Notes under the pieces: generated by a model | Databases searched by the model: none | What the model was told of the DNA's origin: nothing | The model's input: the letters and a program-made list of their open reading frames with translations, nothing else | Part shown: piece after piece, positions 1-64,000 of the stretch | Layout of the letters: every line of letters begins with the position of its first letter | How positions within the stretch are numbered: the first letter of the stretch is position 1 | Program-made: the position numbers and the translations under genes | Source: an uncultured Phycisphaerales bacterium | GTDB lineage: Bacteria; Planctomycetota; B15-G4; CAYZWU01 | DNA: 64,000 bases | Assembly: GCA_964482235.1 (NCBI GenBank) | Contig: CAYZWU010000028.1 | Location: 6,645-70,644 of the forward strand | Reading direction: 5' to 3'

Positions 1-616
1 AACCGCCGCGGGACGTGCCGCCGGCGTGGAAGGCGCCGACCGATTCGCTCTGGTACCGCCTGATGTTGAACGGCTCGCCCGAACGGGTCGCCTCCCTGAG
101 CTTGATGGCGAAGGAAGCGCCGTCCGTGTATCCCGCAAGATCCTCCACGGGAAAGCCGATGCGGATCAGGGACTGCTTGATATCGCCTCGCATCCCCTCC
201 TTGACCACCACGCCGTTGTCCGCTTCCTCGACGAGGTACTTCTTGATCGACGTGTTCCGCCAGAGCTCGTGGAGAAGGCGCTCGTCGCTCGACGTGAGGA
301 CGATCCTGTCCTGATCCCGTTCCAGCTTGAGGAGGCCGAACTTCCGGATGTTCTCGCGGATGTCGCGCTCCACGTTCGGCGGCAGGGGATAGCGGCTCAT
401 GTCGCCGAGGAAGTTGATGATCGTCTCCTCGCCGTACCCCGCGGCCGCGGCGTTCCAGATTGAAAGAGGAGTGATGCGGAAGGTGTGGATGTGCTCGGGG
501 CTCTTCTCGAGCTCCGCGAAGAGGGACAGCATGTCCCTGGCATCGTGGAAGAGCGGATTGTCCACCTCGAGGAGCACGGTCCTGTCCGCCTGGACGATCA
601 GCGGCTTCTCGTACAT
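1..616 (-). CDS. xpb: Bacterial XPB/Rad25/Ssl2-family DNA helicase, 5' part only (runs off the left edge; absent from the ORF track)
   Basis: Manual translation from ATG at 616: MYEKPLIVQADRTVLLEVDNP...FAELEKSPEHIHTFRITPLSIWNAAAAG...IGFPVEDLAGYTDG...IRRYQ. This matches the N-terminal domain and Q-motif of bacterial XPB. No stop occurs before position 1. Confidence 0.85.
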   Translation of the reverse strand, partial: MYEKPLIVQADRTVLLEVDNPLFHDARDMLSLFAELEKSPEHIHTFRITPLSIWNAAAAGYGEETIINFLGDMSRYPLPPNVERDIRENIRKFGLLKLERDQDRIVLTSSDERLLHELWRNTSIKKYLVEEADNGVVVKEGMRGDIKQSLIRIGFPVEDLAGYTDGASFAIKLREATRSGEPFNIRRYQSESVGAFHAGGTSRGG

Positions 617-642
617 CACGTTCCCGGCTGTTCCCTGCTTGT

Positions 643-6504
<5,862 letters not shown>

Positions 6505-6936
6505 AAATCAGTCTCTTCCCTTGCGCGCTTGTCCTCAAGGGAGTAGGCGACCATCCTGCCGACCGAGCAGCAATCTGCCTATCCCGAACAATTTCGTCGG
6601 GCTAATGATTTTTTTTTGTCAATCATCGGCCGGGCGGTCGTCGGAAAGCGCAAGGTGTCATCTGATGTCTCAACTTTCCGGCTACCGCATAATCGCGCAA
6701 TGATACCTTACCGGCGGACTGGAATGAAACGCTTTTTTCTTGAATGGCATATTTGATGGGAAATGCCGCCCGGCGCCCCCACTCCCGGGCAATCAGCCGC
6801 AATCTTCTGTTTAAAATAGAATTATAGCCAATAAGATACAGCGCTCACATCGCAGATCAGCGCGAAACCTGCCCGCAGACGGCAGCAAGCGGGTGGTTTG
6901 GGCTTCATATGGATTAAATTTATTTAATCGAGAGAA

Positions 6937-8094
6937 TCAGCTGCCCTTTTCGCGGATCCGCGAGCCTCTGATCGTGACCTGGCTGAGGGTCTCGATCAGC
7001 TCGGTACGTACTCCCCCTACCCATCGGTCGATGTCCCTGCCGAGGGCCGGACCGATCGATTCGGCGAGGAGCTGAAAGGTGACGACGCTGGAGACGAAGA
7101 GCTCCGCCTCTGTCCGCCCCTTGGCCTCGAGAAATCCGATGTCCCGGGCTGTCGAATCGTCAACGGGCATCTTCTGCCCCACGACGAGGCGGCAGCAGCC
7201 CAGATCGCCGTATGGTCCGACCAGCTCGGCGGCCCGGCTGGCCGAAGCGTCGTCCGGACAGAGGAAGATGACCAGGGACTCGCCGCCCGTGAGGAAAAGC
7301 TCCAGGTGATTGAACTCCTCGAGGCACTGGTGCCGCGACGGGATGCTCATCTCGAGGAACTTGGCGGCCCCGTACATGGCCGCCGGACGCCAGGGACCGC
7401 TGCCGAGGATCGTCACGGCCTCGCGGCCGGAGACGGCGGCGGAAATCCATTCCGTCACGGCCCGCTGCTGCTGTTCGATGATCGACTCCGTCAGGTCCGG
7501 GATCTTCGAGAAGCTCTCGCGCAGCGCTCCCCCCGGCTCCAGCGCCTCGGCCACGAGCAGGAGCTCGGCAAACAGGGCAGCCAGGTAGGTCACCGTCTGC
7601 GGAACGTTGTAATGGTAACCGGCATAGGCGTGTTCATCGAGGCGATCGTTCGATCCCGTGGGCAGGCAGAGAACGGCATCGGCCTCCTTCGCAAAGTCCG
7701 AATCACCGTTTCCCGTCACGGCGACGACGCGGGCTCCCGCCCCGTGGGCCAGCCGTGCCGCCTCCATCGTCCGCGGCGTCCGTCCGGAGAAGCTGGCGGC
7801 GATCACCAGGTCGTGCTCGGTGAGGCGGCTCGATTCCCATCGCATCTCCATCGAGCTCAGCGCATGAACCGGCGCGACGGTTCCGGGATTCGAGCCAAGG
7901 TGCCGCATCAGCCCGGCCACGGCGCGGGCCGAGAAATCCATGTCCCCGCACCCTGCCAGGATCAGCCGTCCGCCCTCGGGAAGGCGAAGCTGATTCCGAT
8001 CCAGAAAGGCGGCCGCGGCCTCGGCGGTGCGCCGCAGGGCGCCGGGTTGGCTGTCGATCTCCTGCTTCATGAAGGATCCGGCCACGGGTTTCAC
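6937..8094 (-). CDS. SIS-domain sugar-phosphate isomerase/deaminase-like protein (GlmS C-terminal/AgaS/FrlB-like, no glutaminase domain)
   Basis: MKQEIDSQP start, SFSGRTPRT phosphate-binding loop, second SIS with GSGP and EEFNH. GTG start with a GGAG RBS overlapping the argS stop. Confidence 0.8.
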   Translation of the reverse strand: MKPVAGSFMKQEIDSQPGALRRTAEAAAAFLDRNQLRLPEGGRLILAGCGDMDFSARAVAGLMRHLGSNPGTVAPVHALSSMEMRWESSRLTEHDLVIAASFSGRTPRTMEAARLAHGAGARVVAVTGNGDSDFAKEADAVLCLPTGSNDRLDEHAYAGYHYNVPQTVTYLAALFAELLLVAEALEPGGALRESFSKIPDLTESIIEQQQRAVTEWISAAVSGREAVTILGSGPWRPAAMYGAAKFLEMSIPSRHQCLEEFNHLELFLTGGESLVIFLCPDDASASRAAELVGPYGDLGCCRLVVGQKMPVDDSTARDIGFLEAKGRTEAELFVSSVVTFQLLAESIGPALGRDIDRWVGGVRTELIETLSQVTIRGSRIREKGS

Positions 8095-8096
8095 TC

Positions 8097-9896
8097 CTAC
8101 ATCTTCTTCAGCGATTCGATGGTGAGCGCGGCCAACCCATCCTCGAGAACGGCCAGCACGCGGGAACAGAGCTCGAGGCGGACAGGCCGAACAGCCTCGG
8201 GAGCCCTCAGAACGGGGCAGGTCCGGTGGAAGCGGCTCACGTCCTTGGCCAGTCCGAGGAGATAGCCGGCAAGAACCGACGGGTCGAACTCCCGCGCGGC
8301 TCGCTGCATCGCTTCGGGGTAGATCCCGCAGGAGAGGGCGAGCGCCCGCTCCTCCGGCTCACCCAGAAGCCCCCAGTCGAAACTCGCCCGGGCGTCGCGG
8401 TCTCCGGCCTTGGCCAGGATCGAGTGAAGACGCGCGCAGGCATACTGGACATAGCTGCCCGTATCGCCCTCGAAGCGGACCGATTCCTCGGGATTGAACA
8501 GGACCCTCGACCGGGGATTGAATCTCAGCAGCATGAACTTCAACGCGCCCTGGCCGATGACCCGGCAGCGGTGCTCGAGGTCCGGCGGCGGATCCTCCCC
8601 CGGCTGGAGGCGCTCCATGCAGCCGGCCCTGGCCAGCCCCTCCATCTCGTCGAGGAGGTCGTCGGCATCGACAACCGTGCCCTCGCGGCTCTTCATCTTG
8701 CCGCTCGGGAGATCGACCATCCCGTAGGCCAGGTGGAAGCAGTCGTCGGCACGTGAGAAGCCCAGCTTTTTCAGGACGGTGAAGAGCACCTTGAAGTGGT
8801 GGATCTGCTCGTCCCCCACGACCCAGATCTGCCGGTCCGGCTCGAACTCGTCCTGCTTGAGCAAGGTGGTCCCGAGATCCTGGGTCATGTAGACGCTCGT
8901 GCCGTCCGACCGGAGCAGGATCTTGCGCCCCAGCTTCTCCGCCTCGAGGTCAGCCTCCACAGCCCCGTCGTCGCGACGGATCAGAAGCCCCTGCTCGACC
9001 CCCTTCTCGACAACATCCCTGCCGCGGAGGTAGGTGTCGCTCTCCAGGTAGATCTTGTCGAAGCTGATCCCCATGCGGCGATAGGTTTCCCGGAAGCCGT
9101 CGAGGACCCAGCCGTTCATCCCCTGCCAGAGCTTGCGTACCTCCGGATCGCTCTTCTCCCAGAGGACGAGCATCTCCTGCGTGGCGGCGCCGAGCTCGGT
9201 CTCGAGAAAGAGGGCATCGTCCTTTGTGCCCTCGAGAGCGGGATCAGCTTTTCTCAACGCCTCCAGCTGGCTCTTGAGCGCCCTGTCGTATCGGACATAG
9301 TAACCACCGACGAAGTGGTCGCCCTTCGTGCCGGTCGACTCCGGCGTGGCACCCTCGCCCCATCGCTGGTAGGCGATCATCGACTTGCAGATGTGAATCC
9401 CCCGGTCGTTCACCAGGTTGACAGAGAAGACCGTGTGCCCCACGCGCTTCAGGATCGCCGCCATGGCCGCGCCGATCGTGTTGTTCCGGACATGGCCGAG
9501 ATGCTGCGGCTTGTTCGTGTTGGGAGCCGAGAACTCGATCAGGATCCTGCCGCGCTCCTCCGGGGCCAGGGCAACGGCTCCGAGCAGGGCCTCCCCGTCA
9601 GCCGTCGTGTCGCGGAACAGGGCGCCCGGCTTCAGGACCACGTTCACGAAGGCCTTGATGCTCGACGTCTTCTCCACGTCGTCGTGGCTGTCGAGGAAAG
9701 CGGCCACCCTGCCGGCCAGCTCGATCGGGTTCGCCTTGAGGCTCTTGGCGAACCGGAAGCAGTTGATCGTGATATCGCCCTCCTGGTCGGGCGGGCAGAT
9801 CTCGTGGCGGATAGCCGGAGGCTTCGCCTGCTTCCCGCCTTGGCCGGCGGCATCCTGGCCCGCTAGCCACGATTCGAGGTCCTTCACGCATTGCAT
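8097..9896 (-). CDS. argS: Arginine--tRNA ligase
   Basis: EFSAPNTNKPQHLGH (HIGH), GKMKSREG, and EGDTGSYVQYACARLHSIL anticodon domain. Start re-assigned to ATG 9896 (GGAG RBS upstream). Confidence 0.97.
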   Translation of the reverse strand: MQCVKDLESWLAGQDAAGQGGKQAKPPAIRHEICPPDQEGDITINCFRFAKSLKANPIELAGRVAAFLDSHDDVEKTSSIKAFVNVVLKPGALFRDTTADGEALLGAVALAPEERGRILIEFSAPNTNKPQHLGHVRNNTIGAAMAAILKRVGHTVFSVNLVNDRGIHICKSMIAYQRWGEGATPESTGTKGDHFVGGYYVRYDRALKSQLEALRKADPALEGTKDDALFLETELGAATQEMLVLWEKSDPEVRKLWQGMNGWVLDGFRETYRRMGISFDKIYLESDTYLRGRDVVEKGVEQGLLIRRDDGAVEADLEAEKLGRKILLRSDGTSVYMTQDLGTTLLKQDEFEPDRQIWVVGDEQIHHFKVLFTVLKKLGFSRADDCFHLAYGMVDLPSGKMKSREGTVVDADDLLDEMEGLARAGCMERLQPGEDPPPDLEHRCRVIGQGALKFMLLRFNPRSRVLFNPEESVRFEGDTGSYVQYACARLHSILAKAGDRDARASFDWGLLGEPEERALALSCGIYPEAMQRAAREFDPSVLAGYLLGLAKDVSRFHRTCPVLRAPEAVRPVRLELCSRVLAVLEDGLAALTIESLKKM

Positions 9897-9971
9897 CGGT
9901 CTGTTCTCTCCTTCTTGCCGCACGGCACGGCGATCCGCTCCGGCCGGGGGCGGCCGCCTCTGCCCGATTCT

Positions 9972-11483
9972 CTATCCCCTGTCCAGCACCGCACGGCAGA
10001 TATTGTCCTGGACCATCTTCATTTCGCTGTTTCTTCCCTTGTAGCCGTTGAACAGGATCGAGAAGGAGTAGACCGCGCCGCTCTTTGACTGGATGTAGCC
10101 GGTCAGTGCGGAGACCTCGCGAATCCATCCCGTCTTGGCCCTGATCCGTCTACGGTAGTTCTCCTCGGTCATCCGCTTCTTCAGGCTGCCGTCCGTGCCG
10201 GAGATCGGCAGGGAGCGGATGAATACATCGCGCATCGGCGTCTTGTAGAGGGCGGCGAGCAGGGAGGCAAGAGTGTGGGCGGAGAAGCGGTTGCCCCGCG
10301 AGAGCCCCGACCCGTCGACGATGGTGAAGGGGTCGGCGTCCCGCACACCGATGCCGCTGAAGAGGCGTTTCACCGCCGCGGCTCCGGTCTCGAACGTCCC
10401 CTTCCCCTCGACCTTCCAGCCGGCCAGCTTGAAGAGGTGCTCCGCGCAGTTGTTGTGGCTCTCCTTGTTCGTCACCAGGACGACGGCGGAAAGGCTCGAT
10501 CCGATCGAGCCGAGCTTGCGGCAGCGTTGCCCGGCGTAGGGCACCGGACGGTCGACGAGAACGCACCGCCCATCCACATTGATCCCCTGGCGGCGAAGCT
10601 CGTGGAGGAACACGGCGCCGAAATAGAGGGGCGGAACCGACACGCTGACCCTGTCGCTCCAGGGCGGATTGCCGTGCCATGTCTCCCCGCGGACCGGCAG
10701 ATCCCCGTTGGGCCGGGGCCGGCTGATGTGAATCGTGTTCTTCCCTTTCTTGGAGACCGTCTTGACGATGCCGACGGGAGAGAAAGGCGTTCCGGGCGGG
10801 AAGAGGCTCAGCACCGCACCGGCGCCCGCCCTTCTTGACGGGGTCACGGTGAGGCGGAACACGTTCTCCATGAACGAGAGGCCGGAAACGGGAGCGCAGT
10901 AGTAGTAGCAGAGCTGGTCCGACGGCCACTGGGGCGACGTGTAGACGCGATCGAAGCAGCTGTCGTCGAGCAGCAGATCTCCCGTCACCTGGGTGATTCC
11001 CGCCTTCTTCAGATAGCCGGCCAGGGTCCGCAGGGGCGCCACGTCGTCGCCGTCGAAGAAGCGGCCGCTCAGGCAGGGATCGCCGCCTCCCCGCACGACG
11101 AGATCACCCCGCAGCCTGCTTCCTTCCTGAACACCCAGGGCGTAAAGGGTCGTTTCGATCCGATACTTCTCCCCGAGATGGAAAAGCGCCGACGCCGTGG
11201 AGACGAGCTTGTTGTTCGACGCAACGATGAGCGGCGTCCGGGCGTTCCGCGAGTAGATCGCCTTGCCGCCGTCCAGCGAACGGATCTCCACGCCGATCGT
11301 CGCACCCCTGAGGTTCGGATGCTCGAGAAGCCTGTCGACGGTTTGGCCGAAGGTTTCCGCCGGCGCCGTCGGGGCCAGGACGGACAGAAGCAGCAGAACA
11401 GCTGCCAGGACCGAAATCGATGATGCGATGCCCGGCCGTGTCGAGCGGCGGCTTCCTCCAGCAGGCCGCCTCGTCGAGATCAT
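9972..11483 (-). CDS. dacB: D-alanyl-D-alanine carboxypeptidase/endopeptidase PBP4 (peptidase S13)
   Basis: Signal peptide, SxxK (ASNNK), SxN (ESHN), KTG (AKTGW), and GGGDP and DGSGLSR motifs. ATG 11483 overlaps the upstream TGA (ATGA) and has a GGAGG RBS. Confidence 0.93.
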   Translation of the reverse strand: MISTRRPAGGSRRSTRPGIASSISVLAAVLLLLSVLAPTAPAETFGQTVDRLLEHPNLRGATIGVEIRSLDGGKAIYSRNARTPLIVASNNKLVSTASALFHLGEKYRIETTLYALGVQEGSRLRGDLVVRGGGDPCLSGRFFDGDDVAPLRTLAGYLKKAGITQVTGDLLLDDSCFDRVYTSPQWPSDQLCYYYCAPVSGLSFMENVFRLTVTPSRRAGAGAVLSLFPPGTPFSPVGIVKTVSKKGKNTIHISRPRPNGDLPVRGETWHGNPPWSDRVSVSVPPLYFGAVFLHELRRQGINVDGRCVLVDRPVPYAGQRCRKLGSIGSSLSAVVLVTNKESHNNCAEHLFKLAGWKVEGKGTFETGAAAVKRLFSGIGVRDADPFTIVDGSGLSRGNRFSAHTLASLLAALYKTPMRDVFIRSLPISGTDGSLKKRMTEENYRRRIRAKTGWIREVSALTGYIQSKSGAVYSFSILFNGYKGRNSEMKMVQDNICRAVLDRG

Positions 11484-12259
11484 GCCTTTCCTCCCTTCAG
11501 GTCGAATCGATCGCCATCCTCCGCCACCGTGCACGGTCCATCGAACCGCTGGGCCACCGCATCGAGCGCCGCCTGTGCATCGACAGGCGGATAGAGATGA
11601 TAGAGCACGAGTCGGCGCGGCATCGCAGCCGCTGCGGCCTCGCCCGCCTCGGCGGGACACAGGTGGCCCGGCGTCCCCTTGTACGCGTCGGGAACGGAAC
11701 ATTCGAGCAGAAAAAGATCAGCCGTCCGGCCGAGCTCGATCAGCGTCTCGGACGGCCCGGTGTCGCCGCTGACGGCCGCGACACCGTCCGGGTATTCGAA
11801 TCTGTACCCCAGCGAGTCGACAAGGTGCGGCAGGTGAAAGGCCGCGCCGGTCATTCCGGTCGCCGGCGGCAGGGCGCCGACGCCGAGCTCCTCGATCTGC
11901 AGGTCCTCTTCAGGTGCCTTCACCCACCTCCCGTAGAGTTCCACGATCTTTCGGTAGAACTCCTTCGTGCCCGCCGGTCCGGCAAGAACGAGTCTCTCGA
12001 GCTCAGGTTTCAGAAGCACGCTGTGGCGGGCGAAAAGCAGGCTGATCAGGTCGATCGTGTGGTCCGGATGCAGGTGAGTGAGAAAAACCGTCCTGATCGA
12101 GGCCACGGCAGCGCCCTGGCAGACCGCTCGATGGAGCGCACCGGGGCCGGGATCGATCAACACGAAGCTTCCGCTGTCTTCCCGGATCAGCAGTCCGGGG
12201 GGGGACCGCCGGGCAGCAGGCACCCCGGTGCCGGAACCGAGGACCTGGAGAGAGGTCAT
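11480..12259 (-). CDS. MBL-fold metallo-hydrolase, RNase Z/BN-like (short, arm-less)
   Basis: LGSGTGVP, HLHPDH (HxHxDH), SGDTG, ECS, GHL and LYHLYP motifs. Start re-assigned to ATG 12259. Confidence 0.85.
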   Translation of the reverse strand: MTSLQVLGSGTGVPAARRSPPGLLIREDSGSFVLIDPGPGALHRAVCQGAAVASIRTVFLTHLHPDHTIDLISLLFARHSVLLKPELERLVLAGPAGTKEFYRKIVELYGRWVKAPEEDLQIEELGVGALPPATGMTGAAFHLPHLVDSLGYRFEYPDGVAAVSGDTGPSETLIELGRTADLFLLECSVPDAYKGTPGHLCPAEAGEAAAAAMPRRLVLYHLYPPVDAQAALDAVAQRFDGPCTVAEDGDRFDLKGGKA

Positions 12260-12261
12260 GA

Positions 12262-13239
12262 TCAGTATCCCTCCGGATGCTTTTCCAGCCAATCCCACGC
12301 CGTCCTGACGATGACATCGAGGTCGGGGCAGACGCAGCGCCACCCCAGTTCCTTCCTGGCGCGGGTGGCGTCAGCCACCAGGACGGCCGGATCGCCGGGC
12401 CGGGCCGGACCGATCTCGGACCTGAAATCCCGGCCGGACACGGCCCGTATCTTGTCCACGACCTCGGCGACGGTGAACCCTTTGCCGTTACCCAGGTTGA
12501 ACGAGCGGCTTGGCCCGTTGTCCCGGAGATGGTCGAGCGCCAGGGCGTGCGCCTCGGCCAGGTCGTCGACGTGAATGAAATCGCGGACGCACGTTCCGTC
12601 AGGCGTGTCGAATTCGCCGCCGTTGATCACGAACTTCTCGATCTTGCCGAGGGCGGCATAGATGGCCAGGGGAATCAGGTGCGTTTCCGGATCGTGCCAC
12701 TCGCCGAGGATCCCCTCCTGGTCGGATCCCGCGGCGTTGAAGTAGCGCAGAGCCACGTACCGGATTCCGTGGGCCACCTCGAAGTCGTGGAGCATCTGCT
12801 CCATGATCAGCTTGGTCCTGCCGTAGGGGTTGATCGGTTCCTGCGGCATCTCCTCGGTGATCGGATTGCCGGGCGGGATGCCGAAGGTGGCGGCGGACGA
12901 GGAGAAGATGATCTTGTCCACCCCCGCGCGGAGCATCGCCTCGAGGACGCGCAGCGTTCCGGCCACGTTGTTGTGGTAGTACTTGGCCGGCAGCTCAACG
13001 GACTCGCCCACGTAGCAGTGTGCCGCGAAATGGATCACGGCCTCGACCTTGTACTGCTCCATCACACCGGCCAGCCGGTCCACGTCGGAGATGTCTCCCT
13101 CTTCGAGGGGTGCGTCGAGCACGGCTTCACGGTGGCCCTGGCTCAGATCGTCGTAGACAACGACCTTGTCGCCCCTCTTCAGAAGCCTCTTCACCGTATG
13201 GCTGCCGATGTATCCGGCGCCTCCAAGGACGAGAATCAT
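12262..13239 (-). CDS. galE: UDP-glucose 4-epimerase
   Basis: GGAGYIGSH, FSSSAATFG, YGRTK (YxxxK), LRYFNAAG and DGTCVRDFIHV motifs. Confidence 0.95.
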   Translation of the reverse strand: MILVLGGAGYIGSHTVKRLLKRGDKVVVYDDLSQGHREAVLDAPLEEGDISDVDRLAGVMEQYKVEAVIHFAAHCYVGESVELPAKYYHNNVAGTLRVLEAMLRAGVDKIIFSSSAATFGIPPGNPITEEMPQEPINPYGRTKLIMEQMLHDFEVAHGIRYVALRYFNAAGSDQEGILGEWHDPETHLIPLAIYAALGKIEKFVINGGEFDTPDGTCVRDFIHVDDLAEAHALALDHLRDNGPSRSFNLGNGKGFTVAEVVDKIRAVSGRDFRSEIGPARPGDPAVLVADATRARKELGWRCVCPDLDVIVRTAWDWLEKHPEGY

Positions 13240-13376
13240 GGGATGGCTCCATTAAAAAAGGACAATTTACTGAAAAGATACCGGATCGTCCAATCAGGAA
13301 CGGATGCACTTTTGATTTCTTCCTTCTCTTTTTTTAACATCTGGTCTTCGCAAAGAGAAAAAGAGAACATCTTAAA

Positions 13377-13892
13377 ATGGAAAACAGCATAAAGATCTCG
13401 TCGGATGCCGTGGGCACGATCCTGAAGGGGTATCGGGTCCCCGATTTCGAGAAGACATTCGCTCTCCCGCGCCTGCTCGGCGGAGAGATCAGCTTTCGCC
13501 TGACGCTCGAGGATCTTGTCGTCGGGCGCGACAGGATCGACATCCCCCTGAAGAACGATTCCAGGATGATCCCCGATCTGGCCCTGTCGTGCCGCGGCTT
13601 CACCCTCGACGGGGACAGGCTGGTCTTCGGGTGGGAGATCAGCGTCCCCGACTCCGCTGTCGGAGGCCTGATGCAGGGGCCGCTGAACGCCGCCCTGAAA
13701 AAAAAGCTATCCTCCCCATTGAACAATGGCGGCCGTTTGCTTGAAATCGATGGGGATCGCGCCTCGCTCGACGCGGTGCGCCTTCTCAGGCGGTGGCTTC
13801 CGGAGAGTCTCGGCCTCCGGATCCGATCAATCGAGATAAACGAATCCATAGAGATTGTCTTCGATCCCATGCTGGAGGAAACGAACCGATGA
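13377..13892 (+). CDS. Hypothetical protein (171 aa), translationally coupled to purC
   Basis: The ORF fills the gap, and its stop overlaps the purC ATG (ATGA). No recognised motif. Confidence 0.7.
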   Translation: MENSIKISSDAVGTILKGYRVPDFEKTFALPRLLGGEISFRLTLEDLVVGRDRIDIPLKNDSRMIPDLALSCRGFTLDGDRLVFGWEISVPDSAVGGLMQGPLNAALKKKLSSPLNNGGRLLEIDGDRASLDAVRLLRRWLPESLGLRIRSIEINESIEIVFDPMLEETNR

Positions 13893-14773
13893 CAGAATCC
13901 CTCCTTTTCGAAATTGAGTTGAAGAACCTCGAGCTTGTCAACCGCGGCAAGGTTCGGGACATCTTCCTGGCCGGCGATGACCTCCTGCTCGTTGCCACCG
14001 ACCGGATCTCGGCATTCGATTGCGTTCTGCCCGATCCGATCCCCGGCAAGGGAGAGGTTCTCACCGCCCTCTCGCTGTTCTGGTTCCGCTTTCTCGAGGA
14101 CATCATCCCCAACCATCTCATCACCGATGACATGAGCCGGGTGAAGGGGCTGACGACCGAGGAAGCCGGACTCCTGCAAGGGCGGGCGATCCTGGTGCGG
14201 CGGGCCAAGCCGCTTCCGGCCGAGTTCATCGTGCGCGGCTACATGGCCGGCTCGGGATGGATCGAGTACCAGAAGAAGGGAACGATCTGCGGCATCCCGC
14301 TCCCCGAGGGGCTGCTCCTGTCGAGCCGGCTCGAGAAGCCGATCATGACGCCTTCCACCAAGGCGGAGCAGGGGCTGCACGACGAGAACATCTCCATCGA
14401 GAAGCTCTGCGAGATCGTGGGGACCGATGTGGCGCGGCAGGCGGAGAAAGCGGCGCTCGAGATCTTCAGCCGCGCGTCGGAGCATGCCGCGTCGCGAGGA
14501 TTCATCCTCTGCGACACCAAGTTCGAGTTCGGCTTCTACGACGGCAAGCTGATGCTGATCGACGAGGTTCTCACACCCGACTCGTCCCGTTTCTGGCCCA
14601 GCGACGGCTACGAGCCCGGCCGCGCCCAGGAAGCCTTCGACAAGCAGTATGTTCGCGACCACCTGCTCGGTTGCGACTGGAACAAGACCCCGCCGGCACC
14701 GGCCCTGCCGGACGACGTGATCGCGGGGACCACACGGAAATACATGGAAGCGATGGAACGCTTGACCCGTTGA
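13889..14773 (+). CDS. purC: SAICAR synthetase
   Basis: [39 protein letters not shown] and [12 protein letters not shown] motifs. Start at ATG 13889 with a GGAGG RBS. Confidence 0.97.
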
Positions 14774-14792
14774 CGGAAAGGAAGGATTGACG

Positions 14793-15302
14793 ATGAAGAA
14801 ACGGCGCGTGGCAGTGATCATGGGATCCGATTCCGACCTCCCCCAGCTCGAGGGATGCCTGGCGGCACTCGAAGATTTCGGCGTCCCCCACGAGGTGAGG
14901 GTTCTGTCGGCTCATCGCACGCCGGACGATGCCGCCCAGTTTGCCGATGAGGCGGAACGAAGGGGATTCGGCGTCATCATCGCGGCCGCAGGCGGCGCGG
15001 CGCACCTGGCGGGCGCCCTGGCTGCCCGGACGATCCTTCCCGTGATCGGGGTGCCCATCGGCGGAACTTCGCTTTCCGGTCTGGATTCGCTGCTCTCCAC
15101 GGTGCAGATGCCGGGCGGCATCCCCGTGGCCACCGTGGCGATCGGTAAGGCGGGCGGAACCAATGCGGCCCTGCTGGCCCTCGAGATCCTGGCCCTGTCG
15201 GATCCCGATATCCGGAAGAAGCTGAAGCAGCACCGCCGCAGCCAGGCACGCAAGGTGAGACAGAAGGACACCGGGCTGGCCCGCCGCATCAAAAAGCAAT
15301 AA
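14793..15302 (+). CDS. purE: N5-carboxyaminoimidazole ribonucleotide mutase
   Basis: [22 protein letters not shown] and [17 protein letters not shown] motifs. Confidence 0.97.
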
Positions 15303-15485
15303 CCTGCTGCATATTCACAAGTTAAGACATCGAGAGCAGGTAGTTCTTCTCTGAAGGTTTCTGCAACTCTTAACAAGGCCGAAACTCAAGCGTCCCGGCT
15401 GAACAACCGATAAGACCGTAAGCATATATTAGCTGCTGCGGTACCTGTCAGGCAATCGGGTCGCAAGGCGGCTCAGAGGGAAAGA

Positions 15486-16541
15486 ATGGCCGTACCAACA
15501 CTTGAATGGAAGGGCGGATTGCCCGGCGAACTCGCCATGATCGACCAGACGCTCCTACCCGGATCGCTGGTAGTGATCAAGGTGAAGGATATCGATTCCC
15601 TGCGCAACGACATTCGCAGGCTCGCCGTTCGCGGAGCCCCGGCCATCGGGCTGGCCGCCTGCTTCGGCGTGGTGCTCGGAGTCCAGGAGTTCATTGGCGA
15701 CCGGCAGGCCTTCGACCGCAGGCTCTCCGAGGTGATCGACTTCCTGGCTCAAGCCAGGCCCACGGCAGTCAACCTCTTCGGCGGTCTGGAGCGGATGCGC
15801 CGGACCGCTGACGAGAATCCCGATCTCGACACGCCGGCCATCAAGCAGAGGCTTCTCGATGAAGCCCAGGCCGCCCTGCGCGAGGATCAGGAGATCTGCC
15901 TCGAGCTGGGCGAGCTGGGACAGACGCTGCTGCCTGACAACTCCGGCGCCCTCACCCACTGCAATGCCGGTGCGCTGGCAACGTCGGATCACGGCACGGC
16001 GCTCTCGGTCTTCTTCGCCGCAGCCCGGGCCGGCAAGACGATCACCGTCTATGCCGACGAGACGCGCCCCCTTCTCCAGGGCGCCAGGCTCACGGCGTGG
16101 GAACTGAAGCAGGCCGGAATCGACGTCACGCTAATCTGCGATAACGCGGCCGGCCACGTGATGAAGGAAGGCCGGATCGACGCCGTCTTCGTGGGTGCGG
16201 ACAGGATCGCGGCCAACGGAGACACGGCGAACAAGATCGGGACCTATTCCGTCTCCGTTCTCGCCAAGGCGCACGGCGTTCCGTTCTATGTCGTGGCCCC
16301 CGTCTCCACGATCGACATGGACACTCCCGACGGAGCCTCCATTCCGATCGAGGAGCGCTCGGGTGACGAGGTCCGGCGATTCGGCGACACATCGGTGGCG
16401 CCGAGCGACGTGAAGGCCTACAACCCGGCGTTCGACGTGACTCCGGCCGAGAACATCACGGCCATCGTGACCGAGAAAGGCATCATAAGGGAGCCCACCA
16501 CGGAAAGGATTGCCGCAGTCGTGGCGGGTCAGGGAGACTGA
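15486..16541 (+). CDS. mtnA: S-methyl-5-thioribose-1-phosphate isomerase
   Basis: DQTLLP, VRGAPAIG, RPTAVNL, THCNAGALAT, ETRPLLQGARLTAWEL, GADRIAANGDTANKIGTY and NPAFDVTP motifs. Confidence 0.96.
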   Translation: MAVPTLEWKGGLPGELAMIDQTLLPGSLVVIKVKDIDSLRNDIRRLAVRGAPAIGLAACFGVVLGVQEFIGDRQAFDRRLSEVIDFLAQARPTAVNLFGGLERMRRTADENPDLDTPAIKQRLLDEAQAALREDQEICLELGELGQTLLPDNSGALTHCNAGALATSDHGTALSVFFAAARAGKTITVYADETRPLLQGARLTAWELKQAGIDVTLICDNAAGHVMKEGRIDAVFVGADRIAANGDTANKIGTYSVSVLAKAHGVPFYVVAPVSTIDMDTPDGASIPIEERSGDEVRRFGDTSVAPSDVKAYNPAFDVTPAENITAIVTEKGIIREPTTERIAAVVAGQGD

Positions 16542-16598
16542 CGAGCGATAACGGGAAGAGGTCGAAAGGCTTCTTCCGAGGGGAAAGGGGGAAAGGAA

Positions 16599-16820
16599 AT
16601 GCCTGCAAGGACGAAGCAAAAGAAAACAGTACGCCCTATCGCACCCGATCCTGTCGAAGTCGAAAAGGCGATCCAGGAGGCCGACGAGGCGAACCGTGAG
16701 GTTCTCGAGTTCCTTCAGGCCGTGGACAAGTACAAGAGAAAGACGAACAAGTCGTTCCCCACCTGGAGCGAGATCCTGACTATCCTGAAGTCGCTCGGCT
16801 ACCGGAAAGTGGACGACTAG
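16599..16820 (+). CDS. Small conserved-looking hypothetical protein (73 aa)
   Basis: Purine-rich RBS. The C-terminal EFLQAVDKYKRKTNKSFPTWSEILTILKSLGYRK resembles a small planctomycete family (from memory). Confidence 0.75.
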   Translation: MPARTKQKKTVRPIAPDPVEVEKAIQEADEANREVLEFLQAVDKYKRKTNKSFPTWSEILTILKSLGYRKVDD

Positions 16821-16835
16821 CGAACACCAGGCCTG

Positions 16836-19805
16836 CTACTCCAAGCCGGAGACGATCCCCCAGTCCGCGCTCTCGATAAACCAATCGTGCGGAACGAGGG
16901 TGAAGTCCTTCTGACTGCTCCCTCCGTCGATGGAGCAGACCACCAGGTCAACGGCGGCGTTGTGGATCCTGCGGCAGTAGAGGAGGCTCTCCCCGTCAGG
17001 AGAGACGACGCAAGGCCACACCGCATTCCCCTGATGGCTTCGGATGACTTTGGCGGCCTCGGCGTTCCCGGACTCGGCGTCCAGATCCCAGCGTACAATC
17101 TCGTTTACGATGCCCCCTTCCGGCAACGAGCGGCGGCGCGTGAGATACAGTGCCTTTCCCCAAGGCTCCCAGACCAGGGGGAAGGCATCGGCACGGCGGA
17201 TCGGATCCTCGATCTCGAGCAGATTCGCCATGGAATCGATTCGCACCGATTGGCCCGTGGCGGCATCCCAGACAAAGGCTTCTGCCGAATCGGAGGAGGG
17301 ATCCACCGCTGTCACGGCGGCCAGCCTCGCCCCGTCCGGCGCCATGGAGATGTGGAAACAATCCGGCACCTTGCCCCCTTCGGACCAGAATCGGATCTCC
17401 CCATCCAGATCGAGGACACGTATCTCCTCGCTGCCGCAGGACCCCTTGAAGGAGAAGGCGATCGAATGGGCGTCCAGCCACCTCAGGAGGCGGCAGCCGG
17501 ACTCCCTCGCGAAACTGGTCAGCTTGCGGCGATCCTCACCGGCAATCGACATGACCCAGATCTGAAACGATCGGCCGTCGAAACGGGTGAAGGCGATCTT
17601 TCTCCCGTCAGGGGAAAGCGTCGCGCTTCCCATGTCCCCGTCAAGGTCGGCCGTAAGGTTGGAGGCGCTTCTATTCCCAGGAGTGAGAGCAAAGATGTCG
17701 CTTTCGTCCTGCTGGAACGGCTTGGCGGCAATGACTATTTTCTCTAGCCTGACGCGAGCCCAGTCGCCCCCGGTGATCGGTCCCATGGCGGAATAAATGG
17801 GAGTCAACCGCCGTGTCTCGAGATCCAGCCTGCAGAAGCCGACTCCTTCTGCATCGGCTTTGGTCAGGAGCAGAGACGAGCCATCCGTGGAAAGGTCGTT
17901 GATCCTGACCTCACACCCTGGTGCGAATTGATAAACCGTCTCGAAGGAAACGGCGCCCGGAGAAATGGGAAAAGACCTCGAGACGATGGCGAAACTCCTG
18001 CCCGTGATGGGCAAATCGCGCGAGGCGGGGCCGGGGGCCATGTTCCGACACCAGTAGAACCGACTGCCGTCTGCACTGCAGACAGGATGGTGGTCGGTAT
18101 GATTGTCGTCTCCCTCGGACAGCAGAGGTTTAACTTCAGAAGGAAGGCCGTCCAGGCCGAGACTCGCCAGGTAGACATCGTAGGTCGGCGACCAGGTTCC
18201 TTCCTGCGCTGACAGCACCATGAACGCTCTGTCCGGTGAAAACGCGAAAGTAGTGGGGCAGGCATCGGAGTCCGAGGGTTCTGACAGCAACAGCTTGGAC
18301 TCCTTCTCGCGGATCTTGATGAAACGGATCTCGGCACTGTCGCTATCAGGATTGTTCGTGAAGTAGATCGTCTCATCATCGAACCACTTCAGATCAAAGG
18401 GAATGCCATGATCCATGTTGCTACCGATCTGCTGCCTCGATGTCCCATCCGAGCACATAATATAGATGGCAGGTACTCCGGAGGAATCGCTGATGAAGGC
18501 CATCTTGGTGCCGTCGGGCGAAACCCTCGGGGAAACGGCATCACCGGGATATTTCGAGGTCAGATTGATGAGCCCCGTCCCGTCGGGATTCATGCTCAGG
18601 ATATCGTACTCTCCCAAGTCGTCCGTTACGGCCGAGAAGATAATCTTCTCCCCCACGACCTCGGTCAGGGGGACATCCGAAACGGCGGGGATCCGGGCTG
18701 CCTGCTTTCCGAAAATCAGCACGACCAGGATGGTTGCCGAAGCCGCAAGACAGAGGGCGGCCAAACCGATCAGGAGGCGTGCCCGCCCGGCACGCGACGG
18801 CATTCCGGCAACAGGCGCGAGAGCCTGCTCGAACTCTCCTGCCGAGAAAAAACGGCCGCCGGCATCGACGGACATGGCCCGAGTCACGGCATCCGTAAAA
18901 AGGGCCGGAAGTCCGGCGCATCGTTTCTCGAGAGGCACCGGCGCCCCTTCGAGCACCTTGCGCCGCAGCTCGTGGTAATCGTTCGCCTCGAAGGGGAAAT
19001 CGCCGGACACCATCCAGTAGAGAAGAACGCCCAGGGCGTAGATATCCACCCTTGGCTCCATCAGGCTTCCGGGGATGAACTGCTCTGGCGCCATGACCAG
19101 CGGCGTGCCCGTCATGCCGCGCCTTCTCTTCAGGTCGGCCGGGCCGATCGAGTGGGCCAGGCCGAAGTCGAGAAGCACGACCCGGCCCTCGTCGGTGATC
19201 ATCACGTTCGTCGGCTTGAGATCGCGGTGGATGAGCCCCTTCGAGTGAAGAAGGGCCAATGCGCGGCAGAGGCTGACGCCGATGCGAACCGCTTCTTCGA
19301 CCGGGAAAGGGCCTTCCTGATCGACGATCTCGGCCAGAGTCCGGCCTTCGACCTTCTCCAGGCAGAGCCGAAGGTCCTCGCCGTCCTGGTCAACGGAGAG
19401 CATCCTCACGATGTTGGGATGGTCGAGGGAGGCCAGGGTTCGGGCTTCCCGGATGAAACGGCTTCTGTCCTGCTCGGTGAGCGGCGTCTCGCGATCGAGC
19501 ACCTTCAGAGCCACTTCCCGGCCGAGGAGCCTGTCGACGGCGCCATAGACCGTGCTGTATGCACCCCGCCCCAGCTCGCCCTTGATCTCGAATCCGGTCT
19601 CGATAGTCGAGACCGACTCACCCGGTTCCGCGTCCAGAAAATCGCCGTCTTCGGCGTGGATGCGTTTCATCAAAGCGAGGGTACGGAACGCCGCCGCCTC
19701 GCGGGCCGTAATTTTTCCTGCCCTGCTGAGCTTCTCCCACTCGAGGGGCTCGCCCTCGTCGATCGCCCTGGCAATATTCTCGCGGAACCTGGCGTCACGC
19801 GGCAT
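16836..19805 (-). CDS. Membrane Ser/Thr protein kinase with two extracytoplasmic TolB/PD40-like beta-propellers
   Basis: LGRGAY, VALK, HRDLKPTN, DFGLA, MAPE and DIYALG motifs; one TM (LLIGLAALCLAASATILVVLIFG); repeated SPDG motifs. Start re-assigned to ATG 19805 (GGAG RBS, overlapping the sigma factor 3' end). Confidence 0.92.
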   Translation of the reverse strand: MPRDARFRENIARAIDEGEPLEWEKLSRAGKITAREAAAFRTLALMKRIHAEDGDFLDAEPGESVSTIETGFEIKGELGRGAYSTVYGAVDRLLGREVALKVLDRETPLTEQDRSRFIREARTLASLDHPNIVRMLSVDQDGEDLRLCLEKVEGRTLAEIVDQEGPFPVEEAVRIGVSLCRALALLHSKGLIHRDLKPTNVMITDEGRVVLLDFGLAHSIGPADLKRRRGMTGTPLVMAPEQFIPGSLMEPRVDIYALGVLLYWMVSGDFPFEANDYHELRRKVLEGAPVPLEKRCAGLPALFTDAVTRAMSVDAGGRFFSAGEFEQALAPVAGMPSRAGRARLLIGLAALCLAASATILVVLIFGKQAARIPAVSDVPLTEVVGEKIIFSAVTDDLGEYDILSMNPDGTGLINLTSKYPGDAVSPRVSPDGTKMAFISDSSGVPAIYIMCSDGTSRQQIGSNMDHGIPFDLKWFDDETIYFTNNPDSDSAEIRFIKIREKESKLLLSEPSDSDACPTTFAFSPDRAFMVLSAQEGTWSPTYDVYLASLGLDGLPSEVKPLLSEGDDNHTDHHPVCSADGSRFYWCRNMAPGPASRDLPITGRSFAIVSRSFPISPGAVSFETVYQFAPGCEVRINDLSTDGSSLLLTKADAEGVGFCRLDLETRRLTPIYSAMGPITGGDWARVRLEKIVIAAKPFQQDESDIFALTPGNRSASNLTADLDGDMGSATLSPDGRKIAFTRFDGRSFQIWVMSIAGEDRRKLTSFARESGCRLLRWLDAHSIAFSFKGSCGSEEIRVLDLDGEIRFWSEGGKVPDCFHISMAPDGARLAAVTAVDPSSDSAEAFVWDAATGQSVRIDSMANLLEIEDPIRRADAFPLVWEPWGKALYLTRRRSLPEGGIVNEIVRWDLDAESGNAEAAKVIRSHQGNAVWPCVVSPDGESLLYCRRIHNAAVDLVVCSIDGGSSQKDFTLVPHDWFIESADWGIVSGLE

Positions 19806-20385
19806 CTCCGGCCATCTCCCTCCCGACGATCTCCATCGTCCTGCGTACATCCATCCTTGCCGCATCGGGCGACGGGTACTCGCACTCCTTGGCAATGATC
19901 CCGTACTCGAGGCCGAGTTCGATCCGCATCAGGAGTGAGTACCGTCTCCTCTCGGGAAGATTCCCTATCACGGCCTCGAAAGCCTCGAACTGCTCCCGGT
20001 CGAGGAGCCCTTCCAGCGGCGTGGCATCTGGCGAGGCCGGGGCGCACCAAGTCTCCTGCGGCAGCCTCTGCCCGGTCACACCGGACGAAAACCGGCGCCA
20101 CACATCGGCAAGGTGGTTGAGGGCGATCCGGCGCAGGTAGGCCCAGAAGGAGCCGATCCCCCGGTATTCGAACCGGTCGAGATAGGGCAGCGCCTTGATG
20201 CAGACATCCTGGACGATGTCCTGGGTCTCGGAAAGACCGCGGGCCGCCACGGGCAGCCTGGCCCGCAGGAAGAGATCGAGCTGCCTCCTGTACCGCTGAA
20301 GCAGATCGCCGCGCGCCTCCTGATCGCCCGCTCGAATCCGGTCGAGAAGATCGGCCGTTTCGAGGAGGATGGCGGACGGGTACAT
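19795..20385 (-). CDS. ECF-family RNA polymerase sigma factor
   Basis: Region 2 (DIVQDVCIKAL...SFWAYLRRIALNHLAD) and region 4 (LPERRRYSLLMRIELGLEYGIIA). ATG at 20385, with an alternative TTG at 20403. Confidence 0.9.
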   Translation of the reverse strand: MYPSAILLETADLLDRIRAGDQEARGDLLQRYRRQLDLFLRARLPVAARGLSETQDIVQDVCIKALPYLDRFEYRGIGSFWAYLRRIALNHLADVWRRFSSGVTGQRLPQETWCAPASPDATPLEGLLDREQFEAFEAVIGNLPERRRYSLLMRIELGLEYGIIAKECEYPSPDAARMDVRRTMEIVGREMAGDAA

Positions 20386-20848
20386 GGTTCTGTTGTCAAC
20401 CAATGCCGGTTCTCCAGACTTGTAACAGAACTCTTTGACGTCCCTGCAGACAGGTTGCTTTCCGGCAAAGAGGCCGCACCACTCGAATACGAATCAGATG
20501 TCAAGTGAAGATCAAGATCCCGAAAGAGAGATATTCGCTGTTTCTCTCTGATCAATGAGAAAAGGATACATATTTCCTGATACCTCGTCAACACAATCCA
20601 TGCCTGCCTGCGTGCGGACAGCCTTCCGGGACGGCTTTCCCTCTTCCCTCGAACACCGGGATCCCGAACCACGATTTCTGAAAAAAAGGGATTTTCCCTG
20701 TTCGGTCAGCGCCGAAAGGCCGGTTTCTCTAACTGTTCAGTTCGAATCCGACGAATCGCGATGCAGCCGCGCGGCACACGGAAAAGCGGAACGATTCAAC
20801 GAACAGGAAAACAGTTATGACGCACTGGATCTCAAAGGAGGAAAAGAG

Positions 20849-22153
20849 ATGTTCAAGCACAAAGGACTTTTGATTCTAATGACACTCGCCGCGGTTCTGC
20901 TCTGTCCCGCAGTGCAGGGGAACGACGAGGATGTTTCGGAGTATTTTCTGGTCGCGGCAGCCGGCAGCGATGCCGTCTACCGGGGAAACATCTACTCGGA
21001 CGATATAGTAAAGGTGATCGACGATGTGCACATCGCGACTCTGACCTATATCACATGGGGGCCTGACGGCAGGCTCTACATCGGCTGCTGGAACCATGGA
21101 AGCGGTCTCATTGCGGCCTATAAGCCGGTCGGTGAACTGCCATATGATGATTTCAACTTTATCGAGGATGCCGTTCCTGCCGGAGGCGTGATCGATCCTG
21201 AAGGACTTGAGTTCGGTCCAGACGGCAACCTTTATGTGTGCAACTACGGCGGCTCTGAAGTCAAAGTATTCGACGGCAGCACGGGGAGTTATCCCTTCGA
21301 CGAGCTACCTCCGATCAGTACGGGAAGCGATCCGCATGCCCTGAGATTCGGTCCCGACGGATATCTCTACGTTGGCTGCTGGGGCAACAGCAACGTGGAA
21401 GTCTACGATATTTCGAATCCTGTACCTGCACTCCATACTATCACGCCCGGGGAATCCGGCGCCTCGAAGCCTTCAGGCATCAACTTCAAACCGGACGGCA
21501 ACATTCTGGTCAGCTACTGGGGAGGCGACCTGGTCCTCGAGTACGAGGGAGTAGCTCCCTATAACTATGTCGGGATATTCACTGACACTCTGGGCACACC
21601 GTGCGACATCGCGATGGGACCGGATGACAACGTCTACATAACCGATTACGCGAACAATATCGTGGCTCAGTTCCCCATGACCGGCGGAAGCTCGACTCAC
21701 GAGTATACCGATCCGGGCCTTTTCGCCCCGGCAGGTCTGCTGTTCATCCCGAACATGCTGATCACGCTCTCGCGCGACATCGACCAGATTTCCCAGTCAG
21801 CCGGGGGTATGGTCACTTTCACCATCCAGGCCGGAGTGGACTTCGAGAGACGGCCCTTCTTCCTCCTCGGTAGCATGACCGGCACGCACCCAGGCACTAT
21901 TCTCCCGGGCGGCGCTGTCCTTCCCCTCGTCAGGGACCAGTTCTTCAACTACATACTGGATTACTGGAACTACCCTATCCTGGAAGACTTCAGGGGATAT
22001 CTCGACCTCGACGGCGCAGCCACGGCCCGTTTCATGCCGGGAGCGGGTGAATTGCCGGCGATTCTGATCGGTAGGAGTCTCTACTTCGCGTTCACCACGG
22101 AATCGCCCTACGACTACCAGTCGAACGTGGTCACCGTGGAAGTGACGAACTGA
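20849..22153 (+). CDS. Secreted NHL/Vgb-like beta-propeller protein with a C-terminal ~130-aa domain
   Basis: AAAGGAGG RBS then ATG 20849; Sec signal (LLILMTLAAVLLCPAVQG); repeats WGPDGRLY, FGPDGNLY, FGPDGYLY, FKPDGNIL and MGPDDNVY. Confidence 0.85.
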   Translation: MFKHKGLLILMTLAAVLLCPAVQGNDEDVSEYFLVAAAGSDAVYRGNIYSDDIVKVIDDVHIATLTYITWGPDGRLYIGCWNHGSGLIAAYKPVGELPYDDFNFIEDAVPAGGVIDPEGLEFGPDGNLYVCNYGGSEVKVFDGSTGSYPFDELPPISTGSDPHALRFGPDGYLYVGCWGNSNVEVYDISNPVPALHTITPGESGASKPSGINFKPDGNILVSYWGGDLVLEYEGVAPYNYVGIFTDTLGTPCDIAMGPDDNVYITDYANNIVAQFPMTGGSSTHEYTDPGLFAPAGLLFIPNMLITLSRDIDQISQSAGGMVTFTIQAGVDFERRPFFLLGSMTGTHPGTILPGGAVLPLVRDQFFNYILDYWNYPILEDFRGYLDLDGAATARFMPGAGELPAILIGRSLYFAFTTESPYDYQSNVVTVEVTN

Positions 22154-22200
22154 CAAGACTGGGGGGGCATCCCGGATCGCGCTTCGCGCAGCTCTAACGA

Positions 22201-22230
22201 GAGGGGCTGGGGTTTTCTCCCCAGCCCCTC
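22201..22230. terminator. Perfect 12-bp hairpin between convergent genes, probable (bidirectional) terminator
   Basis: GAGGGGCTGGGG-TTTTCT-CCCCAGCCCCTC. There is no strong adjacent U-tract. Confidence 0.55.
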
Positions 22231-22296
22231 GGTCTATCAGTCCTCGCATACTATCTTTTTTGACAGCCCGCTGAAACGACGGTCACCCTCCAGCTT

Positions 22297-25200
22297 CTAC
22301 TCACCCTTCACGACGAACTCGAAGGGCTCGAATAGCCCGTACCCCACGGTGTGATACCGGCTGCCCGGCGGCGGACCTTTGGCCGGACCGTGGTGGAACA
22401 TCGCGGGCCATGCCGTCCCGAGCGACGGAGCGCCGTGATGCGGGCCGAGCGTGTTCTTCAGCGTACCGATCACCGTGACGGCAATGACGTTCCTGCCCGG
22501 CACGAGCCGCTCCGTCACGTCGATCTCCCACGGCTGATGCCAGATGGCGCCGGCATGCTTTCCGTTCACCGAGACCTGCGCCACGCTGCCGTGCCACGAG
22601 GAGAGCGTGACGAAAAGGCGTCCGGCAAGTTCAGGAATGTCGAAGGCCTGCGTGTAGGCCACGCCTCCGGCGTAGAAAGGGTGGCCCTGGGCATTCCACC
22701 CCGCCCTGGTGAGACCGCTCCGGTCGACGAGAAAGCCGGCCCGCCTGTTGAAACCGGCCGTCAGCTCGCTCGACACGGAATGGATCGAGACGGAGGGGAT
22801 CTCGAAGGAGTCGCCGGCACCCTCTCCCTTGCCGAAGAAACGCACCTCGCTCAGGCCGACGAAGGCGTTGTCGTCTCCTGCATCAGTGGCGGGAAAAGCC
22901 GCGCCTCTCTGGTTGGACAGGATCTCGAAGGCCACGTAGCGAACCGGCGCCGCGTCGATTGCAAGGCGCGCCGGAAAGCCGGGTCGATTCCTGTTTCCGA
23001 TCGCCGTGCCGGGAGCCTCGTCGAGCTCGAAGGTCCCCAGGGGGACGGTGAAGGTGTCGGGCCGGCCCGTTTCCGAACCCGCGATGCGAAGGCGCTTCAC
23101 GCCGCGGCTCGTGAGGTCGACCTCGTTGTAGTTCCAGATCTCGATCCGGCGCAGGGCGGCAGCCCGCCCCAGGTCGAAGACGATCCGCGGATCGTGGTCG
23201 TCGAGGGGGCTCCCCGCGGCATCGGTCGAGAAGCCGATCCCCGTGGTGAGCCACATCGTGCCGTCAGGCGCGGCGCCGTGTGTGAGCACGTCCTCGAAGC
23301 CCGGCGCCTCGCCCGCGACGATCACGAAACCGGCCTCCACCGCCTTCAACCGGAAGTTCCCCAGGAGATAGGCCGACTCGAGCTCGTGATAGATCGTGAA
23401 GGGCGATGCCTCGATCGTCACGGCGTTCTCGCCCTCCTTGATCGCCCCCGTGATGTCGATCCTGCCGAAGGACCGGTCGAGCCACCACGCACCCTCACTT
23501 GCCGCGACGGAAAGACCGTTGCAGTTGATGCGATAGAGATCCGGCCTCTCGATGACGATCTCGATCGGTCCCGGGACGCTCTCCTCGAAAACGAAGCGAT
23601 AGGTGGCCGAAAAGCCGCCCCCCTCGGGGAAGCTCTTCCTGATCAGCTCGTCGCGCAGCTGGACTGCCGAATCCCAGGGGTTGCGCTCCATCCCGTTCTT
23701 CCGGAAGACGAACCGCGAGGCCTCGTAGACGTAGACCTTCTTCCTCGTCTCGCCGCCGGCCGTCACGTCGACGTAATCGAGGGTCAGCACGTTCGGTCCG
23801 ATCCGCTCGACCGCTGTCGGCCCGGCGGGCGCGATCTTCCGGACGGGCTGCGGCTGTTCTTCCCCCCCATCCCGCTCCGATCGGGAAAGGAAAAGGAGAA
23901 GACTGCCGCAGGGCGGCAGCTCGAACCGGGCCGAGATCCCCCCCTCCCGGCGCGAGAAGGGATAGGCGGCCGTGCCGCCCGACTCGGGATCCCATCGCTC
24001 CACGCCGAGAGCCCGTGATTCGATCGTTCCCGAGGACAGATGGTCGATGCTCGTGTTGACGAGGAAGAGAAGCTCACCGTCTTCGAGACGGCGCCGGTGA
24101 TGGAAGAGGATCCCGCGGTCATTGTCATCGCGCTGCACCCGGAAGCCGTCCTTCGACCGCTCGAGAAGAGTTGCGGGCAGCCGCTCGGGCTCGAGGCTCT
24201 GCCAGCTTTCCTTTCTCGACGCCTCGACACCGCGGGTCGAAGGCCGCCCTTCGACCAGGCTGGGCGGTTCGCCGCAGCAGAAGACCGTCCCGCCGTTGGC
24301 GACGAAAAGCTCGAGCAGCTCCATGGTCCTGCCGTTGAGATTTTCCGCCAGGGGCGGCAGCACCACGGTGGTGTAGCGCCGCTTCCCTATCGTCAACGCG
24401 TCGCCATCCACGGAGCCGTGCCGCTCGAAAATATCCTCGCAGCCGAGATCGTATTCCACCTGCGCCGCCTCGAGGGATAAAAGAAGCTGCTGGAAAGTGG
24501 ATCCGATCTGCCCGAGACGGCCCCGATGGCTGCCGTCCGGCTGATACATCCAGCCTGTTGTCGTGGGCTCGATCACGACGATGTCGTGGATCTGCTCGCC
24601 CTTCGAGAGCGCAGCGGAAAGCCGGGAGAAATAGGCGGCAGGCAGGTGGTAGAGCTTCCACCACGGCGCGTGGTAGGAGAACGACTGGGGATGATCGCGC
24701 TTGCGGGCGCCGCGGATCGTCACGTACGAGAGGTGCTCGTTGAGGGTATTCACCCCCAGAACGTAGAGCCAGTCGCCGATCCGCTTCATGTCCTCGAACC
24801 TGAGATCCCACCCTCCGGCGCCGTAGGCCTCGCAGAGCGTCCGCTCGCGGCCGAGCTGGCTGGCCGCGCTGGCCAGCTCGCGGACGGCGCGGACATTGCC
24901 GAACTGGGCGTGCACATCCTCGCTGTAGCGGTTCATCAAGGTGTCGATGCCCGGGCGCTGCTGCCAGGCGTACATCGCCATGTTGTCCGGGCCGTGCGAC
25001 GCGCCGGGCCAGCCGTGCTCCCAGTAGTGGCCGGTGAACTCCAGGCCGTGCCTCTCGCACCAGTCGTGGCAGGGCTTCGCCCAGAGCTCGACGAACTGCT
25101 CGAGCAGGAGCTGCTGATAGTTGTGGCGGATCCGCTTCCAGTCGCCGAGAGGGCGGACCAGGGCGGGCAGATGCTCCGCGAGATCGTATCCCCATCGCTT

Positions 25201-26001
25201 GCGGAACTTCTCCTCGAGAAAATCGTTCCAGTGGATCCCGCCGGCCGGGGCGAGGTGCGGCTCGTCGGTGAAGAGGCCCGGCACCCTCCTGCCGAAGGCG
25301 CCGCCGATCTCCCGCTTGTAGGCATCCATCGTGATCTCGAGAAACTTCTCCGTCACGCCGGGCAGGAGGAGGTCGACATACCACTTTCCCCCGAACCAGG
25401 GCGACTGGCGCGCCTCCTGCCAGAGGGCGGCGAGGTAGCGGCCTTCGGGCAGATCCTCGGAAGAGCGGGAAATGGCAGTCACGGCCTCATATCCCTCCTC
25501 GGTGATCCGGAAGATGGCGTAAGGCTCCTGATCCAGATCGACTTTGCTTTCGATCTCTTTCAGGACGAGGCCGCGCCCCCGGGAGCCGGGCATCGCTTCA
25601 GGCACGAGGCCGCCGGCGAAGCCGGAGGGATAGGAGTTCTCGTCGTAGATCCAGACGTTCATGTCGAGCCGCTCGGCCTCGTGAAGAGCGATCTTCCAGA
25701 GCCGGAACCAGTCGGGCGAGAGATAGGGCGTCATCAGCCCCGGCCGGGGATGAACCCAGACCTGCCTCACCTTCTGGCCCTGCAGGTCGCGCATGGTGGA
25801 GCGAATCTGCTCTTCCGTCAGCATGTCGTTCCAGACCCAGAGAGGGCCGCTGCTGTATCGGCGCGGCGGATCGCGAAAGAGCGCCTTCACTGCAGAGGAG
25901 GAGTCGAGTGCTCCCTCGGCGCCTGTCGGGATGGCTTGCCCGCTGAGATCGCCGGCGGGCAGAAGGATTGCGAACAGGCTCAGGTACAGAAGATACTTCA
26001 C
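22297..26001 (-). CDS. Secreted glycoside hydrolase, GH106 (alpha-L-rhamnosidase)-like, with an inserted discoidin-like domain
   Basis: GTG 26001 with GGAGG RBS and signal peptide; PLWVWND, HPRPGL.TPYLS, WIYDENSYPSGFAGG, FTDEP, LCEAYGAGGW and QGHPFYAG motifs are typical of GH106-like proteins. Confidence 0.8.
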   Translation of the reverse strand: MKYLLYLSLFAILLPAGDLSGQAIPTGAEGALDSSSAVKALFRDPPRRYSSGPLWVWNDMLTEEQIRSTMRDLQGQKVRQVWVHPRPGLMTPYLSPDWFRLWKIALHEAERLDMNVWIYDENSYPSGFAGGLVPEAMPGSRGRGLVLKEIESKVDLDQEPYAIFRITEEGYEAVTAISRSSEDLPEGRYLAALWQEARQSPWFGGKWYVDLLLPGVTEKFLEITMDAYKREIGGAFGRRVPGLFTDEPHLAPAGGIHWNDFLEEKFRKRWGYDLAEHLPALVRPLGDWKRIRHNYQQLLLEQFVELWAKPCHDWCERHGLEFTGHYWEHGWPGASHGPDNMAMYAWQQRPGIDTLMNRYSEDVHAQFGNVRAVRELASAASQLGRERTLCEAYGAGGWDLRFEDMKRIGDWLYVLGVNTLNEHLSYVTIRGARKRDHPQSFSYHAPWWKLYHLPAAYFSRLSAALSKGEQIHDIVVIEPTTTGWMYQPDGSHRGRLGQIGSTFQQLLLSLEAAQVEYDLGCEDIFERHGSVDGDALTIGKRRYTTVVLPPLAENLNGRTMELLELFVANGGTVFCCGEPPSLVEGRPSTRGVEASRKESWQSLEPERLPATLLERSKDGFRVQRDDNDRGILFHHRRRLEDGELLFLVNTSIDHLSSGTIESRALGVERWDPESGGTAAYPFSRREGGISARFELPPCGSLLLFLSRSERDGGEEQPQPVRKIAPAGPTAVERIGPNVLTLDYVDVTAGGETRKKVYVYEASRFVFRKNGMERNPWDSAVQLRDELIRKSFPEGGGFSATYRFVFEESVPGPIEIVIERPDLYRINCNGLSVAASEGAWWLDRSFGRIDITGAIKEGENAVTIEASPFTIYHELESAYLLGNFRLKAVEAGFVIVAGEAPGFEDVLTHGAAPDGTMWLTTGIGFSTDAAGSPLDDHDPRIVFDLGRAAALRRIEIWNYNEVDLTSRGVKRLRIAGSETGRPDTFTVPLGTFELDEAPGTAIGNRNRPGFPARLAIDAAPVRYVAFEILSNQRGAAFPATDAGDDNAFVGLSEVRFFGKGEGAGDSFEIPSVSIHSVSSELTAGFNRRAGFLVDRSGLTRAGWNAQGHPFYAGGVAYTQAFDIPELAGRLFVTLSSWHGSVAQVSVNGKHAGAIWHQPWEIDVTERLVPGRNVIAVTVIGTLKNTLGPHHGAPSLGTAWPAMFHHGPAKGPPPGSRYHTVGYGLFEPFEFVVKGE

Positions 26002-26211
26002 GATTCCTCCTCGTCCGGAGCTTTGGCCGGGGCCGGCTCCGGGATGAGACATGCCTCTCTCCCGCCAGGATCCGACGATCCCGTGAACGAACCGGATACC
26101 CGACCCGGGCAAAGTGTTCAATGGAAATTAAAAACCGGAATTCCCGCTGATATCAAGAGGCGGAATCGTAAGCTGTGCCCTGGCCCGATTCGAAAAATGA
26201 GGTCCCGGCGC

Positions 26212-27936
26212 GTGAAAGTCCTGCTCATCAACCCCCCGGTAAGGGATTTCTACAACACCCCCCTTCGGCGGCTGCCCCTCGGCCTGCTCTACGTGGCCGC
26301 CGCCCTGAGAGAGGAGAGGCACGAGGTGAGCCTACTCGATGCGGGCGCGTCGCAGGCCAGGACATCCTGCCCCCCGCCGCAGGGATCGGTTGACGAGGAC
26401 CTGAAGAGCCTCGCCCGGGACACGACGCCCTTCCGGCTCTTCGGCCGTTTCACCCACTTCGGGCCGTCCTATCGCGATATCGAGGAGATCGTGCGCGAGG
26501 AGAAGCCGGAAGCGGTCGGCATCTCGTCCCTCTTCTCCGCCTATGCCGCCGAGGTCGAGGAGACGGCCGCCGCCGCACGGAAGGGTGCGCCCGGCGCGAT
26601 CATCGTTCTCGGCGGCGGGCACCCCTCCGCACTCCCCCGCAGGGCTCTTGGCCACGGTGCCGTGGACTACATCGTGGCAGGCGAGGGCGAGCGCGCCTTT
26701 CCCGACCTGCTGGCCGCCGTTGAAGCGAGCCGAGATCCGGGCCGCGTTCCCGGCGTGGCCCTTCTGCGCAACGGTGCTGTTCGTTCGAGCCCGCCGCGCT
26801 TCGCGCGCGACCTCGACGCGCTTCCCCTGCCGGCCAGGGATCTTCTCGACAGCGGCAGCTACATCTGGGGCGGACGGCCCTTCACGCAGATCGTCAGCTC
26901 CCGGGGCTGCCCGCGCGGCTGCACCTTCTGCTCGAGCCGCCTCACCATGGGGGCCGGATTCCGGCCGCGCTCACCGCAGTCGGTGGTCGACGAGATGGCT
27001 CATTGCCACGAGCGGTTCGGCACGGAGGTCTTCGATTTCGAGGATGACAACCTGACGCTGGACCGCACCCGCGCCCTGGATCTCCTGCACCTGATCACTG
27101 CCACCTTCGGTGCCCGGCGATTCCGGCTCGAAGCGTTGAACGGGATCGATGCCGGGCGGCTCGACAGGGAGCTGATCGACGCCCTTCACCTGGCCGGCTT
27201 CGAGACCCTTCACCTGGCGCCCCTGTCCGCCAGGGAAGAGAGCCTCGCCGCCATGGGACGGTCTGGCGATCTCGAGTCGTTCCTCGATCTGGCCCACCAC
27301 GCCGTGGACAGGGGGATGAAGGTCGTGGCCTACGTGATGGTCGGTTTTCCGGGGCAGAAGCTGCGGGAGGTGATGGAGACTCTCGCGATCCTCTCGAGGG
27401 AGCCCGTCCGGGTGACGCCGTCGACGTTCTATCCGGCACCAGGCTCCAGGGTGCAGAAGGAGCTCCTGCCCGAGCTCGACAGGGCCGGTGCCGCGGCATG
27501 GGGGCTCGCGCGCGCCTCCTGCTTCCCCCGCGTGCCCGGCGGTTTCTCGCCGCGCACGTCGCGCACCGTTGTCTGGCTGTCGCGCCTGGCCGACTTCTGC
27601 CGCGGCGTCGAGGGGGGGGGCGACATGAAAACTCTCCGGTCCCTCTGCTCCGGGACGGCCGCGGCACGCGCCATGGGAGCCCCCCACCCTGTAGGCCAGC
27701 CTTGGAAGATCAGGAGCCCGCACCGTCTCGACGGCGGGCAGCTGGGGCTCGAGGCGCTGGGCGCCTACTTCAGGACCCTGGCTCCTCACGGTGTGCGCCT
27801 GGAGAAACGGGGGAAGGAGGGTTCTCCCTGGAGATACAGCGCCTTCCGCCTGCCCGGCATGATCCAGGAACGCTCTTTCTACAGGCGCCACGGGATCCCC
27901 GGATTCGGGTCGATGCGTGCCGAAAGCGGCCGATGA
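26212..27936 (+). CDS. Cobalamin-binding radical SAM protein
   Basis: KVLLINPP, PLGLLYVAA, VGISSLFS and GGGHPS (B12 domain); SRGCPRGCTFC (CxxxCxxC); FEDDN. Only the 3' half of track ORF 24526..27936 is real; start GTG 26212 or ATG 26197. Confidence 0.88.
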   Translation: MKVLLINPPVRDFYNTPLRRLPLGLLYVAAALREERHEVSLLDAGASQARTSCPPPQGSVDEDLKSLARDTTPFRLFGRFTHFGPSYRDIEEIVREEKPEAVGISSLFSAYAAEVEETAAAARKGAPGAIIVLGGGHPSALPRRALGHGAVDYIVAGEGERAFPDLLAAVEASRDPGRVPGVALLRNGAVRSSPPRFARDLDALPLPARDLLDSGSYIWGGRPFTQIVSSRGCPRGCTFCSSRLTMGAGFRPRSPQSVVDEMAHCHERFGTEVFDFEDDNLTLDRTRALDLLHLITATFGARRFRLEALNGIDAGRLDRELIDALHLAGFETLHLAPLSAREESLAAMGRSGDLESFLDLAHHAVDRGMKVVAYVMVGFPGQKLREVMETLAILSREPVRVTPSTFYPAPGSRVQKELLPELDRAGAAAWGLARASCFPRVPGGFSPRTSRTVVWLSRLADFCRGVEGGGDMKTLRSLCSGTAAARAMGAPHPVGQPWKIRSPHRLDGGQLGLEALGAYFRTLAPHGVRLEKRGKEGSPWRYSAFRLPGMIQERSFYRRHGIPGFGSMRAESGR

Positions 27937-28015
27937 TCGACAGGCCGCCGCAAAGGATCAGCTTGCGGCCCGAACGACTTTCGGCGCGGTCTGCGGGATT
28001 GATCGCAACAGGAGA

Positions 28016-29308
28016 TCAGGGATAGATCTTGTAGAGCATCCTGGGGAAGAGGATGCATTCCCGGATGTGCGGCGTGCCGCAGATCCAGGCCACCGTCCTC
28101 TCCAGCCCGAGCCCGAAGCCGCCGTGGGGCACGGACCCGAACCGCCTGAGATCGAGGTACCACTTGAACGCCTCCTCGGGCAGCTCGTGATCCTTGATCT
28201 GCTGCTCGAGGTACTCGATGTCCGTGCTCCTCTCGCCGCCGCCGATGATCTCGCCGTACCCTTCCGGGGCGATCATGTCCACGCCGAGGGCGAGGCGCTT
28301 GTCCTCGGGATCGCGCTTCATGTAGAACGCCTTGACCGCTGCCGGATAACGGTGGATCAGGATCGGTTTCTCGGAATCCTCGCCGAGAAAGGTCTCGTGC
28401 GGCGCTCCGAAATCGTCGCCCCACTCGATCTCCTGCCCGCCCTTGCTCAGGACATCCACGGCCTCGGTGTAGGTCATCCTGGGGAAGGGCGGCTTGATCT
28501 TCTCCAGCCTGGAGATGTCCCGCTCCAGGACCTCGAGCTCCCTCCGGCGGTCCTTCAGCACGCACTCCACCACGTAGGTGATCATCTCCTCTTCCAGGTC
28601 CATGACCCCGTCGAGGTCGATGTATGCGATCTCGGGCTCCAGCATCCAGAACTCGGTGAGGTGGCGCCGCGTCTTCGACTTCTCGGCGCGGAAGGTGGGG
28701 CCGAAGACGTAGATCTTCCCGAAGGCCATGGCCGCCGCTTCGCCGTAGAGCTGTCCCGACTGGGTGAGGTACGCCTTGTCGTCGAAGTAATCGAGGCCGA
28801 AGAGGGTAGTCGTCCCCTCGCAGGCCGCGGGCGTGAAGATCGGCGTGTCCATGCAGATGAAGCCGCGGTCGTCGAAGAAGTCGCGCATCGCCTTGATGAT
28901 CCTGGCCCGGATGCGCAGGACCGCGTGCTGCTTTTTCGACCGGATCCAGAGATGGCGGTGCTCCATCAGGAAGGCGGTGGAGTGCTCCTTCGGGGTGATC
29001 GGATAGGGATCGGCCTCGTGGACGATCTCGATATCGGACACGGAGATCTCGAAGCCGCCCGGCGCCCGGGCGTCCTCCTTCACCTTGCCGGTCACCACGA
29101 TCGACGATTCCTGGGACAGCGTGTCGCAGCTCTTGAACACCTCCTCGTCGAAGTCGCCCTTGAACATGACCGCCTGCACGATCGCCGTGCCGTCGCGGAT
29201 CTGCAGGAAGTGGAGCTTCCCGGAGGAGCGCTTGTTGTAGAGCCATCCCTTGAGGGTGACCGTATCATCCACGTGATGCTTCAGGTCTTCGATGTAAACA
29301 TGATCCAT
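28016..29308 (-). CDS. asnS: Asparagine--tRNA ligase
   Basis: [48 protein letters not shown] and [11 protein letters not shown] motifs. Start at ATG 29308. Confidence 0.96.
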
Positions 29309-29309
29309 T

Positions 29310-29861
29310 TTATGGAAATGCCTTGTAAATGGGTGAGAGGTTCTCGGACACCACACGGCCGTCCCGGACGACGATGTTCCCCTTGTACGGGACGTTCCCC
29401 TTCATCACCTCCACGGGGATCGTGTGCTCCCCGTGCTCCATGTCCGCGATGTCGGCGAGGAGGGCCACGGATTGAAAGCCCTTGGCGTAGAGCCGCTGCT
29501 CGATCACGTCCTGGAGTCCGACGCTGCGGAGCTCACCCTGCCCCCCGCCGGCGCTGAAGAGATCCCTGAGCTCGGAGATGCGCGATTCGAGGCGAACGTT
29601 GCTGTCGCAGAGATCGACGAGCCGCGATTCCAGCTCGCCGAGATCGATGTCGAGGGGCCGGGCGACCTTGCGAAGCGCGGCAAGCTCATCGACCACATCC
29701 TGCGCCCTGAAGGTTTCGCGGGCCGATTTCTCCATCTTCCGGAAGTGCCGGCTCTGGAGAATGAGAAAGAAGATCAGCCCGAGCAGGAAGAAGCCGGCTA
29801 CGAAGTAATCGAGCGTGGAAGCCGATATGCAGAGGGTCAGGAATGTCGCCACTTCGTTCAT
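29310..29861 (-). CDS. Hypothetical membrane-anchored protein (~183 aa) directly upstream of asnS
   Basis: The 3' part of track ORF 29310..30641 has GC-rich codon bias, an N-terminal TM and a coiled-coil-like segment. The start is uncertain. Confidence 0.7.
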
Positions 29862-30042
29862 CTCCACGATGGATCCCGCAACTGACCGATCACAAACCCC
29901 GATTATTATTGGACAGGCCAAGGTCAAATCAAGGAAAAAGGAACTTGAAGAAGGTTCGATTTTGCTTTTGGTTTTGGAAGGCGATCGCCTTTCAATGAAA
30001 TCGTGAACGACGTCGACGGCGGAAAGGCACAGGTTTCGGTCG

Positions 30043-32139
30043 ATGAAGCGATTCAATATCATCGTGCTCCTGCTTCTGCTGGGTTCGCTCTTCTTCCTGC
30101 CCGATGCGGACAGGGACCACCTCTTTCTCCAGGCAGTGAACGATACGGCAGCCGAGTGGATCACCCTCTTCGAGGAGGAGCGTGGCAGCCCGGTGAAGGC
30201 CATCCGGTTCGAGGGCCTGGATCTCGACCGGCCCGGCGGAGAGGCCGGCAGCCAGGCCGTGGAGCGAGAGATCCGCAACGCCACCGTGCTCGACTCGGAC
30301 AGGTGGTTCCTGGACAGCGATGGCAGCTGGTGGATCGTTTTCAAGGACCAGCTCGTATGCAATCCCGATTCGCTCGCCCCACCCGAAGACGGCATTGCTT
30401 TGAGATGCACGGCCATAGAGCTGGAGGACCGAGCCAGGGTTGCCTTTATCGTCGCTGACGAGACCTCCATGCTGGAACGGGAGTTCTTCAAATGGTATTC
30501 CATCCTCCCGCCCATATTGGCTATTGCGATTGCCCTTCTCCTGAGACGAACGATCGTGGCTCTCTTCCTCGGGGTCTGGCTCGGCGCCACGCTCATCTCG
30601 TCGGGCAACCCTATCACCGGCATCTGGCTGTTCCTTTGCAAATACCTCTTCGATGAGGCGCTCTGTCAGCAGTTCCGCCTCGAGATCATCGGCTTCGTCA
30701 TCGCGCTCTGCGCCACGGTGGGAATGCTGAGCCGCGGCGGCGGGATACAGGGCTTCGTGAAGCTGCTGCTGCGCTTCGCCCGCTCGGTCCGGTCCACGTG
30801 CGTCACCACGTACATGATGGGGCTCTCCATCTTTTTCGACGACTACTCCAATTGCATTCTCGTGGGATCGATCATGCGGCCCTTGACGGACAAGCTCCGC
30901 ATATCCCGGGAAAAGCTCTCGTACATCGTGGACTCCACCGCCGCGCCCGTGGCTGGTCTTTCCGTCATCTCCACCTGGATCGCCTACGAGATCTCCATGT
31001 TCTCGCCGCAGCTTCCCGAGGCGGCAAACATGATCAAGGAAGCGGCGACGGATCCGGACAAGGTCGAGACGATCTCGACGAACGGTTACGAGATCTTCTT
31101 CATGACCATGCCGTACCGATTCTACTGCCTCTTCACCCTCTTCTTCATTCTGATGATCATCCTGTCGCGGCGCGACTTCGGCCCCATGCTGCAGGCCGAG
31201 CGCCGCGCCCGGCGCACCGGCGACTGCGTCCGGCCCGGCGGGATGCCGATGGTCTCCGATGCCATGACCCGGATCAAGGCCAAGGAAGGGGTGCCGCAGC
31301 TCTGGTATATCGCCGTGCTCCCCGTCATCCTGATCGTGCTGGTCACCATGGAGGAATTCTGGCGGCTCGGGGGAGGCTGGAAACTTTCCTTCTCCAAAAT
31401 CTTCTCGATTGAGGCGATCAGCACGGTGCTGGGCGCCATCCCCGAGGATCAGGCGGCCAGTCCGATCTTTCACGGTGCCCTGGCCGGATTCATCCTGGCC
31501 CTGATCCTGGTTATCTGCCGCAGAATCCTGACGCCCGTCGAAAGCGTGAAGGCGGCAGCGGCCAGCACGAAGGGGCTCTTCTTTGCCGTGGTGATCCTCT
31601 TCCTCGCCTGGTGCATCGGCGGCGTGTGCCGCGACATGGGAACGGCGCACTACCTGATCGCCACGTTCCTTCATGTGATCCCGGCCGAGATCTTCCCGCT
31701 GCTCCTCTTCATCACCGCGTCGCTCGTCTCCTTTGCCACCGGCTCCTCCTGGTCGACCATGGCGATCCTGCTCCCGAACACCGTTCTCCTCAGCTCGATG
31801 ATGGGGATGGAGTGCGCTCTCGGACCGGAGATGATGCTGGTGATCTCCATCGGCGCCGTCCTGGAGGGCTCGATCTTCGGCGACCACTGCTCCCCCATCT
31901 CGGACACGACGATTCTCTCGTCGGTCAGCGCGGCGGCCGATCACCTCGATCACGTGAAGACCCAGATCCCCTATGCTGTCACAACCATGTCGGCGGCCAT
32001 GCTGGCGGGCTACCTCCCGGCCGCTCTCGGCGTGCACTGGGGCTGGAGCCTGGCCGCTGGAGCGGTGGTGCTCCTGGCCGTCATCTTCCTCCTGGGACGC
32101 CGGACGCCGCTCCCACAGGAGAATCCGGTACCCGGATAG
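30043..32139 (+). CDS. Na+/H+ antiporter NhaC-family (IT superfamily) transporter with an N-terminal extracytoplasmic extension
   Basis: IFFDDYSN, SREKLSYIVDSTAAP, SFATGSSWSTM, GDHCSPISDTT and HVKTQIPYA motifs. Confidence 0.9.
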   Translation: MKRFNIIVLLLLLGSLFFLPDADRDHLFLQAVNDTAAEWITLFEEERGSPVKAIRFEGLDLDRPGGEAGSQAVEREIRNATVLDSDRWFLDSDGSWWIVFKDQLVCNPDSLAPPEDGIALRCTAIELEDRARVAFIVADETSMLEREFFKWYSILPPILAIAIALLLRRTIVALFLGVWLGATLISSGNPITGIWLFLCKYLFDEALCQQFRLEIIGFVIALCATVGMLSRGGGIQGFVKLLLRFARSVRSTCVTTYMMGLSIFFDDYSNCILVGSIMRPLTDKLRISREKLSYIVDSTAAPVAGLSVISTWIAYEISMFSPQLPEAANMIKEAATDPDKVETISTNGYEIFFMTMPYRFYCLFTLFFILMIILSRRDFGPMLQAERRARRTGDCVRPGGMPMVSDAMTRIKAKEGVPQLWYIAVLPVILIVLVTMEEFWRLGGGWKLSFSKIFSIEAISTVLGAIPEDQAASPIFHGALAGFILALILVICRRILTPVESVKAAAASTKGLFFAVVILFLAWCIGGVCRDMGTAHYLIATFLHVIPAEIFPLLLFITASLVSFATGSSWSTMAILLPNTVLLSSMMGMECALGPEMMLVISIGAVLEGSIFGDHCSPISDTTILSSVSAAADHLDHVKTQIPYAVTTMSAAMLAGYLPAALGVHWGWSLAAGAVVLLAVIFLLGRRTPLPQENPVPG

Positions 32140-32157
32140 CTTCAGGATCGATCAGCC

Positions 32158-32529
32158 ATGACAAATCGATCTGAGGAAATCGACAAGGCAGATATCTGGG
32201 CCTCGAGGGCGGTTCTGTTGCTGTCCGTCGTTGTTGTCGGGATTGCCGGAATCGTCGAGGATTGTTCGGCGAGGGGATTCGACGCATGGATCATCCCGAT
32301 CCTGCACACCTGTGCCGTGCTGCTCGTTCTTGTCAGAATTCCCCTGGGAACGGCGACAATGGCAGTGAGTTTTTTCTTCCTGCTGGGAAATTCAGCCGGG
32401 TCGTGTCTCTACGTCGACGGCCCGGAAGTGGAGACCGGTATCCTGTATTTCTTCACGACGATTTTTGCATTGATCGGGTATCTGCCGGCGAGATCGATCG
32501 AAAAACCGGGAACTCGCAGCGAAGATTGA
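32158..32529 (+). CDS. Small hypothetical membrane protein (about 4 TM)
   Basis: A hydrophobic 123-aa ORF filling the gap after the antiporter. Confidence 0.6.
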   Translation: MTNRSEEIDKADIWASRAVLLLSVVVVGIAGIVEDCSARGFDAWIIPILHTCAVLLVLVRIPLGTATMAVSFFFLLGNSAGSCLYVDGPEVETGILYFFTTIFALIGYLPARSIEKPGTRSED

Positions 32530-32547
32530 ACGGAATCCGGAGAAGTG

Positions 32548-33804
32548 TCACTCGCCCTTGAGGATCTTCAGCTGCTCGGCAATGAGATCCTGCTTCTTCG
32601 AGAAGGGAATGCTGCAGTGCGGGCAGCAGCCGTCCTCCCCCGATCCGGGATAGCCGTCGAGCGCTTCCTCCAGGCGAATGCCGTCCTCCCAGTACTCGAC
32701 GATCCGGTTCGCGTTTTCATAACCCTTCTGCATGAAGTAGATGCCGAGCGCGAAGCTGGCGTCAGCCTGGTGCGCACCCATCTTGGCGGCCCGATCAAGG
32801 TAGCTCCGTCCTTCCTGCCAGAGGACGTCGTCATTGGTCTCGGCGAAGAGGACCATGCAGGCGAGGCCGGCATGATAGCTGAACTCCGGAAGTAGGTCGA
32901 TCTCCTTCAGCGGCAGGAACAGGCCCCTCTTGAAGCAGTCGCGGGCCGACCGGAAGGAGCGCAGGGCGTCCCTCTTCGCCTCGCTCGAGAGCCCCGCCTC
33001 GCCTGCTTCGGCCTGGATCGCCTTTCCCTTCAGGAAGTGGGCCCTCCCCAGGAGCAGGCAGCTTCCCGGTCCGGCGCCGCCGATCCGCTCGGCCTCGCGT
33101 CCCTTCTCGATCGCCCTGTCCGGATCGGTCTCCATGATCTCGAAACCCTCTGCCAGGAGGGTGCCGATCCGATTCTCCCTGACCGCATCGCTGTCGAAGG
33201 CCATCCGGCAGTGGGGACAGGCACCATCGTCCTTCGAGCCGGGATAGTCCTCCAGATCTTCCCGGGCGGCAAGGCCCTTCTTCCTGTTGAGAGCGATGCT
33301 ATCCAGATCGAAGAGCCCCTCCTGCCAGTACAGGCGGCAGAGGGCGAAATAGGCGTCGGCCTGGTGCCCCCCCTCGGCCGCGGCATTGGAAAGGAGGCGG
33401 AGGGCCTCGCGGCCGTCGCTCTTCGACCGGGTCTCGATGTGCAGGTTCAAGGCGCTCAATCCCGCGTGGAACTGGAACTCCGGGTGGAGCTCCGGCCTGT
33501 CGGCCGACAGATCGAGTCCCTCGAGAAAGGAATCCATCGCTTTCTGGTAATGCCTCTTGATGTAGTTCGCCCGCCCGAGAAGGAGAAAGGGCTCGGGCCG
33601 CGACTCATCGATCTCGCGGGCTTCCAGCGCCAGCGAGATCGCCTTGTCCGGTTCGGTCTCCACGGCAGCGAATCCCTTCTCGACGAGGTCGTCGACGCGG
33701 CTCTCCTTCTCCCGGCTGTCCATGTTGAGATGGAACGCATATCCTCCCGCGACGCAGATCAGGACGACAACCGCGCCGATCAGAACCATCATCCGGATGC
33801 TCAT
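32548..33804 (-). CDS. Membrane-anchored TPR protein made of two tandem repeats, each ending in YPGS-x-x-DG-x-CPHC
   Basis: N-terminal TM; TPR-like helices (LLLGRA, HAGL, ADAYFAL/ADASFAL) occurring twice; CPHC at 33208-33219 and 32614-32625. Confidence 0.8.
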   Translation of the reverse strand: MSIRMMVLIGAVVVLICVAGGYAFHLNMDSREKESRVDDLVEKGFAAVETEPDKAISLALEAREIDESRPEPFLLLGRANYIKRHYQKAMDSFLEGLDLSADRPELHPEFQFHAGLSALNLHIETRSKSDGREALRLLSNAAAEGGHQADAYFALCRLYWQEGLFDLDSIALNRKKGLAAREDLEDYPGSKDDGACPHCRMAFDSDAVRENRIGTLLAEGFEIMETDPDRAIEKGREAERIGGAGPGSCLLLGRAHFLKGKAIQAEAGEAGLSSEAKRDALRSFRSARDCFKRGLFLPLKEIDLLPEFSYHAGLACMVLFAETNDDVLWQEGRSYLDRAAKMGAHQADASFALGIYFMQKGYENANRIVEYWEDGIRLEEALDGYPGSGEDGCCPHCSIPFSKKQDLIAEQLKILKGE

Positions 33805-34048
33805 GAGCTTCCTCGTAAGTAACAGGCCATAGCGGCCGGGACTCTGAAGCGGGCCCGATCCTTTTCATTGCCTTCAGTTTAACGGCATCGTTCCGACCAT
33901 TGGACCGGTTTTTTCCGGAAGACTTGTCAAAAAAACCGGTCAAAAGAACGGCAAAACAGGTGGGGAACGATTATGATTCTTTTTCAGCGGCAAAAACGAA
34001 CCGCCTCTGCATCAGACCCGGATGCAGCACATCGCTGTGGAGTGGCCC

Positions 34049-36001
34049 ATGGAGTCAACGCCCGGCTCGAGGATTCGCTGTGGAAGCTGTCTCAGTTTCA
34101 ATGATGAAGACGCGAAGTACTGCTCCCAGTGCGGCCGCCCCCTGGATCGGCAGGCTGGAACCGCCGGATCGATCTGGAAAGTTCTCTTTCGCGGCGTGAT
34201 CCTCCTCTGCATCGCCACGGCCGCCGTGGCGGGCGGAATCTTTCTTCACGAGAAGTTCACGGCTGGTCCCGACGGAAAAACGCCTCCTCGAACAAAGGAG
34301 GACCGGACCTCTGCGGCCGGTCCGCGCCATCCCACCGAGAAGGTCGAGATCGGGGTATCGCAAAACAAGCCGGCCGAAGAGGGTGCAGCGGATCAGAAAA
34401 ACGCCGTCTCCCCGGAGGAAATCGTCGAGAAAACGGTTCGAGGTCTCCACATATTCACCGGGCGAAGCAGGAAGGGCGAGGTCGTCTCCCTCTGCACCGC
34501 CATGCGGCTCCCCTCGGGATTGGCCGTGCCGGCCGGGGCGATCGAGGGCTGCCACTCCGCCTGGGCCGCCGGCTGCCTCGGCAGCGGCTTCGAGGTCCGG
34601 ATGCTGCTTCTTTACGACCAGTTCACCGGAGGAGCCCTGATCGAGGCGCCCGGCAAGGGCGGCTCTCTCGCCTCTGCCGATCCGGCGTCGCTCGAGATGG
34701 GCGAGCGCCTCTACCTCGTCTCGCCGGCCAAGGAAGAGGGCGATCCCCTGGTGGTGCCGGGGATCTTCTGCGGCCGCACCTACGACTCCTCCACAGGCTC
34801 GCTCCGCTACATGGCCAAGGCGCAGGGACCGGGCGAGCTCGGTGCCGTCGTCGTGGACAGCCGGGCCCGCTTTCTGGGCCTCGTCCCGCCGGAAGCCGGG
34901 AAGGGGGAGGAGATCCTCTTCATCCCATCGGGATTGTTCGAGATCGGCAGCGGCGGTTCGATGATCTCCCTGGGCGACATCTACGTCCTCTACTATTCGG
35001 GGAGCTTCGAGGCCCTGGCCGCCGAAGCGCGCGAGCTCGTTGCGGAAGGGCGCCTCGAGGAAGCGATCGAGCGTTACGATCAGGCCCGTCTCCGCGACGC
35101 GCGGCAGGGCGCGGATCTCGATCCCGAGCTGCTCACCACGGTGCTCAAGCTGGCGGCCCGCCTGATGGAGCAAAGAAAACCGGCCGCGGCCCTCGAACAC
35201 TGCTCGCTCAAGGCAAACGAATTCCCCCTTTCCACCGAGCTGGCTGTTGTGGCTTTCCGGGCTGCCGTCAGGGCACGTGATTTCGCCGCTGCCGCGGGAT
35301 GGATGCAGCGGGTGGCCGGACTCGATGAAGAGCTCTACCTCGCCCTGGAGGGAGAGCACACGTCCCTCTACCTCGAGTGGGGCAAGGACCTCCTTCTCCG
35401 CGACGAGCGCCGGAGCGCCCTGAACGTCGTCCGCGAAGGGATCTCGTTCAGACCGGGAAGCGCCTCTCTCCACGAATCCCTGGGCAATCTCCTCAAAGCG
35501 CTTCGCGATTACGCCGGAGCGGCCGCCGCCTATCTCGACGCGATCCGGCTCGATCCCTCGCGGGGCGACGGCCTGTCGCCTCTGGTGGAGCGGTGCGCCG
35601 AACTGCAGGCCACGCCCGGCTCGGTGGTCCTCGACTTCGATCCGAAGAAGCACATCGACTGCATCGGATTGCTGGCCGGACGGGTGCGGACCGACTTCAT
35701 CGTGGACACCGGAGCGAGCTTCACCTCGATCCCCACCCGCGCGGCCGAGAGCCTGGGAATCCGGGTGGCCGGCGTGAGGGACCGCTCGTACATCATCACG
35801 GCCAACGGCAGGAAAGAGGTGCCGTACGTGAGAATCGACTCCCTCGACGTCGGCGGCCTCAGGGTGAAGAACATTCTCGTCCTGATCAACGACCTTCCCG
35901 ACCCCGACACGCGGTACGGTCTTCTCGGCCTGAACTTCCTCAAGCATTTCGATTACACGATCGACCACCAGTCGGGCCGCATGGTCCTCAAGCCGAAATG
36001 A
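34049..36001 (+). CDS. Zinc-ribbon/TM/trypsin-like/TPR/retropepsin-like aspartic protease fusion
   Basis: CGSC...CSQC zinc ribbon, one TM, TPRs, FIVDTGAS catalytic DTG (35705-35713) and LLGLNFL clan AA motif. Start ATG 34049 (GGAG RBS). Confidence 0.85.
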   Translation: MESTPGSRIRCGSCLSFNDEDAKYCSQCGRPLDRQAGTAGSIWKVLFRGVILLCIATAAVAGGIFLHEKFTAGPDGKTPPRTKEDRTSAAGPRHPTEKVEIGVSQNKPAEEGAADQKNAVSPEEIVEKTVRGLHIFTGRSRKGEVVSLCTAMRLPSGLAVPAGAIEGCHSAWAAGCLGSGFEVRMLLLYDQFTGGALIEAPGKGGSLASADPASLEMGERLYLVSPAKEEGDPLVVPGIFCGRTYDSSTGSLRYMAKAQGPGELGAVVVDSRARFLGLVPPEAGKGEEILFIPSGLFEIGSGGSMISLGDIYVLYYSGSFEALAAEARELVAEGRLEEAIERYDQARLRDARQGADLDPELLTTVLKLAARLMEQRKPAAALEHCSLKANEFPLSTELAVVAFRAAVRARDFAAAAGWMQRVAGLDEELYLALEGEHTSLYLEWGKDLLLRDERRSALNVVREGISFRPGSASLHESLGNLLKALRDYAGAAAAYLDAIRLDPSRGDGLSPLVERCAELQATPGSVVLDFDPKKHIDCIGLLAGRVRTDFIVDTGASFTSIPTRAAESLGIRVAGVRDRSYIITANGRKEVPYVRIDSLDVGGLRVKNILVLINDLPDPDTRYGLLGLNFLKHFDYTIDHQSGRMVLKPK

Positions 36002-36017
36002 AAGACCGGACAATCCC

Positions 36018-38753
36018 ATGGAAAAAAAACAGAACAAGAGGCTCTTCCTCGTCGACGGTACGGCGCTGGCCTATCGCTCCCACTTCGCCTTTGTCAGAAG
36101 GCCGCTGACCAACTCGAAGGGACGCGACGTGGGCGCCCTGTACGGCTACACGGGAACCCTGTTCCGGATTCTCAGGGAGGAGAAACCCGACTTCATCGCC
36201 GTGGCTTTCGACACGCCCCAGCCCACCTTCCGCCACGAGAAGTACGAGCTGTACAAGGCGACGCGGGAGAAGACGCCCGATGAGCTGATCGAGCAGCTTC
36301 CCGACATCAAGACGATCACCGAGGCGATGGGGATCCGGCAGATCGAGAAGCCGGGCTTCGAGGCGGACGACGTGATCGGGACGCTGGCGCGCCAGGGTGA
36401 AGAGGAGGGACTCGACGTCTTCATCGTCACGGGCGACAAGGATTTCATGCAGATCGTCTCCGACAGGGTGCAGATCTACAACATCATGCGCCCCGACAGC
36501 GACGTGACGATCCAGGGCATCGAGGCGGTCAGGGAGAAGTTCGGCGTGTTGCCAGACAGGCTGGTCGACGTGTTCGGCCTGATGGGCGATTCGTCGGACA
36601 ACGTACCGGGCGTGCCGGGAGTCGGTCTCAAGACAGCGATGAAGCTGATCCAGCAGTTCGGCAACCTCGAATCGGTCTACTCCAACCTCGACGAGGTGCC
36701 GGGCAACGCTCTGAGGAAGAAGATCGCCGACAACCGCGACCTGGCCTTCCTGTCGCGTGAGCTCGTGGTCATCCGCCTCGACACGCCGATCGACCTGACG
36801 GTCGACGAGCTCGAGCCTCAAGACGCGGACGGCGAGATCCTTCGCAACAAGATCATGGAGTGCGACTTCTCCAGCTATCTCCAGTATCTCGAAAGAGGCG
36901 TGGAGGAGAAAAGCGATGCCGGCGACCGCTGCTACATCCTGGTGAAGGACGAGAAAGCCTGCCGCGAGCTCCTGGACCGGATGAAGCGGTCGGGCTCCTT
37001 CGTCTTCGACCTGGAGACCACGTCGCTCGACACGCAGGAAGCCGACATCGTGGGAGCGTCCGTCGCGATCGAGGCGAAGGAGGCGTTCTACATTCCGGCC
37101 GATCGGAAGGGAGGCCTCTTCCCGGACGGGGAGAGCTACCCGATCGACATCTTTCTCGGCGGCCTGGCCGGGCTTCTCGCCGATCCCGCCGTCCAGGTGA
37201 CGGGCCAGAACATCAAGTACGACCTCGCCGTGCTGCGCCGCGCCGGCATCACGGAGATCCGGGCAGGCATCTTCGACACCATGGTGGCCCACTACCTCTG
37301 CCACCCCGGCGCGATGCAGCACGGGCTCGATTACCTGAGTCTCAAGTACCTCGGCCTGAAAAAAATTCCCACCTCGGACCTGATCGGCAAGGGCAAGAAG
37401 CAGATCAGCATGGCCGATGTCCCCGTCGAGAAGGTCTGCGAGTACGCCTGCGAGGATGCCGACGTCACTCTCCGGCTCCGGTCGATCATGGAGGAGGAGC
37501 TTAAGGAGCGCGACCTCGTCCCGCTCTTCCGCGATCTCGAGATGCCGCTCCTGCTCGTCCTGGAGGAGATGGAGCACGAGGGAGTCCGGCTCGACGAGAA
37601 GAAGCTCGAGAAGCTGGCCGCCGAGTACGGTAAGCGGATCGACAGCCTGACAGGAGAGATCTTCGATCTGGCGGGAGAGGAGTTCAACATCAACTCCACC
37701 AAGCAGCTCGGCCTGATCCTCTTCGAGAAGTTGAATGTGCACGAGGAGGTGGGCCTCAAGCGCGTGCCGCGAACCAAGACCGGCTACTCGACCAACGCCG
37801 CGGTCCTCGAGTCGATCTCCGGGCACCCGCTCGGGAAGCTCCTTCTCGAGTACCGCCGTCTCCAGAAGCTCAACTCCACCTACATCACCGCACTGCCCCG
37901 GCTGGTCAACGAGCGTTCGGGCTGCATCCATACCTCGTTCAACCAGGCCGTTGCGGCCACGGGCCGACTCTCCTCGTCCGATCCGAACCTGCAGAACATC
38001 CCCGTCCGGACGGATGAAGGACGCCGCATCCGCGAGGCCTTCATCCCGCGCCGCAGGGGCTGGCGCCTCCTCTCGGCCGACTATTCCCAGGTGGAGTTGC
38101 GGATCCTGGCCCACATCTCAAAGGACAAGAGCCTCAGGGAGGCGTTCAGGCGGGGCGAGGACATCCACAGGGGAACGGCGGCCCTGATCTTCGGCCTCGA
38201 GCCCGACGCCGTCACCCCGGAGAAGCGATCCCAGGCCAAGACGATCAACTTCGGGATCATCTACGGCATGGGGCCGCACCGCCTCTCGCGGGAGACGGGC
38301 ATCTCCTTCGGCGAGGCGAGGGAGTTCATCGAGGCCTACTTCCAGGCCTTCCCCGGTGTGAAGGAGTACATCGACTCCACGCTGGTCCTGGCACGGGAGA
38401 CGGGATACGTGGCCACGCTTCTCGGAAGAAAGCGGATCGTCGACGACATCCTCGCCGTGAACCAGCAGGTCCGGTCCAACGCCGAGAACATCGCGGTGAA
38501 CACGCCGATCCAGGGGACGGCGGCGGACCTGATCAAGAAGGCGATGATCGAGATCCAGGCCGCGCTGAAGGAAAACGAGCTCGAGGCGAAGATGATCCTC
38601 CAGGTCCACGACGAGCTGGTCTTCGACCTACCGATCGAGGAGGTCGACCGCGTCACCAGGCTCGTCAAGGAGAAGATGGAAGGCGCCCTCGACCTGGCCG
38701 TCCCCCTGGTTGTCGACGTGGGACTGGGGAAGGACTGGCTCGAGGCCCATTGA
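36018..38753 (+). CDS. polA: DNA polymerase I
   Basis: 5'-3' exonuclease (LVDG, EADDVIGT, GDKD); 3'-5' exonuclease with acidic residues retained (DLETT, KYD, YACEDAD); polymerase motifs (DYSQVELR, KTINFGIIYG, QVHDEL). Confidence 0.99.
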   Translation: MEKKQNKRLFLVDGTALAYRSHFAFVRRPLTNSKGRDVGALYGYTGTLFRILREEKPDFIAVAFDTPQPTFRHEKYELYKATREKTPDELIEQLPDIKTITEAMGIRQIEKPGFEADDVIGTLARQGEEEGLDVFIVTGDKDFMQIVSDRVQIYNIMRPDSDVTIQGIEAVREKFGVLPDRLVDVFGLMGDSSDNVPGVPGVGLKTAMKLIQQFGNLESVYSNLDEVPGNALRKKIADNRDLAFLSRELVVIRLDTPIDLTVDELEPQDADGEILRNKIMECDFSSYLQYLERGVEEKSDAGDRCYILVKDEKACRELLDRMKRSGSFVFDLETTSLDTQEADIVGASVAIEAKEAFYIPADRKGGLFPDGESYPIDIFLGGLAGLLADPAVQVTGQNIKYDLAVLRRAGITEIRAGIFDTMVAHYLCHPGAMQHGLDYLSLKYLGLKKIPTSDLIGKGKKQISMADVPVEKVCEYACEDADVTLRLRSIMEEELKERDLVPLFRDLEMPLLLVLEEMEHEGVRLDEKKLEKLAAEYGKRIDSLTGEIFDLAGEEFNINSTKQLGLILFEKLNVHEEVGLKRVPRTKTGYSTNAAVLESISGHPLGKLLLEYRRLQKLNSTYITALPRLVNERSGCIHTSFNQAVAATGRLSSSDPNLQNIPVRTDEGRRIREAFIPRRRGWRLLSADYSQVELRILAHISKDKSLREAFRRGEDIHRGTAALIFGLEPDAVTPEKRSQAKTINFGIIYGMGPHRLSRETGISFGEAREFIEAYFQAFPGVKEYIDSTLVLARETGYVATLLGRKRIVDDILAVNQQVRSNAENIAVNTPIQGTAADLIKKAMIEIQAALKENELEAKMILQVHDELVFDLPIEEVDRVTRLVKEKMEGALDLAVPLVVDVGLGKDWLEAH

Positions 38754-38765
38754 TCCCTGCTTCTC

Positions 38766-40061
38766 TCAGAGACCGCGAACAGGCCCCTGACCGTCCAGGT
38801 AGGCCGGCTGCCCCCCCACAAGCGTGGCGGCCACTCGGCCGGTGAGCTCCATGCCGATGTAAGGCGAAAGCGAGGCCCGGGAGAGAAAATCCTCCTGGCT
38901 CACCATCCACCTGGCCTCGAGATCGACGAGCACGATGTTGGCCGCCCACCCCTCCTCGATCCTCCCCGCGTCCATCAGTCCATGAATCCTGGCCGGATTG
39001 GCGGAGGAGAGCTTCACGATCTCGTCGAGGGTGAAATGCCCCCGGTCGACCAGGGTGGTCAGAAGGGGCAGCAGAAGATCGGAGGAGGAGATGCCGGCCG
39101 GCACCTTGGCGAAGGGGCGCTCCTTCTCCTCGGGCCTGTGGGGGGCGTGGTCCGTGGAGATGATCTCGATCACGCCGGTCTTGAGTCCCTCGAGGATCCG
39201 ACGCCTGTCCGCCTCGCCCCGGATCGGAGGAAACACCTTGAACAGGGCTCCGCGCTCCGCCACGTCGCTGTCGGTGAAGTAGAGATAGTGCGGGCAGGTG
39301 CTGGCCGTCACATCGGCGCCCTCGGCGCGGGCGTCGGAGATCAGGTCGACGGCGCCGGCCGTGCTCACGTGAAAGACATGGAGCCGGGTTCCGTACTCGT
39401 GGGCCAGCCTGAGAGCCCGCCGCACGGCGTGGATCTCGGCCGTCGGAGGACGGGACCGCGAGAAGAGAGCCGGTTTCCCGCCGTCGTAACGCCCGGCAGC
39501 CTCGCGGATCAGGCGGCCGTCCTCGGCGTGGACGATGAGGAGAAAGCCGAGTCGGGTGCAGGCCTGGAAATAGGGCCGCATGCTCTCCTCCCCCATCACG
39601 CCGTCGTCGGCATGGGACGGCGCCATGAAGAGCTTGAGCCCGGCCGTCATCTCGGAAACCTCTTCCATCGCCTCGAGCGTCTCCGGCACGGCGCTGGCAT
39701 AGAGAGCCACGTTGACCTTCGATTTCCTGGCTATGAGCTCCTTCTTCTCTCGGATCAGTTCGGGCGTTGTGAGAAGGGGAAGGCTGTTCTGCACCTCGAG
39801 AACCGTGGCGGCCCCGCCGTGGGCGGCCGCCGACGAGCCGGACCGGAAATCCTCCTTCTCCTCCGCGCCGGGCTCGCGAAAATGGACATGATTGTCCACC
39901 AGCGCCGGCAGGGCCACGAGCCCGTGACAGTCAACCTCCCGGCCGAGAAGGCCGTCAAAGGAGCCGATCCGCTCCACGGCATTGCCGGCTACGGAGATCT
40001 TTCCGTCCTCGAGCCGGCCATCCACGGAAAGCCTGAGGTTCGTCAAAGTGAATTCGTTCAT
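38766..40061 (-). CDS. pyrC: Dihydroorotase-like amidohydrolase (cyclic amidohydrolase family)
   Basis: HVHFREPG, KLFM, HAED, HVST, TCPHYL and STDHAPH motifs. An allantoinase-like activity is not excluded. Confidence 0.75.
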   Translation of the reverse strand: MNEFTLTNLRLSVDGRLEDGKISVAGNAVERIGSFDGLLGREVDCHGLVALPALVDNHVHFREPGAEEKEDFRSGSSAAAHGGAATVLEVQNSLPLLTTPELIREKKELIARKSKVNVALYASAVPETLEAMEEVSEMTAGLKLFMAPSHADDGVMGEESMRPYFQACTRLGFLLIVHAEDGRLIREAAGRYDGGKPALFSRSRPPTAEIHAVRRALRLAHEYGTRLHVFHVSTAGAVDLISDARAEGADVTASTCPHYLYFTDSDVAERGALFKVFPPIRGEADRRRILEGLKTGVIEIISTDHAPHRPEEKERPFAKVPAGISSSDLLLPLLTTLVDRGHFTLDEIVKLSSANPARIHGLMDAGRIEEGWAANIVLVDLEARWMVSQEDFLSRASLSPYIGMELTGRVAATLVGGQPAYLDGQGPVRGL

Positions 40062-40070
40062 GGGAAACCT

Positions 40071-41414
40071 TTACCGGGTGACCTTCACGATTGAGAGGGT
40101 GAGGTCGTCGCCCTCATCGTCCTCGCTGACAAACTCGCTTACCGCCTCGAAGACCGTGTCGATCAGGCGGGCGGCGGAAAGGTCGTAGTCCCTTTTCAGG
40201 ATCTCCTGCAGCCTCTCGATGCCGAACATTTCCCCGTTCTTCTGAGCCTCGAGAATGCCGTCGGTGTAGAGGGCGAGGAGATCGCCCGGATTGACGGAAA
40301 CGCTCCGCGCCGGGGCGAAAGGGATATCCGGGTCGATGCCGAGGGCCATCCCCGTTCTCTTGAGCTCCTCGAACCGCCCCGTGTCGCCGCGGAGCAGAAG
40401 CGGAGGGCAGTGCCCCGCATTGCCGTACACGAAACGCTTCTCATTCAGGTCGAGAACGCCGAGGAAGAGGGAGACGAACATCCCCTCGTCCATGTCCTCC
40501 GAGAGGCGCTGGTTGAGGAATTCGAGGGCGGCGTCGATGCTGAAATCCTTCAGGAGCATGGCTCGGATCAGCGAGCGGACGCTCGACATCAGGATCGAGG
40601 GACCCACGCCATGCCCCGTCACGTCGCCGACGACGATGCCGAGCCGGTTGCTGTCGATGGCGATGTAGTCGTAATAGTCGCCTGCCGTCACCTCGACCGC
40701 CTTGAGGCGTCCGGCGATGTCGAATCCGTCGAGCCCCGTTGGATTGTCGGGGAGCAGGCCTTTCTGGATCGACCGGGCGATCTCGAGGGATTGCTGCATT
40801 CGCTCGGACTTGACGTACTCCGCCACGAGGCGCGAGTTCTCGATCGTGATGGCCATGGCATTGGCCAGGGCGTCGAAGAACTTCAGATCCGAACGCCGGA
40901 ACTCCCGTTCCGAGGCGCGGGAATCGACGTAGATCACACCCAGGATCTCGTCCCGGACGGAGAGGGTCACGCACATCACGGCCCGAAGCTTGAGATCCAC
41001 GATCGACTGGGAGAGGTCCGCCGTTTCCGTGGTGCTCACCTTGAGGAGGACCGGCTTGCCCTTGGAGTAGACCTCGTTGACCACCTTGGTCGAGTACTGG
41101 ATATCGCCTTTCAGATCGCATCCCGCCGCGTTCCTGGCCACCCGGATCGAGAGTTTCCCGCCCTTCTCCTTCAGGAAAAGGAGGCCTCTCTCCGCGTCGG
41201 CCAGCCGGATGCAGCGATCCACGATCGAGACGAGCAGGCGTTGCGGATCCATGGACGAGATCAGCTCGGCCATGGTATCCATCAGCAGCTTGATCTTGGC
41301 GGAATCGACCGCGCCGTCTCCGGTCAGGAAAACGGCGGATTCGGAGGAAGGGGGACTAGGGCTGTCCCGATCTTCATCGTCTTCCTTACGCCCTCCAAAA
41401 AAGAATTTCTTCAT
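40071..41414 (-). CDS. GAF-domain PP2C/SpoIIE (RsbU-like) phosphatase
   Basis: GAF (LRAVMCVTL...GVIYVD), then GDYYD, VGDVTGHG, LYTDG and DDLT motifs. Confidence 0.92.
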   Translation of the reverse strand: MKKFFFGGRKEDDEDRDSPSPPSSESAVFLTGDGAVDSAKIKLLMDTMAELISSMDPQRLLVSIVDRCIRLADAERGLLFLKEKGGKLSIRVARNAAGCDLKGDIQYSTKVVNEVYSKGKPVLLKVSTTETADLSQSIVDLKLRAVMCVTLSVRDEILGVIYVDSRASEREFRRSDLKFFDALANAMAITIENSRLVAEYVKSERMQQSLEIARSIQKGLLPDNPTGLDGFDIAGRLKAVEVTAGDYYDYIAIDSNRLGIVVGDVTGHGVGPSILMSSVRSLIRAMLLKDFSIDAALEFLNQRLSEDMDEGMFVSLFLGVLDLNEKRFVYGNAGHCPPLLLRGDTGRFEELKRTGMALGIDPDIPFAPARSVSVNPGDLLALYTDGILEAQKNGEMFGIERLQEILKRDYDLSAARLIDTVFEAVSEFVSEDDEGDDLTLSIVKVTR

Positions 41415-41563
41415 CCTGCACTCCTGAAAGAACCGCTGGCAATCCCCGCCGATCGGTCGGGGATCGGGCTGCCGGCAGCCCGGGTGGCGATTTCAAGACC
41501 TTTGCGTCAGCCGCTCATCATAGCGAGAAAAGGAGATGAAGGCAACGAATCCAGCACCTCGCA

Positions 41564-42376
41564 TCATGTGGCAGCCGCCGCCGCAAAAACGGAAGCGATT
41601 CCGGCCGAGTGAAGGGCCGCGGCACAGAGGTCGATGGTGGATGCCGTCGACACCACGTCGTCGACGAGCAGCAGCCGGCGATGGGAGAAAAGGCAGGCCT
41701 TCCTCGTGTGCCTGAAGGCTCCCAGGAGGTTGGCGCGCCTTTCCTCTCCGCCCCTCTTTCCCTGGGGCGGCGTGAAACGGACACGCCGGACCAGCCCGTC
41801 CTGAAAGGGCAGCCCAAGCTCCCGGGCTACCACGCGGGCGATCAACCCTGCCTGGTTGTACCCCCTCCGGAGCCTCTTGAGCGGATGAAGCGGAACCGGG
41901 GTGACGCAGTGGGCACTCCCATCGCCGAGGACGCGGCCGGCAGCCAGCGCGGCAAGCCGACCCAGCGGAATCGACGCCCGCCGCTCCCGGGAAAACTTGA
42001 GACGGTGCACCAGGTCCTTCACGGGCCCGGAGTAGGCCGCTCCGGCGGCGCACCGGAAGAAAAAAAAGCCGGAGCCTTCCCGAATAAGTCCGGGATCACA
42101 CCGGTCGCTGCGATGATGTCTAAGCAGCTCGCTGCATCGGCGGCAGGAGAGAGAATCTCCTCTCTGTTCCTTTTCGCCGCACTGCGGGCAGGCTTCGGAC
42201 CCGATGATCCGGATCGCGGCCAGGCACCTCGCGCAGAACAGCCCGGCCAGCGGTGGCTCATGCTCGACGGGCGCCCCCCCGCATGAGAAGCAGACCGGTG
42301 GAAAGAGGATGTCGCGCAGCCCTGCCAGGATCGTCGAGCCTGATATCAGCCGTGAAAGAAAACGATGAGCCTGCAT
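41564..42376 (-). CDS. comF: ComF-family protein (double zinc ribbon + PRTase-like)
   Basis: Four CxxC pairs, PVPLH, RRGYNQA, RRANLLGAF and LLVDDV motifs. Confidence 0.88.
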   Translation of the reverse strand: MQAHRFLSRLISGSTILAGLRDILFPPVCFSCGGAPVEHEPPLAGLFCARCLAAIRIIGSEACPQCGEKEQRGDSLSCRRCSELLRHHRSDRCDPGLIREGSGFFFFRCAAGAAYSGPVKDLVHRLKFSRERRASIPLGRLAALAAGRVLGDGSAHCVTPVPLHPLKRLRRGYNQAGLIARVVARELGLPFQDGLVRRVRFTPPQGKRGGEERRANLLGAFRHTRKACLFSHRRLLLVDDVVSTASTIDLCAAALHSAGIASVFAAAAAT

Positions 42377-42546
42377 GCCGTGCAAGACGGAGAAGGGTTT
42401 TCCTGGTTACAGAATGGGATTCTTCAGGATCTGTGGTGTTCGTCGTCACCGGCTGTGTGGATTGTGGGCATGCCTACCGTTATTCCGGATCGGAAACGGG
42501 AGCGGGAACGGGAAAAGAAACCAGAAAACAAGGACAGCTGAGCGTA

Positions 42547-43194
42547 TCAGCCGATCCGCGGAGGTGTGGCGGGATGCACCTGCTCCTGCTTCGACGGCGT
42601 CTTGATCCGCCCGGCCTTGAGGCGATCCTGGGACGATCCTGCCGCCTTGCTGTCGCTCTCCATGGGGATATGGAGAGTCTCCATGATCTTGACCACGTAG
42701 TCCTCGATCGAATCATCCCTGTTGCGGGGGATCTTCAGGAGTTCCCCCACTTCCCTGGCCACCTGGACGTTCTTCATGAGATCGATCTGATGCTCCCGGA
42801 AGAACTCGATGAGAAGGTGCTTGAATGTCACACGGGTCCAGGCGAACTGGACGATCTTCAGGACCAGTGTCAGCAGCACGGTGGAGACGACAAGGATCAG
42901 GGCGATGGTAAGCAGGTTGGGCTGGATTGCGGTGCTGGTGGACTTCGTTTTCTCGGCCAGGTATATCCAGATCAGCGTCCCGTACCCTGCGATGAGAAAT
43001 GTGAAACCGATGTAGACCTGGATCTTGTTGAGCACATGCTCGCGGATCTTGCGCAGCGGCAGCGCCTTCTCCACGCCGAAATACTCGTGCAGCGATCGCT
43101 TGGGACGCTTGAAGGTGATGCTGTTCGCAAGGAAGAAAATCCCCACGATGTTGAGGGTCAGGCCGATGACATGCCAGTCGAGGGTTTCCAACAT
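42547..43194 (-). CDS. Hypothetical membrane protein (3 TM)
   Basis: 215-aa ORF with three hydrophobic segments and host-like codon usage. Confidence 0.8.
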   Translation of the reverse strand: MLETLDWHVIGLTLNIVGIFFLANSITFKRPKRSLHEYFGVEKALPLRKIREHVLNKIQVYIGFTFLIAGYGTLIWIYLAEKTKSTSTAIQPNLLTIALILVVSTVLLTLVLKIVQFAWTRVTFKHLLIEFFREHQIDLMKNVQVAREVGELLKIPRNRDDSIEDYVVKIMETLHIPMESDSKAAGSSQDRLKAGRIKTPSKQEQVHPATPPRIG

Positions 43195-43362
43195 GAATCA
43201 ATAAACCTCATACGTATCGATCCCAGCTCTGATCATCCCAAAGATCCCCAAGGGCGGCGATTCAGGCTGGCGTTCTTCACTCGATTCTAGGTCGCTATCA
43301 TCAGGCATGCCCTGTCCTGACGTCAACCCGATTTCACTCGAATCACACTCATCTCCTCGGTA

Positions 43363-43390
43363 TTGACAACGCCCCCCCGCCTTTGATATT
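43363..43390 (+). promoter_or_regulatory. Possible sigma70 promoter for gatCAB
   Basis: Perfect TTGACA at 43363-43368 with GATATT 16 bp downstream, about 50 bp before gatC. Confidence 0.35.
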
Positions 43391-43441
43391 CCATTATTAC
43401 CTTGAAAGAAAAGGGGTTAGAGTCTCAGCAGGAGCCCCGTC

Positions 43442-43726
43442 TTGATCGAAAAGAAAACAGTCCGCCACGTGGCCAAACTGGCGAGGTTGGGGATCGGCGA
43501 GAAAGAGCTCGAAGAGTACGCTGCTCAGCTGGAACGAATCCTCGCCCACCTCTCCTCCATCAGCGAGATCGATACCGAGTCCGTCGCTCCGCTGAGCCAT
43601 CCTCTCGAAACGGAAGGCTCTCTCCGCGAAGACCGCGCTGAACCGTCGCTTCCCCGCTCCGCCCTCACGGCCAACACGAGGCATGCCCATGAAGGCTTCT
43701 ACAGGGTGAAGAAGGTGCTCGAATGA
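43442..43726 (+). CDS. gatC: Asp/Glu-tRNA amidotransferase subunit C
   Basis: VRHVAKLARL, LSHP and LREDR motifs; TTG start; ATGA overlap with gatA. Confidence 0.93.
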   Translation: MIEKKTVRHVAKLARLGIGEKELEEYAAQLERILAHLSSISEIDTESVAPLSHPLETEGSLREDRAEPSLPRSALTANTRHAHEGFYRVKKVLE

Positions 43727-45195
43727 GCTTCCCCTTTTCAGCCGACCGGATCGCCGGGCTTTGCCGCTCAGGACAGCTCAGCCCCCTCGAGGTTGTGAAC
43801 GAGACGCTGCGAAGGATCGAAAGGCTGGAACCGCGCATCGAGGCATTTCTTCATGTCGACAGCCGGGGCGCCCGGGCGAGAGCCAGGAAGCTCGAGGGGG
43901 CCGGATCTGCGGGGAAGGATGGCCTCCTCTACGGCGTGCCGGTGGCGGTGAAGGACAATATCTGCGTGAAGGGGATGCCCCAGACCTGCGCGTCGCGCAT
44001 TCTCGACGGGTATCAGCCGCCGTACGACGCCTTCGTGGTGGAGCGGATCGAGGCCCAGGGCGGGATCGTGGTGGGCAAGACGAACATGGACGAGTTCGGC
44101 ATGGGATCGTCCACCGAGCATTCGGCCGTGAAGAAGAGCTTCAACCCCTGGGGCAGGAAGCTGATCCCCGGCGGCTCGTCGGGCGGATCGGCGGCGGCCG
44201 TGGCTGCCCGGGTCGTTCCGCTGGCCCTCGGTTCGGACACGGGAGGGTCGATCCGGCAGCCCGCCGCGATGTGCGGCGCGGTAGGCTTCAAGCCGACCTA
44301 CGGGACCGTGTCCCGCTTCGGACTGACAGCCTTCGCCTCCTCTCTCGACCAGATCGGGCCGATGGCTGCCGATGTGCGCGGCGCGGCGCTCCTGTTCGAG
44401 GCGATACGAGGCCATGATCCCAGGGACTCCACCTCGCTCTCCCTCCCTGCAGGAGATGATCTCTCGCGGCTGCCCGACGATCTGGACGGCCTCAGAATCG
44501 GTGTTCCGGCCCAGTACATGGACGACAGGATCGACGCCGGCATCACCGGCCTGATCCGCGGCTCCCTCGGGGAGCTCGAGGAAATGGGAGCCTCGATCCG
44601 CGAGATCGACATGCCGCTGACAGGCCATGCCATTGCGGTCTACTACCTGGTCGCCACAGCGGAGGCCTCGTCGAACCTGGCCCGGTACGACGGTGTTCGC
44701 TTCGGGCCCAGGAGAGAGGGAGACGACGTCGAGGCATCGTACGCGGCAACGCGGAACCAGGGATTCGGCGCCGAGGTGAAGCGGCGGATCATGCTGGGCA
44801 CCTTCGCCCTGAGCGCCGGCTATCACGAAGACTGGTACATGAAGGCACTGAAGGTGAGACGGATGATTCGCGACGAGTTCAGACGCGCTTTCCGGGAGGT
44901 CGACCTGATCGCCGGACCGGTTTCGCCGCTGCCGGCCTTCGAGGTCGATGAACGGATCGCCGATCCGCTCGCCATGTATCTGACGGACAGCCTGACCGTT
45001 CCCGCTTCCCTGGCGGGGCTCCCGGCCGTGTCACTCCCTTGCGGGCTGCTGGAGGGCCGAAAACCGGTCGGTCTGCAGGTGATCGGACCGGCCCTGAAGG
45101 ACGGGCTCGTGCTCCAGGCGGCGCGGGCCTTCGAGAAGAACCGGAAAGGCGGAGCTCTGATTCCTCCCCTGGCCGATGCCCTGGACGAAAGATGA
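43723..45195 (+). CDS. gatA: Asp/Glu-tRNA amidotransferase subunit A
   Basis: AVKDN, GKTNMDEFGMGS, GGSSGGSAA, GSDTGGSIRQPA and SSNLARYDG motifs. Confidence 0.98.
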   Translation: MSFPFSADRIAGLCRSGQLSPLEVVNETLRRIERLEPRIEAFLHVDSRGARARARKLEGAGSAGKDGLLYGVPVAVKDNICVKGMPQTCASRILDGYQPPYDAFVVERIEAQGGIVVGKTNMDEFGMGSSTEHSAVKKSFNPWGRKLIPGGSSGGSAAAVAARVVPLALGSDTGGSIRQPAAMCGAVGFKPTYGTVSRFGLTAFASSLDQIGPMAADVRGAALLFEAIRGHDPRDSTSLSLPAGDDLSRLPDDLDGLRIGVPAQYMDDRIDAGITGLIRGSLGELEEMGASIREIDMPLTGHAIAVYYLVATAEASSNLARYDGVRFGPRREGDDVEASYAATRNQGFGAEVKRRIMLGTFALSAGYHEDWYMKALKVRRMIRDEFRRAFREVDLIAGPVSPLPAFEVDERIADPLAMYLTDSLTVPASLAGLPAVSLPCGLLEGRKPVGLQVIGPALKDGLVLQAARAFEKNRKGGALIPPLADALDER

Positions 45196-45210
45196 AACCG
45201 GATCCGTGAC

Positions 45211-46644
45211 ATGCGCTATGAAACGACCATCGGACTCGAGGTTCACGTTCAGCTGAAGACGCGATCGAAGCTCTTCTGCTCCTGCCGCAACGGCTTCGGC
45301 AGGGAGAGGAACACCCTGACCTGTCCGGTCTGCACAGGCCAGCCCGGTGCACTCCCCGCGGTGAACCGGGAGGCCCTTCATCTCGCCGTCACGGCTGGGC
45401 TGGCTCTCGATGCCGCCGTCCCGCCGGTCACGCACTTCGACAGGAAGAACTACTTCTATCCCGACCTGCCCAAGGGATACCAGATCTCCCAGTTCAGCCA
45501 TCCCGTGGCCGAGAAGGGTTTCATCGAGATCGCCCCAAAGGACGGCGCGTCGAGGCGGATCGGCATCGCGCGCGTGGTCCTCGAGGAGGATGCGGGCAAG
45601 ACGATTCATGTCGAAAACAGTGATACCAGCCTCGTTGATCTGAACCGGTGCGGCGTCCCCCTCGTCGAGATCGTGAGCGAGCCCGAGATCCGCTCTCCCG
45701 GCGAAGCGCGCTCCTACCTCCTCTCCCTGAAGCGCCTGATGCAGTACATCGAGGCATCGGACTGCGACATGGAGAAGGGCTCGCTTCGCTGCGACGCCAA
45801 CGTCTCGATCCGGCCTCGAGGTCAGGAGGAACTCGGCACGCGGACGGAGATCAAGAACCTCAACTCCTTCCGCAACGTGGAGAAGTCTCTCGCCTTCGAG
45901 ATCGAGCGCCAGGCGGCGATCCTCGATGCGGGAGGAAAGGTCCTGCAGGAAACGCGCACCTGGAGGGAATCGGAGGAGGTGACGGCGCCGCTCCGGTCGA
46001 AGGAGGAGTCCCGCGACTACCGCTACTTTCCCGAGCCCGACATTCCGCCCTTTCCCATACCCGAGAGCCTCAGGGAGGAGCTCCGCGCGCGGCTGCCGGA
46101 AAATCCGGTTGCCCGGGAGCGCCGCTTCATCTCGGAGTTCGGCCTGGCCTGCAACGACGCCGCCTTTCTGATCGAGGACAGGAAGACGGCGGACTTCTTC
46201 GAGGCCTGCGCTGCTCTCTGCGGCCGGCCGGTGGAGGCGGCGCTCTGGATCAGGACAGCCGTGAAGGAGGAGATGAACCGCCAGGGCGCCCCAATCGACG
46301 GCATCGGGATAGAGCCGCTCCACGTGGCCCGTATCATCGAGATGAAGGAAAGCGGTGCGATCTCCCACCAGGCGGCGCGGAGGATCACTCCCGTCATGGC
46401 CGAGACAGGGAAGATGCCGGAAGAGCTGGCAAGGGAGTTGAACCTCCTCCAGGTCTCCGACGACACCGTGCTGGAGGAGCTGGTCGAATCAGCCATCGCC
46501 CGCAGCACCGAGGCGGTCACCCAGTACCGCCGCGGCAAGGAATCCGCGCTGAACGCTCTCGTCGGCGAGGTGATGCGGTCCTCCGGAGGCCGGGCCGATC
46601 CCCATTCCGTGCGCAGGCTCCTTCTCGAGAAGCTCAGCTCCTGA
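45211..46644 (+). CDS. gatB: Asp/Glu-tRNA amidotransferase subunit B
   Basis: IGLEVHVQL, RKNYFYPDLPKGYQISQ, LEEDAGK, GSLRCDAN and YRYFPEPD motifs. Confidence 0.98.
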   Translation: MRYETTIGLEVHVQLKTRSKLFCSCRNGFGRERNTLTCPVCTGQPGALPAVNREALHLAVTAGLALDAAVPPVTHFDRKNYFYPDLPKGYQISQFSHPVAEKGFIEIAPKDGASRRIGIARVVLEEDAGKTIHVENSDTSLVDLNRCGVPLVEIVSEPEIRSPGEARSYLLSLKRLMQYIEASDCDMEKGSLRCDANVSIRPRGQEELGTRTEIKNLNSFRNVEKSLAFEIERQAAILDAGGKVLQETRTWRESEEVTAPLRSKEESRDYRYFPEPDIPPFPIPESLREELRARLPENPVARERRFISEFGLACNDAAFLIEDRKTADFFEACAALCGRPVEAALWIRTAVKEEMNRQGAPIDGIGIEPLHVARIIEMKESGAISHQAARRITPVMAETGKMPEELARELNLLQVSDDTVLEELVESAIARSTEAVTQYRRGKESALNALVGEVMRSSGGRADPHSVRRLLLEKLSS

Positions 46645-46681
46645 TCAACCCGCCGATCGTATCCCGCCGCCAAAGACTCTC

Positions 46682-47602
46682 TCAGCGAGCCCACCGGATC
46701 TCTGCAGCCACGGGCAGGTGATCGGAGATCCTGTCCGGCAGTACGGCGTGATGGACCGCTTCGAGATCGTCCGAGAAGAGGATCCAGTCGTACCGCTTCT
46801 CGAGGAGGGGAAAGGTGATCAGGTCTTCCGCACCGGGCCGGTGCGCTTGCAGGGAGAGCTTCTTCTTCAGGAGGCTGACGGCCGAGCCCTTCTCCGCACA
46901 GCTGGAGTTGAAATCGCCCATGACGATGGCGGGCCGCCTGCGTTCCAGCAGCGCGGCGGCGAGCTCTTCCGCCTGTTCGATCCTGACGGAACGGCGTGAG
47001 AAGTCGAGGTGCACCGAGACGATGTCCATCTCCTTTCCCGACAAGGGCGGCCATTCCAGCTTGCAGACCAGGTAGCCCTTGGAAAACGTCGGGGGCGACG
47101 GCTCGAAGGTCACGGAGAGAGGATCTTCGAGCTCGATTTTCGAGAGTATCGCCGTACCGTAGGAGAGGGTCCTGCTTCGCACATGCTCGCCTCTCACGAA
47201 ATAGGAATACTCCGCCTTGTCGGCCAGATAGGCCACATGGTCGAAGCGCCCGCTCCAGAAGGAGGGCCCGTCCGCCTCCTGCAAGGCCACGACAGCGGCT
47301 CTCTCCCGCCGGAGAAGAGCGGCCAGTTCATCCAGGTTGGCTCTGATGTCCCCTTCGCTCTGAAGGAGCTGATTCGGGCCGTCCCTGCGTCCATGGGCGA
47401 TGTTCACGGTGAGGACCTTCAGGCGATCAGTGGACGGGCCGCTGCTCCGGCTTTCCCGTGCCGGAACGCCTTCCATTGTCTTGATCACGGGATGCGACTC
47501 GCGCTCCCCGGTCAGGCAGGTCGTGATCCCGAAAATAGCCGCGCCTCCCGCCGCCAGGAACCCGGCAGCCAGAAACGCGATTCGCCGCCATCGACGAGCC
47601 AC
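46682..47602 (-). CDS. Exported endonuclease/exonuclease/phosphatase (EEP) family protein
   Basis: VLTVNI, ALQEAD, VHLD, MGDFN and SDHLPV motifs; Arg-rich N-terminus plus a hydrophobic signal. Confidence 0.9.
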   Translation of the reverse strand: MARRWRRIAFLAAGFLAAGGAAIFGITTCLTGERESHPVIKTMEGVPARESRSSGPSTDRLKVLTVNIAHGRRDGPNQLLQSEGDIRANLDELAALLRRERAAVVALQEADGPSFWSGRFDHVAYLADKAEYSYFVRGEHVRSRTLSYGTAILSKIELEDPLSVTFEPSPPTFSKGYLVCKLEWPPLSGKEMDIVSVHLDFSRRSVRIEQAEELAAALLERRRPAIVMGDFNSSCAEKGSAVSLLKKKLSLQAHRPGAEDLITFPLLEKRYDWILFSDDLEAVHHAVLPDRISDHLPVAAEIRWAR

Positions 47603-47605
47603 GGC

Positions 47606-49150
47606 TCACTCCCACTCGATCGTGGCCGGCGGCTTGCTGGAGATGTCATAGACGACGCGATTGACGCCCTTCACCTCGTTGATGATCCGGTTCGAGATGA
47701 TGGCGAGCAGATCGTAGGGGAGGCGGGCCCAGTCCGCGGTCATGAAGTCCTCTGTGACCACGGCTCGAACGGCGATCACCCGTCCGTATGTTCTGGCATC
47801 GCCCATCACGCCCACGGACTTGACCGGCAGAAGAACGGCGAAGACCTGCGACGTCCGCTCGTACTGACCGGCGTTGCGCAGCTCCTCGAGCACGATGGCG
47901 TCCGCCTCCCTCAGGATCTCCAGGTCTTCCAGGATCACGAGACCGGGGATCCGTACCGCCAGGCCCGGCCCGGGGAAGGGATGGCGGTTCACGATCGACT
48001 CGGGAAGGCCGAGGATGCGGCCTATCTCGCGCACCTCGTCCTTGAAGAGGTCGCGGAGCGGCTCCACCAGCTCGAATCCGAGCTCCTCGGGCAGGCCGCC
48101 CACGTTGTGGTGCGTCTTGATCGTGGCCGAAGGGCCGCCGTGCGCCGACGTGGACTCGATCACGTCGGGGTAGAGCGTCCCCTGGGCTAGATAGCGGATC
48201 CCTCTCAGCTGCTCGGCAACCTCCCTGAACACGTCGATGAAGGTATGCCCGATCCGTCTCCGTTTCTCCTCCGGATCGGAGACGCCGCTCAGGGCATCGA
48301 GGAATCGCTGCGAGGCATCGACATGATGCAGCCTGACGTTGAAGTGGTCCTTGAAGGTCGAAACGACCTGATCGGCCTCCCCCTTGCGGAGAAAGCAGTT
48401 GTCCACGAAGATGCACTCCAGGTCCTCGCCGATGGCCCTGTTGATCAGGAGGGCGGCCACCGAGGAGTCCACGCCGCCGGATAGCCCGAGCACGACCTTC
48501 TCCCCTGCCACGCTTCGCCGGATCGACTCGACGGCTGTGTCGATGTACGACGACATTTCCCAGTCGCCGTGGACATTGCAGACGCCGTAGAGGAAGTTGC
48601 GGAGGATCTGCGTCCCCTGCTCGGTGTGCGTGACCTCGGGGTGGAACTGGAGGCCGAAGAACCGCCCATCCTCTCCGGTGACGGCGGCACAGCGGCATGT
48701 GGCCGAGGATGCCACGGCTCGATAGCCGTCAGGAAGGCCGGTGCAGACATCGCCATGGCTCATCCAGACGACCGACTCCTCCTTCAGGTTGAGGAACAGG
48801 GGATGGGACGTGTCGAACCGCACCTTCGTCCGGCCGTATTCGCCGCCCTCATCACCCGGAGTGACATCGCCGCCGCGGACACGGACCGTGGCGTGCATGC
48901 CGTAGCAGATACCGAGCACGGGAATCCCGAGATCGAACAGCGAGCTCTCCACCGAGGGCGCTCCCGTCTCGTAGATCGAGCTCGGCCCTCCGGAAAAGAT
49001 GAGCGCCGCCGGCTTCAGCGCCTCGATCTCCTCCTGCTTTGCCGTGCAGGGAAGAATGATGCTGTACACCTTGAGCTCCCTCACTCGCCGGGCGATGAGC
49101 TGGGTGTACTGGGATCCGAAATCGAGAATGACCACCTTCTCGCTAGTCAA
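47606..49150 (-). CDS. guaA: GMP synthase (glutamine-hydrolysing)
   Basis: LDFGSQY, GICYG, QFHPEV, SGGVDS, IKTHHNVGG and KPPATIEWE motifs. TTG 49150 with an AAGGAGG RBS. Confidence 0.98.
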   Translation of the reverse strand: MTSEKVVILDFGSQYTQLIARRVRELKVYSIILPCTAKQEEIEALKPAALIFSGGPSSIYETGAPSVESSLFDLGIPVLGICYGMHATVRVRGGDVTPGDEGGEYGRTKVRFDTSHPLFLNLKEESVVWMSHGDVCTGLPDGYRAVASSATCRCAAVTGEDGRFFGLQFHPEVTHTEQGTQILRNFLYGVCNVHGDWEMSSYIDTAVESIRRSVAGEKVVLGLSGGVDSSVAALLINRAIGEDLECIFVDNCFLRKGEADQVVSTFKDHFNVRLHHVDASQRFLDALSGVSDPEEKRRRIGHTFIDVFREVAEQLRGIRYLAQGTLYPDVIESTSAHGGPSATIKTHHNVGGLPEELGFELVEPLRDLFKDEVREIGRILGLPESIVNRHPFPGPGLAVRIPGLVILEDLEILREADAIVLEELRNAGQYERTSQVFAVLLPVKSVGVMGDARTYGRVIAVRAVVTEDFMTADWARLPYDLLAIISNRIINEVKGVNRVVYDISSKPPATIEWE

Positions 49151-49172
49151 GCTGTCCTCCTTCCGGACGGGA

Positions 49173-50627
49173 TCATGAATCGACAAAGTAATTGGGCGCC
49201 TCGCGCGTGATCTGGATGTCGTGCGGGTGGTTCTCCCTCAGGGTGGCGGGAGAGACCCTGATGAAGCGGCCCCTCGTGTAGAGCTGCTCCAGGGTCTCCG
49301 CCCCCGTGTACCCCATGCCCGAACGGACTCCGCCGACGAGCTGGTAGACGAAGGTGGAGAGGGCGCCCTTGTACGGGACGAGTCCTTCCACGCCTTCGGG
49401 CACGAGCTTCTCGGGAGTGGGACTGTCGGACTGGCGGTACCTGTCGCTCGATCCGTCCATCATGGCACCGAGCGAGCCCATGCCGCGGATCGTCTTGAAC
49501 GACCTCCCCTTGAAGATCACGCTTTCACCGGGGGATTCGTCCATCCCGGCAAAGAGGCTCCCCATCATCACGCTGTTGGCTCCGGCCACGATGGCTTTCA
49601 CCACGTCTCCCGAGGCGCGAATCCCGCCGTCGGCAATGACCGGAACCCCGGCCGGCTTCGCCACGGCGGCACAGGAGGCCACGGCCGTGACCTGCGGCAT
49701 TCCGATGCCGGTCACCACCCGGGTGGTGCAGATCGATCCGGGGCCGATGCCGACCTTGACGGCATCGACGCCGGCGGCGACGAGGTCCTCGGCCGCCTCC
49801 TTGGTGGCGATGTTGCCGGCCGCCACGTCGATCTTGAAGGAGCGCTTGATCTCCCGCACCGTCTCGATCACGTTCCGTGAATGGCCGTGCGCCGTGTCGA
49901 CGACGAGGACGTCGCAGCCTGCCTCGATCAGCCCGTCGCAGCGATCGAGATCGAAGACGCCCACGGCAGCTCCGACCCGCAGCCGGCCACGCTCATCGCG
50001 GCAGGCCGCGGGGAACTGCTTCAGTCCCTTGATGTCTCGCATGGTGATCAGCCCGAGGAGCTCGCCGGCGTCGTTCGTGAGGATCAGCTTCTCCACCTTG
50101 TGCTTGTGAAGGATATGCTCCGCGTCGGCCAGGCTCGTCTTGGCGGGAGCGGTGACCAGGTCCCTGGTCATGATCTCCTCCACCTTGAGGTCCTTTTCCC
50201 ACTGGAAGCGGAGGTCGCGGTTGGTGAGGATGCCGACCACCTTCCGGTTCTTCACGATGGGAACGCCGGAGATGGTGTGCGTGGTCATCACCTCCCGCGC
50301 CCGGCTGATCGGGGCGCTGGGCGGCAGGGTCACGGGATCGACGATCACGCCGTTGGCGCTCCGCTTGACGATATCGACCTCGCGAACCTGGTCATCGACC
50401 GACATGTTCTTGTGAATGATGCCGATCCCCCCCTCGCGGGCCAGGGCGATGGCCATGCGCGATTCGGTCACCGTGTCCATGGCAGCGCTGGAGAACGGGA
50501 TGTTCAGCTCGACGTTCCTGGAAAAGTAGGTTCTCGTATCCACCTCCGACGGCATGATGTCGGACCTGTTGGGCAGAACGAGAACGTCGTCGAAGGTAAT
50601 GGCTTCCGTGATGTTGTCAGTCAGCAT
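49173..50627 (-). CDS. guaB: IMP dehydrogenase with CBS pair
   Basis: [27 protein letters not shown] (catalytic Cys), ADGGI and GMGSLGAM motifs. Confidence 0.98.
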
Positions 50628-51403
50628 TGTTCTTCTCCTTCTCCAACCGGATCATCGGAAAAAAATTAAAGAAACGGATGGATTGGACGGAGTCATGGAA
50701 TGAAAAGGAAACCGCCATTGTTCCACACGGAGGGTGAAACCGGGGTAGATTGGCAAGAAAAACCCGGAAACTCATCTGGAAAAGCCGTTTCCGAAGGCTC
50801 AAGTTCACCATTGGAACGATATATATTCAAACCTTATGGAAATCCAGAGAAAAATCGATCCGGGGAAGGAAGGCGGAGTGGAGTGCGCCGTGGGCAACAA
50901 CATAAAGAGGGCCCCTTCGGTTAAAACCTCCAGGACCCCGAAAACAAGAAGGAGGAGAATCAATATCCTTATCGGAATTCGGGGCCAGGTACTTTATTTC
51001 AGCACTCTCTTTTTGTCGGAATGCCCGAAACGGCCATAGGGAGAATCCCCTACCCCCTTCTGTGGAGAATTCCACCTCATCGCACAAAAAAAAAATAAAC
51101 CGGCAAAGGAATCTCCCCTGAATGCGAGCGACCGGCAAAGAAGCCCCCATGAAATTGACTAACAGCTGAAACCGATTGACAAAAACAAGGTTATCTTACG
51201 TTTCCCATTGTTGCCATCTTGAACGACGGGGGAAGCGGTTAGGGATCATAGACTTGAGCGTCTCGATATGAATTAAAATGAAACGTTGATTATTGCTCTA
51301 GAATGTTTCAAAATGATTAAGTTTACTATGCAGATTCAGTGCAAAAGCACTATGTATATTTTCAGATCCCGTTGGCCAAGAATACTGTTTAAGGATAAGT
51401 CGC

Positions 51404-52813
51404 TTGAACCCAGAATCATTTGGTCAGATCGAAGGTCTGTTCGACGCCCCGCTGGAGGTTGCTCCGCTTCTGGACCAGTTGCCCCTGGGCATTATGATCC
51501 TCAGCCTGGATCAAAAGATCCTGTTTCTGAACAGCGCCTTCGAGGCTTTGACCGGATTTGATCGCGATGAAGTTCATCATGTTCCCTGTTGCCATGTGCT
51601 CAGGACGGATATATGCAACGATCGTTGTCCCATTTTGAACACAGGCGACAGCGTCAAGCCGGCTCCGCAGACGGGGACGATTCTCATCAGCTCGCGCGAG
51701 AAGATCGACGTGCGCTTGACGGCAAGTGCGCTGCGCGACCGGAATGGGCGCATCATCGGATACATGGAAACGGTCGAGGATCTCGGGACGCATCACCAGA
51801 TCATGGATCATCAGCGCGATCTGCAAGGATTCAGCCAGATTGTGGGGCGTTCTCCGCCCATGCAGAAGCTGTTCAGTCTTGTTCCCGTCGTTGCCCAGAC
51901 CGATTCCTCGCTGCTCATCACCGGAGAGACGGGCACGGGCAAAGATATCCTGGCCGAGGCGATCCACGAAACATCGGACCGCAGCGACGGGCCTTTCATC
52001 AAGGTGAACTGCGGCGCGCTTCCCGAGACGCTGCTCGAGTCCGAGCTGTTCGGTCACAAGAAGGGCGCTTTCACCGGGGCGGAGAGCGACAAGATGGGGC
52101 GTGTACGCCTGGCTCATAACGGCACGCTCTACCTTACGGAGATCGGCGATCTCTCCCTCCCGCTCCAGGTCAAGCTGCTGACCTTTCTCGATGACAAGAT
52201 CGTTTACCCCCTGGGAGATGCCGATGGATATCACGTCGATGTGCGGATCATTGCAGCCACGCACCGCGATCTGATGCAGATGACCAGGGATAACGCCTTC
52301 CGTCAGGATCTGCTGTTCCGGCTGAATGTGGTTCGTTTTCATCTGCCGCCCCTGAGGGAGAGGGATGGAGATGTTCGCCTGCTCCTGGACCATTTCCTGA
52401 AGATCTTCTCCGTAAGGTTCGGCAAATCTCTCAAGGGATTTACTCGGACGGCGCAGGAGCTGCTGCTGAACTATGCCTACCCCGGAAATGTACGCGAGCT
52501 CAGAAATATCGTGGAATACTCAACCAGCATATGTCCCGTGGAGATGATCGGGCTGGAGCATCTGCCCGCCTACCTGGGAGAGCCGCTGCTCGATGTGGGC
52601 GGCGAAACAGGCGACGTGTCCCACGTCGAGGAGCCGGTGAGCTGGTCCTCCAAGGAAGCGGCGCCGGGGATGAACTGGGCCGCCATCGAGCGTCAGCTCA
52701 TTGTCGACACCTTGGTCAAGGCCAAGGGGCACAGAAGCAGGGCCGCGGAGATGCTGGGCTGGGGGCGTTCCACGCTATGGCGGAAGATGAAGTTCCACGG
52801 ACTCGAATCGTGA
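51404..52813 (+). CDS. PAS-domain sigma54-dependent enhancer-binding protein (OrpR-like)
   Basis: PAS with CCHVLRTDICNDRC, Walker A GETGTGKD, ESELFGHKKGAFTGA, FRQDLLFRLNV, YPGNVREL, and a Fis-type HTH (GWGRSTLWRK). TTG start. Confidence 0.93.
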   Translation: MNPESFGQIEGLFDAPLEVAPLLDQLPLGIMILSLDQKILFLNSAFEALTGFDRDEVHHVPCCHVLRTDICNDRCPILNTGDSVKPAPQTGTILISSREKIDVRLTASALRDRNGRIIGYMETVEDLGTHHQIMDHQRDLQGFSQIVGRSPPMQKLFSLVPVVAQTDSSLLITGETGTGKDILAEAIHETSDRSDGPFIKVNCGALPETLLESELFGHKKGAFTGAESDKMGRVRLAHNGTLYLTEIGDLSLPLQVKLLTFLDDKIVYPLGDADGYHVDVRIIAATHRDLMQMTRDNAFRQDLLFRLNVVRFHLPPLRERDGDVRLLLDHFLKIFSVRFGKSLKGFTRTAQELLLNYAYPGNVRELRNIVEYSTSICPVEMIGLEHLPAYLGEPLLDVGGETGDVSHVEEPVSWSSKEAAPGMNWAAIERQLIVDTLVKAKGHRSRAAEMLGWGRSTLWRKMKFHGLES

Positions 52814-52838
52814 AATGGCGTTGATGAAGGGTACCGAA

Positions 52839-53186
52839 ATGACTCGAAAGATAATGATCGTCCTGCGTGAAAACGAGGTGGCCCCGCGCTTCGACCTGAC
52901 CGCCGAGGTCTACATCGCCGTGCTGGACGCTGATGGAGCGATCGAGCACGACAAGACCATGGTCCTGGCGCACTCGTCTGCGGACGATCTATGTCAGCTG
53001 ATCTTGAGCGAGGGCGTCGACATGCTGGTCTGCAACGGAATCGAGCAGGAGTTCTTCGAGTATCTCACATGGAAGAAGGTGCATGTACTTGACTCGGTCA
53101 TGGGGCCCTGGGAGCGTGCATTGGAAAAAGTCCGGAACAACGAATTGCAGTCGGGGTCGATCCTTTTCGACCGTCCGGAAAGGTAA
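52839..53186 (+). CDS. NifB/NifX (MTH1175-like) family small protein
   Basis: VAPRFD...VDMLVCNGI...V.GP.E.AL pattern of the dinitrogenase FeMo-cofactor-biosynthesis-like fold. Start ATG 52839. Confidence 0.75.
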   Translation: MTRKIMIVLRENEVAPRFDLTAEVYIAVLDADGAIEHDKTMVLAHSSADDLCQLILSEGVDMLVCNGIEQEFFEYLTWKKVHVLDSVMGPWERALEKVRNNELQSGSILFDRPER

Positions 53187-53190
53187 GACC

Positions 53191-54924
53191 ATGTTCAGGA
53201 GAATCAGAAAACGGCTCCGTTCACTGCTCGATGTTTCGCCGGTTTTTTCCGATCAGCCCATGTCTCCCCGTCGCTATGGTATGCTCCGTCGCACAATGAC
53301 CATCATCATGGTCGTGGCCACGCTGCTGCCGCTGACCATGATGGCCGCGATCAACCACTATCAATACCAGAAGGCGCTGAGCCGGGAAACGATCGAGCCC
53401 TTGAAGAACCTGGTCAACAAGACCCAGCATTCGTTCGAGCTTTTCTTGACGGAGCGGCTCTCTGCCGTCAGTTTCATTGCGGCAGCCTATACCTACCATG
53501 AGCTGGCCGATCAGAAAACGCTGACATTCATCTTTCATGCCATGAAGGAAAAGTTCGGCGGCTTCGTGGACCTGGGCATGATCGACGCCTCGGGATTGCA
53601 AGTGAGCTACGTCGGGCCTTACGATATCGAGGGGAAGCAGTACAAGGATCAGGAATGGTTCAAGGAGGTGCTGGTGAGGGGCGAGCATATCAGCGACGTC
53701 TTCATGGGGCACCGCAAGTTTCCTCACTTCGTGATCGCCGTACAGAACGAAAATGAAGAAGGGGAAAAGTGTATCCTTCGCGCAACCATCGATACGGAGC
53801 TGTTCAACCAGCTCATCGCCTCCATGGGACTCGATGCAGCGAGCGATGCCTTCGTGTTGAATCGCGACGGCGTTTTTCAGACTACATCCAAGTTCTACGG
53901 CAAGGTGCTTGAAAAGTTCCCGATGTCCATGCCGCCGCTGAGCTATTCGGCCAACGTGCTGGAGATGGAGGATTCCGAGGGCAGTGATATCCTGCTGGCC
54001 TACTGTGACTTCTCTTCACCTTCCTTCGTCCTGATGCTGGTGAAGCCCCAGAGCACTGTGCATGGATCATGGTATACGCTGAAAGGCGAGCTGCTCTTCA
54101 TCTTCATCGGCGGCATTGTCGTGATATTCCTTGTCGTGTTCAAGATCACCGATCTGCTGGTGAAGCGGATCGAGGAGTCGGATAGGAGGCGGGAGATCAC
54201 ATATCACCAGACCGAGCATACGAACAAGCTGGCCTCCATCGGCAGACTCGCCGCCGGCATTGCCCATGAAATCAACAATCCCCTGGCCATCATAAACGAG
54301 AAGTCAGGTCTCATGGAGGATCTGATCCAGATCAAGTTCGACCTTGAAAGGAAGGGACGGCTCCTCGAGCTCACCGGATCGATCCGGCATTCCGTGGAGC
54401 GTTGCAGCACCATCACCCACCGCTTGCTTGGATTCGCCCGCAGAATGGATGCCAAGCTCGAGACCATTAACCTACGAGAGGTTTTCATGGAGGTGTTCGG
54501 CTTTCTCGAGAAGGAAGCGGCACACCGCAATATCACCGTGCACCTGCAGCTCGATGAAGCGCTGCCCGATATCTATTCGGACCACGGCCAGCTGCAGCAG
54601 GTTTTTCTCAACATCCTCAACAACGCCTTTTCCGCGGTTGACGATGGCGGTATTGTCACGGTCACCAGCTTCGAACATGATGCGGATCTTGTCGGCATTT
54701 CCATTGCCGATGACGGGGTGGGCATGTCGGAGGAGACCATGAAGCACGTTTTCGATCCGTTCTTCTCGACGCGCGGCACGCACGGCACCGGGCTCGGCCT
54801 CTCCATCACCTATGGCATTGTGAACAAGCTGGGCGGCAAGATCGACGTGCAAAGCAAGGAAGATGAAGGTACCACTTTTACTGTGTACTTACCCAAGAAG
54901 AGCTATCTAGGCAGGGACGTGTAA
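53191..54924 (+). CDS. Membrane sensor histidine kinase 1 (Cache-like periplasmic domain)
   Basis: Two TMs, H-box [11 protein letters not shown]-box QVFLNILNNA, DDGVG, FDPFF and GTGLGLSI. Start ATG 53191. Confidence 0.95.
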   Translation: MFRRIRKRLRSLLDVSPVFSDQPMSPRRYGMLRRTMTIIMVVATLLPLTMMAAINHYQYQKALSRETIEPLKNLVNKTQHSFELFLTERLSAVSFIAAAYTYHELADQKTLTFIFHAMKEKFGGFVDLGMIDASGLQVSYVGPYDIEGKQYKDQEWFKEVLVRGEHISDVFMGHRKFPHFVIAVQNENEEGEKCILRATIDTELFNQLIASMGLDAASDAFVLNRDGVFQTTSKFYGKVLEKFPMSMPPLSYSANVLEMEDSEGSDILLAYCDFSSPSFVLMLVKPQSTVHGSWYTLKGELLFIFIGGIVVIFLVVFKITDLLVKRIEESDRRREITYHQTEHTNKLASIGRLAAGIAHEINNPLAIINEKSGLMEDLIQIKFDLERKGRLLELTGSIRHSVERCSTITHRLLGFARRMDAKLETINLREVFMEVFGFLEKEAAHRNITVHLQLDEALPDIYSDHGQLQQVFLNILNNAFSAVDDGGIVTVTSFEHDADLVGISIADDGVGMSEETMKHVFDPFFSTRGTHGTGLGLSITYGIVNKLGGKIDVQSKEDEGTTFTVYLPKKSYLGRDV

Positions 54925-54925
54925 T

Positions 54926-55309
54926 ATGGAAAACCTCAAGGTGCTCCTAGTAGATGATGAGGAAGAGTTCATACTCACGCTGGCTGAGAGGCTCGAGCTG
55001 AGAGAGATCAAGGCCCTGACCGCCGTCAACGGAGAGCAGGCGCTTCAGGTCGTTGAGAGGGAGAAACCGCCCGTTGTGGTTCTCGACGTCAAGATGCCGG
55101 GTATTGGCGGAATGGAAGTGCTTCAAAATATAAAGGGCAGACATCCTGAGATTCAGATTATTCTGCTCACCGGTCACGGCTCCACCAAGGATGGGATCAA
55201 AGGGATGCGCCTGGGCGCATTCGACTACATCATGAAGCCGGTGAAGATCGAAGAGCTGATAGACAAGATGCGAGAAGCGTATGAAGCGTTCAGGGCATCG
55301 AAGAAATGA
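54926..55309 (+). CDS. Single-domain response regulator
   Basis: LLVDDE, VLDVKMPG, LTGHG and KP motifs; no output domain. Confidence 0.95.
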   Translation: MENLKVLLVDDEEEFILTLAERLELREIKALTAVNGEQALQVVEREKPPVVVLDVKMPGIGGMEVLQNIKGRHPEIQIILLTGHGSTKDGIKGMRLGAFDYIMKPVKIEELIDKMREAYEAFRASKK

Positions 55310-55555
55310 TCGGATTATGGAGCCCGGCGTTGTCAGGCACGATCCACGGCTCAGGCGTTTCGGGATCACTCCTGGCAGGCGCATGGGATGCACCTGCTTG
55401 AAAGGGCCTGAAAGCAGCCCTGATAAGATGTTTTCATCTCATGTCTTGATATTCACACCCTAAGACAGCTCGCTTTCATTGTTTCTATATGTTTCATATT
55501 GCCCTCATTGCTGTTGCGCATTGTTTCAAATCAAGACCCGTTACTAATCGCAATA

Positions 55556-55575
55556 AGTTGTAATATATTGCAACT
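55556..55575. promoter_or_regulatory. 20-bp imperfect palindrome, candidate operator
   Basis: AGTTGTAATATATTGCAACT lies 16 bp upstream of the sigma54 -24 box. Confidence 0.45.
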
Positions 55576-55591
55576 AAACGCTTAGTAAACT

Positions 55592-55607
55592 TGGCCCGCC
55601 CTTTGCT
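55592..55607 (+). promoter_or_regulatory. sigma54 (-24/-12) promoter
   Basis: TGGCCCGCCCTTTGCT has GG and GC exactly 12 nt apart, matching TGGCACG-N4-TTGC(A/T). It lies about 60 bp before ATG 55666, near an EBP gene. Confidence 0.75.
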
Positions 55608-55665
55608 TGATCCTTCTCTATATATGAATCCAAAACACTTCCTTCACAGTGAGAGGAACTCAATA

Positions 55666-56523
55666 ATGACAAAAGACAAACTGAAGATCCTACTTGTAGA
55701 TGATGAAACCGAGTTCGTCGACAGCCTATCCGAGCGGCTGGGTTTGCGCGGCATGAAAACCGACGTTGCCTATGACGGCGAGCAGGCGCTGAAGGCCGTG
55801 GAGAAGAGCGCGCCCGATGCCATGGTTCTCGACCTACGCATGCCCGGCATGGACGGCATAGAGGTGCTCGAAAAAGTCAAAAAAGATTACCCCAATATCC
55901 GGGTTATTGTCCTGACCGGTCACGGCACGGATGAAGACGAGGCAAAGGCATTGAAGCTCGGGGCATCGGTTTTCATGAAGAAGCCGGTGGATATCGACCA
56001 GCTCGTGAAGATTCTTCGCAAGGAGAGGATGAAGGTCCTCCTCGTTGATGATGAGAAGGAGTTCGTGGATAGCCTGTCTGAACGGCTCGAACTGCGGAAC
56101 GTGGAGGCCGGCATTGCCTACGATGGGGAGCAGGCGATCAAGGCGGTTGACGAAGAGGAGCCCGATGTTCTCGTTCTCGACCTTCGCATGCCCGGCATCG
56201 ACGGCATCGAAGTCCTTCGCAGGGTCAAGAAGAGCCACCCCGAAATGCCGGTCGTGATCCTCACCGGCCATGGGACGGAAGACGACGAAAAAAAAGCCCG
56301 CCGCATGGGCGCCTCGGCATACCTGAAGAAACCGGTTGACGTCAATCAGCTCACCGGTGTTCTGCAGAAAGTGGTGGGTCGATTCAAGAAATCCAAGAAG
56401 GTTGTGGACACCATGTTGATGGCCGCGGCCCTTGCGCAGGCGGGCGAGACGGAGTATGCCCGCGAAACCCTTGAAGAGCTGGAAGAAGACAAGAATAAAG
56501 ACAGGAAGAAAGATAAGAAATAG
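55666..56523 (+). CDS. Tandem double-receiver response regulator with a short C-terminal helical tail
   Basis: Two near-identical REC domains (LLVDDE.EFVDSLSERL, VLDLRMPG, LTGHG, KKPV). GAGAGGA RBS then ATG 55666. Confidence 0.93.
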   Translation: MTKDKLKILLVDDETEFVDSLSERLGLRGMKTDVAYDGEQALKAVEKSAPDAMVLDLRMPGMDGIEVLEKVKKDYPNIRVIVLTGHGTDEDEAKALKLGASVFMKKPVDIDQLVKILRKERMKVLLVDDEKEFVDSLSERLELRNVEAGIAYDGEQAIKAVDEEEPDVLVLDLRMPGIDGIEVLRRVKKSHPEMPVVILTGHGTEDDEKKARRMGASAYLKKPVDVNQLTGVLQKVVGRFKKSKKVVDTMLMAAALAQAGETEYARETLEELEEDKNKDRKKDKK

Positions 56524-56554
56524 CGTCTCCGACGCCTTCCGAGGAGCCGTAGAT

Positions 56555-58249
56555 ATCAATACTCCCACGAGCCGTCAATACAGCACCCTGACCCGGAGCC
56601 TTTTCCTGATCAGCTTTTTTCTGCCTTTTGTTCCCCTCGTTATTCTGGCGTGCGCTCTTCTGTACGAGTGTCACGCTACGTTGGAAGAGGAAGCTTACAA
56701 CGACCACCGGAGAAAGGTCTGGGAATGTGCGAATCATGTCGAGAGGCGCCTGGAAGATCAAATCCGGACCATGCAGTGGATATCCGGGACGTTCGGCTTC
56801 GAGGCACTGTGTGATGAGGCACGGCTTAAGCAAGCTCTGGTGCTGCTCCAATCCCGGTACGGGTTCGAATCCGTCGAGCTTGGCGTTTTCGACGAGCGGA
56901 ACCGTAGGATCGCCTATGCAGGATCGGCTGCGTCCGGCGGCGTATCGAATATCAACGCGCAAAACCGTGGGGCAATGGTTGGAAAGCTGTTCTTCAATGA
57001 GCAGGATGTCGCTGCTTATACACTGTCTGTTCAAGAAGGTTCCCACGATAGCTCCTGGATGCTGCGCGCAGTCATCGACGCCCGCGCCCTGGATGAGATC
57101 GTCCCTTCCGCGCATGCCGGCGAGAGGGGCGCAGTCTTTCTCCTCCAAAAGGGCCGGACCTTTCCCGTGGCGTTGTCCGTCGCGGATCGCTTGACAGAAG
57201 ATCGCCTGTCTGCGGACCGCCTGCCAGACGAAGTCGTGGCGAACCTGTCAAGGCATGCGGAGACGGGCAATGACGAACCTCCCGTAATCGAATGCGTGGA
57301 CCGCTCAGGGCTGGAAAGGCTCTATGCCGCCGGCTCGATCCAGGGAACGGATTGGTGGATTATTCTGCAGCAGGATGCATCAGCAGCGTATTCGCAATTC
57401 TCAAGAATAAGGACAGTTGCGGTTGTCCTGCTGCTGGCAATCGGGTTCCTGCTCGCGGCCAACGCTTTCAGCCTTTCGAAGAAGCTGGTACGTAAAATCG
57501 AAGAGGCGGACAAGAAGAAACAGAGGAGGATCGAGCAGATGTACCAGACCTCCAAGCTGGCATCGATCGGGGAGCTGGCCGCGGGCATTGCCCATGAGAT
57601 CAACAACCCGGTGGCCATCATGGTCGAGGAGGCCGGTTGGATCAACGATCTGCTCGAGGAGGAAGAGTTCGCCAGAGGCAAGAACCTGAACGAATTCGGA
57701 AGGGCCTTGGATCAGATCAAATCCCAGGGAGAACGATGCAAGGCCATTACGCAGAAGCTACTGAGCTTCGCCCGGGAATCCGGATTTCGTATGGAAAAGG
57801 TGAGGCTGATCGAGCTGATCGGGGACGTTCTCGACATCATGGCCAAGAGGTCTTTCTTCGAGAAGGTTCGCATCGATTTGAACGTGCAGAAGGACCTTCC
57901 CGAGCTGAGCCTGCCCCGCATCGAGCTGCAGCAGGTTCTCGTCAACCTGATCAACAACGCCGTCGATGCCATGAAAGGGAAGGAAGGCACCCTCTTCCTG
58001 TCTGCCGGGCTCGAGCGGGATCATCTGTGGATCGAGGTGGCCGACGACGGCTGCGGCATTCCGGAGCAGCACCTCCAGCGTATCTTCGATCCGTTTTTCA
58101 CCACCAAGCCGGTGGGGCAAGGTACGGGCCTTGGGCTCTCCATCTGTTACGGCATCATCAAGAAGATGGGAGGCAGCATCCAGGTGGAAAACCTCGTTGA
58201 TCGGGGAGCTTCCTTTCGGATCCGAATTCCGCGGGAGGCCCTGGTTTGA
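56555..58249 (+). CDS. Membrane sensor histidine kinase 2 (start codon uncertain)
   Basis: Two TMs, H-box [36 protein letters not shown] and GTGLGLSI. The best RBS (GAGGAG 56541-56546) precedes an in-frame ATC at 56555. Confidence 0.9.
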
Positions 58250-58353
58250 GCGTGACTCCCGGCATGAGAAGGAGCCGGGAGCCGCTAGAAAGGTTGTCGA
58301 GACGCTGTCCGGAGAACGGGCGGCAGAGGTAAAAGGAAAGGCGAGCGCCCGCT

Positions 58354-58773
58354 ATGAACGTTTTGCTCGTTGATGATGAAGCCCCTTTCATCGACACGGT
58401 CACCAAGCGCCTGGTGAAACGGGGGATCCGCGTCTTCACCGCCTTGAGCGGAGACGAGGCACTCGGCCTTCTCGCAGGCGATTCGGGCATCGAGATCGTT
58501 GTTCTCGACATCAGGATGCCGGGCTTGAGCGGCCACGATACGCTGGCGGAGATCAAGCGTCGGTTCCCATCCGTGGAGGTGATCATCTTGACGGGCCACT
58601 CCACGGTGGAGTCAGCCATCAAGACGAAACGGCTGGGCGCCTTCGACTACCTCGGCAAACCATGTGACATAGAGGAGCTCATCACGAAGATCCAGGAAGC
58701 CTTCGGCCGGGTCCGGCATCGAGAAGAGGCTGACCGGGACGACGCGTCCCGGAAAGGAGGTCAAGATGAATGA
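58354..58773 (+). CDS. Single-domain response regulator
   Basis: LLVDDE, VLDIRMPG, LTGHS and KP motifs. Confidence 0.93.
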   Translation: MNVLLVDDEAPFIDTVTKRLVKRGIRVFTALSGDEALGLLAGDSGIEIVVLDIRMPGLSGHDTLAEIKRRFPSVEVIILTGHSTVESAIKTKRLGAFDYLGKPCDIEELITKIQEAFGRVRHREEADRDDASRKGGQDE

Positions 58774-59200
58774 CATACGCGTACTGCTCGTCGATGACGA
58801 GACGCAATACATGGAAACGCTGATGAAGCGGCTGAAGAAGCGCCGTATCGATATTCGCGGCGTGGACCGCGGGGAGAAGGCGCTGGAAACGCTCTCGCGC
58901 CACGAGGTGGACGTCGTGGTCCTTGATGTGAAGATGCCGGGCATGGATGGCATCGAGGTGCTGAAACGGATCAAGTCGCAATATCCCTTGATCGAAGTCA
59001 TCATGCTCACCGGGCATGCCAGCATGGACGTGGCGATGCAGGGGATGCAGCTCGGAGCCTTCGACTACCTCGTGAAGCCAACGGACGCCGACGAGCTGCT
59101 GTACAAGATCCAGGACGCAATCCAGCACAAAACCATCGAAGAAGCAAAGCAACAAGAATCGCAAGAAATAACTGAGCCGGAATCCGGGGATGAACCTTAA
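58766..59200 (+). CDS. Single-domain response regulator
   Basis: LLVDDE, VLDVKMPG, LTGHAS and KP motifs; overlaps the previous gene by 8 bp. Confidence 0.93.
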   Translation: MNDIRVLLVDDETQYMETLMKRLKKRRIDIRGVDRGEKALETLSRHEVDVVVLDVKMPGMDGIEVLKRIKSQYPLIEVIMLTGHASMDVAMQGMQLGAFDYLVKPTDADELLYKIQDAIQHKTIEEAKQQESQEITEPESGDEP

Positions 59201-59258
59201 CGGGCCCATCTCCTGAAACGGCCAACAGACGCTGTTACTTGAAAGGAGCTACAACGAG

Positions 59259-60545
59259 ATGAACTTTTTCAGACAGTGGGGAGAATTCATGATGATGGGT
59301 GCGAGGGCCCATGCGAAGTGGGAGATCAATGTCTCCAACACGATTGTCAGAAGCCGGAAGCGCATGATGATCCTCTGGTTGCTGATCTTGCCCATCGTGC
59401 TTGGCAGCTTCGCCTTTGCCGCCCCCCTCAGCGAGGCGCTGCCCGAATTCCTTGGCGGCAAAAAGGCGTACAGCCCGGCGTTCTTCACGGGCGGGATCTT
59501 CATCGCATCGATCCTTATCGGACTCTGCGCGGGGCTGATCACCGGCTGCATCGGCGCGGGCGGCGGTTTCGTCATTGCCCCGGCCCTGATGAGCGCGGGA
59601 ATCAAGGGGATCCTGGCCGTGGGCACCGACCTTTTCCATATCTTCGCCAAGGCGATCATGGGAAGCGTCATCCACAGGAAGCTGGGCAATGTGTCCGTAA
59701 TCCTGGCCGTGATCTTTCTGATCGGAGCGATTGTGGGCGCCACGGGCGGCGGCGTGCTCAACCGGGTGCTCTACGAGATCAATCCCGTGCTGAGCGATGC
59801 TTTCATCACGTCGATCTACGTGCTCATGCTGGGTCTTCTGGGAACGTACGCGCTTTTCGATTATCTGAAATCGAGGAAACAGCCCGATGCCGGCGGCGCG
59901 CACGGCGGCAAGGACGAAGGTGCCGACCTGGGCAACCTGCCCAGGAAGCTCCAGTCCATCAACATCCCCCCCATGGTGACCTTCGACAAGGGGATCACGC
60001 CGGGCGGCCGCAAGATCTCCTGGATCTTCCTCGTGCTCAGCGGAGGCCTCGTGGGTTTCATGGCAGCCATCATGGGCGTGGGCGGCGGCTTTCTGACCTT
60101 CCCCATATTCGTGTACATCATGGGCGTTTCGTCGCTCACAACGGTGGGAACGGATATCTTTCAGATCGTGTTCACCGCCGGATATGCCGCGATCAGCCAG
60201 TACGCGATCTTCGGTTTCATCTTCTACACGCTGGCCATGGGCATGTTGCTGGGCTCGCTGCTGGGTATCCAGATCGGTGCCATGGTGACCAAATGCGTCA
60301 AAGGCACAACGATTCGTGGTTTCTACGCCATGGCCGTGCTGGCCGGTTTTGTCAACCGGATCTTCGCCCTTCCGGGCAAGCTGACCGAAATGGAGGTCAT
60401 GTCCCTGTCCAAGGGCACCGTGAACGTGCTGGACGCCATCGGGGTGTGGGCGTTCTTCCTGGTCATAGGAATCTTTGCCGTATGGGTGATCGGAACTTTT
60501 TTCAAGAACCTCTCGCTGCTCAAGGGAGAGGAGGTGAACTCATGA
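59259..60545 (+). CDS. TauE/SafE (TSUP) family permease
   Basis: GLITGCIGAGGGF, AVGTDLFH, AAIMGVGGGFL and TVGTD motifs; multiple TMs with an internal two-fold repeat. Confidence 0.9.
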   Translation: MNFFRQWGEFMMMGARAHAKWEINVSNTIVRSRKRMMILWLLILPIVLGSFAFAAPLSEALPEFLGGKKAYSPAFFTGGIFIASILIGLCAGLITGCIGAGGGFVIAPALMSAGIKGILAVGTDLFHIFAKAIMGSVIHRKLGNVSVILAVIFLIGAIVGATGGGVLNRVLYEINPVLSDAFITSIYVLMLGLLGTYALFDYLKSRKQPDAGGAHGGKDEGADLGNLPRKLQSINIPPMVTFDKGITPGGRKISWIFLVLSGGLVGFMAAIMGVGGGFLTFPIFVYIMGVSSLTTVGTDIFQIVFTAGYAAISQYAIFGFIFYTLAMGMLLGSLLGIQIGAMVTKCVKGTTIRGFYAMAVLAGFVNRIFALPGKLTEMEVMSLSKGTVNVLDAIGVWAFFLVIGIFAVWVIGTFFKNLSLLKGEEVNS

Positions 60546-61228
60546 TTGCGAACAAGAAACAGTTCATGACCGGCACCCTCCTGCTGGCCGCCTTCACCGT
60601 GGTGCTCGTATTCATCTTTCTGCCGATCGTCGACGGCCAGAATGCGCTGGACTACATGGACTCGCTGTTCAATTCCATCTCCAAGGATTCGGCCTACTAC
60701 ATCGACACCCTCAAGGAGGAATCGAAGGAGCTGGCCGGCACCAGCATCACTGTCGAGCTTGTATTCGAGGACCCTTCCACAGCCGCCGAGGTCGAGCCGT
60801 TATTCACGAAAAACGGGGCCATAGCCGGCGTGAAAGACGGGAAGCTGGAATTCACCGGCGATCTGGGTGTCATCATGGAAGGATGTTTGAATGATGCGGA
60901 CGAGATGTTCGCCAATCACGGCGAGGCGCTGATCGAAAAGTACGGATGCGAAGAAAAGCAAGCTATGTACGGCTGGTGGGTGGCGCTCAAGGCTCTGGAC
61001 AAAGCGCTCAAGCGTCAGGAGAAGTTCGCTGAATCCAAGTTTGTCACAACAGTGATCAAGAAGGGCGTGGAGTGTTCCTACAACTTCTACGGGATCGAGC
61101 CGCAGAAGATAACCGAAAAGATGGTTCTCGTCCTGGGTTCCCTTGTCTTCTATGTGATCTATACCATGTGGTACGGTTTTGCCATCATGTTCATGTTCGA
61201 AGGCTGGGGATTGAAGCTGGAGCACTGA
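60542..61228 (+). CDS. Hypothetical membrane protein (N- and C-terminal TMs, periplasmic middle), coupled to the TSUP gene
   Basis: ATG 60542 overlaps the TSUP stop (ATGA). This is the real 3' part of track ORF 59276..61228 (MIANKKQF...GWGLKLEH). Confidence 0.85.
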   Translation: MIANKKQFMTGTLLLAAFTVVLVFIFLPIVDGQNALDYMDSLFNSISKDSAYYIDTLKEESKELAGTSITVELVFEDPSTAAEVEPLFTKNGAIAGVKDGKLEFTGDLGVIMEGCLNDADEMFANHGEALIEKYGCEEKQAMYGWWVALKALDKALKRQEKFAESKFVTTVIKKGVECSYNFYGIEPQKITEKMVLVLGSLVFYVIYTMWYGFAIMFMFEGWGLKLEH

Positions 61229-61356
61229 GCTTGACCGGACAAGGCGGAGCCGAGTTCAAAAGTTCCGCGGGACAGGGGTCCAATCCCCCGGATCGGAGGA
61301 CTTGGCTTCACCATCGTCACGGGCCTGATTCCGCCGAGAGATGCGACTCGATTCGT

Positions 61357-61384
61357 GGGGTTGTTCCCTTCGGGGAACAACCCC
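61357..61384. repeat. Perfect 12-bp stem with a C(UUCG)G tetraloop
   Basis: GGGGTTGTTCCC-TTCG-GGGAACAACCCC, intergenic, with no U-tract. Confidence 0.7.
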
Positions 61385-61502
61385 GGCCAGGTTGCGTTTT
61401 CCCGCTGGGATATTGCCGAAATCTGTTATTTCTATGGGAGAGACGGCATCATCATCGCAGCTGCGGTGAGGGACGTCCACCACTTTGAATCGAGGTGATC
61501 AA

Positions 61503-64000
61503 TTGAGCAGCTGGCGCAAATGGCTGAGCAGGCTGCTTTCGAGAAACCGGGAGCAGGACAAACTCGATGCGGCCCGGCTTCGCCTCGACTTCAAGGCGCG
61601 TTACCAGAGTTTCAAGCTTCTCCTCAGCGCCAACCACAGGTCCCTCGAGCTCATGGCCGAGATCGAGCGCGTGTTATCGGGAATCCGGCCTTTCGGCATG
61701 ACCTTCGTCCGGTCGCGCTGTACGCGGATTTCCACCCTGGTTTTTCAGATCGTCAAGCATCTCGATGGGCTGGCCCCGGGCCGGTATGCGGAGCTATTCG
61801 AGAAATTCGAATCGATCCACGATGAAATCAAATCCCACCTGCAGATCCGGAAAGATGTTGTTGAAGGGCCCCTGACCGTCCCTCTCGAGGAGATCGACAG
61901 GGATATGACCGATGGTGTGGGCCAAAAGATGGCGAGCCTGGCCGAAGTCAAGAACCGCTTCGACGTGAAAGTGCCCGGCGGTTTCGTGATAACGGCGACC
62001 GCCTACCATCGCTTCATGGAGCACGGCGGGCTGCAAATGGAGATCAATCGGCGTCTCCAGGCGGCGGATGTTTCGAAAAGGGATGAGCTGTTCGATCTGA
62101 GCGCGGGGATTCAGCGTCTGATTATCGCGTCGGAGATTCCCATTGAACTTGAGCGCGAGATCGAGGCGCAGGTGGCCTGTCTCGATGCGGCCGGGGAATC
62201 GGGAGGCGGACCACTCTCCGTGGCCATGCGCAGCAGCGCACTGGGCGAGGACCGCGCGGGCGTTTCCTTTGCCGGTCAGTACAGGACGCTGCTCAACGTG
62301 GGCAGGGAGAACGTCCTCCATGCCTACAAGGAGATCGTGGCAGGAAAATACGGCCTCGCCGCCATGACGTACCGGCTGAACCGGGGCATTGTGGATGAAG
62401 AGGCGGCCATGTGCGTCGGCTGTCTTCAAATGATCGATGTCCTCTCGGGCGGCGTGATGTATTCCCGGAATCCGATCGACATCCGTAACGAGTCGATTCT
62501 GATCAATTCGGTCTGGGGGCTCCCCAAGCCGGTCGTGGACGGTCGGATCGAGGCGGACCTTTTCGTGCTCGATCGCAACGATCCCCCCGACATCACGGTC
62601 AGGGAAATCGCCATCAAGGAATACAAGTTCGTATCTTTCCTTGAGGAGGGTGTCGGCCGGATGGTCGTTACGGGCGAGGAGCGGAACCTTCCTTCGCTCA
62701 CAGACGAGCAGGCAAGGGAACTTGCGCGCATGGGCATGAAGCTCGAGGCGTACTACGGCACCCCGCAAGATATTGAATGGGCTATCGCCCGTGGCGGCGA
62801 GATCGTGCTTCTGCAGTGCCGGCCGCTGCACGCGCAGGTGACGGATCCGGAAATCGAAGGGGATTCGGGGAATGGTGGAGATCTAGAAAACGGCCTGGTT
62901 TCGGGAAGCGACCGAGATTCACGGACCACCAGGAAATGGCAGGTAGGCGAGCCGCCCGGACCCGTCCGGCTTCGAGGTGGTGTCACGGCAAGTCCCGGGG
63001 CCGCGGCCGGGCCCGTTTTCAAAGTCGAGAAGAGCGCGGACAGCCTTCGGTTTCCACAGGGCGCCGTGCTGGTGACGACCCAGTCGCTGCCGGCGTGGGC
63101 CTCGCTCGTCGGAAACGCGGTTGCCGTGGTCAGCGAGGTCGGCGGGGTTACAGGCCATCTGGCCAGTGTGGCACGCGAGTTCGGCATCCCGGCGCTCTTC
63201 GGCGCCCGGGGAGCGATGAAACGGCTCGTCAACGGCGAGATCGTCACCGTCGATGCCGACGGAATGCATGTTTTCGACGGCCGCATCGAGGCGCTCGTCG
63301 ACGAGGAACGACAGCCCCGGAATCTCATGGAAGGGAGTGCCGTGTTCGAAACGTTGAAGTCCGTGGCGCAATGCATAACTCCGCTGAACCTTCTCGATCC
63401 CGATGCGCCCGGATTCAGGCCCTTCGGTTGCGGAACGCTTCACGATATCACGCGCTTCTGCCATGAAAAGGCAGTGGCAGAGATGTTCCGTTTCGGCAAG
63501 GACCACCGTTTTCCGGAGCGCTCGAGCAAGCAGCTGTACTGCGATGCGCCCATGCAGTGGTGGGTCCTCAACCTCGATGACGGATTCACCGAAGAAGTCG
63601 AGGGCAGGTATGTCGGGCTGGACAATATCGTGTCCATCCCCATGCTCGCCATCTGGGAAGGTGTTGCCGCCATCCCCTGGGAGGGCCCACCGCCCATTGA
63701 CAGGAAGGGGCTCATGTCGGTCATGTTCGAAGCCACGAGAAATACGGCACTCACCCCCGGTCTTCGTACGCGGTACGCCAACCGGAACTACTTCATGATC
63801 TCCAGGAACTATTGCAGCTTGAGTTCGCGGTTGGGATTCCACTTTTCAACGATCGAAACACTGGTGAGCGACCGCCCGCGGGAAAACTATATCAGCTTCC
63901 AGTTCAAAGGCGGTGCCGCGGACTTCGATCGCCGCCTGAAAAGGGTACGTTTTGTCGGGGACATTCTCGAGAACTACGGTTTCCGCGTTGAAGTCAAGGA
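61503..64000 (+). CDS. PEP synthase/pyruvate-water-dikinase-like protein (ATP-grasp + phospho-His domain + uncharacterised C-terminal domain), 3'-truncated; absent from the ORF track
   Basis: GAGGTG RBS then TTG 61503. Manual translation gives GQKMASLAE..VPGGFVIT, MRSSALGED..SFAGQY, PQDIEW, GGVTGHLASVAREFGIP (His at 63156-63158), then ITPLNLLDP..LHDITRFCHEKAV..FKGGAAD. Confidence 0.88.
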   Translation, partial: MSSWRKWLSRLLSRNREQDKLDAARLRLDFKARYQSFKLLLSANHRSLELMAEIERVLSGIRPFGMTFVRSRCTRISTLVFQIVKHLDGLAPGRYAELFEKFESIHDEIKSHLQIRKDVVEGPLTVPLEEIDRDMTDGVGQKMASLAEVKNRFDVKVPGGFVITATAYHRFMEHGGLQMEINRRLQAADVSKRDELFDLSAGIQRLIIASEIPIELEREIEAQVACLDAAGESGGGPLSVAMRSSALGEDRAGVSFAGQYRTLLNVGRENVLHAYKEIVAGKYGLAAMTYRLNRGIVDEEAAMCVGCLQMIDVLSGGVMYSRNPIDIRNESILINSVWGLPKPVVDGRIEADLFVLDRNDPPDITVREIAIKEYKFVSFLEEGVGRMVVTGEERNLPSLTDEQARELARMGMKLEAYYGTPQDIEWAIARGGEIVLLQCRPLHAQVTDPEIEGDSGNGGDLENGLVSGSDRDSRTTRKWQVGEPPGPVRLRGGVTASPGAAAGPVFKVEKSADSLRFPQGAVLVTTQSLPAWASLVGNAVAVVSEVGGVTGHLASVAREFGIPALFGARGAMKRLVNGEIVTVDADGMHVFDGRIEALVDEERQPRNLMEGSAVFETLKSVAQCITPLNLLDPDAPGFRPFGCGTLHDITRFCHEKAVAEMFRFGKDHRFPERSSKQLYCDAPMQWWVLNLDDGFTEEVEGRYVGLDNIVSIPMLAIWEGVAAIPWEGPPPIDRKGLMSVMFEATRNTALTPGLRTRYANRNYFMISRNYCSLSSRLGFHFSTIETLVSDRPRENYISFQFKGGAADFDRRLKRVRFVGDILENYGFRVEVK

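Follow-up and report, generated by a model that had tools for sequence, protein, structure and literature searches.

A shared terminal tag domain of secreted planctomycetal proteins that lies outside every described sorting-domain family

The stretch of DNA analyzed here, 64,000 nt from an uncultured Phycisphaerales bacterium, is referred to as the window. It carries a gene for a secreted beta-propeller protein that ends in an additional small domain, here termed the tail (Table 1). The open frame of this gene at its longest begins at position 20555, and the ATG at 20849 is the likely start, giving the signal peptide MFKHKGLLILMTLAAVLLCPAVQG, which was called by a hydropathy heuristic and not by a trained predictor. 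The frame closes with a TGA stop at 22151–22153. An identical 434-aa protein is found in the public protein collection (P0002). The propeller region matches Pfam NHL with an E value of 4.8e-11; there are partial matches to the Vgb_lyase, SGL and Lactonase propellers of Pfam, and the NCBIfam ScyE/ScyF NHL families match this region as well.

Table 1. Features at the tail-bearing locus (positions are those of the window).
Feature	Position	Strand	Basis
Secreted NHL-propeller protein gene, 434 aa, bears the tail domain	20849..22153	+	ORF list and translation; TGA stop included
Signal peptide MFKHKGLLILMTLAAVLLCPAVQG	20849..20920	+	Basic n-region, hydrophobic core, AVQG end; hydropathy heuristic
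NHL-type beta-propeller region, residues 66-278	21044..21682	+	Span of family matches
Tail domain, subtype A, Ig-like beta-sandwich, ~125 aa, uncatalogued	21767..22150	+	HMM, AlphaFold2, no library match
Putative ECF-type sigma factor, divergent neighbor	19795..20403	-	ORF; sequence appearance only, not scanned against families
Ser/Thr protein kinase, C-terminal TolB-like propeller region	16836..19895	-	HRDLKPTN and DFG motifs in translation

As defined by the profile, the tail comprises residues ~307–434, the last ~125–128 aa of the protein. The HMM envelope covers positions 410–531 of the stop-to-stop ORF and ends two residues before the stop. The C-terminus of the window protein, ...YQSNVVTVEVTN, is without a hydrophobic helix. 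A search of the organism's own genome (5.7 Mb) with a 132-aa piece finds 48 places, with E values from 1e-87 to 7e-3, and an iterated HMM, run for three rounds on all six-frame ORFs, gives 51 tail ORFs. An alignment of these 51 copies (A1) has a mean column identity of 42%, with near-invariant residues at G40, P43, G44, P54, D58, L80, D81, G84, A88, G103 and S120.

The AlphaFold2 model computed on the paralogue alignment has a mean pLDDT of 97.5 and a pTM of 0.90. It displays an Ig-like beta-sandwich of eight strands with one helix (residues 59–67) and a long structured loop (residues 38–58). The near-invariant residues are in loops rather than in strands, and four loop motifs stand out: S-G-T-x-P-G after strand 4, L-P-L-N-x-D before the helix, L-D-x-x-G-x-A in a hairpin, and D-F-x-S-N before the last strand. 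The window tail has no match in Pfam or NCBIfam at E ≤ 1, and at E ≤ 10 no family in these libraries is matched by more than one of the 51 copies. A profile search of PDB sequences gave only chance-level matches (E ≥ 0.2). Foldseek of the model against the PDB found no specific relative; the matches are generic Ig-like folds with TM ≤ 0.5, i.e., Fab/antibody domains, PapD/DraB chaperones, MSP and intimin D0-D1. No description of the domain was found by full-text search of the literature. The tail is a real, autonomous and uncatalogued domain. A first-pass annotation of the window had described a separate, unnamed C-terminal unit at 21755–22153 and proposed a Foldseek comparison. The translation agrees exactly with the sequence quoted there, and the confidently modeled sandwich, its 51 paralogues and the lack of Pfam, NCBIfam or PDB sequence matches bear out both terms of the description; the domain does lie in that interval, but the profile places its start four residues further in, at 21767.

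The paralogue profile was compared with 1.84 billion representative proteins (clusters at 50% identity). There are 8,076 matching representatives at E ≤ 1e-3, 4,967 at E ≤ 1e-10 and 718 at E ≤ 1e-30. All matches that carry an organism name are from Planctomycetota, and most are labeled "uncultured Phycisphaerales". Within an even sample of 401 Planctomycetota genomes the tail is present in 79; every one of the 23 from the window's own order has it, and among other families its presence is patchy. Several complete genomes (G157, G397, G389 and G033) are among the carriers. The highest count comes from genome G088: a first look gave 351 candidates, 150 of these were scored and 149 matched, so that this genome has at least 149 copies. 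The low extreme is a family, f8, with 1–2 copies per genome. The single copy in f8 is part of a syntenic protein of ~520 aa, made up of DUF1028, Invasin_D3 and the tail, with housekeeping genes on both sides. Because there are only 1–2 copies per genome, the tail in f8 may just belong to one enzyme.

A maximum-likelihood tree of 51 own-genome, 20 G088 and 12 f8 tails reveals two old subtypes, A and B. Subtype A contains 48 own-genome tails, 7 from G088 and all 12 from f8, and subtype B contains 13 tails from G088 and 3 from the own genome; the two have expanded in different lineages. Genome-specific homogenization of tails, as a sign of receptor co-evolution, was considered and rejected, since the tree shows ancient subtypes and no clustering by genome. 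A Cys-rich "CPCGN" second tail of f8 genomes was rejected as a homologue (hhalign probability 0.2%).

The position of the tail within its carriers is highly consistent. It ends 1–8 residues before the stop in 48 of the 51 own-genome proteins, 36 of which end in Pro, with a consensus end of -V-x-I-x-P. The 147 best public representatives include 146 with one tail and one with two tails in tandem, and the tail is terminal in 141. All 20 tails sampled from G088 are C-terminal. Overall, ~95% of tails are terminal (within 8 residues of the stop). A signal-peptide-like N-terminus is present in 51 of 51 own-genome carriers, once 14 in-frame TGAs are read through.

The remaining ~5% of tails are N-terminal or internal, and they comprise three own-genome proteins and 6 of the 147 representatives. 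These tails are located directly after the signal peptide or internally, and the region behind them is a beta-helix, a C39-like domain or a 178-aa conserved domain whose end reads WC[VL]R[GA]GF. Such architectures are kept between genomes, e.g., an own-genome protein of 564 aa compared with P0151 (568 aa).

The proteins to which the tail is attached are very diverse. The N-terminal parts of the 51 carriers fall into 29 clusters that are mutually without detectable similarity, and this cargo matches 31 Pfam families. Among these are FG-GAP (7 proteins), Peptidase_C25 (5, four with propeptide), Beta_helix (3) and the M14, M28 and S8 peptidases (2 each). Single cases include C1, C13, C39_2, Endonuclease_1, Lcl_C, lectin, sortilin/BNR, NHL, cupredoxin and CARDB. 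The sampled G088 carriers match 24 Pfam families, with GH78 rhamnosidase, GH18, M14, Kelch, DUF1028 with invasin, and C25 among them. The first-pass annotation had placed similar tails on many unrelated secreted proteins of uncultured Planctomycetota, and it regarded the domain as lineage-specific. Both statements hold, the former in the homologue searches and the latter in the named matches and the 79 of 401 genomes of the phylum. The HMM count per genome that it proposed is the one given above (51, at least 149 and 1–2 copies), and the combination it had suggested testing for, a C-terminal domain with linked signal peptides and diverse N-terminal regions, is what the carriers display. It had also allowed that the domain could be tied to this propeller family, which the 29 unrelated architectures contradict, or belong to a known catalytic or carbohydrate-binding family, for which there is no Pfam or NCBIfam match.

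Comparisons between carriers show that the tail has moved between unrelated proteins. For 35 of the 51 own-genome tails, the nearest tail in the same genome is on an unrelated N-terminal region. The window tail itself shares 63–64% identity with that of a beta-helix/CARDB protein encoded on contig 22, and the two pair in the tree at 100/100 support. A different line of evidence comes from homologues of the FG-GAP/VCBS cargo in Sedimentisphaerales and in unnamed metagenome sequences. These align with the cargo through the repeats, and at the position of the tail they bear PEP-CTERM, dockerin repeats or another small beta domain. The PEP-CTERM ends consist of VPEP, a hydrophobic helix and RRR. 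Because homologous cargo has PEP-CTERM or dockerin at this position, the tail is the occupant of a known anchor or docking slot. These properties support the view that the tail behaves as an address or anchor tag on secreted proteins.

The 14 own-genome carriers with an in-frame TGA each have one such codon, with a signal peptide and conserved sequence upstream of it. The context is ...C-T-C-[TGA]-G-G-x-S-D-G-G in five paralogues and ...S-Y-G-[TGA]-C-x-G-A-x-P-R-V-V-D-W in five FG-GAP paralogues; four further contexts occur once each (Y-C-[TGA]-G, T-W-[TGA]-S-S-G-C, G-G-[TGA]-G and Y-G-[TGA]-T). The genome encodes a tRNA-Sec, two selA genes and three selB-like genes. Ordinary stops in this genome are most often TGA as well, and the in-frame codons therefore point to site-specific recoding and not to a changed genetic code. 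Full-length homologues of the FG-GAP and small Cys-rich families (~40 and 29 matches, respectively, with 28–64% identity, from the own genome, four genomes of the same family and, for one FG-GAP match, another genome of the same order) each contain exactly one in-frame TGA. A homologue with 44–50% identity has Cys aligned to the TGA position. An invariant hairpin, UCCAC-N5-GUGGA, is situated 17–20 nt after the TGA in five of five FG-GAP paralogues. It is kept in one paralogue with differing loop codons, and no compensatory changes are seen among the five. Judged by these sequence features, the 14 TGA-bearing tail proteins are probably secreted selenoproteins. In a 2026 review of prokaryotic selenoproteomes the words secreted, signal peptide, FG-GAP, VCBS and Planctomycetota are absent.

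The tail shares properties with several known C-terminal domains. The T9SS CTD of Bacteroidota (type A, TIGR04183 / PF18962 Por_Secre_tail; type B, TIGR04131) is likewise a small Ig-like sandwich at the extreme C-terminus. It is found once per protein on signal-peptide proteins, of which a genome can have tens to hundreds; it has a comparable cargo mix of peptidases, nucleases and adhesin-like repeats, and it is divided into distinct subtypes. This likeness is one of sequence properties and predicted fold, cleavage and translocon being features of the T9SS. Unlike the CTD, the tail is ~125 aa and thus longer, has a helix and a long conserved loop, and is N-terminal or internal in ~5% of copies; there is also no sequence similarity and no specific structural match between the two. 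The CTD models TIGR04183 / PF18962 are unmatched by the window tail at E ≤ 1 and by the 51 copies at E ≤ 10. No T9SS is known from Planctomycetota.

PEP-CTERM (TIGR02595 / PF07589; exosortase PF09721) is a lineage-specific tag common to many secreted proteins, as is the tail, and it is present in the same slot on homologous FG-GAP/VCBS cargo. However, PEP-CTERM is a motif of ~25 aa that includes a transmembrane helix and a basic tail; the domain described here is folded, soluble and 125 aa in length. Its end (YQSNVVTVEVTN; consensus V-x-I-x-P) has no P-E-P motif, hydrophobic helix or basic cluster. The cellulosome-type dockerin (PF00404) is mostly C-terminal and sometimes N-terminal or internal, is single-copy and is attached to many different secreted enzymes, all of which resemble the tail, and dockerins are also at the equivalent position on some homologous cargo. 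By analogy, dockerin may be viewed as functionally closest, as a non-covalent docking tag, but it consists of ~70 aa of Ca-binding helical repeats and the tail is a predicted beta-sandwich. No Pfam match to PF00404 is found in the window tail or the 51 copies. The PPC domain (PF04151) is a small C-terminal beta-sandwich of secreted peptidases; it has no match at E ≤ 10 in the 51 copies, and most tail carriers are not peptidases. For carbohydrate-binding modules (CBMs) and lectins there is no family match at E ≤ 10, and among the cargo, where peptidases, propellers and FG-GAP repeats dominate, glycosidases are few. The tail is a shared terminal tag domain of secreted proteins that is outside every described sorting-domain family.

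When all ORFs lying up to 6 kb from the 51 own-genome tail loci were clustered, the clusters seen repeatedly were Ser/Thr kinases, sigma factors, other secreted paralogues and sulfatases; transporters, barrels and sortases were not among the recurrent clusters at this distance. At the 12 loci of the low-copy f8 genomes no conserved machinery was found, and the synteny is with housekeeping genes only. Kinase paralogues are enriched beside tail genes (10/54 within 3 kb versus 3.5 expected, p = 0.002), and homologues of the window's putative sigma factor are within 6 kb of three tail loci (0.8 expected). The trio of putative ECF-type sigma factor, kinase and tail gene in the window is one case of this kinase/tail proximity. 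The modest kinase enrichment is relevant to regulation, not to sorting.

Exosortase (PF09721) has no match in the window's genome (G000), which indicates that this known sorting enzyme is not needed. In the genome sample, 29 of the 79 genomes with the tail have it, as do 139 of the 322 without the tail (p = 0.31), and 50 of the 79 tail-positive genomes are without it; with no association, exosortase was rejected as a partner of the tail or an alternative to it. Peptidase_C25, to which the T9SS sortase PorU belongs, is present in 53 of 79 tail-positive and 170 of 322 tail-negative genomes, a weak association (odds ratio 1.8, p = 0.02). Many tail-positive genomes have no C25, among them 9 of the 23 in the window's order, and a PorU-like sortase role is not supported by these counts. 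The SprA model TIGR04189 has no match in the own genome, and it is equally silent in 14 of 14 control genomes. The first-pass annotation had proposed an export or attachment tag that implies an undescribed pathway, and phylogenetic profiling as the way to its machinery. The tag-like behavior is found, but conserved neighboring machinery for such a pathway was not; profiling of two families gave a weak signal for C25, a peptidase that is not required, and none for exosortase.

The reading preferred here, to which we assign a probability of about one half, is that the tail serves as a modular domain for targeting or retention, without catalytic activity. Its basis is the combination of copy number, terminal position, signal peptides, cargo diversity, shuffling among proteins and positional equivalence to known anchors. 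Carrier proteins would first be exported by the Sec route via the N-terminal signal peptide, and the small Ig-like sandwich would then fold independently. The near-invariant loop motifs would bind one common envelope partner, a polymer or a receptor protein, such that diverse hydrolases and binding proteins would be held at one cellular place, possibly the cell surface or the enlarged planctomycetal periplasm. Both the binding of an envelope component and the destination of the cargo are what we infer from these properties, and the conserved loops fit binding of an external substrate equally well. A binding module is favored over a C-terminal translocation signal because ~5% of tails are N-terminal or internal.

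A more specific role, as the recognition signal of an undescribed Planctomycetota sorting pathway for translocation or for surface or periplasmic attachment, is a tentative possibility. In a further reading, which appears rather unlikely, the tail would be a true secretion signal of an undescribed outer-membrane pathway, recognized by a translocon, with a sortase-like peptidase that cleaves and links the cargo. Such a signal would fit the extreme C-terminal location of ~95% of single tails, the usual -V-x-I-x-P end two residues past the last strand (with Pro as the final residue in 36 of 51), and an Ig-like sandwich of CTD-like size. The 51 to at least 149 copies per genome are like T9SS cargo counts, and the two ancient subtypes are reminiscent of type A and type B CTDs. 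The C25 gingipain-like, M14, M28 and S8 peptidases, the nuclease and the adhesin-like repeats also resemble T9SS cargo, as it occurs in Porphyromonas and Flavobacterium. However, the tail does not match the T9SS CTD models, and no T9SS CTD structure is among the top 50 Foldseek matches. The SprA model is unmatched in the genome, though it is silent in control genomes too. The N-terminal and internal copies precede folded domains, a position that, to our knowledge, T9SS CTDs and PEP-CTERM signals do not tolerate and dockerins do. Of the 23 tail-positive genomes in the window's order, 9 have no C25; the tail genes are without conserved adjoining machinery, and a dedicated system is not expected in the genomes with a single copy.

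Two other readings agree less well than a targeting module with the rule of one tail per protein, the copy numbers and the range of cargo. The tail could be a CBM-like substrate-binding or adhesion module that brings enzymes to an external polymer or particle and not to the cell's own envelope. Its CBM-size beta-sandwich, the conserved loop Asp and Asn residues that could hold Ca2+ or sugar, the linkage to hydrolases (e.g., GH78, GH18 and peptidases) and the flexible position in ~5% of proteins are consistent with this, as are the negative searches, since no dedicated machinery would be required. Yet most of the cargo is not carbohydrate-active (propellers, FG-GAP, peptidases, cupredoxin, nuclease) and there is no CBM or lectin family match. 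Binding modules are often repeated, whereas 146 of 147 representatives have one copy; at least 149 copies in one genome is above what is usual for a single CBM family; and the tail takes the PEP-CTERM anchor position on homologous cargo. An external binding role is therefore unlikely. The many peptidases among the carriers (C25, M14, M28, S8, C1, C13) could also be reconciled with a C-terminal pro-domain or intramolecular chaperone, similar to PPC, that aids folding or blocks the enzymes during export and is then removed. This is very improbable in that a catalytic domain is missing from over half of the cargo (FG-GAP, NHL, Kelch, beta-helix, lectin), PF04151 is not matched, and the same tail type is on unrelated cargo, whereas a chaperone should evolve together with the protein it serves.

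New in this analysis are the cargo census, the copy-number extremes, the subtypes, the non-terminal architectures, the extent of the secreted selenoprotein families, and the negative results for exosortase and C25. No domain library names the tail, and a Pfam or NCBIfam model would make thousands of "hypothetical proteins" interpretable. The tail additionally flags a set of secreted selenoproteins. It provides a ready list of co-sorted cargo and a compact handle for pull-downs and reporter fusions. If the sorting-pathway reading is true, the pathway would operate in Phycisphaerae and allied uncultured lineages and would handle 150 or more proteins in some genomes, a few percent of the proteome; in the window's own family its cargo would extend to dozens of secreted proteins that contain selenocysteine in vicinal Cys-Sec pairs. 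The placement of proteins on or beyond the unusual planctomycetal envelope is largely unexplained, and the tail marks a large secretome there. Should the tail have a dedicated partner, the two would amount to a new system for sorting proteins in a major environmental phylum.

A single in-frame TGA, adjoining a Cys codon, is present in 14 of the 51 tail proteins encoded in G000, the genome to which the window belongs. The TGA contexts are C-U-G or G-U-C, and a signal peptide is located upstream of the TGA. Homologues were counted in G000 and in four other members of its family, with one additional FG-GAP match coming from another genome within its order. Exactly one TGA is kept in all of these homologues, i.e., approximately 40 of FG-GAP type and 29 of a small family. 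These TGA-bearing tail proteins are probably secreted selenocysteine proteins. A selenoproteome review from 2026 contains none of the terms by which secreted selenoproteins of this type were looked for. The selenocysteine machinery of G000 is duplicated, which is unusual: a single tRNA-Sec gene is accompanied by two copies of selA and three selB-like genes (counting those above the family cut-off). The duplication may be linked to an expanded secreted selenoproteome.

Features of the tail proteins and associated loci
Feature	Location	Strand	Remarks
TGA-bearing tail protein L051	G000 C45:19295-20623
TGA-bearing tail protein L095	G000 C85:2219-3166
Further TGA-bearing tail proteins, examples	G000 contigs C23, C8, C5, C6, C7, C40, C100, C2, C26
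tRNA-Sec, selA and selB-like loci	G000 C12:71855-71950; C12:73162-74352; C39:22437-23798; C19:40038-41150; C33:49093-50985; C39:23870-24988
Upstream ORF extension	window 20555-20848		no signal peptide
Non-terminal tail protein L079	G000 C11:26206-27930
Non-terminal tail protein L094	G000 C24:1605-2615
Non-terminal tail protein L072	G000 C10:141399-143090
Second tail of f8 genomes	L104:1975-2934	-	also L122, L125, L130
Tandem arrays, examples	G088 C77:1704-11502; C27:5192-20090; C82:1830-6596
Kinase/sigma-factor neighbourhood	window 16836-20403	-	kinase genes, often with a sigma factor, also at 12 other G000 tail loci

The longest ORF of the window tail gene reaches 98 codons 5' of the likely start at position 20849; this upstream part is probably untranslated. 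The tail is not at the C-terminus in three G000 proteins, and counterparts of these are found in other genomes (P0143, P0151). In two of the three, the tail is followed by a conserved 178-aa domain that ends in WC[VL]R[GA]GF and has no Pfam match. In one non-terminal carrier, the signal peptide is followed by the tail and then by a beta-helix.

Genomes of family f8, which hold one or two tail copies, display another amplified, uncatalogued C-terminal tail. It is approximately 150 aa, Cys-rich, with the pattern CFGDG..CPCGN...FGDGLRC...YQVWYRN..FN.SN, and is carried, e.g., by a C-type lectin protein. Neither Pfam nor NCBIfam has a match for this second tail, and it shows no detectable homology to the window tail (hhalign probability 0.2%).

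In planctomycete genome G088, with at least 149 tail copies, the genes of tail subtype B are arranged in tandem, 4-6 to an array, with each array lying on one contig; this arrangement points to recent local amplification. Ser/Thr kinase genes are over-represented near tail-protein genes (10 of 54 at a distance of up to 3 kb, vs 3.5 expected; p = 0.002) and are often accompanied by an ECF-type sigma factor. This kinase enrichment suggests that a part of the tail secretome is under signal-controlled expression.

Follow-up and report, generated by a model that had tools for sequence, protein, structure and literature searches.

What joins sensor kinases, stand-alone receivers, a TSUP permease and an enzyme resembling PEP synthase in a single gene cluster? 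The question is raised by a locus at the end of a 64,000-nucleotide stretch of DNA (here called the window) from a Planctomycetota bacterium. The original prediction described a redox-gated system for transport and phosphorylation, and proposed genetic work in a Desulfovibrio host.

Organization of the cluster

Eleven genes lie on one strand (Table 1), and every gene named in the original prediction is present in the order given there. They form two transcription units, EBP-NifX-HK1-REC1 and, preceded by a sigma-54 promoter motif, REC-REC/HK2/REC3/REC4/TSUP/partner/dikinase. In the first of these, a single nucleotide separates the HK1 stop from the REC1 start. The GC content of the cluster is below that of the flanking DNA and its relatives are mostly from Desulfobacterota, so the cluster was probably acquired horizontally. 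The choice of a Desulfovibrio host is not borne out: the source is a planctomycete, and subfamily relatives are mostly from Desulfobacterales (Desulfobacterota) and Phycisphaerales.

Table 1. Features of the cluster in window coordinates.
Feature	Position	Strand	Description
EBP gene	51404..52813	+	469 aa; Pfam matches PAS_4, Sigma54_activat, HTH_8
NifX/NifB/MTH1175-family gene (Nitro_FeMo-Co)	52815..53186	+	123 aa; PF02579
HK1	about 53191..54924	+	HisKA, HATPase_c; alternative starts 53083, 53296
REC1, stand-alone receiver	54926..55309	+	canonical DD, D, T, K residues
Overlapping inverted repeats	55541..55588	.	centred on TCGCAATA...TATTGCAAC
Sigma-54 type -24/-12 motif TGGCCCGCCCTTTGC	55592..55606	+	60 nt 5' of REC-REC ATG
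Tandem REC-REC	55666..56523	+	285 aa; acceptor sites intact in both halves
HK2	56456 (or 56771)..58249	+	two-TM sensor histidine kinase
REC3, stand-alone receiver	58354..58773	+	orthologues 53-59% identical
REC4, stand-alone receiver	58766..59200	+	8-nt overlap with REC3
TSUP (TauE/SafE) permease	59259..60545	+	428 aa; PF01925, 127.5 bits
Partner gene	60542..61228	+	228 aa; two TM helices
Dikinase-like gene, PEP-synthase-like 'X, water dikinase'	61503..64000 (window end)	+	PPDK_N, PEP-utilizers

The internal sigma-54 promoter that had been claimed upstream of REC-REC is plausible and lies where it was expected. The motif TGGCCCGCCCTTTGC, located within an AT-rich 356-bp intergenic gap, differs from TGGCAC-N5-TTGC at one position, and the inverted repeats TCGCAATA...TATTGCAAC immediately upstream of its -24 element may bind an activator or IHF. 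In the related loci, a motif of this type precedes the module on the coding strand in 28/80 and on the other strand in 4/80 (29 matches on the + strand, 5 on the - strand). The motif predicts that REC-REC is the first gene of a sigma-54 operon.

Conservation across genomes

The claim that these genes form a conserved unit stood up to a comparison of neighborhoods in 80 related loci. The conserved core consists of HK2, two to three stand-alone receivers, TSUP, the partner and the dikinase. Its order was found again in dozens of genomes, which makes a chance arrangement very unlikely; the cluster as such recurs in hundreds of anaerobe genomes. TSUP adjoins the 228-aa partner in all 66 informative loci, and the dikinase-like gene lies directly 3' of the partner in 50 of 69, with a paralogue nearby in several others. 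A stand-alone receiver, most often of the REC4 type, is immediately 5' of TSUP in 43/63 loci. Full-length kinases of the HK2 type were found no more than 2.2 kb 5' of TSUP in 20 of 45 loci, and pairs of an HK1-type kinase and a receiver 3' of the dikinase in 9 of 35. Sodium/sulfate-type transporter genes of the DASS family occur in 11 related loci, where CBS and Usp genes are also neighbors, and the neighborhoods contain no conserved downstream metabolic genes.

The presence of a receiver upstream and that of a dikinase downstream are associated (33/2 versus 7/7; Fisher p = 0.001). None of the five loci whose TSUP is preceded by a receiver-fused sigma-54 activator has a dikinase directly downstream, which suggests that receiver and dikinase provide an alternative output to transcriptional control. 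TSUP operons controlled by sigma-54 and an EBP are documented in Desulfovibrio, including DVU0132-0133 (Kazakov et al. 2015, PMC4641369), and these are mirrored by related loci with the order HK, REC-EBP, sigma-54 motif, TSUP, partner.

Regulators and sensors

The EBP has no receiver domain. Its matches are to PAS_4 (33.8 bits), Sigma54_activat (217.9 bits) and HTH_8 (51 bits), its AAA+ domain carries the GAFTGA loop, and four cysteines (C62, C63, C71 and C75) lie in the N-terminal PAS domain. Its likeness to LOV-type PAS domains is weak, and the LOV motif is missing. The neighboring NifX/MTH1175-type protein matches PF02579 at 29.8 bits (cut-off 26.3) and, weakly, the PDB entry 1rdu. Among the 80 related loci we found no full-length match to the EBP and no homologue of the NifX-like protein; both genes are specific to the source lineage. 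The proposal that the system is redox-gated, with a Cys-rich PAS activator that senses anoxia, is therefore conjecture.

The two kinases had been called Cache-type, and the sequence comparisons bear this out. HK1, a sensor histidine kinase with two TM helices, has a ~246-aa periplasmic domain resembling dCache_1, although its score (36.8 bits) does not reach the cut-off of 45. HK2 is a paralogue of HK1 over its full length, sensor domain included (27% identity). For HK2 itself the label is less direct, as a Pfam search gave no Cache match, but its orthologue at one related locus (L005) scores 76 bits against dCache_1. ATG 56456 is probably the start of HK2; the public start at 56771 is too late and loses TM1. 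All receivers keep their acceptor residues, and none carries an output domain.

The permease and its partner

TSUP, with eight hydrophobic segments, is the best-conserved protein of the cluster (orthologues 69-90% identical). Like other TSUP (TauE/SafE/CysZ-like) permeases it is a member of PF01925, and it differs from them in being long for a TSUP protein, in its large loops and in its obligatory pairing with the partner. The start of the partner gene overlaps the TSUP stop codon (ATGA), and the two are translationally coupled, as had been claimed. In the partner, N- and C-terminal TM helices flank a central, acidic and probably periplasmic domain of ~164 aa; searches for a Pfam or NCBIfam family or a structural match found none. 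In a paralogous module at another related locus (L038), the same place after TSUP is filled by a DUF4881 protein, which belongs to a different family.

A dikinase-like enzyme without the PEP synthase barrel

The dikinase-like gene runs beyond the window, which breaks off at residue 832 of the protein; on the source contig, the complete 900-aa product reaches window-equivalent position 64205. Its N-terminal ~125 aa are family-specific and precede an ATP-grasp domain and a swivel domain (PPDK_N, 290 bits; PEP-utilizers, 64.4 bits). His552 of the swivel domain and the motifs RSSALGED...SFAGQ and DIEWA are invariant in the family. The ATP-grasp nucleotide domain is common to PEP synthase, pyruvate phosphate dikinase and other 'X, water dikinases', and the swivelling phospho-histidine domain, catalytic His and nucleotide-site motifs are likewise shared. 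In contrast to PEP synthase, the enzyme has no PEP/pyruvate-binding TIM barrel and PEP-utilizers_C is absent. In its place is a conserved C-terminal domain of ~300 aa that contains many invariant polar, Cys and His residues, matched no Pfam family or PDB structure and gave a poor AlphaFold model (pLDDT 51). This domain occurs in 1357 representative clusters, nearly always as the terminal part of a protein 840-900 aa long. The novel C-terminal domain and the ~125-aa N-terminus distinguish the enzyme from rifampicin phosphotransferase, PigC/RedH and glucan water dikinase, the first of which also differs in domain order.

Homologues are named 'pyruvate, water dikinase' in the source databases, and the best NCBIfam and PDB matches are PEP synthases. 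The NCBIfam score of 301 bits falls well short of the 598-bit cut-off, however, and the match spans only positions 8-474 of the 798 in PEP synthase. The label 'PEP synthase' is a misnomer. With the phosphotransferase system (Enzyme I/HPr/EII) the analogy is mechanistic only: a phospho-histidine swivel domain of the same fold family is genetically coupled to a transporter, but PEP-binding, HPr and EII domains are absent and ATP must donate the phosphoryl group. The cluster does not belong to that system, and no fusion of the dikinase to a receiver or transporter was found.

Nitrate and thiosulfate links in apparently related clusters

By published annotation and layout, the closest studied system appears to be the Desulfovibrio 'nitrate cluster' DVU0251-DVU0245 / Dde_0597-0605 (Korte et al. 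2014, PMC4001038), at best a paralogue of the present cluster. Its TauE/TSUP permease gene is followed by one for a small conserved hypothetical protein; the cluster also encodes a sensor histidine kinase, a stand-alone receiver and a protein that combines PPDK_N with a PEP-utilizers mobile domain. Nitrate resistance results from an insertion in the gene for TauE, the hypothetical protein next to it, the receiver or the dikinase (PMC4001038), and since these mutants share one phenotype the genes act together. Polarity is excluded as the cause of the likeness between permease and dikinase mutants because the dikinase gene lies 3' of the permease gene in that cluster. The authors also mention a mild thiosulfate growth defect as an unpublished observation, and suspected thiosulfate transport (PMC4001038). 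The nitrate cluster has a PtxB-like periplasmic protein that is absent here, PAS/HAMP rather than dCache sensor domains in its kinase, one receiver where there are five receiver domains here, and a different gene order with both receiver and dikinase 3' of the permease. Its dual-specificity phosphatase is also absent, although our contig stops ~240 bp past the dikinase, so a downstream copy is possible.

A second link comes from Dissulfuribacter thermophilus, in which the consecutive genes DITHS69_1988-1990 are annotated 'PEP synthase', 'transmembrane protein co-occurring with sulfite exporter TauE/SafE' and TauE/SafE; proteomics showed higher levels of each of the three products during thiosulfate disproportionation (PMC13490349). 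Annotation and adjacency are what connect this triad with the present family; its surroundings include Usp and DASS-type genes, which also occur near several of the related loci. Its authors read the genes as a sulfur-compound exporter and a gluconeogenic enzyme, not as one unit (PMC13490349). The original statement that no characterized whole exists thus needs qualification: a cluster of the same layout has knock-out phenotypes and a similarly annotated triad is thiosulfate-regulated in proteomics.

A proposed dikinase-dependent anion transporter and its alternatives

The explanation we favor, with a probability of about 0.45 for the whole, is a horizontally acquired, signal-controlled anion transporter cluster whose solute is probably a sulfur oxyanion and whose function depends on the dikinase. 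The PAS activator would switch on the sigma-54 operon, and both dCache kinases would respond to a ligand in the periplasm by phosphorylating the stand-alone receivers. These have no DNA-binding output domain and so would exert their effect post-translationally, with the dikinase or the TSUP-partner complex as target. In the dikinase, ATP would load His552, from which the phosphoryl group would pass to an acceptor bound by the C-terminal domain; this transfer would be needed for transporter function as a phospho-switch or an energizing step. TSUP membership, the DASS genes and the thiosulfate links in Desulfovibrio and Dissulfuribacter point to an inorganic sulfur oxyanion, most likely thiosulfate, sulfite or sulfate.

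The original prediction had the dikinase trap the solute. This is one option, and rather an unlikely one: in such group translocation or metabolic trapping, TSUP and the partner would import a small molecule that the dikinase phosphorylates (ATP + X + H2O -> AMP + X-P + Pi). Rifampicin phosphotransferase, phenylphosphate synthase and glucan water dikinase phosphorylate their own substrates in this way and, to our knowledge, all characterized barrel-less relatives of PEP synthase target a hydroxyl of a small molecule or polymer. The invariant residues of the C-terminal domain would suit an active or binding site, and the subfamily-specific motifs FPERSSKQL and WWVLNLDDGF differ in a paralogous dikinase paired with another TSUP and partner, which is consistent with substrate specificity. 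Sulfur oxyanions, the likeliest TSUP solutes, have no obvious stable phospho-product, however, and conserved metabolic genes are missing downstream. Trapping also fails to account for the co-variation of dikinase and stand-alone receiver, or for the loci in which a transcriptional activator takes the place of the dikinase. The Desulfovibrio genetics (PMC4001038) better fit a dikinase required by the transporter, although an obligatory, PTS-like coupling of transport to phosphorylation, in which loss of the dikinase also blocks entry, would fit them too.

It is less probable still that the dikinase is an ATP-driven phospho-donor to the stand-alone receivers. Transfer from His~P to Asp is chemically identical to that in two-component systems, and single-domain receivers co-occur with the dikinase; in the L038 paralogous module the receiver gene (5397-5828) ends where the dikinase gene (5828-8431) begins, and in Desulfovibrio the two have consecutive tags (DVU0247, DVU0246) and mutants of the same phenotype (PMC4001038). 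Yet the cluster already has two complete histidine kinases, an added phosphate input to receivers without output domains leaves the output unexplained, and a conserved 300-aa domain with so many invariant residues exceeds the needs of a docking site. That there is no functional unit, and an ordinary gluconeogenic PEP synthase merely sits beside a transporter, as database names, top matches and the Dissulfuribacter paper (PMC13490349) would have it, is scarcely credible given the partial, sub-threshold match, the missing barrel, the recurrent terminal domain and the conserved position of the gene 3' of the partner.

On the explanation we favor, the Planctomycetota copy would be one member of a gene cluster widespread in Desulfobacterota. 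Should the dikinase instead serve the receivers as a phospho-donor, it would give the phosphorelay a second input, one that reports the energy state of the cell.

Organization of the cluster

All eleven genes named in the original prediction are present in the last 12.6 kb of the window, in one direction and in the order in which they had been listed, and thus the observation itself was confirmed, while its interpretation was supported in part. Gene junctions are tight. The EBP and NifX-like genes, like HK1 and REC1, are separated by a single nucleotide, REC3 and REC4 overlap by 8 nt, and the TSUP stop codon overlaps the partner start in an ATGA; the 3′ end of the TSUP gene contains a GGAGG ribosome-binding site. 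On the source contig the dikinase is 900 residues long, and the contig ends about 240 bp beyond it.

Features of the cluster, with three further genes of the window
Feature	Position	Strand	Remarks
UvrA-like ORF, 1952 aa	643-6504	-	two full UvrA domain sets (UvrA_inter, UvrA_DNA-bind, ABC_tran); appears duplicated or fused
Ser/Thr protein kinase, 1018 aa	16836-19895	-	PD40 (WD40-like beta-propeller) repeats
NHL-repeat protein	20555-22153
EBP (PAS/sigma-54/HTH activator)	51404-52813	+	GAFTGA loop, Walker A, PAS Cys C62, C63, C71, C75
NifX-like: Nitro_FeMo-Co (NifX/MTH1175-type) protein	52815-53186	+
HK1	about 53191-54924	+
REC1	54926-55309	+
AT-rich gap, 356 bp	between REC1 and REC-REC
Candidate sigma-54 motif	55592-55606		TGGCCCGCCCTTTGC
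Tandem REC-REC	55666-56523	+
HK2	56456-58249	+	likely start; see text
REC3	58354-58773	+
REC4	58766-59200	+
TSUP/TauE permease	59259-60545	+
Partner, 228 aa, two-TM	60542-61228	+
Partner-dikinase gap, 274 bp	61229-61502		no Rfam match, no terminator-like site
Dikinase (PPDK_N + PEP-utilizers)	61503-window end	+

In the translations, the DD, D, T and K acceptor residues are kept in all five receiver domains and the H-box in both kinases. EBP has the domains of an NtrC-family activator, with a Sigma54_activat match of 217.9 bits, the GAFTGA motif, a Walker A sequence (GETGTGKD) and HTH_8 at 51 bits. HK1 and HK2 had been described as Cache-type kinases, and here the evidence is divided. The dCache_1 match in HK1 is sub-threshold (36.8 bits; cut-off 45) and HK2 itself has no dCache_1 match in Pfam, but an alignment of the two kinases extends from end to end, sensor domain and first TM helix included, at 27% identity, and the HK2 orthologue of L005, one of 80 related loci described below, scores 76.3 bits. 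Both carry two TM helices flanking an acidic domain of about 250 residues. The public HK2 call (492 aa, start 56771) omits TM1; because ATG 56456 is favored both by hydropathy and by comparison with HK1 in the alignment, this is likely the true start, and HK2 would then overlap the end of REC-REC by 68 nt.

The proposal that the system is redox-gated found no support beyond the PAS cysteines. A LOV reading of the EBP PAS domain was rejected, as the alignment is weak and the NCRFLQ motif is not conserved, and neither EBP nor the NifX-like gene was found in any of the 80 related loci. These two genes are a lineage-specific add-on.

A dikinase-like enzyme that is not a PEP synthase

The dikinase has the ATP-grasp domain expected of a PEP synthase (PPDK_N, 290 bits, residues 139-445) and a phospho-histidine swivel domain (PEP-utilizers, 64.4 bits) in which G551 and H552 are invariant among 25 homologues. 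The PEP/pyruvate TIM barrel is missing: PEP-utilizers_C gave no Pfam match even at E = 10 in 19 homologues. The protein aligns only to positions 8-474 of the 798 in the NCBIfam PEP synthase model, a span comprising ATP-grasp and swivel, and scores 301 against a cut-off of 598 (NF005057) and 285 against 740 (TIGR01418). With the pyruvate domain absent and scores this far under the cut-offs, an ordinary PEP synthase is excluded with good confidence. Its likeness to rifampicin phosphotransferase is likewise limited to the ATP-grasp and swivel domains, and an enzyme of that type or of the PigC type was rejected, since the His domain, C-terminal in those enzymes, is central here (517-586 of 900) and the score is 213 bits against 999 (NF041857). 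With the phosphotransferase system the swivel domain alone is held in common (TIGR01417, 19 bits against a cut-off of 342), and the cluster contains no HPr or EII genes.

Since neither His552 nor the nucleotide-site motifs show any variation, the histidine is expected to be loaded at the expense of ATP. What the phosphoryl group would then serve can be read in several ways, two of which had been offered in the original prediction. Phosphorylation of the imported solute by the dikinase is possible but unlikely, and use of the enzyme as a phospho-donor to the receivers is more doubtful still.

The C-terminal 300 or so residues are among the best-conserved parts of the protein (mean column identity 73%, compared with 67% over the whole alignment) and carry the invariant motifs CxTxHDITRFxHE, FPERSSKQL, WWxLNLDDGF and NYF..S..C.L.SR.G.H.S. 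A profile search of PDB sequences and a Pfam search at E = 10 returned no credible relative of this domain. It occurs in 1357 representative clusters, nearly always as the last part of proteins 840-900 residues long, and the unusually long homologues that were checked for fusions contain no extra domains. The AlphaFold model of the domain is poor (pLDDT 51), which makes its Foldseek matches meaningless.

The TSUP permease and its partner

The permease matches TSUP (PF01925) at 127.5 bits against a cut-off of 32.6 over residues 85-363, and has eight hydrophobic segments with a basic central loop of 60 residues between segments 4 and 5. To our knowledge, few transporter families are larger than TSUP, for which almost no substrates are known. 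The partner belongs to no family in Pfam or NCBIfam. Because its N-terminus has two lysines and its 164-residue central domain is acidic (18 K+R against 30 D+E), the protein is probably oriented N-in with the central domain in the periplasm. In its AlphaFold model (pLDDT 77) two long helices flank an alpha/beta domain, and a Foldseek comparison with the PDB found nothing better than E = 0.4.

Conservation of the module and alternative architectures

Partner homologues number more than 1150, every one annotated 'hypothetical', and relatives are encoded at no fewer than 582 loci in a scan of species-representative genomes; a plasmid collection yielded no homologue. Co-occurrence in other genomes had been set as the test that could refute the system, and the core does recur among the best 80 of these at least 582 loci, from which the neighborhood counts are taken. 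TSUP lies immediately 5′ of the partner at all 66 informative loci, the dikinase immediately 3′ of the partner at 50 of 69, and a stand-alone receiver immediately 5′ of TSUP at 43 of 63. The kinases are found less often: a full-length HK2-type kinase lies within 2.2 kb 5′ of TSUP at 20 of 45 loci, and an HK1-type kinase, followed by a receiver, within 3 kb 3′ of the dikinase at 9 of 35. The upstream receiver and the downstream dikinase are associated (Fisher p = 0.001). The length of the partner-dikinase gap varies widely across loci, from about 10 to 500 bp.

In a second architecture, a kinase and a sigma-54 activator fused to a receiver stand in place of the receiver, and a sigma-54 motif, TSUP and partner come next. 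None of five such loci has the dikinase directly downstream, and a paralogous dikinase is often found nearby on the opposite strand.

A different arrangement is seen in two related loci, L038 (47-8431) and L081 (38-8490), where a paralogous module directly precedes the TSUP-partner-dikinase module of that genome. Its order is dCache HK, REC, Usp, a second TSUP of 351 residues, DUF4881, a protein of 267-281 residues, REC and a second dikinase of 867 residues, whose gene starts where the receiver gene ends. The two dikinases align end to end at 36% identity, and the paralogue lacks FPERSSKQL and WWVLNLDDGF, a difference that fits subfamily-specific partners or substrates.

Recurrent neighbors include a DASS (Na+/sulfate-symporter family) transporter, at 11 loci, CBS-domain proteins, Usp and REC-HD-GYP proteins. 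The DASS gene often follows the dikinase directly or lies some 6 kb upstream, frequently with a CBS-domain gene beside it; a DASS/CitMHS gene is found about 3.8-4.1 kb past the partner start in L020, L056, L065 and L072, and at 260-1732 in L005. A REC-HD-GYP (HD_5) gene is convergent to the dikinase in L012, L014, L018, L024 and L083, on the - strand about 3.4-4.6 kb past the partner start, and such neighbors hint at a link to cyclic-di-GMP signaling.

Predicted sigma-54 control

The candidate promoter departs from TGGCAC-N5-TTGC at a single position and keeps the GG and GC dinucleotides at the right spacing. It sits 60 nt 5′ of the REC-REC ATG and 2.8 kb downstream of EBP in the same cluster, and inverted repeats lie just 5′ of it. 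Across the window, sequences within two mismatches of this consensus occur no more often than expected by chance, and a single -24/-12 motif therefore proves little alone. We examined 7 kb of sequence upstream of each partner gene in the 80 related loci, allowing at most one mismatch with the core intact, and counted 29 motifs on the coding strand as against 5 on the opposite strand, clustered before HK2 or before REC4/TSUP. Given this strand bias and clustering, predicted sigma-54 control is a conserved trait of the module. The layout of genes around the predicted promoter suggests two transcription units, the first comprising EBP, NifX-like, HK1 and REC1, and the second the seven that run from REC-REC through the dikinase. 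Simple scans for sigma-70 promoters and terminators gave background levels only, and a search of 50000-64000 against Rfam found no RNA family.

Origin of the cluster

The cluster is directly preceded by guaBA. The best named relatives of GuaB are all from Planctomycetota (63-69% identity; other matches reach 77%). Over positions 1-50000 GC is about 0.63 and GC3 about 0.87, and just past guaBA (50000-64000) they drop to 0.56 and about 0.74; by gene, the cluster has GC 0.56 and GC3 0.67-0.82, compared with 0.63 and 0.85-0.90 in the flanking housekeeping genes. The closest two clusters come from MAGs that bear the label Phycisphaerales, with identities of 88-90% for TSUP, 72-73% for the partner and 60-61% for the dikinase; the labels of the remaining loci are mostly Desulfobacterales, Desulfobacteraceae or Deltaproteobacteria. 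Among cultured bacteria the cluster is present in Desulfosudis oleivorans (locus L075), and relatives also turned up in Desulfatibacillum, Desulfonema and Desulfobacter. On the basis of the compositional drop and the mostly Desulfobacterota relatives, the cluster, which looks like acquired DNA at a contig break, may be read as an old horizontal acquisition from Desulfobacterota. ARAGORN found no tRNA marking an insertion site.

Relation to known systems

A search of the literature on DVU/Dde-type locus tags returned a single match, the study of Korte et al. (2014; PMC4001038) on the Desulfovibrio 'nitrate cluster' DVU0251-DVU0245. That cluster resembles ours in its TauE permease, stand-alone receiver, PPDK_N plus mobile-domain protein and histidine kinase, a likeness at the level of domain families only (PMC4001038 Table 3). 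There, loss of function gives resistance to nitrate, and mutants in the receiver or the dikinase behave like those in the permease, even though the dikinase gene is downstream of the permease gene. A leaky thiosulfate transporter was suggested by the authors, who also noted, as an unpublished observation, that growth on thiosulfate is mildly impaired. The position of DVU0250, after the permease, is taken in the paralogous module of L038 by DUF4881, which has no similarity to our partner (hhalign probability 0.25%). The PtxB-like periplasmic protein and dual-specificity phosphatase of the Desulfovibrio cluster are in none of the eleven cluster genes, and the contig ends shortly after the dikinase; neither was seen downstream of the dikinase in L005, and the third gene of that paralogous module, in L038 and L081, has no PtxB-like domain. 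Sigma-54/EBP control of a TSUP operon in Desulfovibrio has been reported (Kazakov et al. 2015; PMC4641369).

In the proteomics of Dissulfuribacter thermophilus (PMC13490349, 2026), a 'PEP synthase', a 'transmembrane protein co-occurring with sulfite exporter TauE/SafE' and TauE/SafE are consecutive (DITHS69_1988-1990) and are up under thiosulfate disproportionation by log2 +3.4, +1.8 and +1.6; the first was read by the authors as gluconeogenic. The up-regulated 'PEP synthase' of their Table 2 is DITHS69_1988, beside the TauE pair, and the one read as gluconeogenesis in their text is DITHS69_1161, a mismatch of locus tags that probably arose because the dikinase family is annotated as PEP synthase. 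Our links to both organisms rest on domain family, gene order and published annotation. The system is of a kind already known but mechanistically unsolved; it is widely distributed, and its enzyme is systematically mis-annotated.

A proposed model for receiver-switched transport

The stand-alone receivers have no output domain, receiver and dikinase co-vary, and the corresponding Desulfovibrio mutants phenocopy the loss of the permease; for these reasons we infer a route from receiver through dikinase to transporter. Phosphorylated receiver would act on the dikinase, which, through phosphorylated His552 and the C-terminal domain, would be needed for transporter function. In loci under direct control of a sigma-54 activator, the dikinase is missing directly downstream. 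The solute is most likely a sulfur oxyanion, given the TSUP family, the DASS neighbors, the thiosulfate proteomics and the Desulfovibrio genetics. Taken to its furthest point, the model makes TSUP-partner and dikinase an ATP-driven, PTS-like machine for inorganic sulfur oxyanions such as thiosulfate, in which a receiver-switched phospho-histidine enzyme directly gates or energizes a secondary-type permease. We regard this as speculative and put its probability at roughly 0.2. If true, it would be a phosphorylation-coupled anion transport machine of a new kind.

Two of the modules, the partner and the C-terminal domain of the dikinase, are without family or fold assignment, and the routine annotation of the latter enzyme as PEP synthase has already led to a reading of gluconeogenesis in a proteomics paper. 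How sulfur oxyanions are moved in sulfate reducers and sulfur disproportionators is an open question (PMC5840216). A cluster of like layout governs nitrate sensitivity in Desulfovibrio, a trait relevant to the control of oil-field souring. The occurrence of the present cluster in Planctomycetota suggests that a module for handling sulfur anions has moved between phyla.

Follow-up and report, generated by a model that had tools for sequence, protein, structure and literature searches.

A dikinase-like protein with an orphan third domain in place of the PEP synthase barrel, encoded beside a TauE-type permease

Introduction

The stretch of DNA analysed here (64,000 nucleotides in length, referred to below as the window) derives from an uncultured Phycisphaerales bacterium and ends within a gene whose product resembles PEP synthase in its ATP-grasp and phospho-histidine domains. 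A preliminary description of this locus had proposed a phosphotransferase in which the pyruvate-binding barrel is replaced by a different domain, with either the substrate of a neighbouring TSUP permease or the neighbouring receivers as the acceptor. The locus raises the question of whether the protein is a PEP synthase at all and, if not, which acceptor its third domain might serve.

The dikinase-like gene and its reading frame

The dikinase-like gene (61503..64000, + strand) begins with a TTG codon at 61503, with GGTGA just before it, and its translation gives a single open frame of 832 codons which, by comparison with the matching database entry (P0001, 100% identity over 832 aa), represents codons 1-832 of 900. 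All of the motifs previously quoted for the protein (FKARYQSFKLLLSAN, ITPLNLLDP, LHDITRFCHEKAV, RLGFHFS and FKGGAAD) were located in this frame. The gene ends 150 nt from the end of the contig (L001) and the window cut leaves out 68 residues of the full-length protein. The preliminary description had allowed for a canonical barrel beyond the window; with the 3' end now obtained this is excluded, because only those 68 of the 900 residues remain. More than 3000 homologues were found at E<=1e-10, the best 120 of which are of near-equal length (841-906 aa, 56-66% identity), and on the strength of these comparisons the reading frame is real.

The nucleotide-binding and phospho-histidine domains

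The protein is arranged as N-terminal extension, ATP-grasp domain, linker, His domain and C-terminal domain, and thus has the layout of the dikinase superfamily, in which an ATP-grasp domain, a swivelling His domain and a linker-joined third domain occur in one chain. The N-terminal extension (aa 1-124; 61503..61874, +) is specific to the family and kept throughout it (consensus F..RY..FK.LL.AN..ALE.MA); it had no sequence match in Pfam, NCBIfam or PDB, and a profile of the extension found no relative among PDB sequences.

Alignments to PEP synthase start at approximately aa 125, with the ATP-grasp nucleotide-binding domain (PF01326; aa 125-445, 61875..62837, +). The motifs RSSALGED, SFAGQ and QDIEW are retained here, Pfam PPDK_N matches aa 139-445 (3.2e-86), and the corresponding RSSxxxED, FAGQ and DIEW motifs are conserved across 96 homologues of 27-52% identity. 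The linker that follows (62838..62972, +) contains, according to the homologue alignment, a Gly-, Ser- and Asp-rich insertion of approximately 45 aa, which is peculiar to the window protein and absent from most homologues. The swivelling phospho-histidine domain (PF00391; aa 491-595, 62973..63287, +) was matched by Pfam PEP-utilizers at aa 517-586 (7.5e-18) and carries the predicted catalytic His552 (codon 63156-63158) in GGVTGHLASVAREFGIPA; in the alignments this residue matches the His of the TSH motif in PDB 9dae and 2ols, and it is conserved in 86 of the same 96 diverse homologues. Both domains are therefore intact, as had been claimed. Beyond PPDK_N and PEP-utilizers, no Pfam domain was found at E<=1 in the 832-aa window protein.

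The C-terminal domain

The remainder of the protein is a domain of approximately 295 aa (about aa 600-900, of which aa 600-832 are visible in the window; 63300..64000, +). Residues 600-900 had no match in Pfam, NCBIfam or PDB sequences by either single-sequence or profile search, and there was no Pfam match to the PEP-utilizers_C barrel at E<=1. An AF2 model built on a 114-sequence alignment, which included 50%-cluster representatives, reached a pLDDT of 90.4 and a pTM of 0.81, while the Foldseek matches of an earlier model based on 18 close homologues (pLDDT 53.7) were noise and were discarded. The predicted topology (H-H-E-E-E-H-H-E-E-E-E-H-E-E-H-H-H) is alpha plus antiparallel beta, not (beta/alpha)8. 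Foldseek searches with the later model returned nothing significant (best E 0.04 in PDB and 0.013 in BFVD, query TM-score <=0.22), and PEP synthase, PPDK, Enzyme I and rifampin phosphotransferase were all missing from the matches in PDB and BFVD, as was any barrel enzyme. The observation that barrel motifs are missing from the C-terminal region was thus borne out by the sequence searches and the non-barrel model, and relative to PDB and BFVD the modelled domain is an orphan fold. A cryptic or divergent barrel was also considered and was ruled out by the AF2 topology together with the lack of any profile or fold match.

In close orthologues the C-terminal domain is the most conserved part of the protein (70% identity, where the ATP-grasp domain reaches 57%). 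Conserved residues include C643, H647, D648, R651, H654, E655, R776, H780 and N795, the loop G803-G804-A-A806, R810, R811, R814 and D834, and, beyond the window, R863, Q864 and D866. Approximately 20 of the Cys, His, Asp, Arg and Gly-loop residues are near-invariant, and the polar positions are alike in the window's clade and in a distant clade. At the level of the family the motifs are HDI(T)RF(C/A)HE, SRLG(F/Y)HF, FKGGAAD..RR..R and HTRQLDM (about residue 560-870), all of which are seen in the window protein save HTRQLDM, which was found in the 68 residues past the window. The position of the domain is constant in proteins of approximately 865 aa (among 150 matches listed of 1358 clusters). 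Because of this high conservation, the near-invariant polar residues and the fixed position in the family, the domain looks like a functional site as far as sequence comparison can tell.

Comparison with known enzymes

PEP synthase (PpsA, EC 2.7.9.2; TIGR01418/NF005057; PDB 2ols, 9dae) was the best sequence match (4.8e-54 to 1.2e-89) and shares with the window protein the order of ATP-grasp then central His domain, the catalytic His motif and the nucleotide-site motifs. The two differ in that PpsA has a C-terminal PEP/pyruvate TIM barrel where the window protein has an unrelated alpha+beta domain, in the additional 124 aa at the N-terminus of the window protein, and in genetic context, which is central metabolism for PpsA but transport and signalling for the window gene. 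The NCBIfam PEP-synthase models aligned over the first 474 of 798 positions only and the equivalog cut-offs were missed (NF005057, 301.4 bits versus 598; TIGR01418, 285.3 versus 739.75), while alignments to PEP synthase and PPDK sequences from PDB ended at query residue ~587-617. PPDK (EC 2.7.9.1; PDB 1dik, 1vbg) follows the same three-station logic of nucleotide domain, swivelling His domain and acceptor domain, but its sequence match covered no more than the last part of the ATP-grasp domain plus the His domain, was much weaker than that of PEP synthase, and its barrel is missing from the window protein.

Enzyme I and Enzyme I-Ntr of the PTS share with the window protein the Pfam family of their mobile phospho-His domain. 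They are functionally coupled to membrane permeases, and EI-Ntr additionally has an N-terminal sensor domain. However, Enzyme I has an HPr-binding N-domain, is driven by PEP through its barrel and has no ATP-grasp domain, whereas the window protein has the ATP-grasp domain and no barrel; the match was restricted to the His-domain region (E 0.00026-0.3) and was marginal for the PDB sequences (E 0.05-0.3). VadK (Rv1127c) simply has no third domain, unlike the window family with its large, highly conserved third domain (~295 aa) and N-terminal extension. Like the window protein, VadK of M. tuberculosis is related to PPDK, with autophosphorylation on His (predicted for the window protein), and it acts outside PEP metabolism as a PPDK-derived autophosphorylating regulatory kinase (PMC13400623).

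Rifampin phosphotransferase (RPH; PMC4844700) provides a precedent for the re-use of the ATP-grasp and His domains together with an acceptor domain other than a barrel; its relatives include flavonoid and PigC/RedH-type enzymes. The RPH model (NF041857) matched the ATP-grasp domain of the window protein (5.7e-63) over model positions 4-312 only, with 213.5 bits versus a cut-off of 999. The acceptor domain of RPH lies between the ATP-grasp domain and a C-terminal His domain, whereas in the window protein the His domain takes the middle place and is followed by the new domain at the C-terminus, so that the window protein departs from the RPH type in both domain order and score. The split aromatic dikinases (phenylphosphate synthase, HpeHI and MarK) phosphorylate non-pyruvate acceptors (PMC12167813, PMC12624787); they are set apart from the window protein by their multi-subunit composition and catabolic gene contexts, and the sequence and fold searches with the window protein turned up no link between their acceptor parts and the C-terminal domain.

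Gene neighbourhood

Upstream of the dikinase-like gene, on the same (+) strand, the window encodes a sensor histidine kinase with HisKA and HATPase_c domain matches (56432..58249, exact start uncertain) and two single-domain receivers. One of these lies at 58354..58773; the other (58766..59200) is an NtrC-like receiver, here called REC2-type, in which the acidic pocket, the phospho-acceptor Asp (Asp53), the Thr and the Lys are conserved. They are followed by a TauE/SafE (TSUP) family permease of 428 aa (59259..60545; PF01925, 8.6e-37) and by a 228-aa membrane protein (60542..61228), the start of which overlaps the TauE stop codon (ATGA). This last protein had no Pfam or NCBIfam match and consists of hydrophobic helices at the N- and C-termini and a central part of ~165 aa with three Cys. 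An ORF at 59276-61228 (650 aa, no Pfam match) was rejected as a frame artefact, comprising TauE in the wrong frame and the real 228-aa gene. The dikinase-like gene is separated from the 228-aa gene by a spacer of 274 nt, which contains a 13-bp GC-rich hairpin with a UUCG loop (61356..61385, +; -36.3 kcal/mol, z = -5.5). A promoter/terminator scan of the spacer was empty and the hairpin was not scored as a terminator; an Rfam scan of the whole window gave no match, and hence no riboswitch in the spacer.

In the window's clade the order of this cassette is (sensor kinase), CheY-like receiver(s), TauE-type permease, 228-aa protein and dikinase-like gene, and the window carries the clade-A form of receiver, TauE, 228-aa membrane protein and dikinase-like gene. 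Across 52 loci, TauE was found within 7 kb upstream of the dikinase-like gene in 51 and the 228-aa protein in 48, while neither was found downstream in any. In 51/52 loci the same 7-kb upstream range likewise held a CheY-like receiver as part of the cassette, and in related loci the orthologue of the REC2-type receiver directly precedes TauE. A canonical histidine kinase was present in 37 of the 52 cassettes, the remaining 15 having no kinase within 7 kb upstream; the kinases at the equivalent position in related loci bear a dCache_1 sensor domain.

In distant clades the cassette partners are replaced by DASS permeases and CBS proteins. A DASS permease lies directly downstream of the family gene in 14/68 loci. 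In a distant clade TauE or DASS was found in 27/80 loci, with recurring DASS-CBS-CBS-gene operons; approximately two thirds of its loci have no adjacent permease and only ~8/80 have an adjacent receiver. Two distant branches have a lone receiver immediately upstream and neither TauE nor the 228-aa gene, and at an outlier locus a distant member is accompanied by carboxylate transporters of the LrgAB and TRAP types, by a GlcD-like FAD oxidase and by a regulator of the GntR/FCD type.

A cluster of DASS, Cache-kinase and CBS genes has been described as a proposed sulfate-uptake control locus of Desulfobacteraceae (PMC11887813), and neither the text nor the supplements of that paper mention the dikinase-like gene. 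In Dissulfuribacter thermophilus, adjacent genes for 'PEP synthase', 'TM protein co-occurring with TauE' and TauE were up under thiosulfate disproportionation, and the 'PEP synthase' was read by the authors as gluconeogenic (PMC13490349). By its description this trio resembles the present cassette, and the paper gives two different locus tags for the 'PEP synthase'.

Proposed function

The protein belongs to a large branch of the PEP-utilising (dikinase) superfamily that is so far uncharacterised, and it is probably not a PEP synthase. It is very likely that, instead of the PEP synthase barrel, a new third domain has been joined to a dikinase-type His phosphotransferase. Of the earlier proposal, the replacement of the barrel was upheld by Pfam, NCBIfam, PDB, AF2 and Foldseek, while phosphotransfer to some acceptor stands as the most economical reading, by analogy with PEP synthase, PPDK and rifampin phosphotransferase. 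In a fuller version, to which we give an even chance, the protein would be a His-relay phosphotransferase that uses dikinase chemistry on a new acceptor site, is tied to an anion permease and is controlled by a receiver.

Judging by the intact motifs and homology, the ATP-grasp domain would bind ATP and pass the beta-phosphoryl group to His552, with release of AMP and Pi. The His domain, held by its two linkers, would then swing over to the C-terminal domain, as suggested by the order of the domains, which is identical in PEP synthase and PPDK, and the C-terminal domain would bind an anionic acceptor and catalyse phosphoryl transfer onto it. Conservation and the predicted fold together place the putative acceptor site in this domain, where the model has a strand, a Gly-rich loop and an Arg-rich helix (FKGGAAD..RR..R) and a helix face of Cys-His-Asp-Arg-His-Glu. 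If it is an acceptor domain, it would enlarge a superfamily known to re-use its ATP-grasp and His domains in a modular way, and it would do so with a domain for which no structural relative was detected.

For the acceptor, the likeliest choice is a small anion or an anionic metabolite that the secondary permease of the same locus handles; this permease is TauE with its 228-aa partner here and DASS with CBS proteins in other clades. That a small-molecule acceptor is linked to the permease is plausible, though we hold it with some reserve, and the neighbourhood fits an enzyme acting on a transported solute and an enzyme regulating the permease alike. Foremost among the candidates is sulfate or a related sulfur oxyanion, because the TauE and DASS families are proposed sulfate carriers of sulfate reducers; we know of no phosphorylated sulfate or sulfite species that is an established metabolite. 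It is a long shot that the family is the ATP-driven phosphoryl donor of a hitherto unrecognised transport-coupled system of sulfate reducers, its dikinase relay phosphorylating sulfate or another sulfur oxyanion delivered by TauE or DASS and thereby trapping or activating it. If true, this would amount to ATP-dependent group translocation, or to a second route of sulfate activation beside ATP sulfurylase, performed by a domain of new fold. The genes of the family are tied to TauE/DASS permeases, to CBS proteins and to sensor kinases of the Cache type, for which a part in the control of sulfate uptake has been proposed, and an ATP-consuming His-relay enzyme at such a locus is a concrete, testable lead for the study of how sulfate reducers perceive, take up and ration sulfate.

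The CheY-like receiver, fed by the sensor kinase of the cassette, would probably switch the enzyme or the permease and not serve as the acceptor. Both acceptors proposed earlier, the TSUP substrate and the receivers, gained support from the neighbourhood, and the receiver linkage, including the receiver-only neighbourhoods, fits a protein acceptor equally well. It is nevertheless unlikely that the protein is a non-canonical histidine kinase, in which the ATP-grasp and His domains autophosphorylate and donate to the Asp of the adjacent receiver while the C-terminal domain serves in docking or sensing. VadK offers a precedent for such a kinase (PMC13400623), an orthologous receiver with an intact phospho-acceptor pocket belongs to the cassette in 51/52 loci, the two branches with a single upstream receiver dispense with TauE and the 228-aa gene, and 15 cassettes have no nearby kinase. 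His-to-Asp transfer is the weaker of the two proposals because a canonical HisKA/HATPase kinase is present in most cassettes, the window included, and because most distant-clade loci have no adjacent receiver, yet show the same constellation of polar residues in the C-terminal domain. Its near-invariant residues would also be superfluous for docking, and signalling with release of AMP and Pi would use two ATP equivalents.

Phosphorylation-dependent regulation of the anion permeases, as an ATP-driven analogue of the PTS-Ntr Enzyme I/EIIA logic, is also unlikely. Here the enzyme itself or its phosphorylated C-terminal domain (e.g. at Cys643 or His780) would bind and gate TauE or DASS and the solute would remain unphosphorylated. 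The conserved Cys adjoins Arg residues, an arrangement which recalls phospho-Cys carriers. The gene is also found repeatedly beside permeases of two unrelated families, regulators with CBS domains and two-component systems, and lies in or beside the proposed sulfate-uptake regulatory cluster (PMC11887813), but the partners vary by clade while the site is invariant, and a permease is missing from the surroundings of many loci.

It is very improbable that the database name is functionally right and that the protein is a true PEP synthase, or another 2-oxo-acid dikinase, whose non-homologous domain took over pyruvate binding: the PpsA-like domain order would suit it, and the conserved Cys and acid/base residues could stand in for the proton-donor Cys of the PEP-synthase barrel, but the barrel and its motifs are wholly missing and the bit scores fall far under the equivalog cut-offs. 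The carboxylate carriers, FAD oxidase and GntR/FCD regulator beside one distant member and the gluconeogenic reading of the Dissulfuribacter protein (PMC13490349) also favour it, but a housekeeping gluconeogenic enzyme would be unexpected at the end of a receiver, TauE and membrane-protein operon in ~50/52 genomes.

Distribution and annotation of the family

A profile of the C-terminal domain retrieved 1358 clusters at 50% identity, and the family occurs in at least 587 species genomes, mostly of Desulfobacterota. It is a family of sulfate-reducing bacteria, widespread in Desulfobacterota of marine sediment, and one of the orthologues is that of Desulfosarcina widdelii PP31. In the literature searched, neither this domain architecture nor the pairing of TauE with a dikinase came with a characterisation or a biochemical datum. 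The evidence says that the pyruvate site is absent from the family, while thousands of its entries carry the names pyruvate, water dikinase or PEP-utilising enzyme. Through this misnaming, gluconeogenesis is called in metabolic reconstructions of sulfate reducers, and in at least one proteomics paper as well. The family is routinely misnamed 'pyruvate, water dikinase', and the window gene itself is labelled "PEP synthase" in databases.

Domain architecture of the dikinase-like protein

Translation of the dikinase-like gene (61503-64000, + strand) gave a single frame of 832 codons, open to the window end, in which all of the motifs quoted in the preliminary description were found. The start codon is TTG, preceded by a ribosome-binding site (GGTGA). 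The ATP-grasp domain (Pfam pyruvate phosphate dikinase ATP-binding domain, residues 139-445, 3.2e-86) and the phospho-His domain (Pfam PEP-utilising mobile His domain, residues 517-586, 7.5e-18) are intact, as had been proposed, and share the domain order of PEP synthase; no further Pfam domain was detected at E<=1. Sequences of PEP synthases (9dae, 2ols, 8a8e) and PPDKs in the PDB aligned from approximately residue 125 to approximately residues 590-617, and His552 occupies the position of the catalytic His in their TSH motif. Residues 1-124 are conserved and family-specific, with no match in Pfam or the PDB.

An identical full-length protein in the protein database (P0001) is 900 amino acids long, so that 68 residues lie beyond the window and the third domain comprises ~295 residues; on the short contig L001, 150 nt separate the end of the gene from the contig end. 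A canonical barrel beyond the window was thereby ruled out, as 68 residues are too few. The length of 900 amino acids, compared to ~865 in most homologues, is explained by ~45 inserted residues with a high Gly, Ser and Asp content (62838-62972; residues 446-490); they lie in the linker that joins ATP-grasp to the His domain and are absent from most homologues.

The third domain

Searches with the single sequence and with profiles from close homologues matched the third domain (C-domain) to no Pfam family and no PDB chain. A first AlphaFold model, based on a shallow alignment, reached a pLDDT of 53.7 and its fold matches were set aside. A C-domain profile was searched against 1.84 billion cluster representatives, and an alignment of 95 full-length representatives and 18 closer homologues gave a model with a pLDDT of 90.4 and a pTM of 0.81. 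The predicted topology (two long helices, a 3-stranded sheet, two helices, and a 6-stranded antiparallel sheet packed with three long helices) cannot be that of a (beta/alpha)8 barrel. Foldseek returned no significant match to this model in the PDB (best E 0.042, query TM <=0.21) or BFVD (best E 0.013), and chains of PEP synthase, PPDK, Enzyme I and rifampin phosphotransferase were absent from the matches in both libraries. Sequence searches, modelled topology and structural comparison thus agree with the earlier proposal that an unknown domain replaces the barrel; as modelled, this domain is an orphan fold relative to these two libraries.

Among 52 close orthologues conservation is highest in the C-domain (70% identity to the window protein, compared to 62% for the His domain and 57% for ATP-grasp). 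Residues conserved in >=90% of 96 representatives (27-52% identity) were C643, H647, D648, R651, H654 and E655 on one helix face, R776 and H780, N795, a G803-G804-A-A806 loop that connects a strand to a helix bearing R810, R811 and R814, and D834, R863, Q864 and D866. This polar set was also invariant in a separate alignment of one distant clade, and from its conservation the C-domain looks like a putative active site.

Family size and distribution

More than 3000 proteins matched the window protein at E<=1e-10 among the 8000 candidates scored, which were those with most words in common. The C-domain profile matched 1358 clusters (50% identity), of which 667 had E<=1e-30. In the best 150 of the 1358 matches the domain always began at approximately residue 545-615 of proteins of ~865 amino acids, shorter entries apparently being fragments; the N-terminal extension and C-domain therefore travel together. 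At least 587 GTDB species genomes encode the family, nearly all of them Desulfobacterota MAGs (Desulfobacteraceae, Syntrophobacteraceae, Desulfatiglandaceae, Desulfomonile); Desulfosarcina widdelii PP31 is a cultured carrier. Members are named 'pyruvate, water dikinase', 'PEP/pyruvate-binding domain-containing protein' or 'PEP-utilizing enzyme' in databases, and no characterisation of the family was found in the literature. This is a large mis-annotated family of dikinase-type enzymes with a third domain of unrecognised fold. Near-identical sequence to the window (G+C 62%) was present in marine metagenome runs, and one hydrothermal-vent run gave a weak match (6% of sampled words).

Genetic neighbourhood

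The gene is preceded, on the same strand, by a HisKA/HATPase sensor kinase (56432-58249), two single-domain receivers (58354-58773 and 58766-59200), a 428-aa TauE/SafE permease (59259-60545) and a 228-aa protein of no assigned family whose termini are hydrophobic helices (60542-61228). The order was the same on annotated contigs bearing 57-63%-identical orthologues, where the kinase is of the dCache_1 type, and was also kept around a 45%-identical representative. Related loci (85) were scored with phmmer profiles of the window proteins, and counts were taken from the 52 with >=7 kb of upstream sequence. TauE (51/52), the 228-aa protein (48/52), a receiver (51/52) and a kinase (37/52) were found upstream; downstream, TauE and the 228-aa protein were each found in 0/52, with a high background of receivers (27/52) and kinases (22/52). 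A DASS (Na+/sulfate-dicarboxylate) permease lay directly downstream in 14 of 68 loci. In two of the Syntrophobacterales loci without an adjacent upstream TauE, a cytoplasmic GAF-HisKA-HATPase kinase began at the dikinase-like stop codon or overlapped it (L048, 9917-11179; L064, 6906-8210).

A 650-aa GTG ORF (59276-61228) was rejected as an artefact: its 5' part reads the TauE gene in another frame, and the real gene is confined to the final 228 codons (60542-61228), with an ATG overlapping the TauE stop codon (ATGA). The spacer before the dikinase-like gene (61229-61502; 9 to 262 nt in related loci) contains a hairpin (61356-61385) whose perfect 13-bp GC-rich stem carries a UUCG loop and is lengthened by a further, outer stem of 11 bp (-36.3 kcal/mol, z = -5.5); the terminator scan did not call it because no T-run follows.

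A metagenome scan seeded with a distant clade retained 80 loci, with C-domains mostly 38-55% identical to the seed sequence, and neighbours were clustered before Pfam annotation of the clusters. Partners included two-component proteins (41/80), TauE (18) and DASS permeases (9), one or other permease occurring in 27/80; CBS-domain proteins lay directly upstream in 12/80, DASS-CBS-CBS-gene operons were recurrent, and tandem paralogues occurred in 14/80. Across the family, the shared theme is thus secondary anion permeases accompanied by CBS and two-component regulators, with individual partners that differ from locus to locus. Two distant representatives had a single receiver alone immediately upstream. 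Two or three tandem or nearby copies were seen in each of L094, L109, L119, L145, L154 and L168, and several TauE genes sometimes flank paralogue loci (four in a row in L130). A 30%-identical member (L086/L087, 8001-10538) has a markedly different setting, with carboxylate carriers of the LrgA/LrgB and DctPQ TRAP types, a GntR/FCD regulator, a short-chain dehydrogenase and a GlcD-like FAD oxidase, a hint that an organic acid may be the substrate in some clades.

Sulfate sensing and control of sulfate uptake were proposed as the role of a cluster of DASS sulfate transporter, Cache-type sensor kinase, response regulator and CBS genes in Desulfosarcina variabilis and a further 25 sulfate reducers (PMC11887813); the text of that study mentions neither the dikinase-like gene nor TauE. 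Both TSUP and DASS proteins are candidate sulfate carriers of sulfate reducers (PMC5840216). During thiosulfate disproportionation by Dissulfuribacter thermophilus, three adjacent products increased (log2 fold change 3.40, 1.79 and 1.56), annotated as 'PEP synthase' (DITHS69_1988), 'transmembrane protein co-occurring with TauE' (1989) and TauE (1990), the first of which its authors read as gluconeogenic (PMC13490349). This trio mirrors the cassette in annotation and arrangement, which makes its 'PEP synthase' a candidate family member, and the adjacency holds only if the Table 2 tag is right, as the 'PEP synthase' (A0A1B9F8F1) is DITHS69_1988 in Table 2 and DITHS69_1161 in the text (PMC13490349). 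The family locus is relevant to anion handling, probably of sulfate, in sulfate reducers.

Proposed mechanism and acceptor

The preliminary description had proposed a phosphotransferase; its domain observation stands, while transfer to an acceptor is reasonable but unproven. The ATP-grasp and His motifs are intact and stand in PEP-synthase domain order, the third domain is unrelated and highly conserved, and the linkage to permease and receiver genes is conserved. In the proposed mechanism, ATP would phosphorylate His552 with release of AMP and Pi, the phospho-His domain would swivel to the C-domain, and the phosphoryl group would be passed to an acceptor bound there.

A strand, Gly-rich loop and Arg-rich helix form a classic anion or phosphate cradle, and the presence of this element in the C-domain favours an anionic acceptor. 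Clades with different protein partners, or with none, share one and the same polar site, and the soluble part of the 228-aa protein, probably periplasmic (positive-inside rule and three Cys), would be beyond the enzyme's reach. We therefore tentatively favour a small anionic molecule connected with the permease.

Direct His-to-Asp transfer to the receiver is unlikely. The receiver directly before TauE is of an orthologous type (50-62% identity) in nearly all related loci, and keeps the acidic pocket, phospho-acceptor Asp, Thr and Lys; as a cognate kinase is usually co-encoded and receiver adjacency is not family-wide, a role as switch is more likely than one as substrate. PPDK-derived proteins are able to turn into autophosphorylating regulators, as with VadK of M. 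tuberculosis (PMC13400623). Gating of the permease with no small-molecule product is also unlikely. A genuine PEP synthase whose pyruvate site is non-homologous would account for the shared domain order but is very unlikely, as only the first 474 of 798 positions of the NCBIfam PEP-synthase equivalogs align (301 and 285 bits; cut-offs 598 and 740); matches to the rifampin phosphotransferase, PigC/RedH and PRK06241 models are likewise limited to the ATP-grasp part.

Other genes in the window

Just upstream of the cassette is a second signalling block (51404-56523), comprising a PAS/sigma-54 activator (51404-52813), a protein with a NifX/NifB-like FeMo-cofactor-binding domain (52815-53186), a kinase that matches dCache_1 weakly (53083-54924), a receiver (54926-55309) and a double-receiver protein (55591-56523). 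On the - strand, a 1019-aa protein (16836-19895) joins a Ser/Thr protein kinase to PD40 (WD40-like beta-propeller) repeats. A 1953-aa ORF (643-6504, - strand) carries ABC ATPase modules and, in duplicate, the UvrA interaction and DNA-binding domains; at approximately twice the usual UvrA length, it resembles a UvrA-like protein that has been fused or duplicated in tandem.
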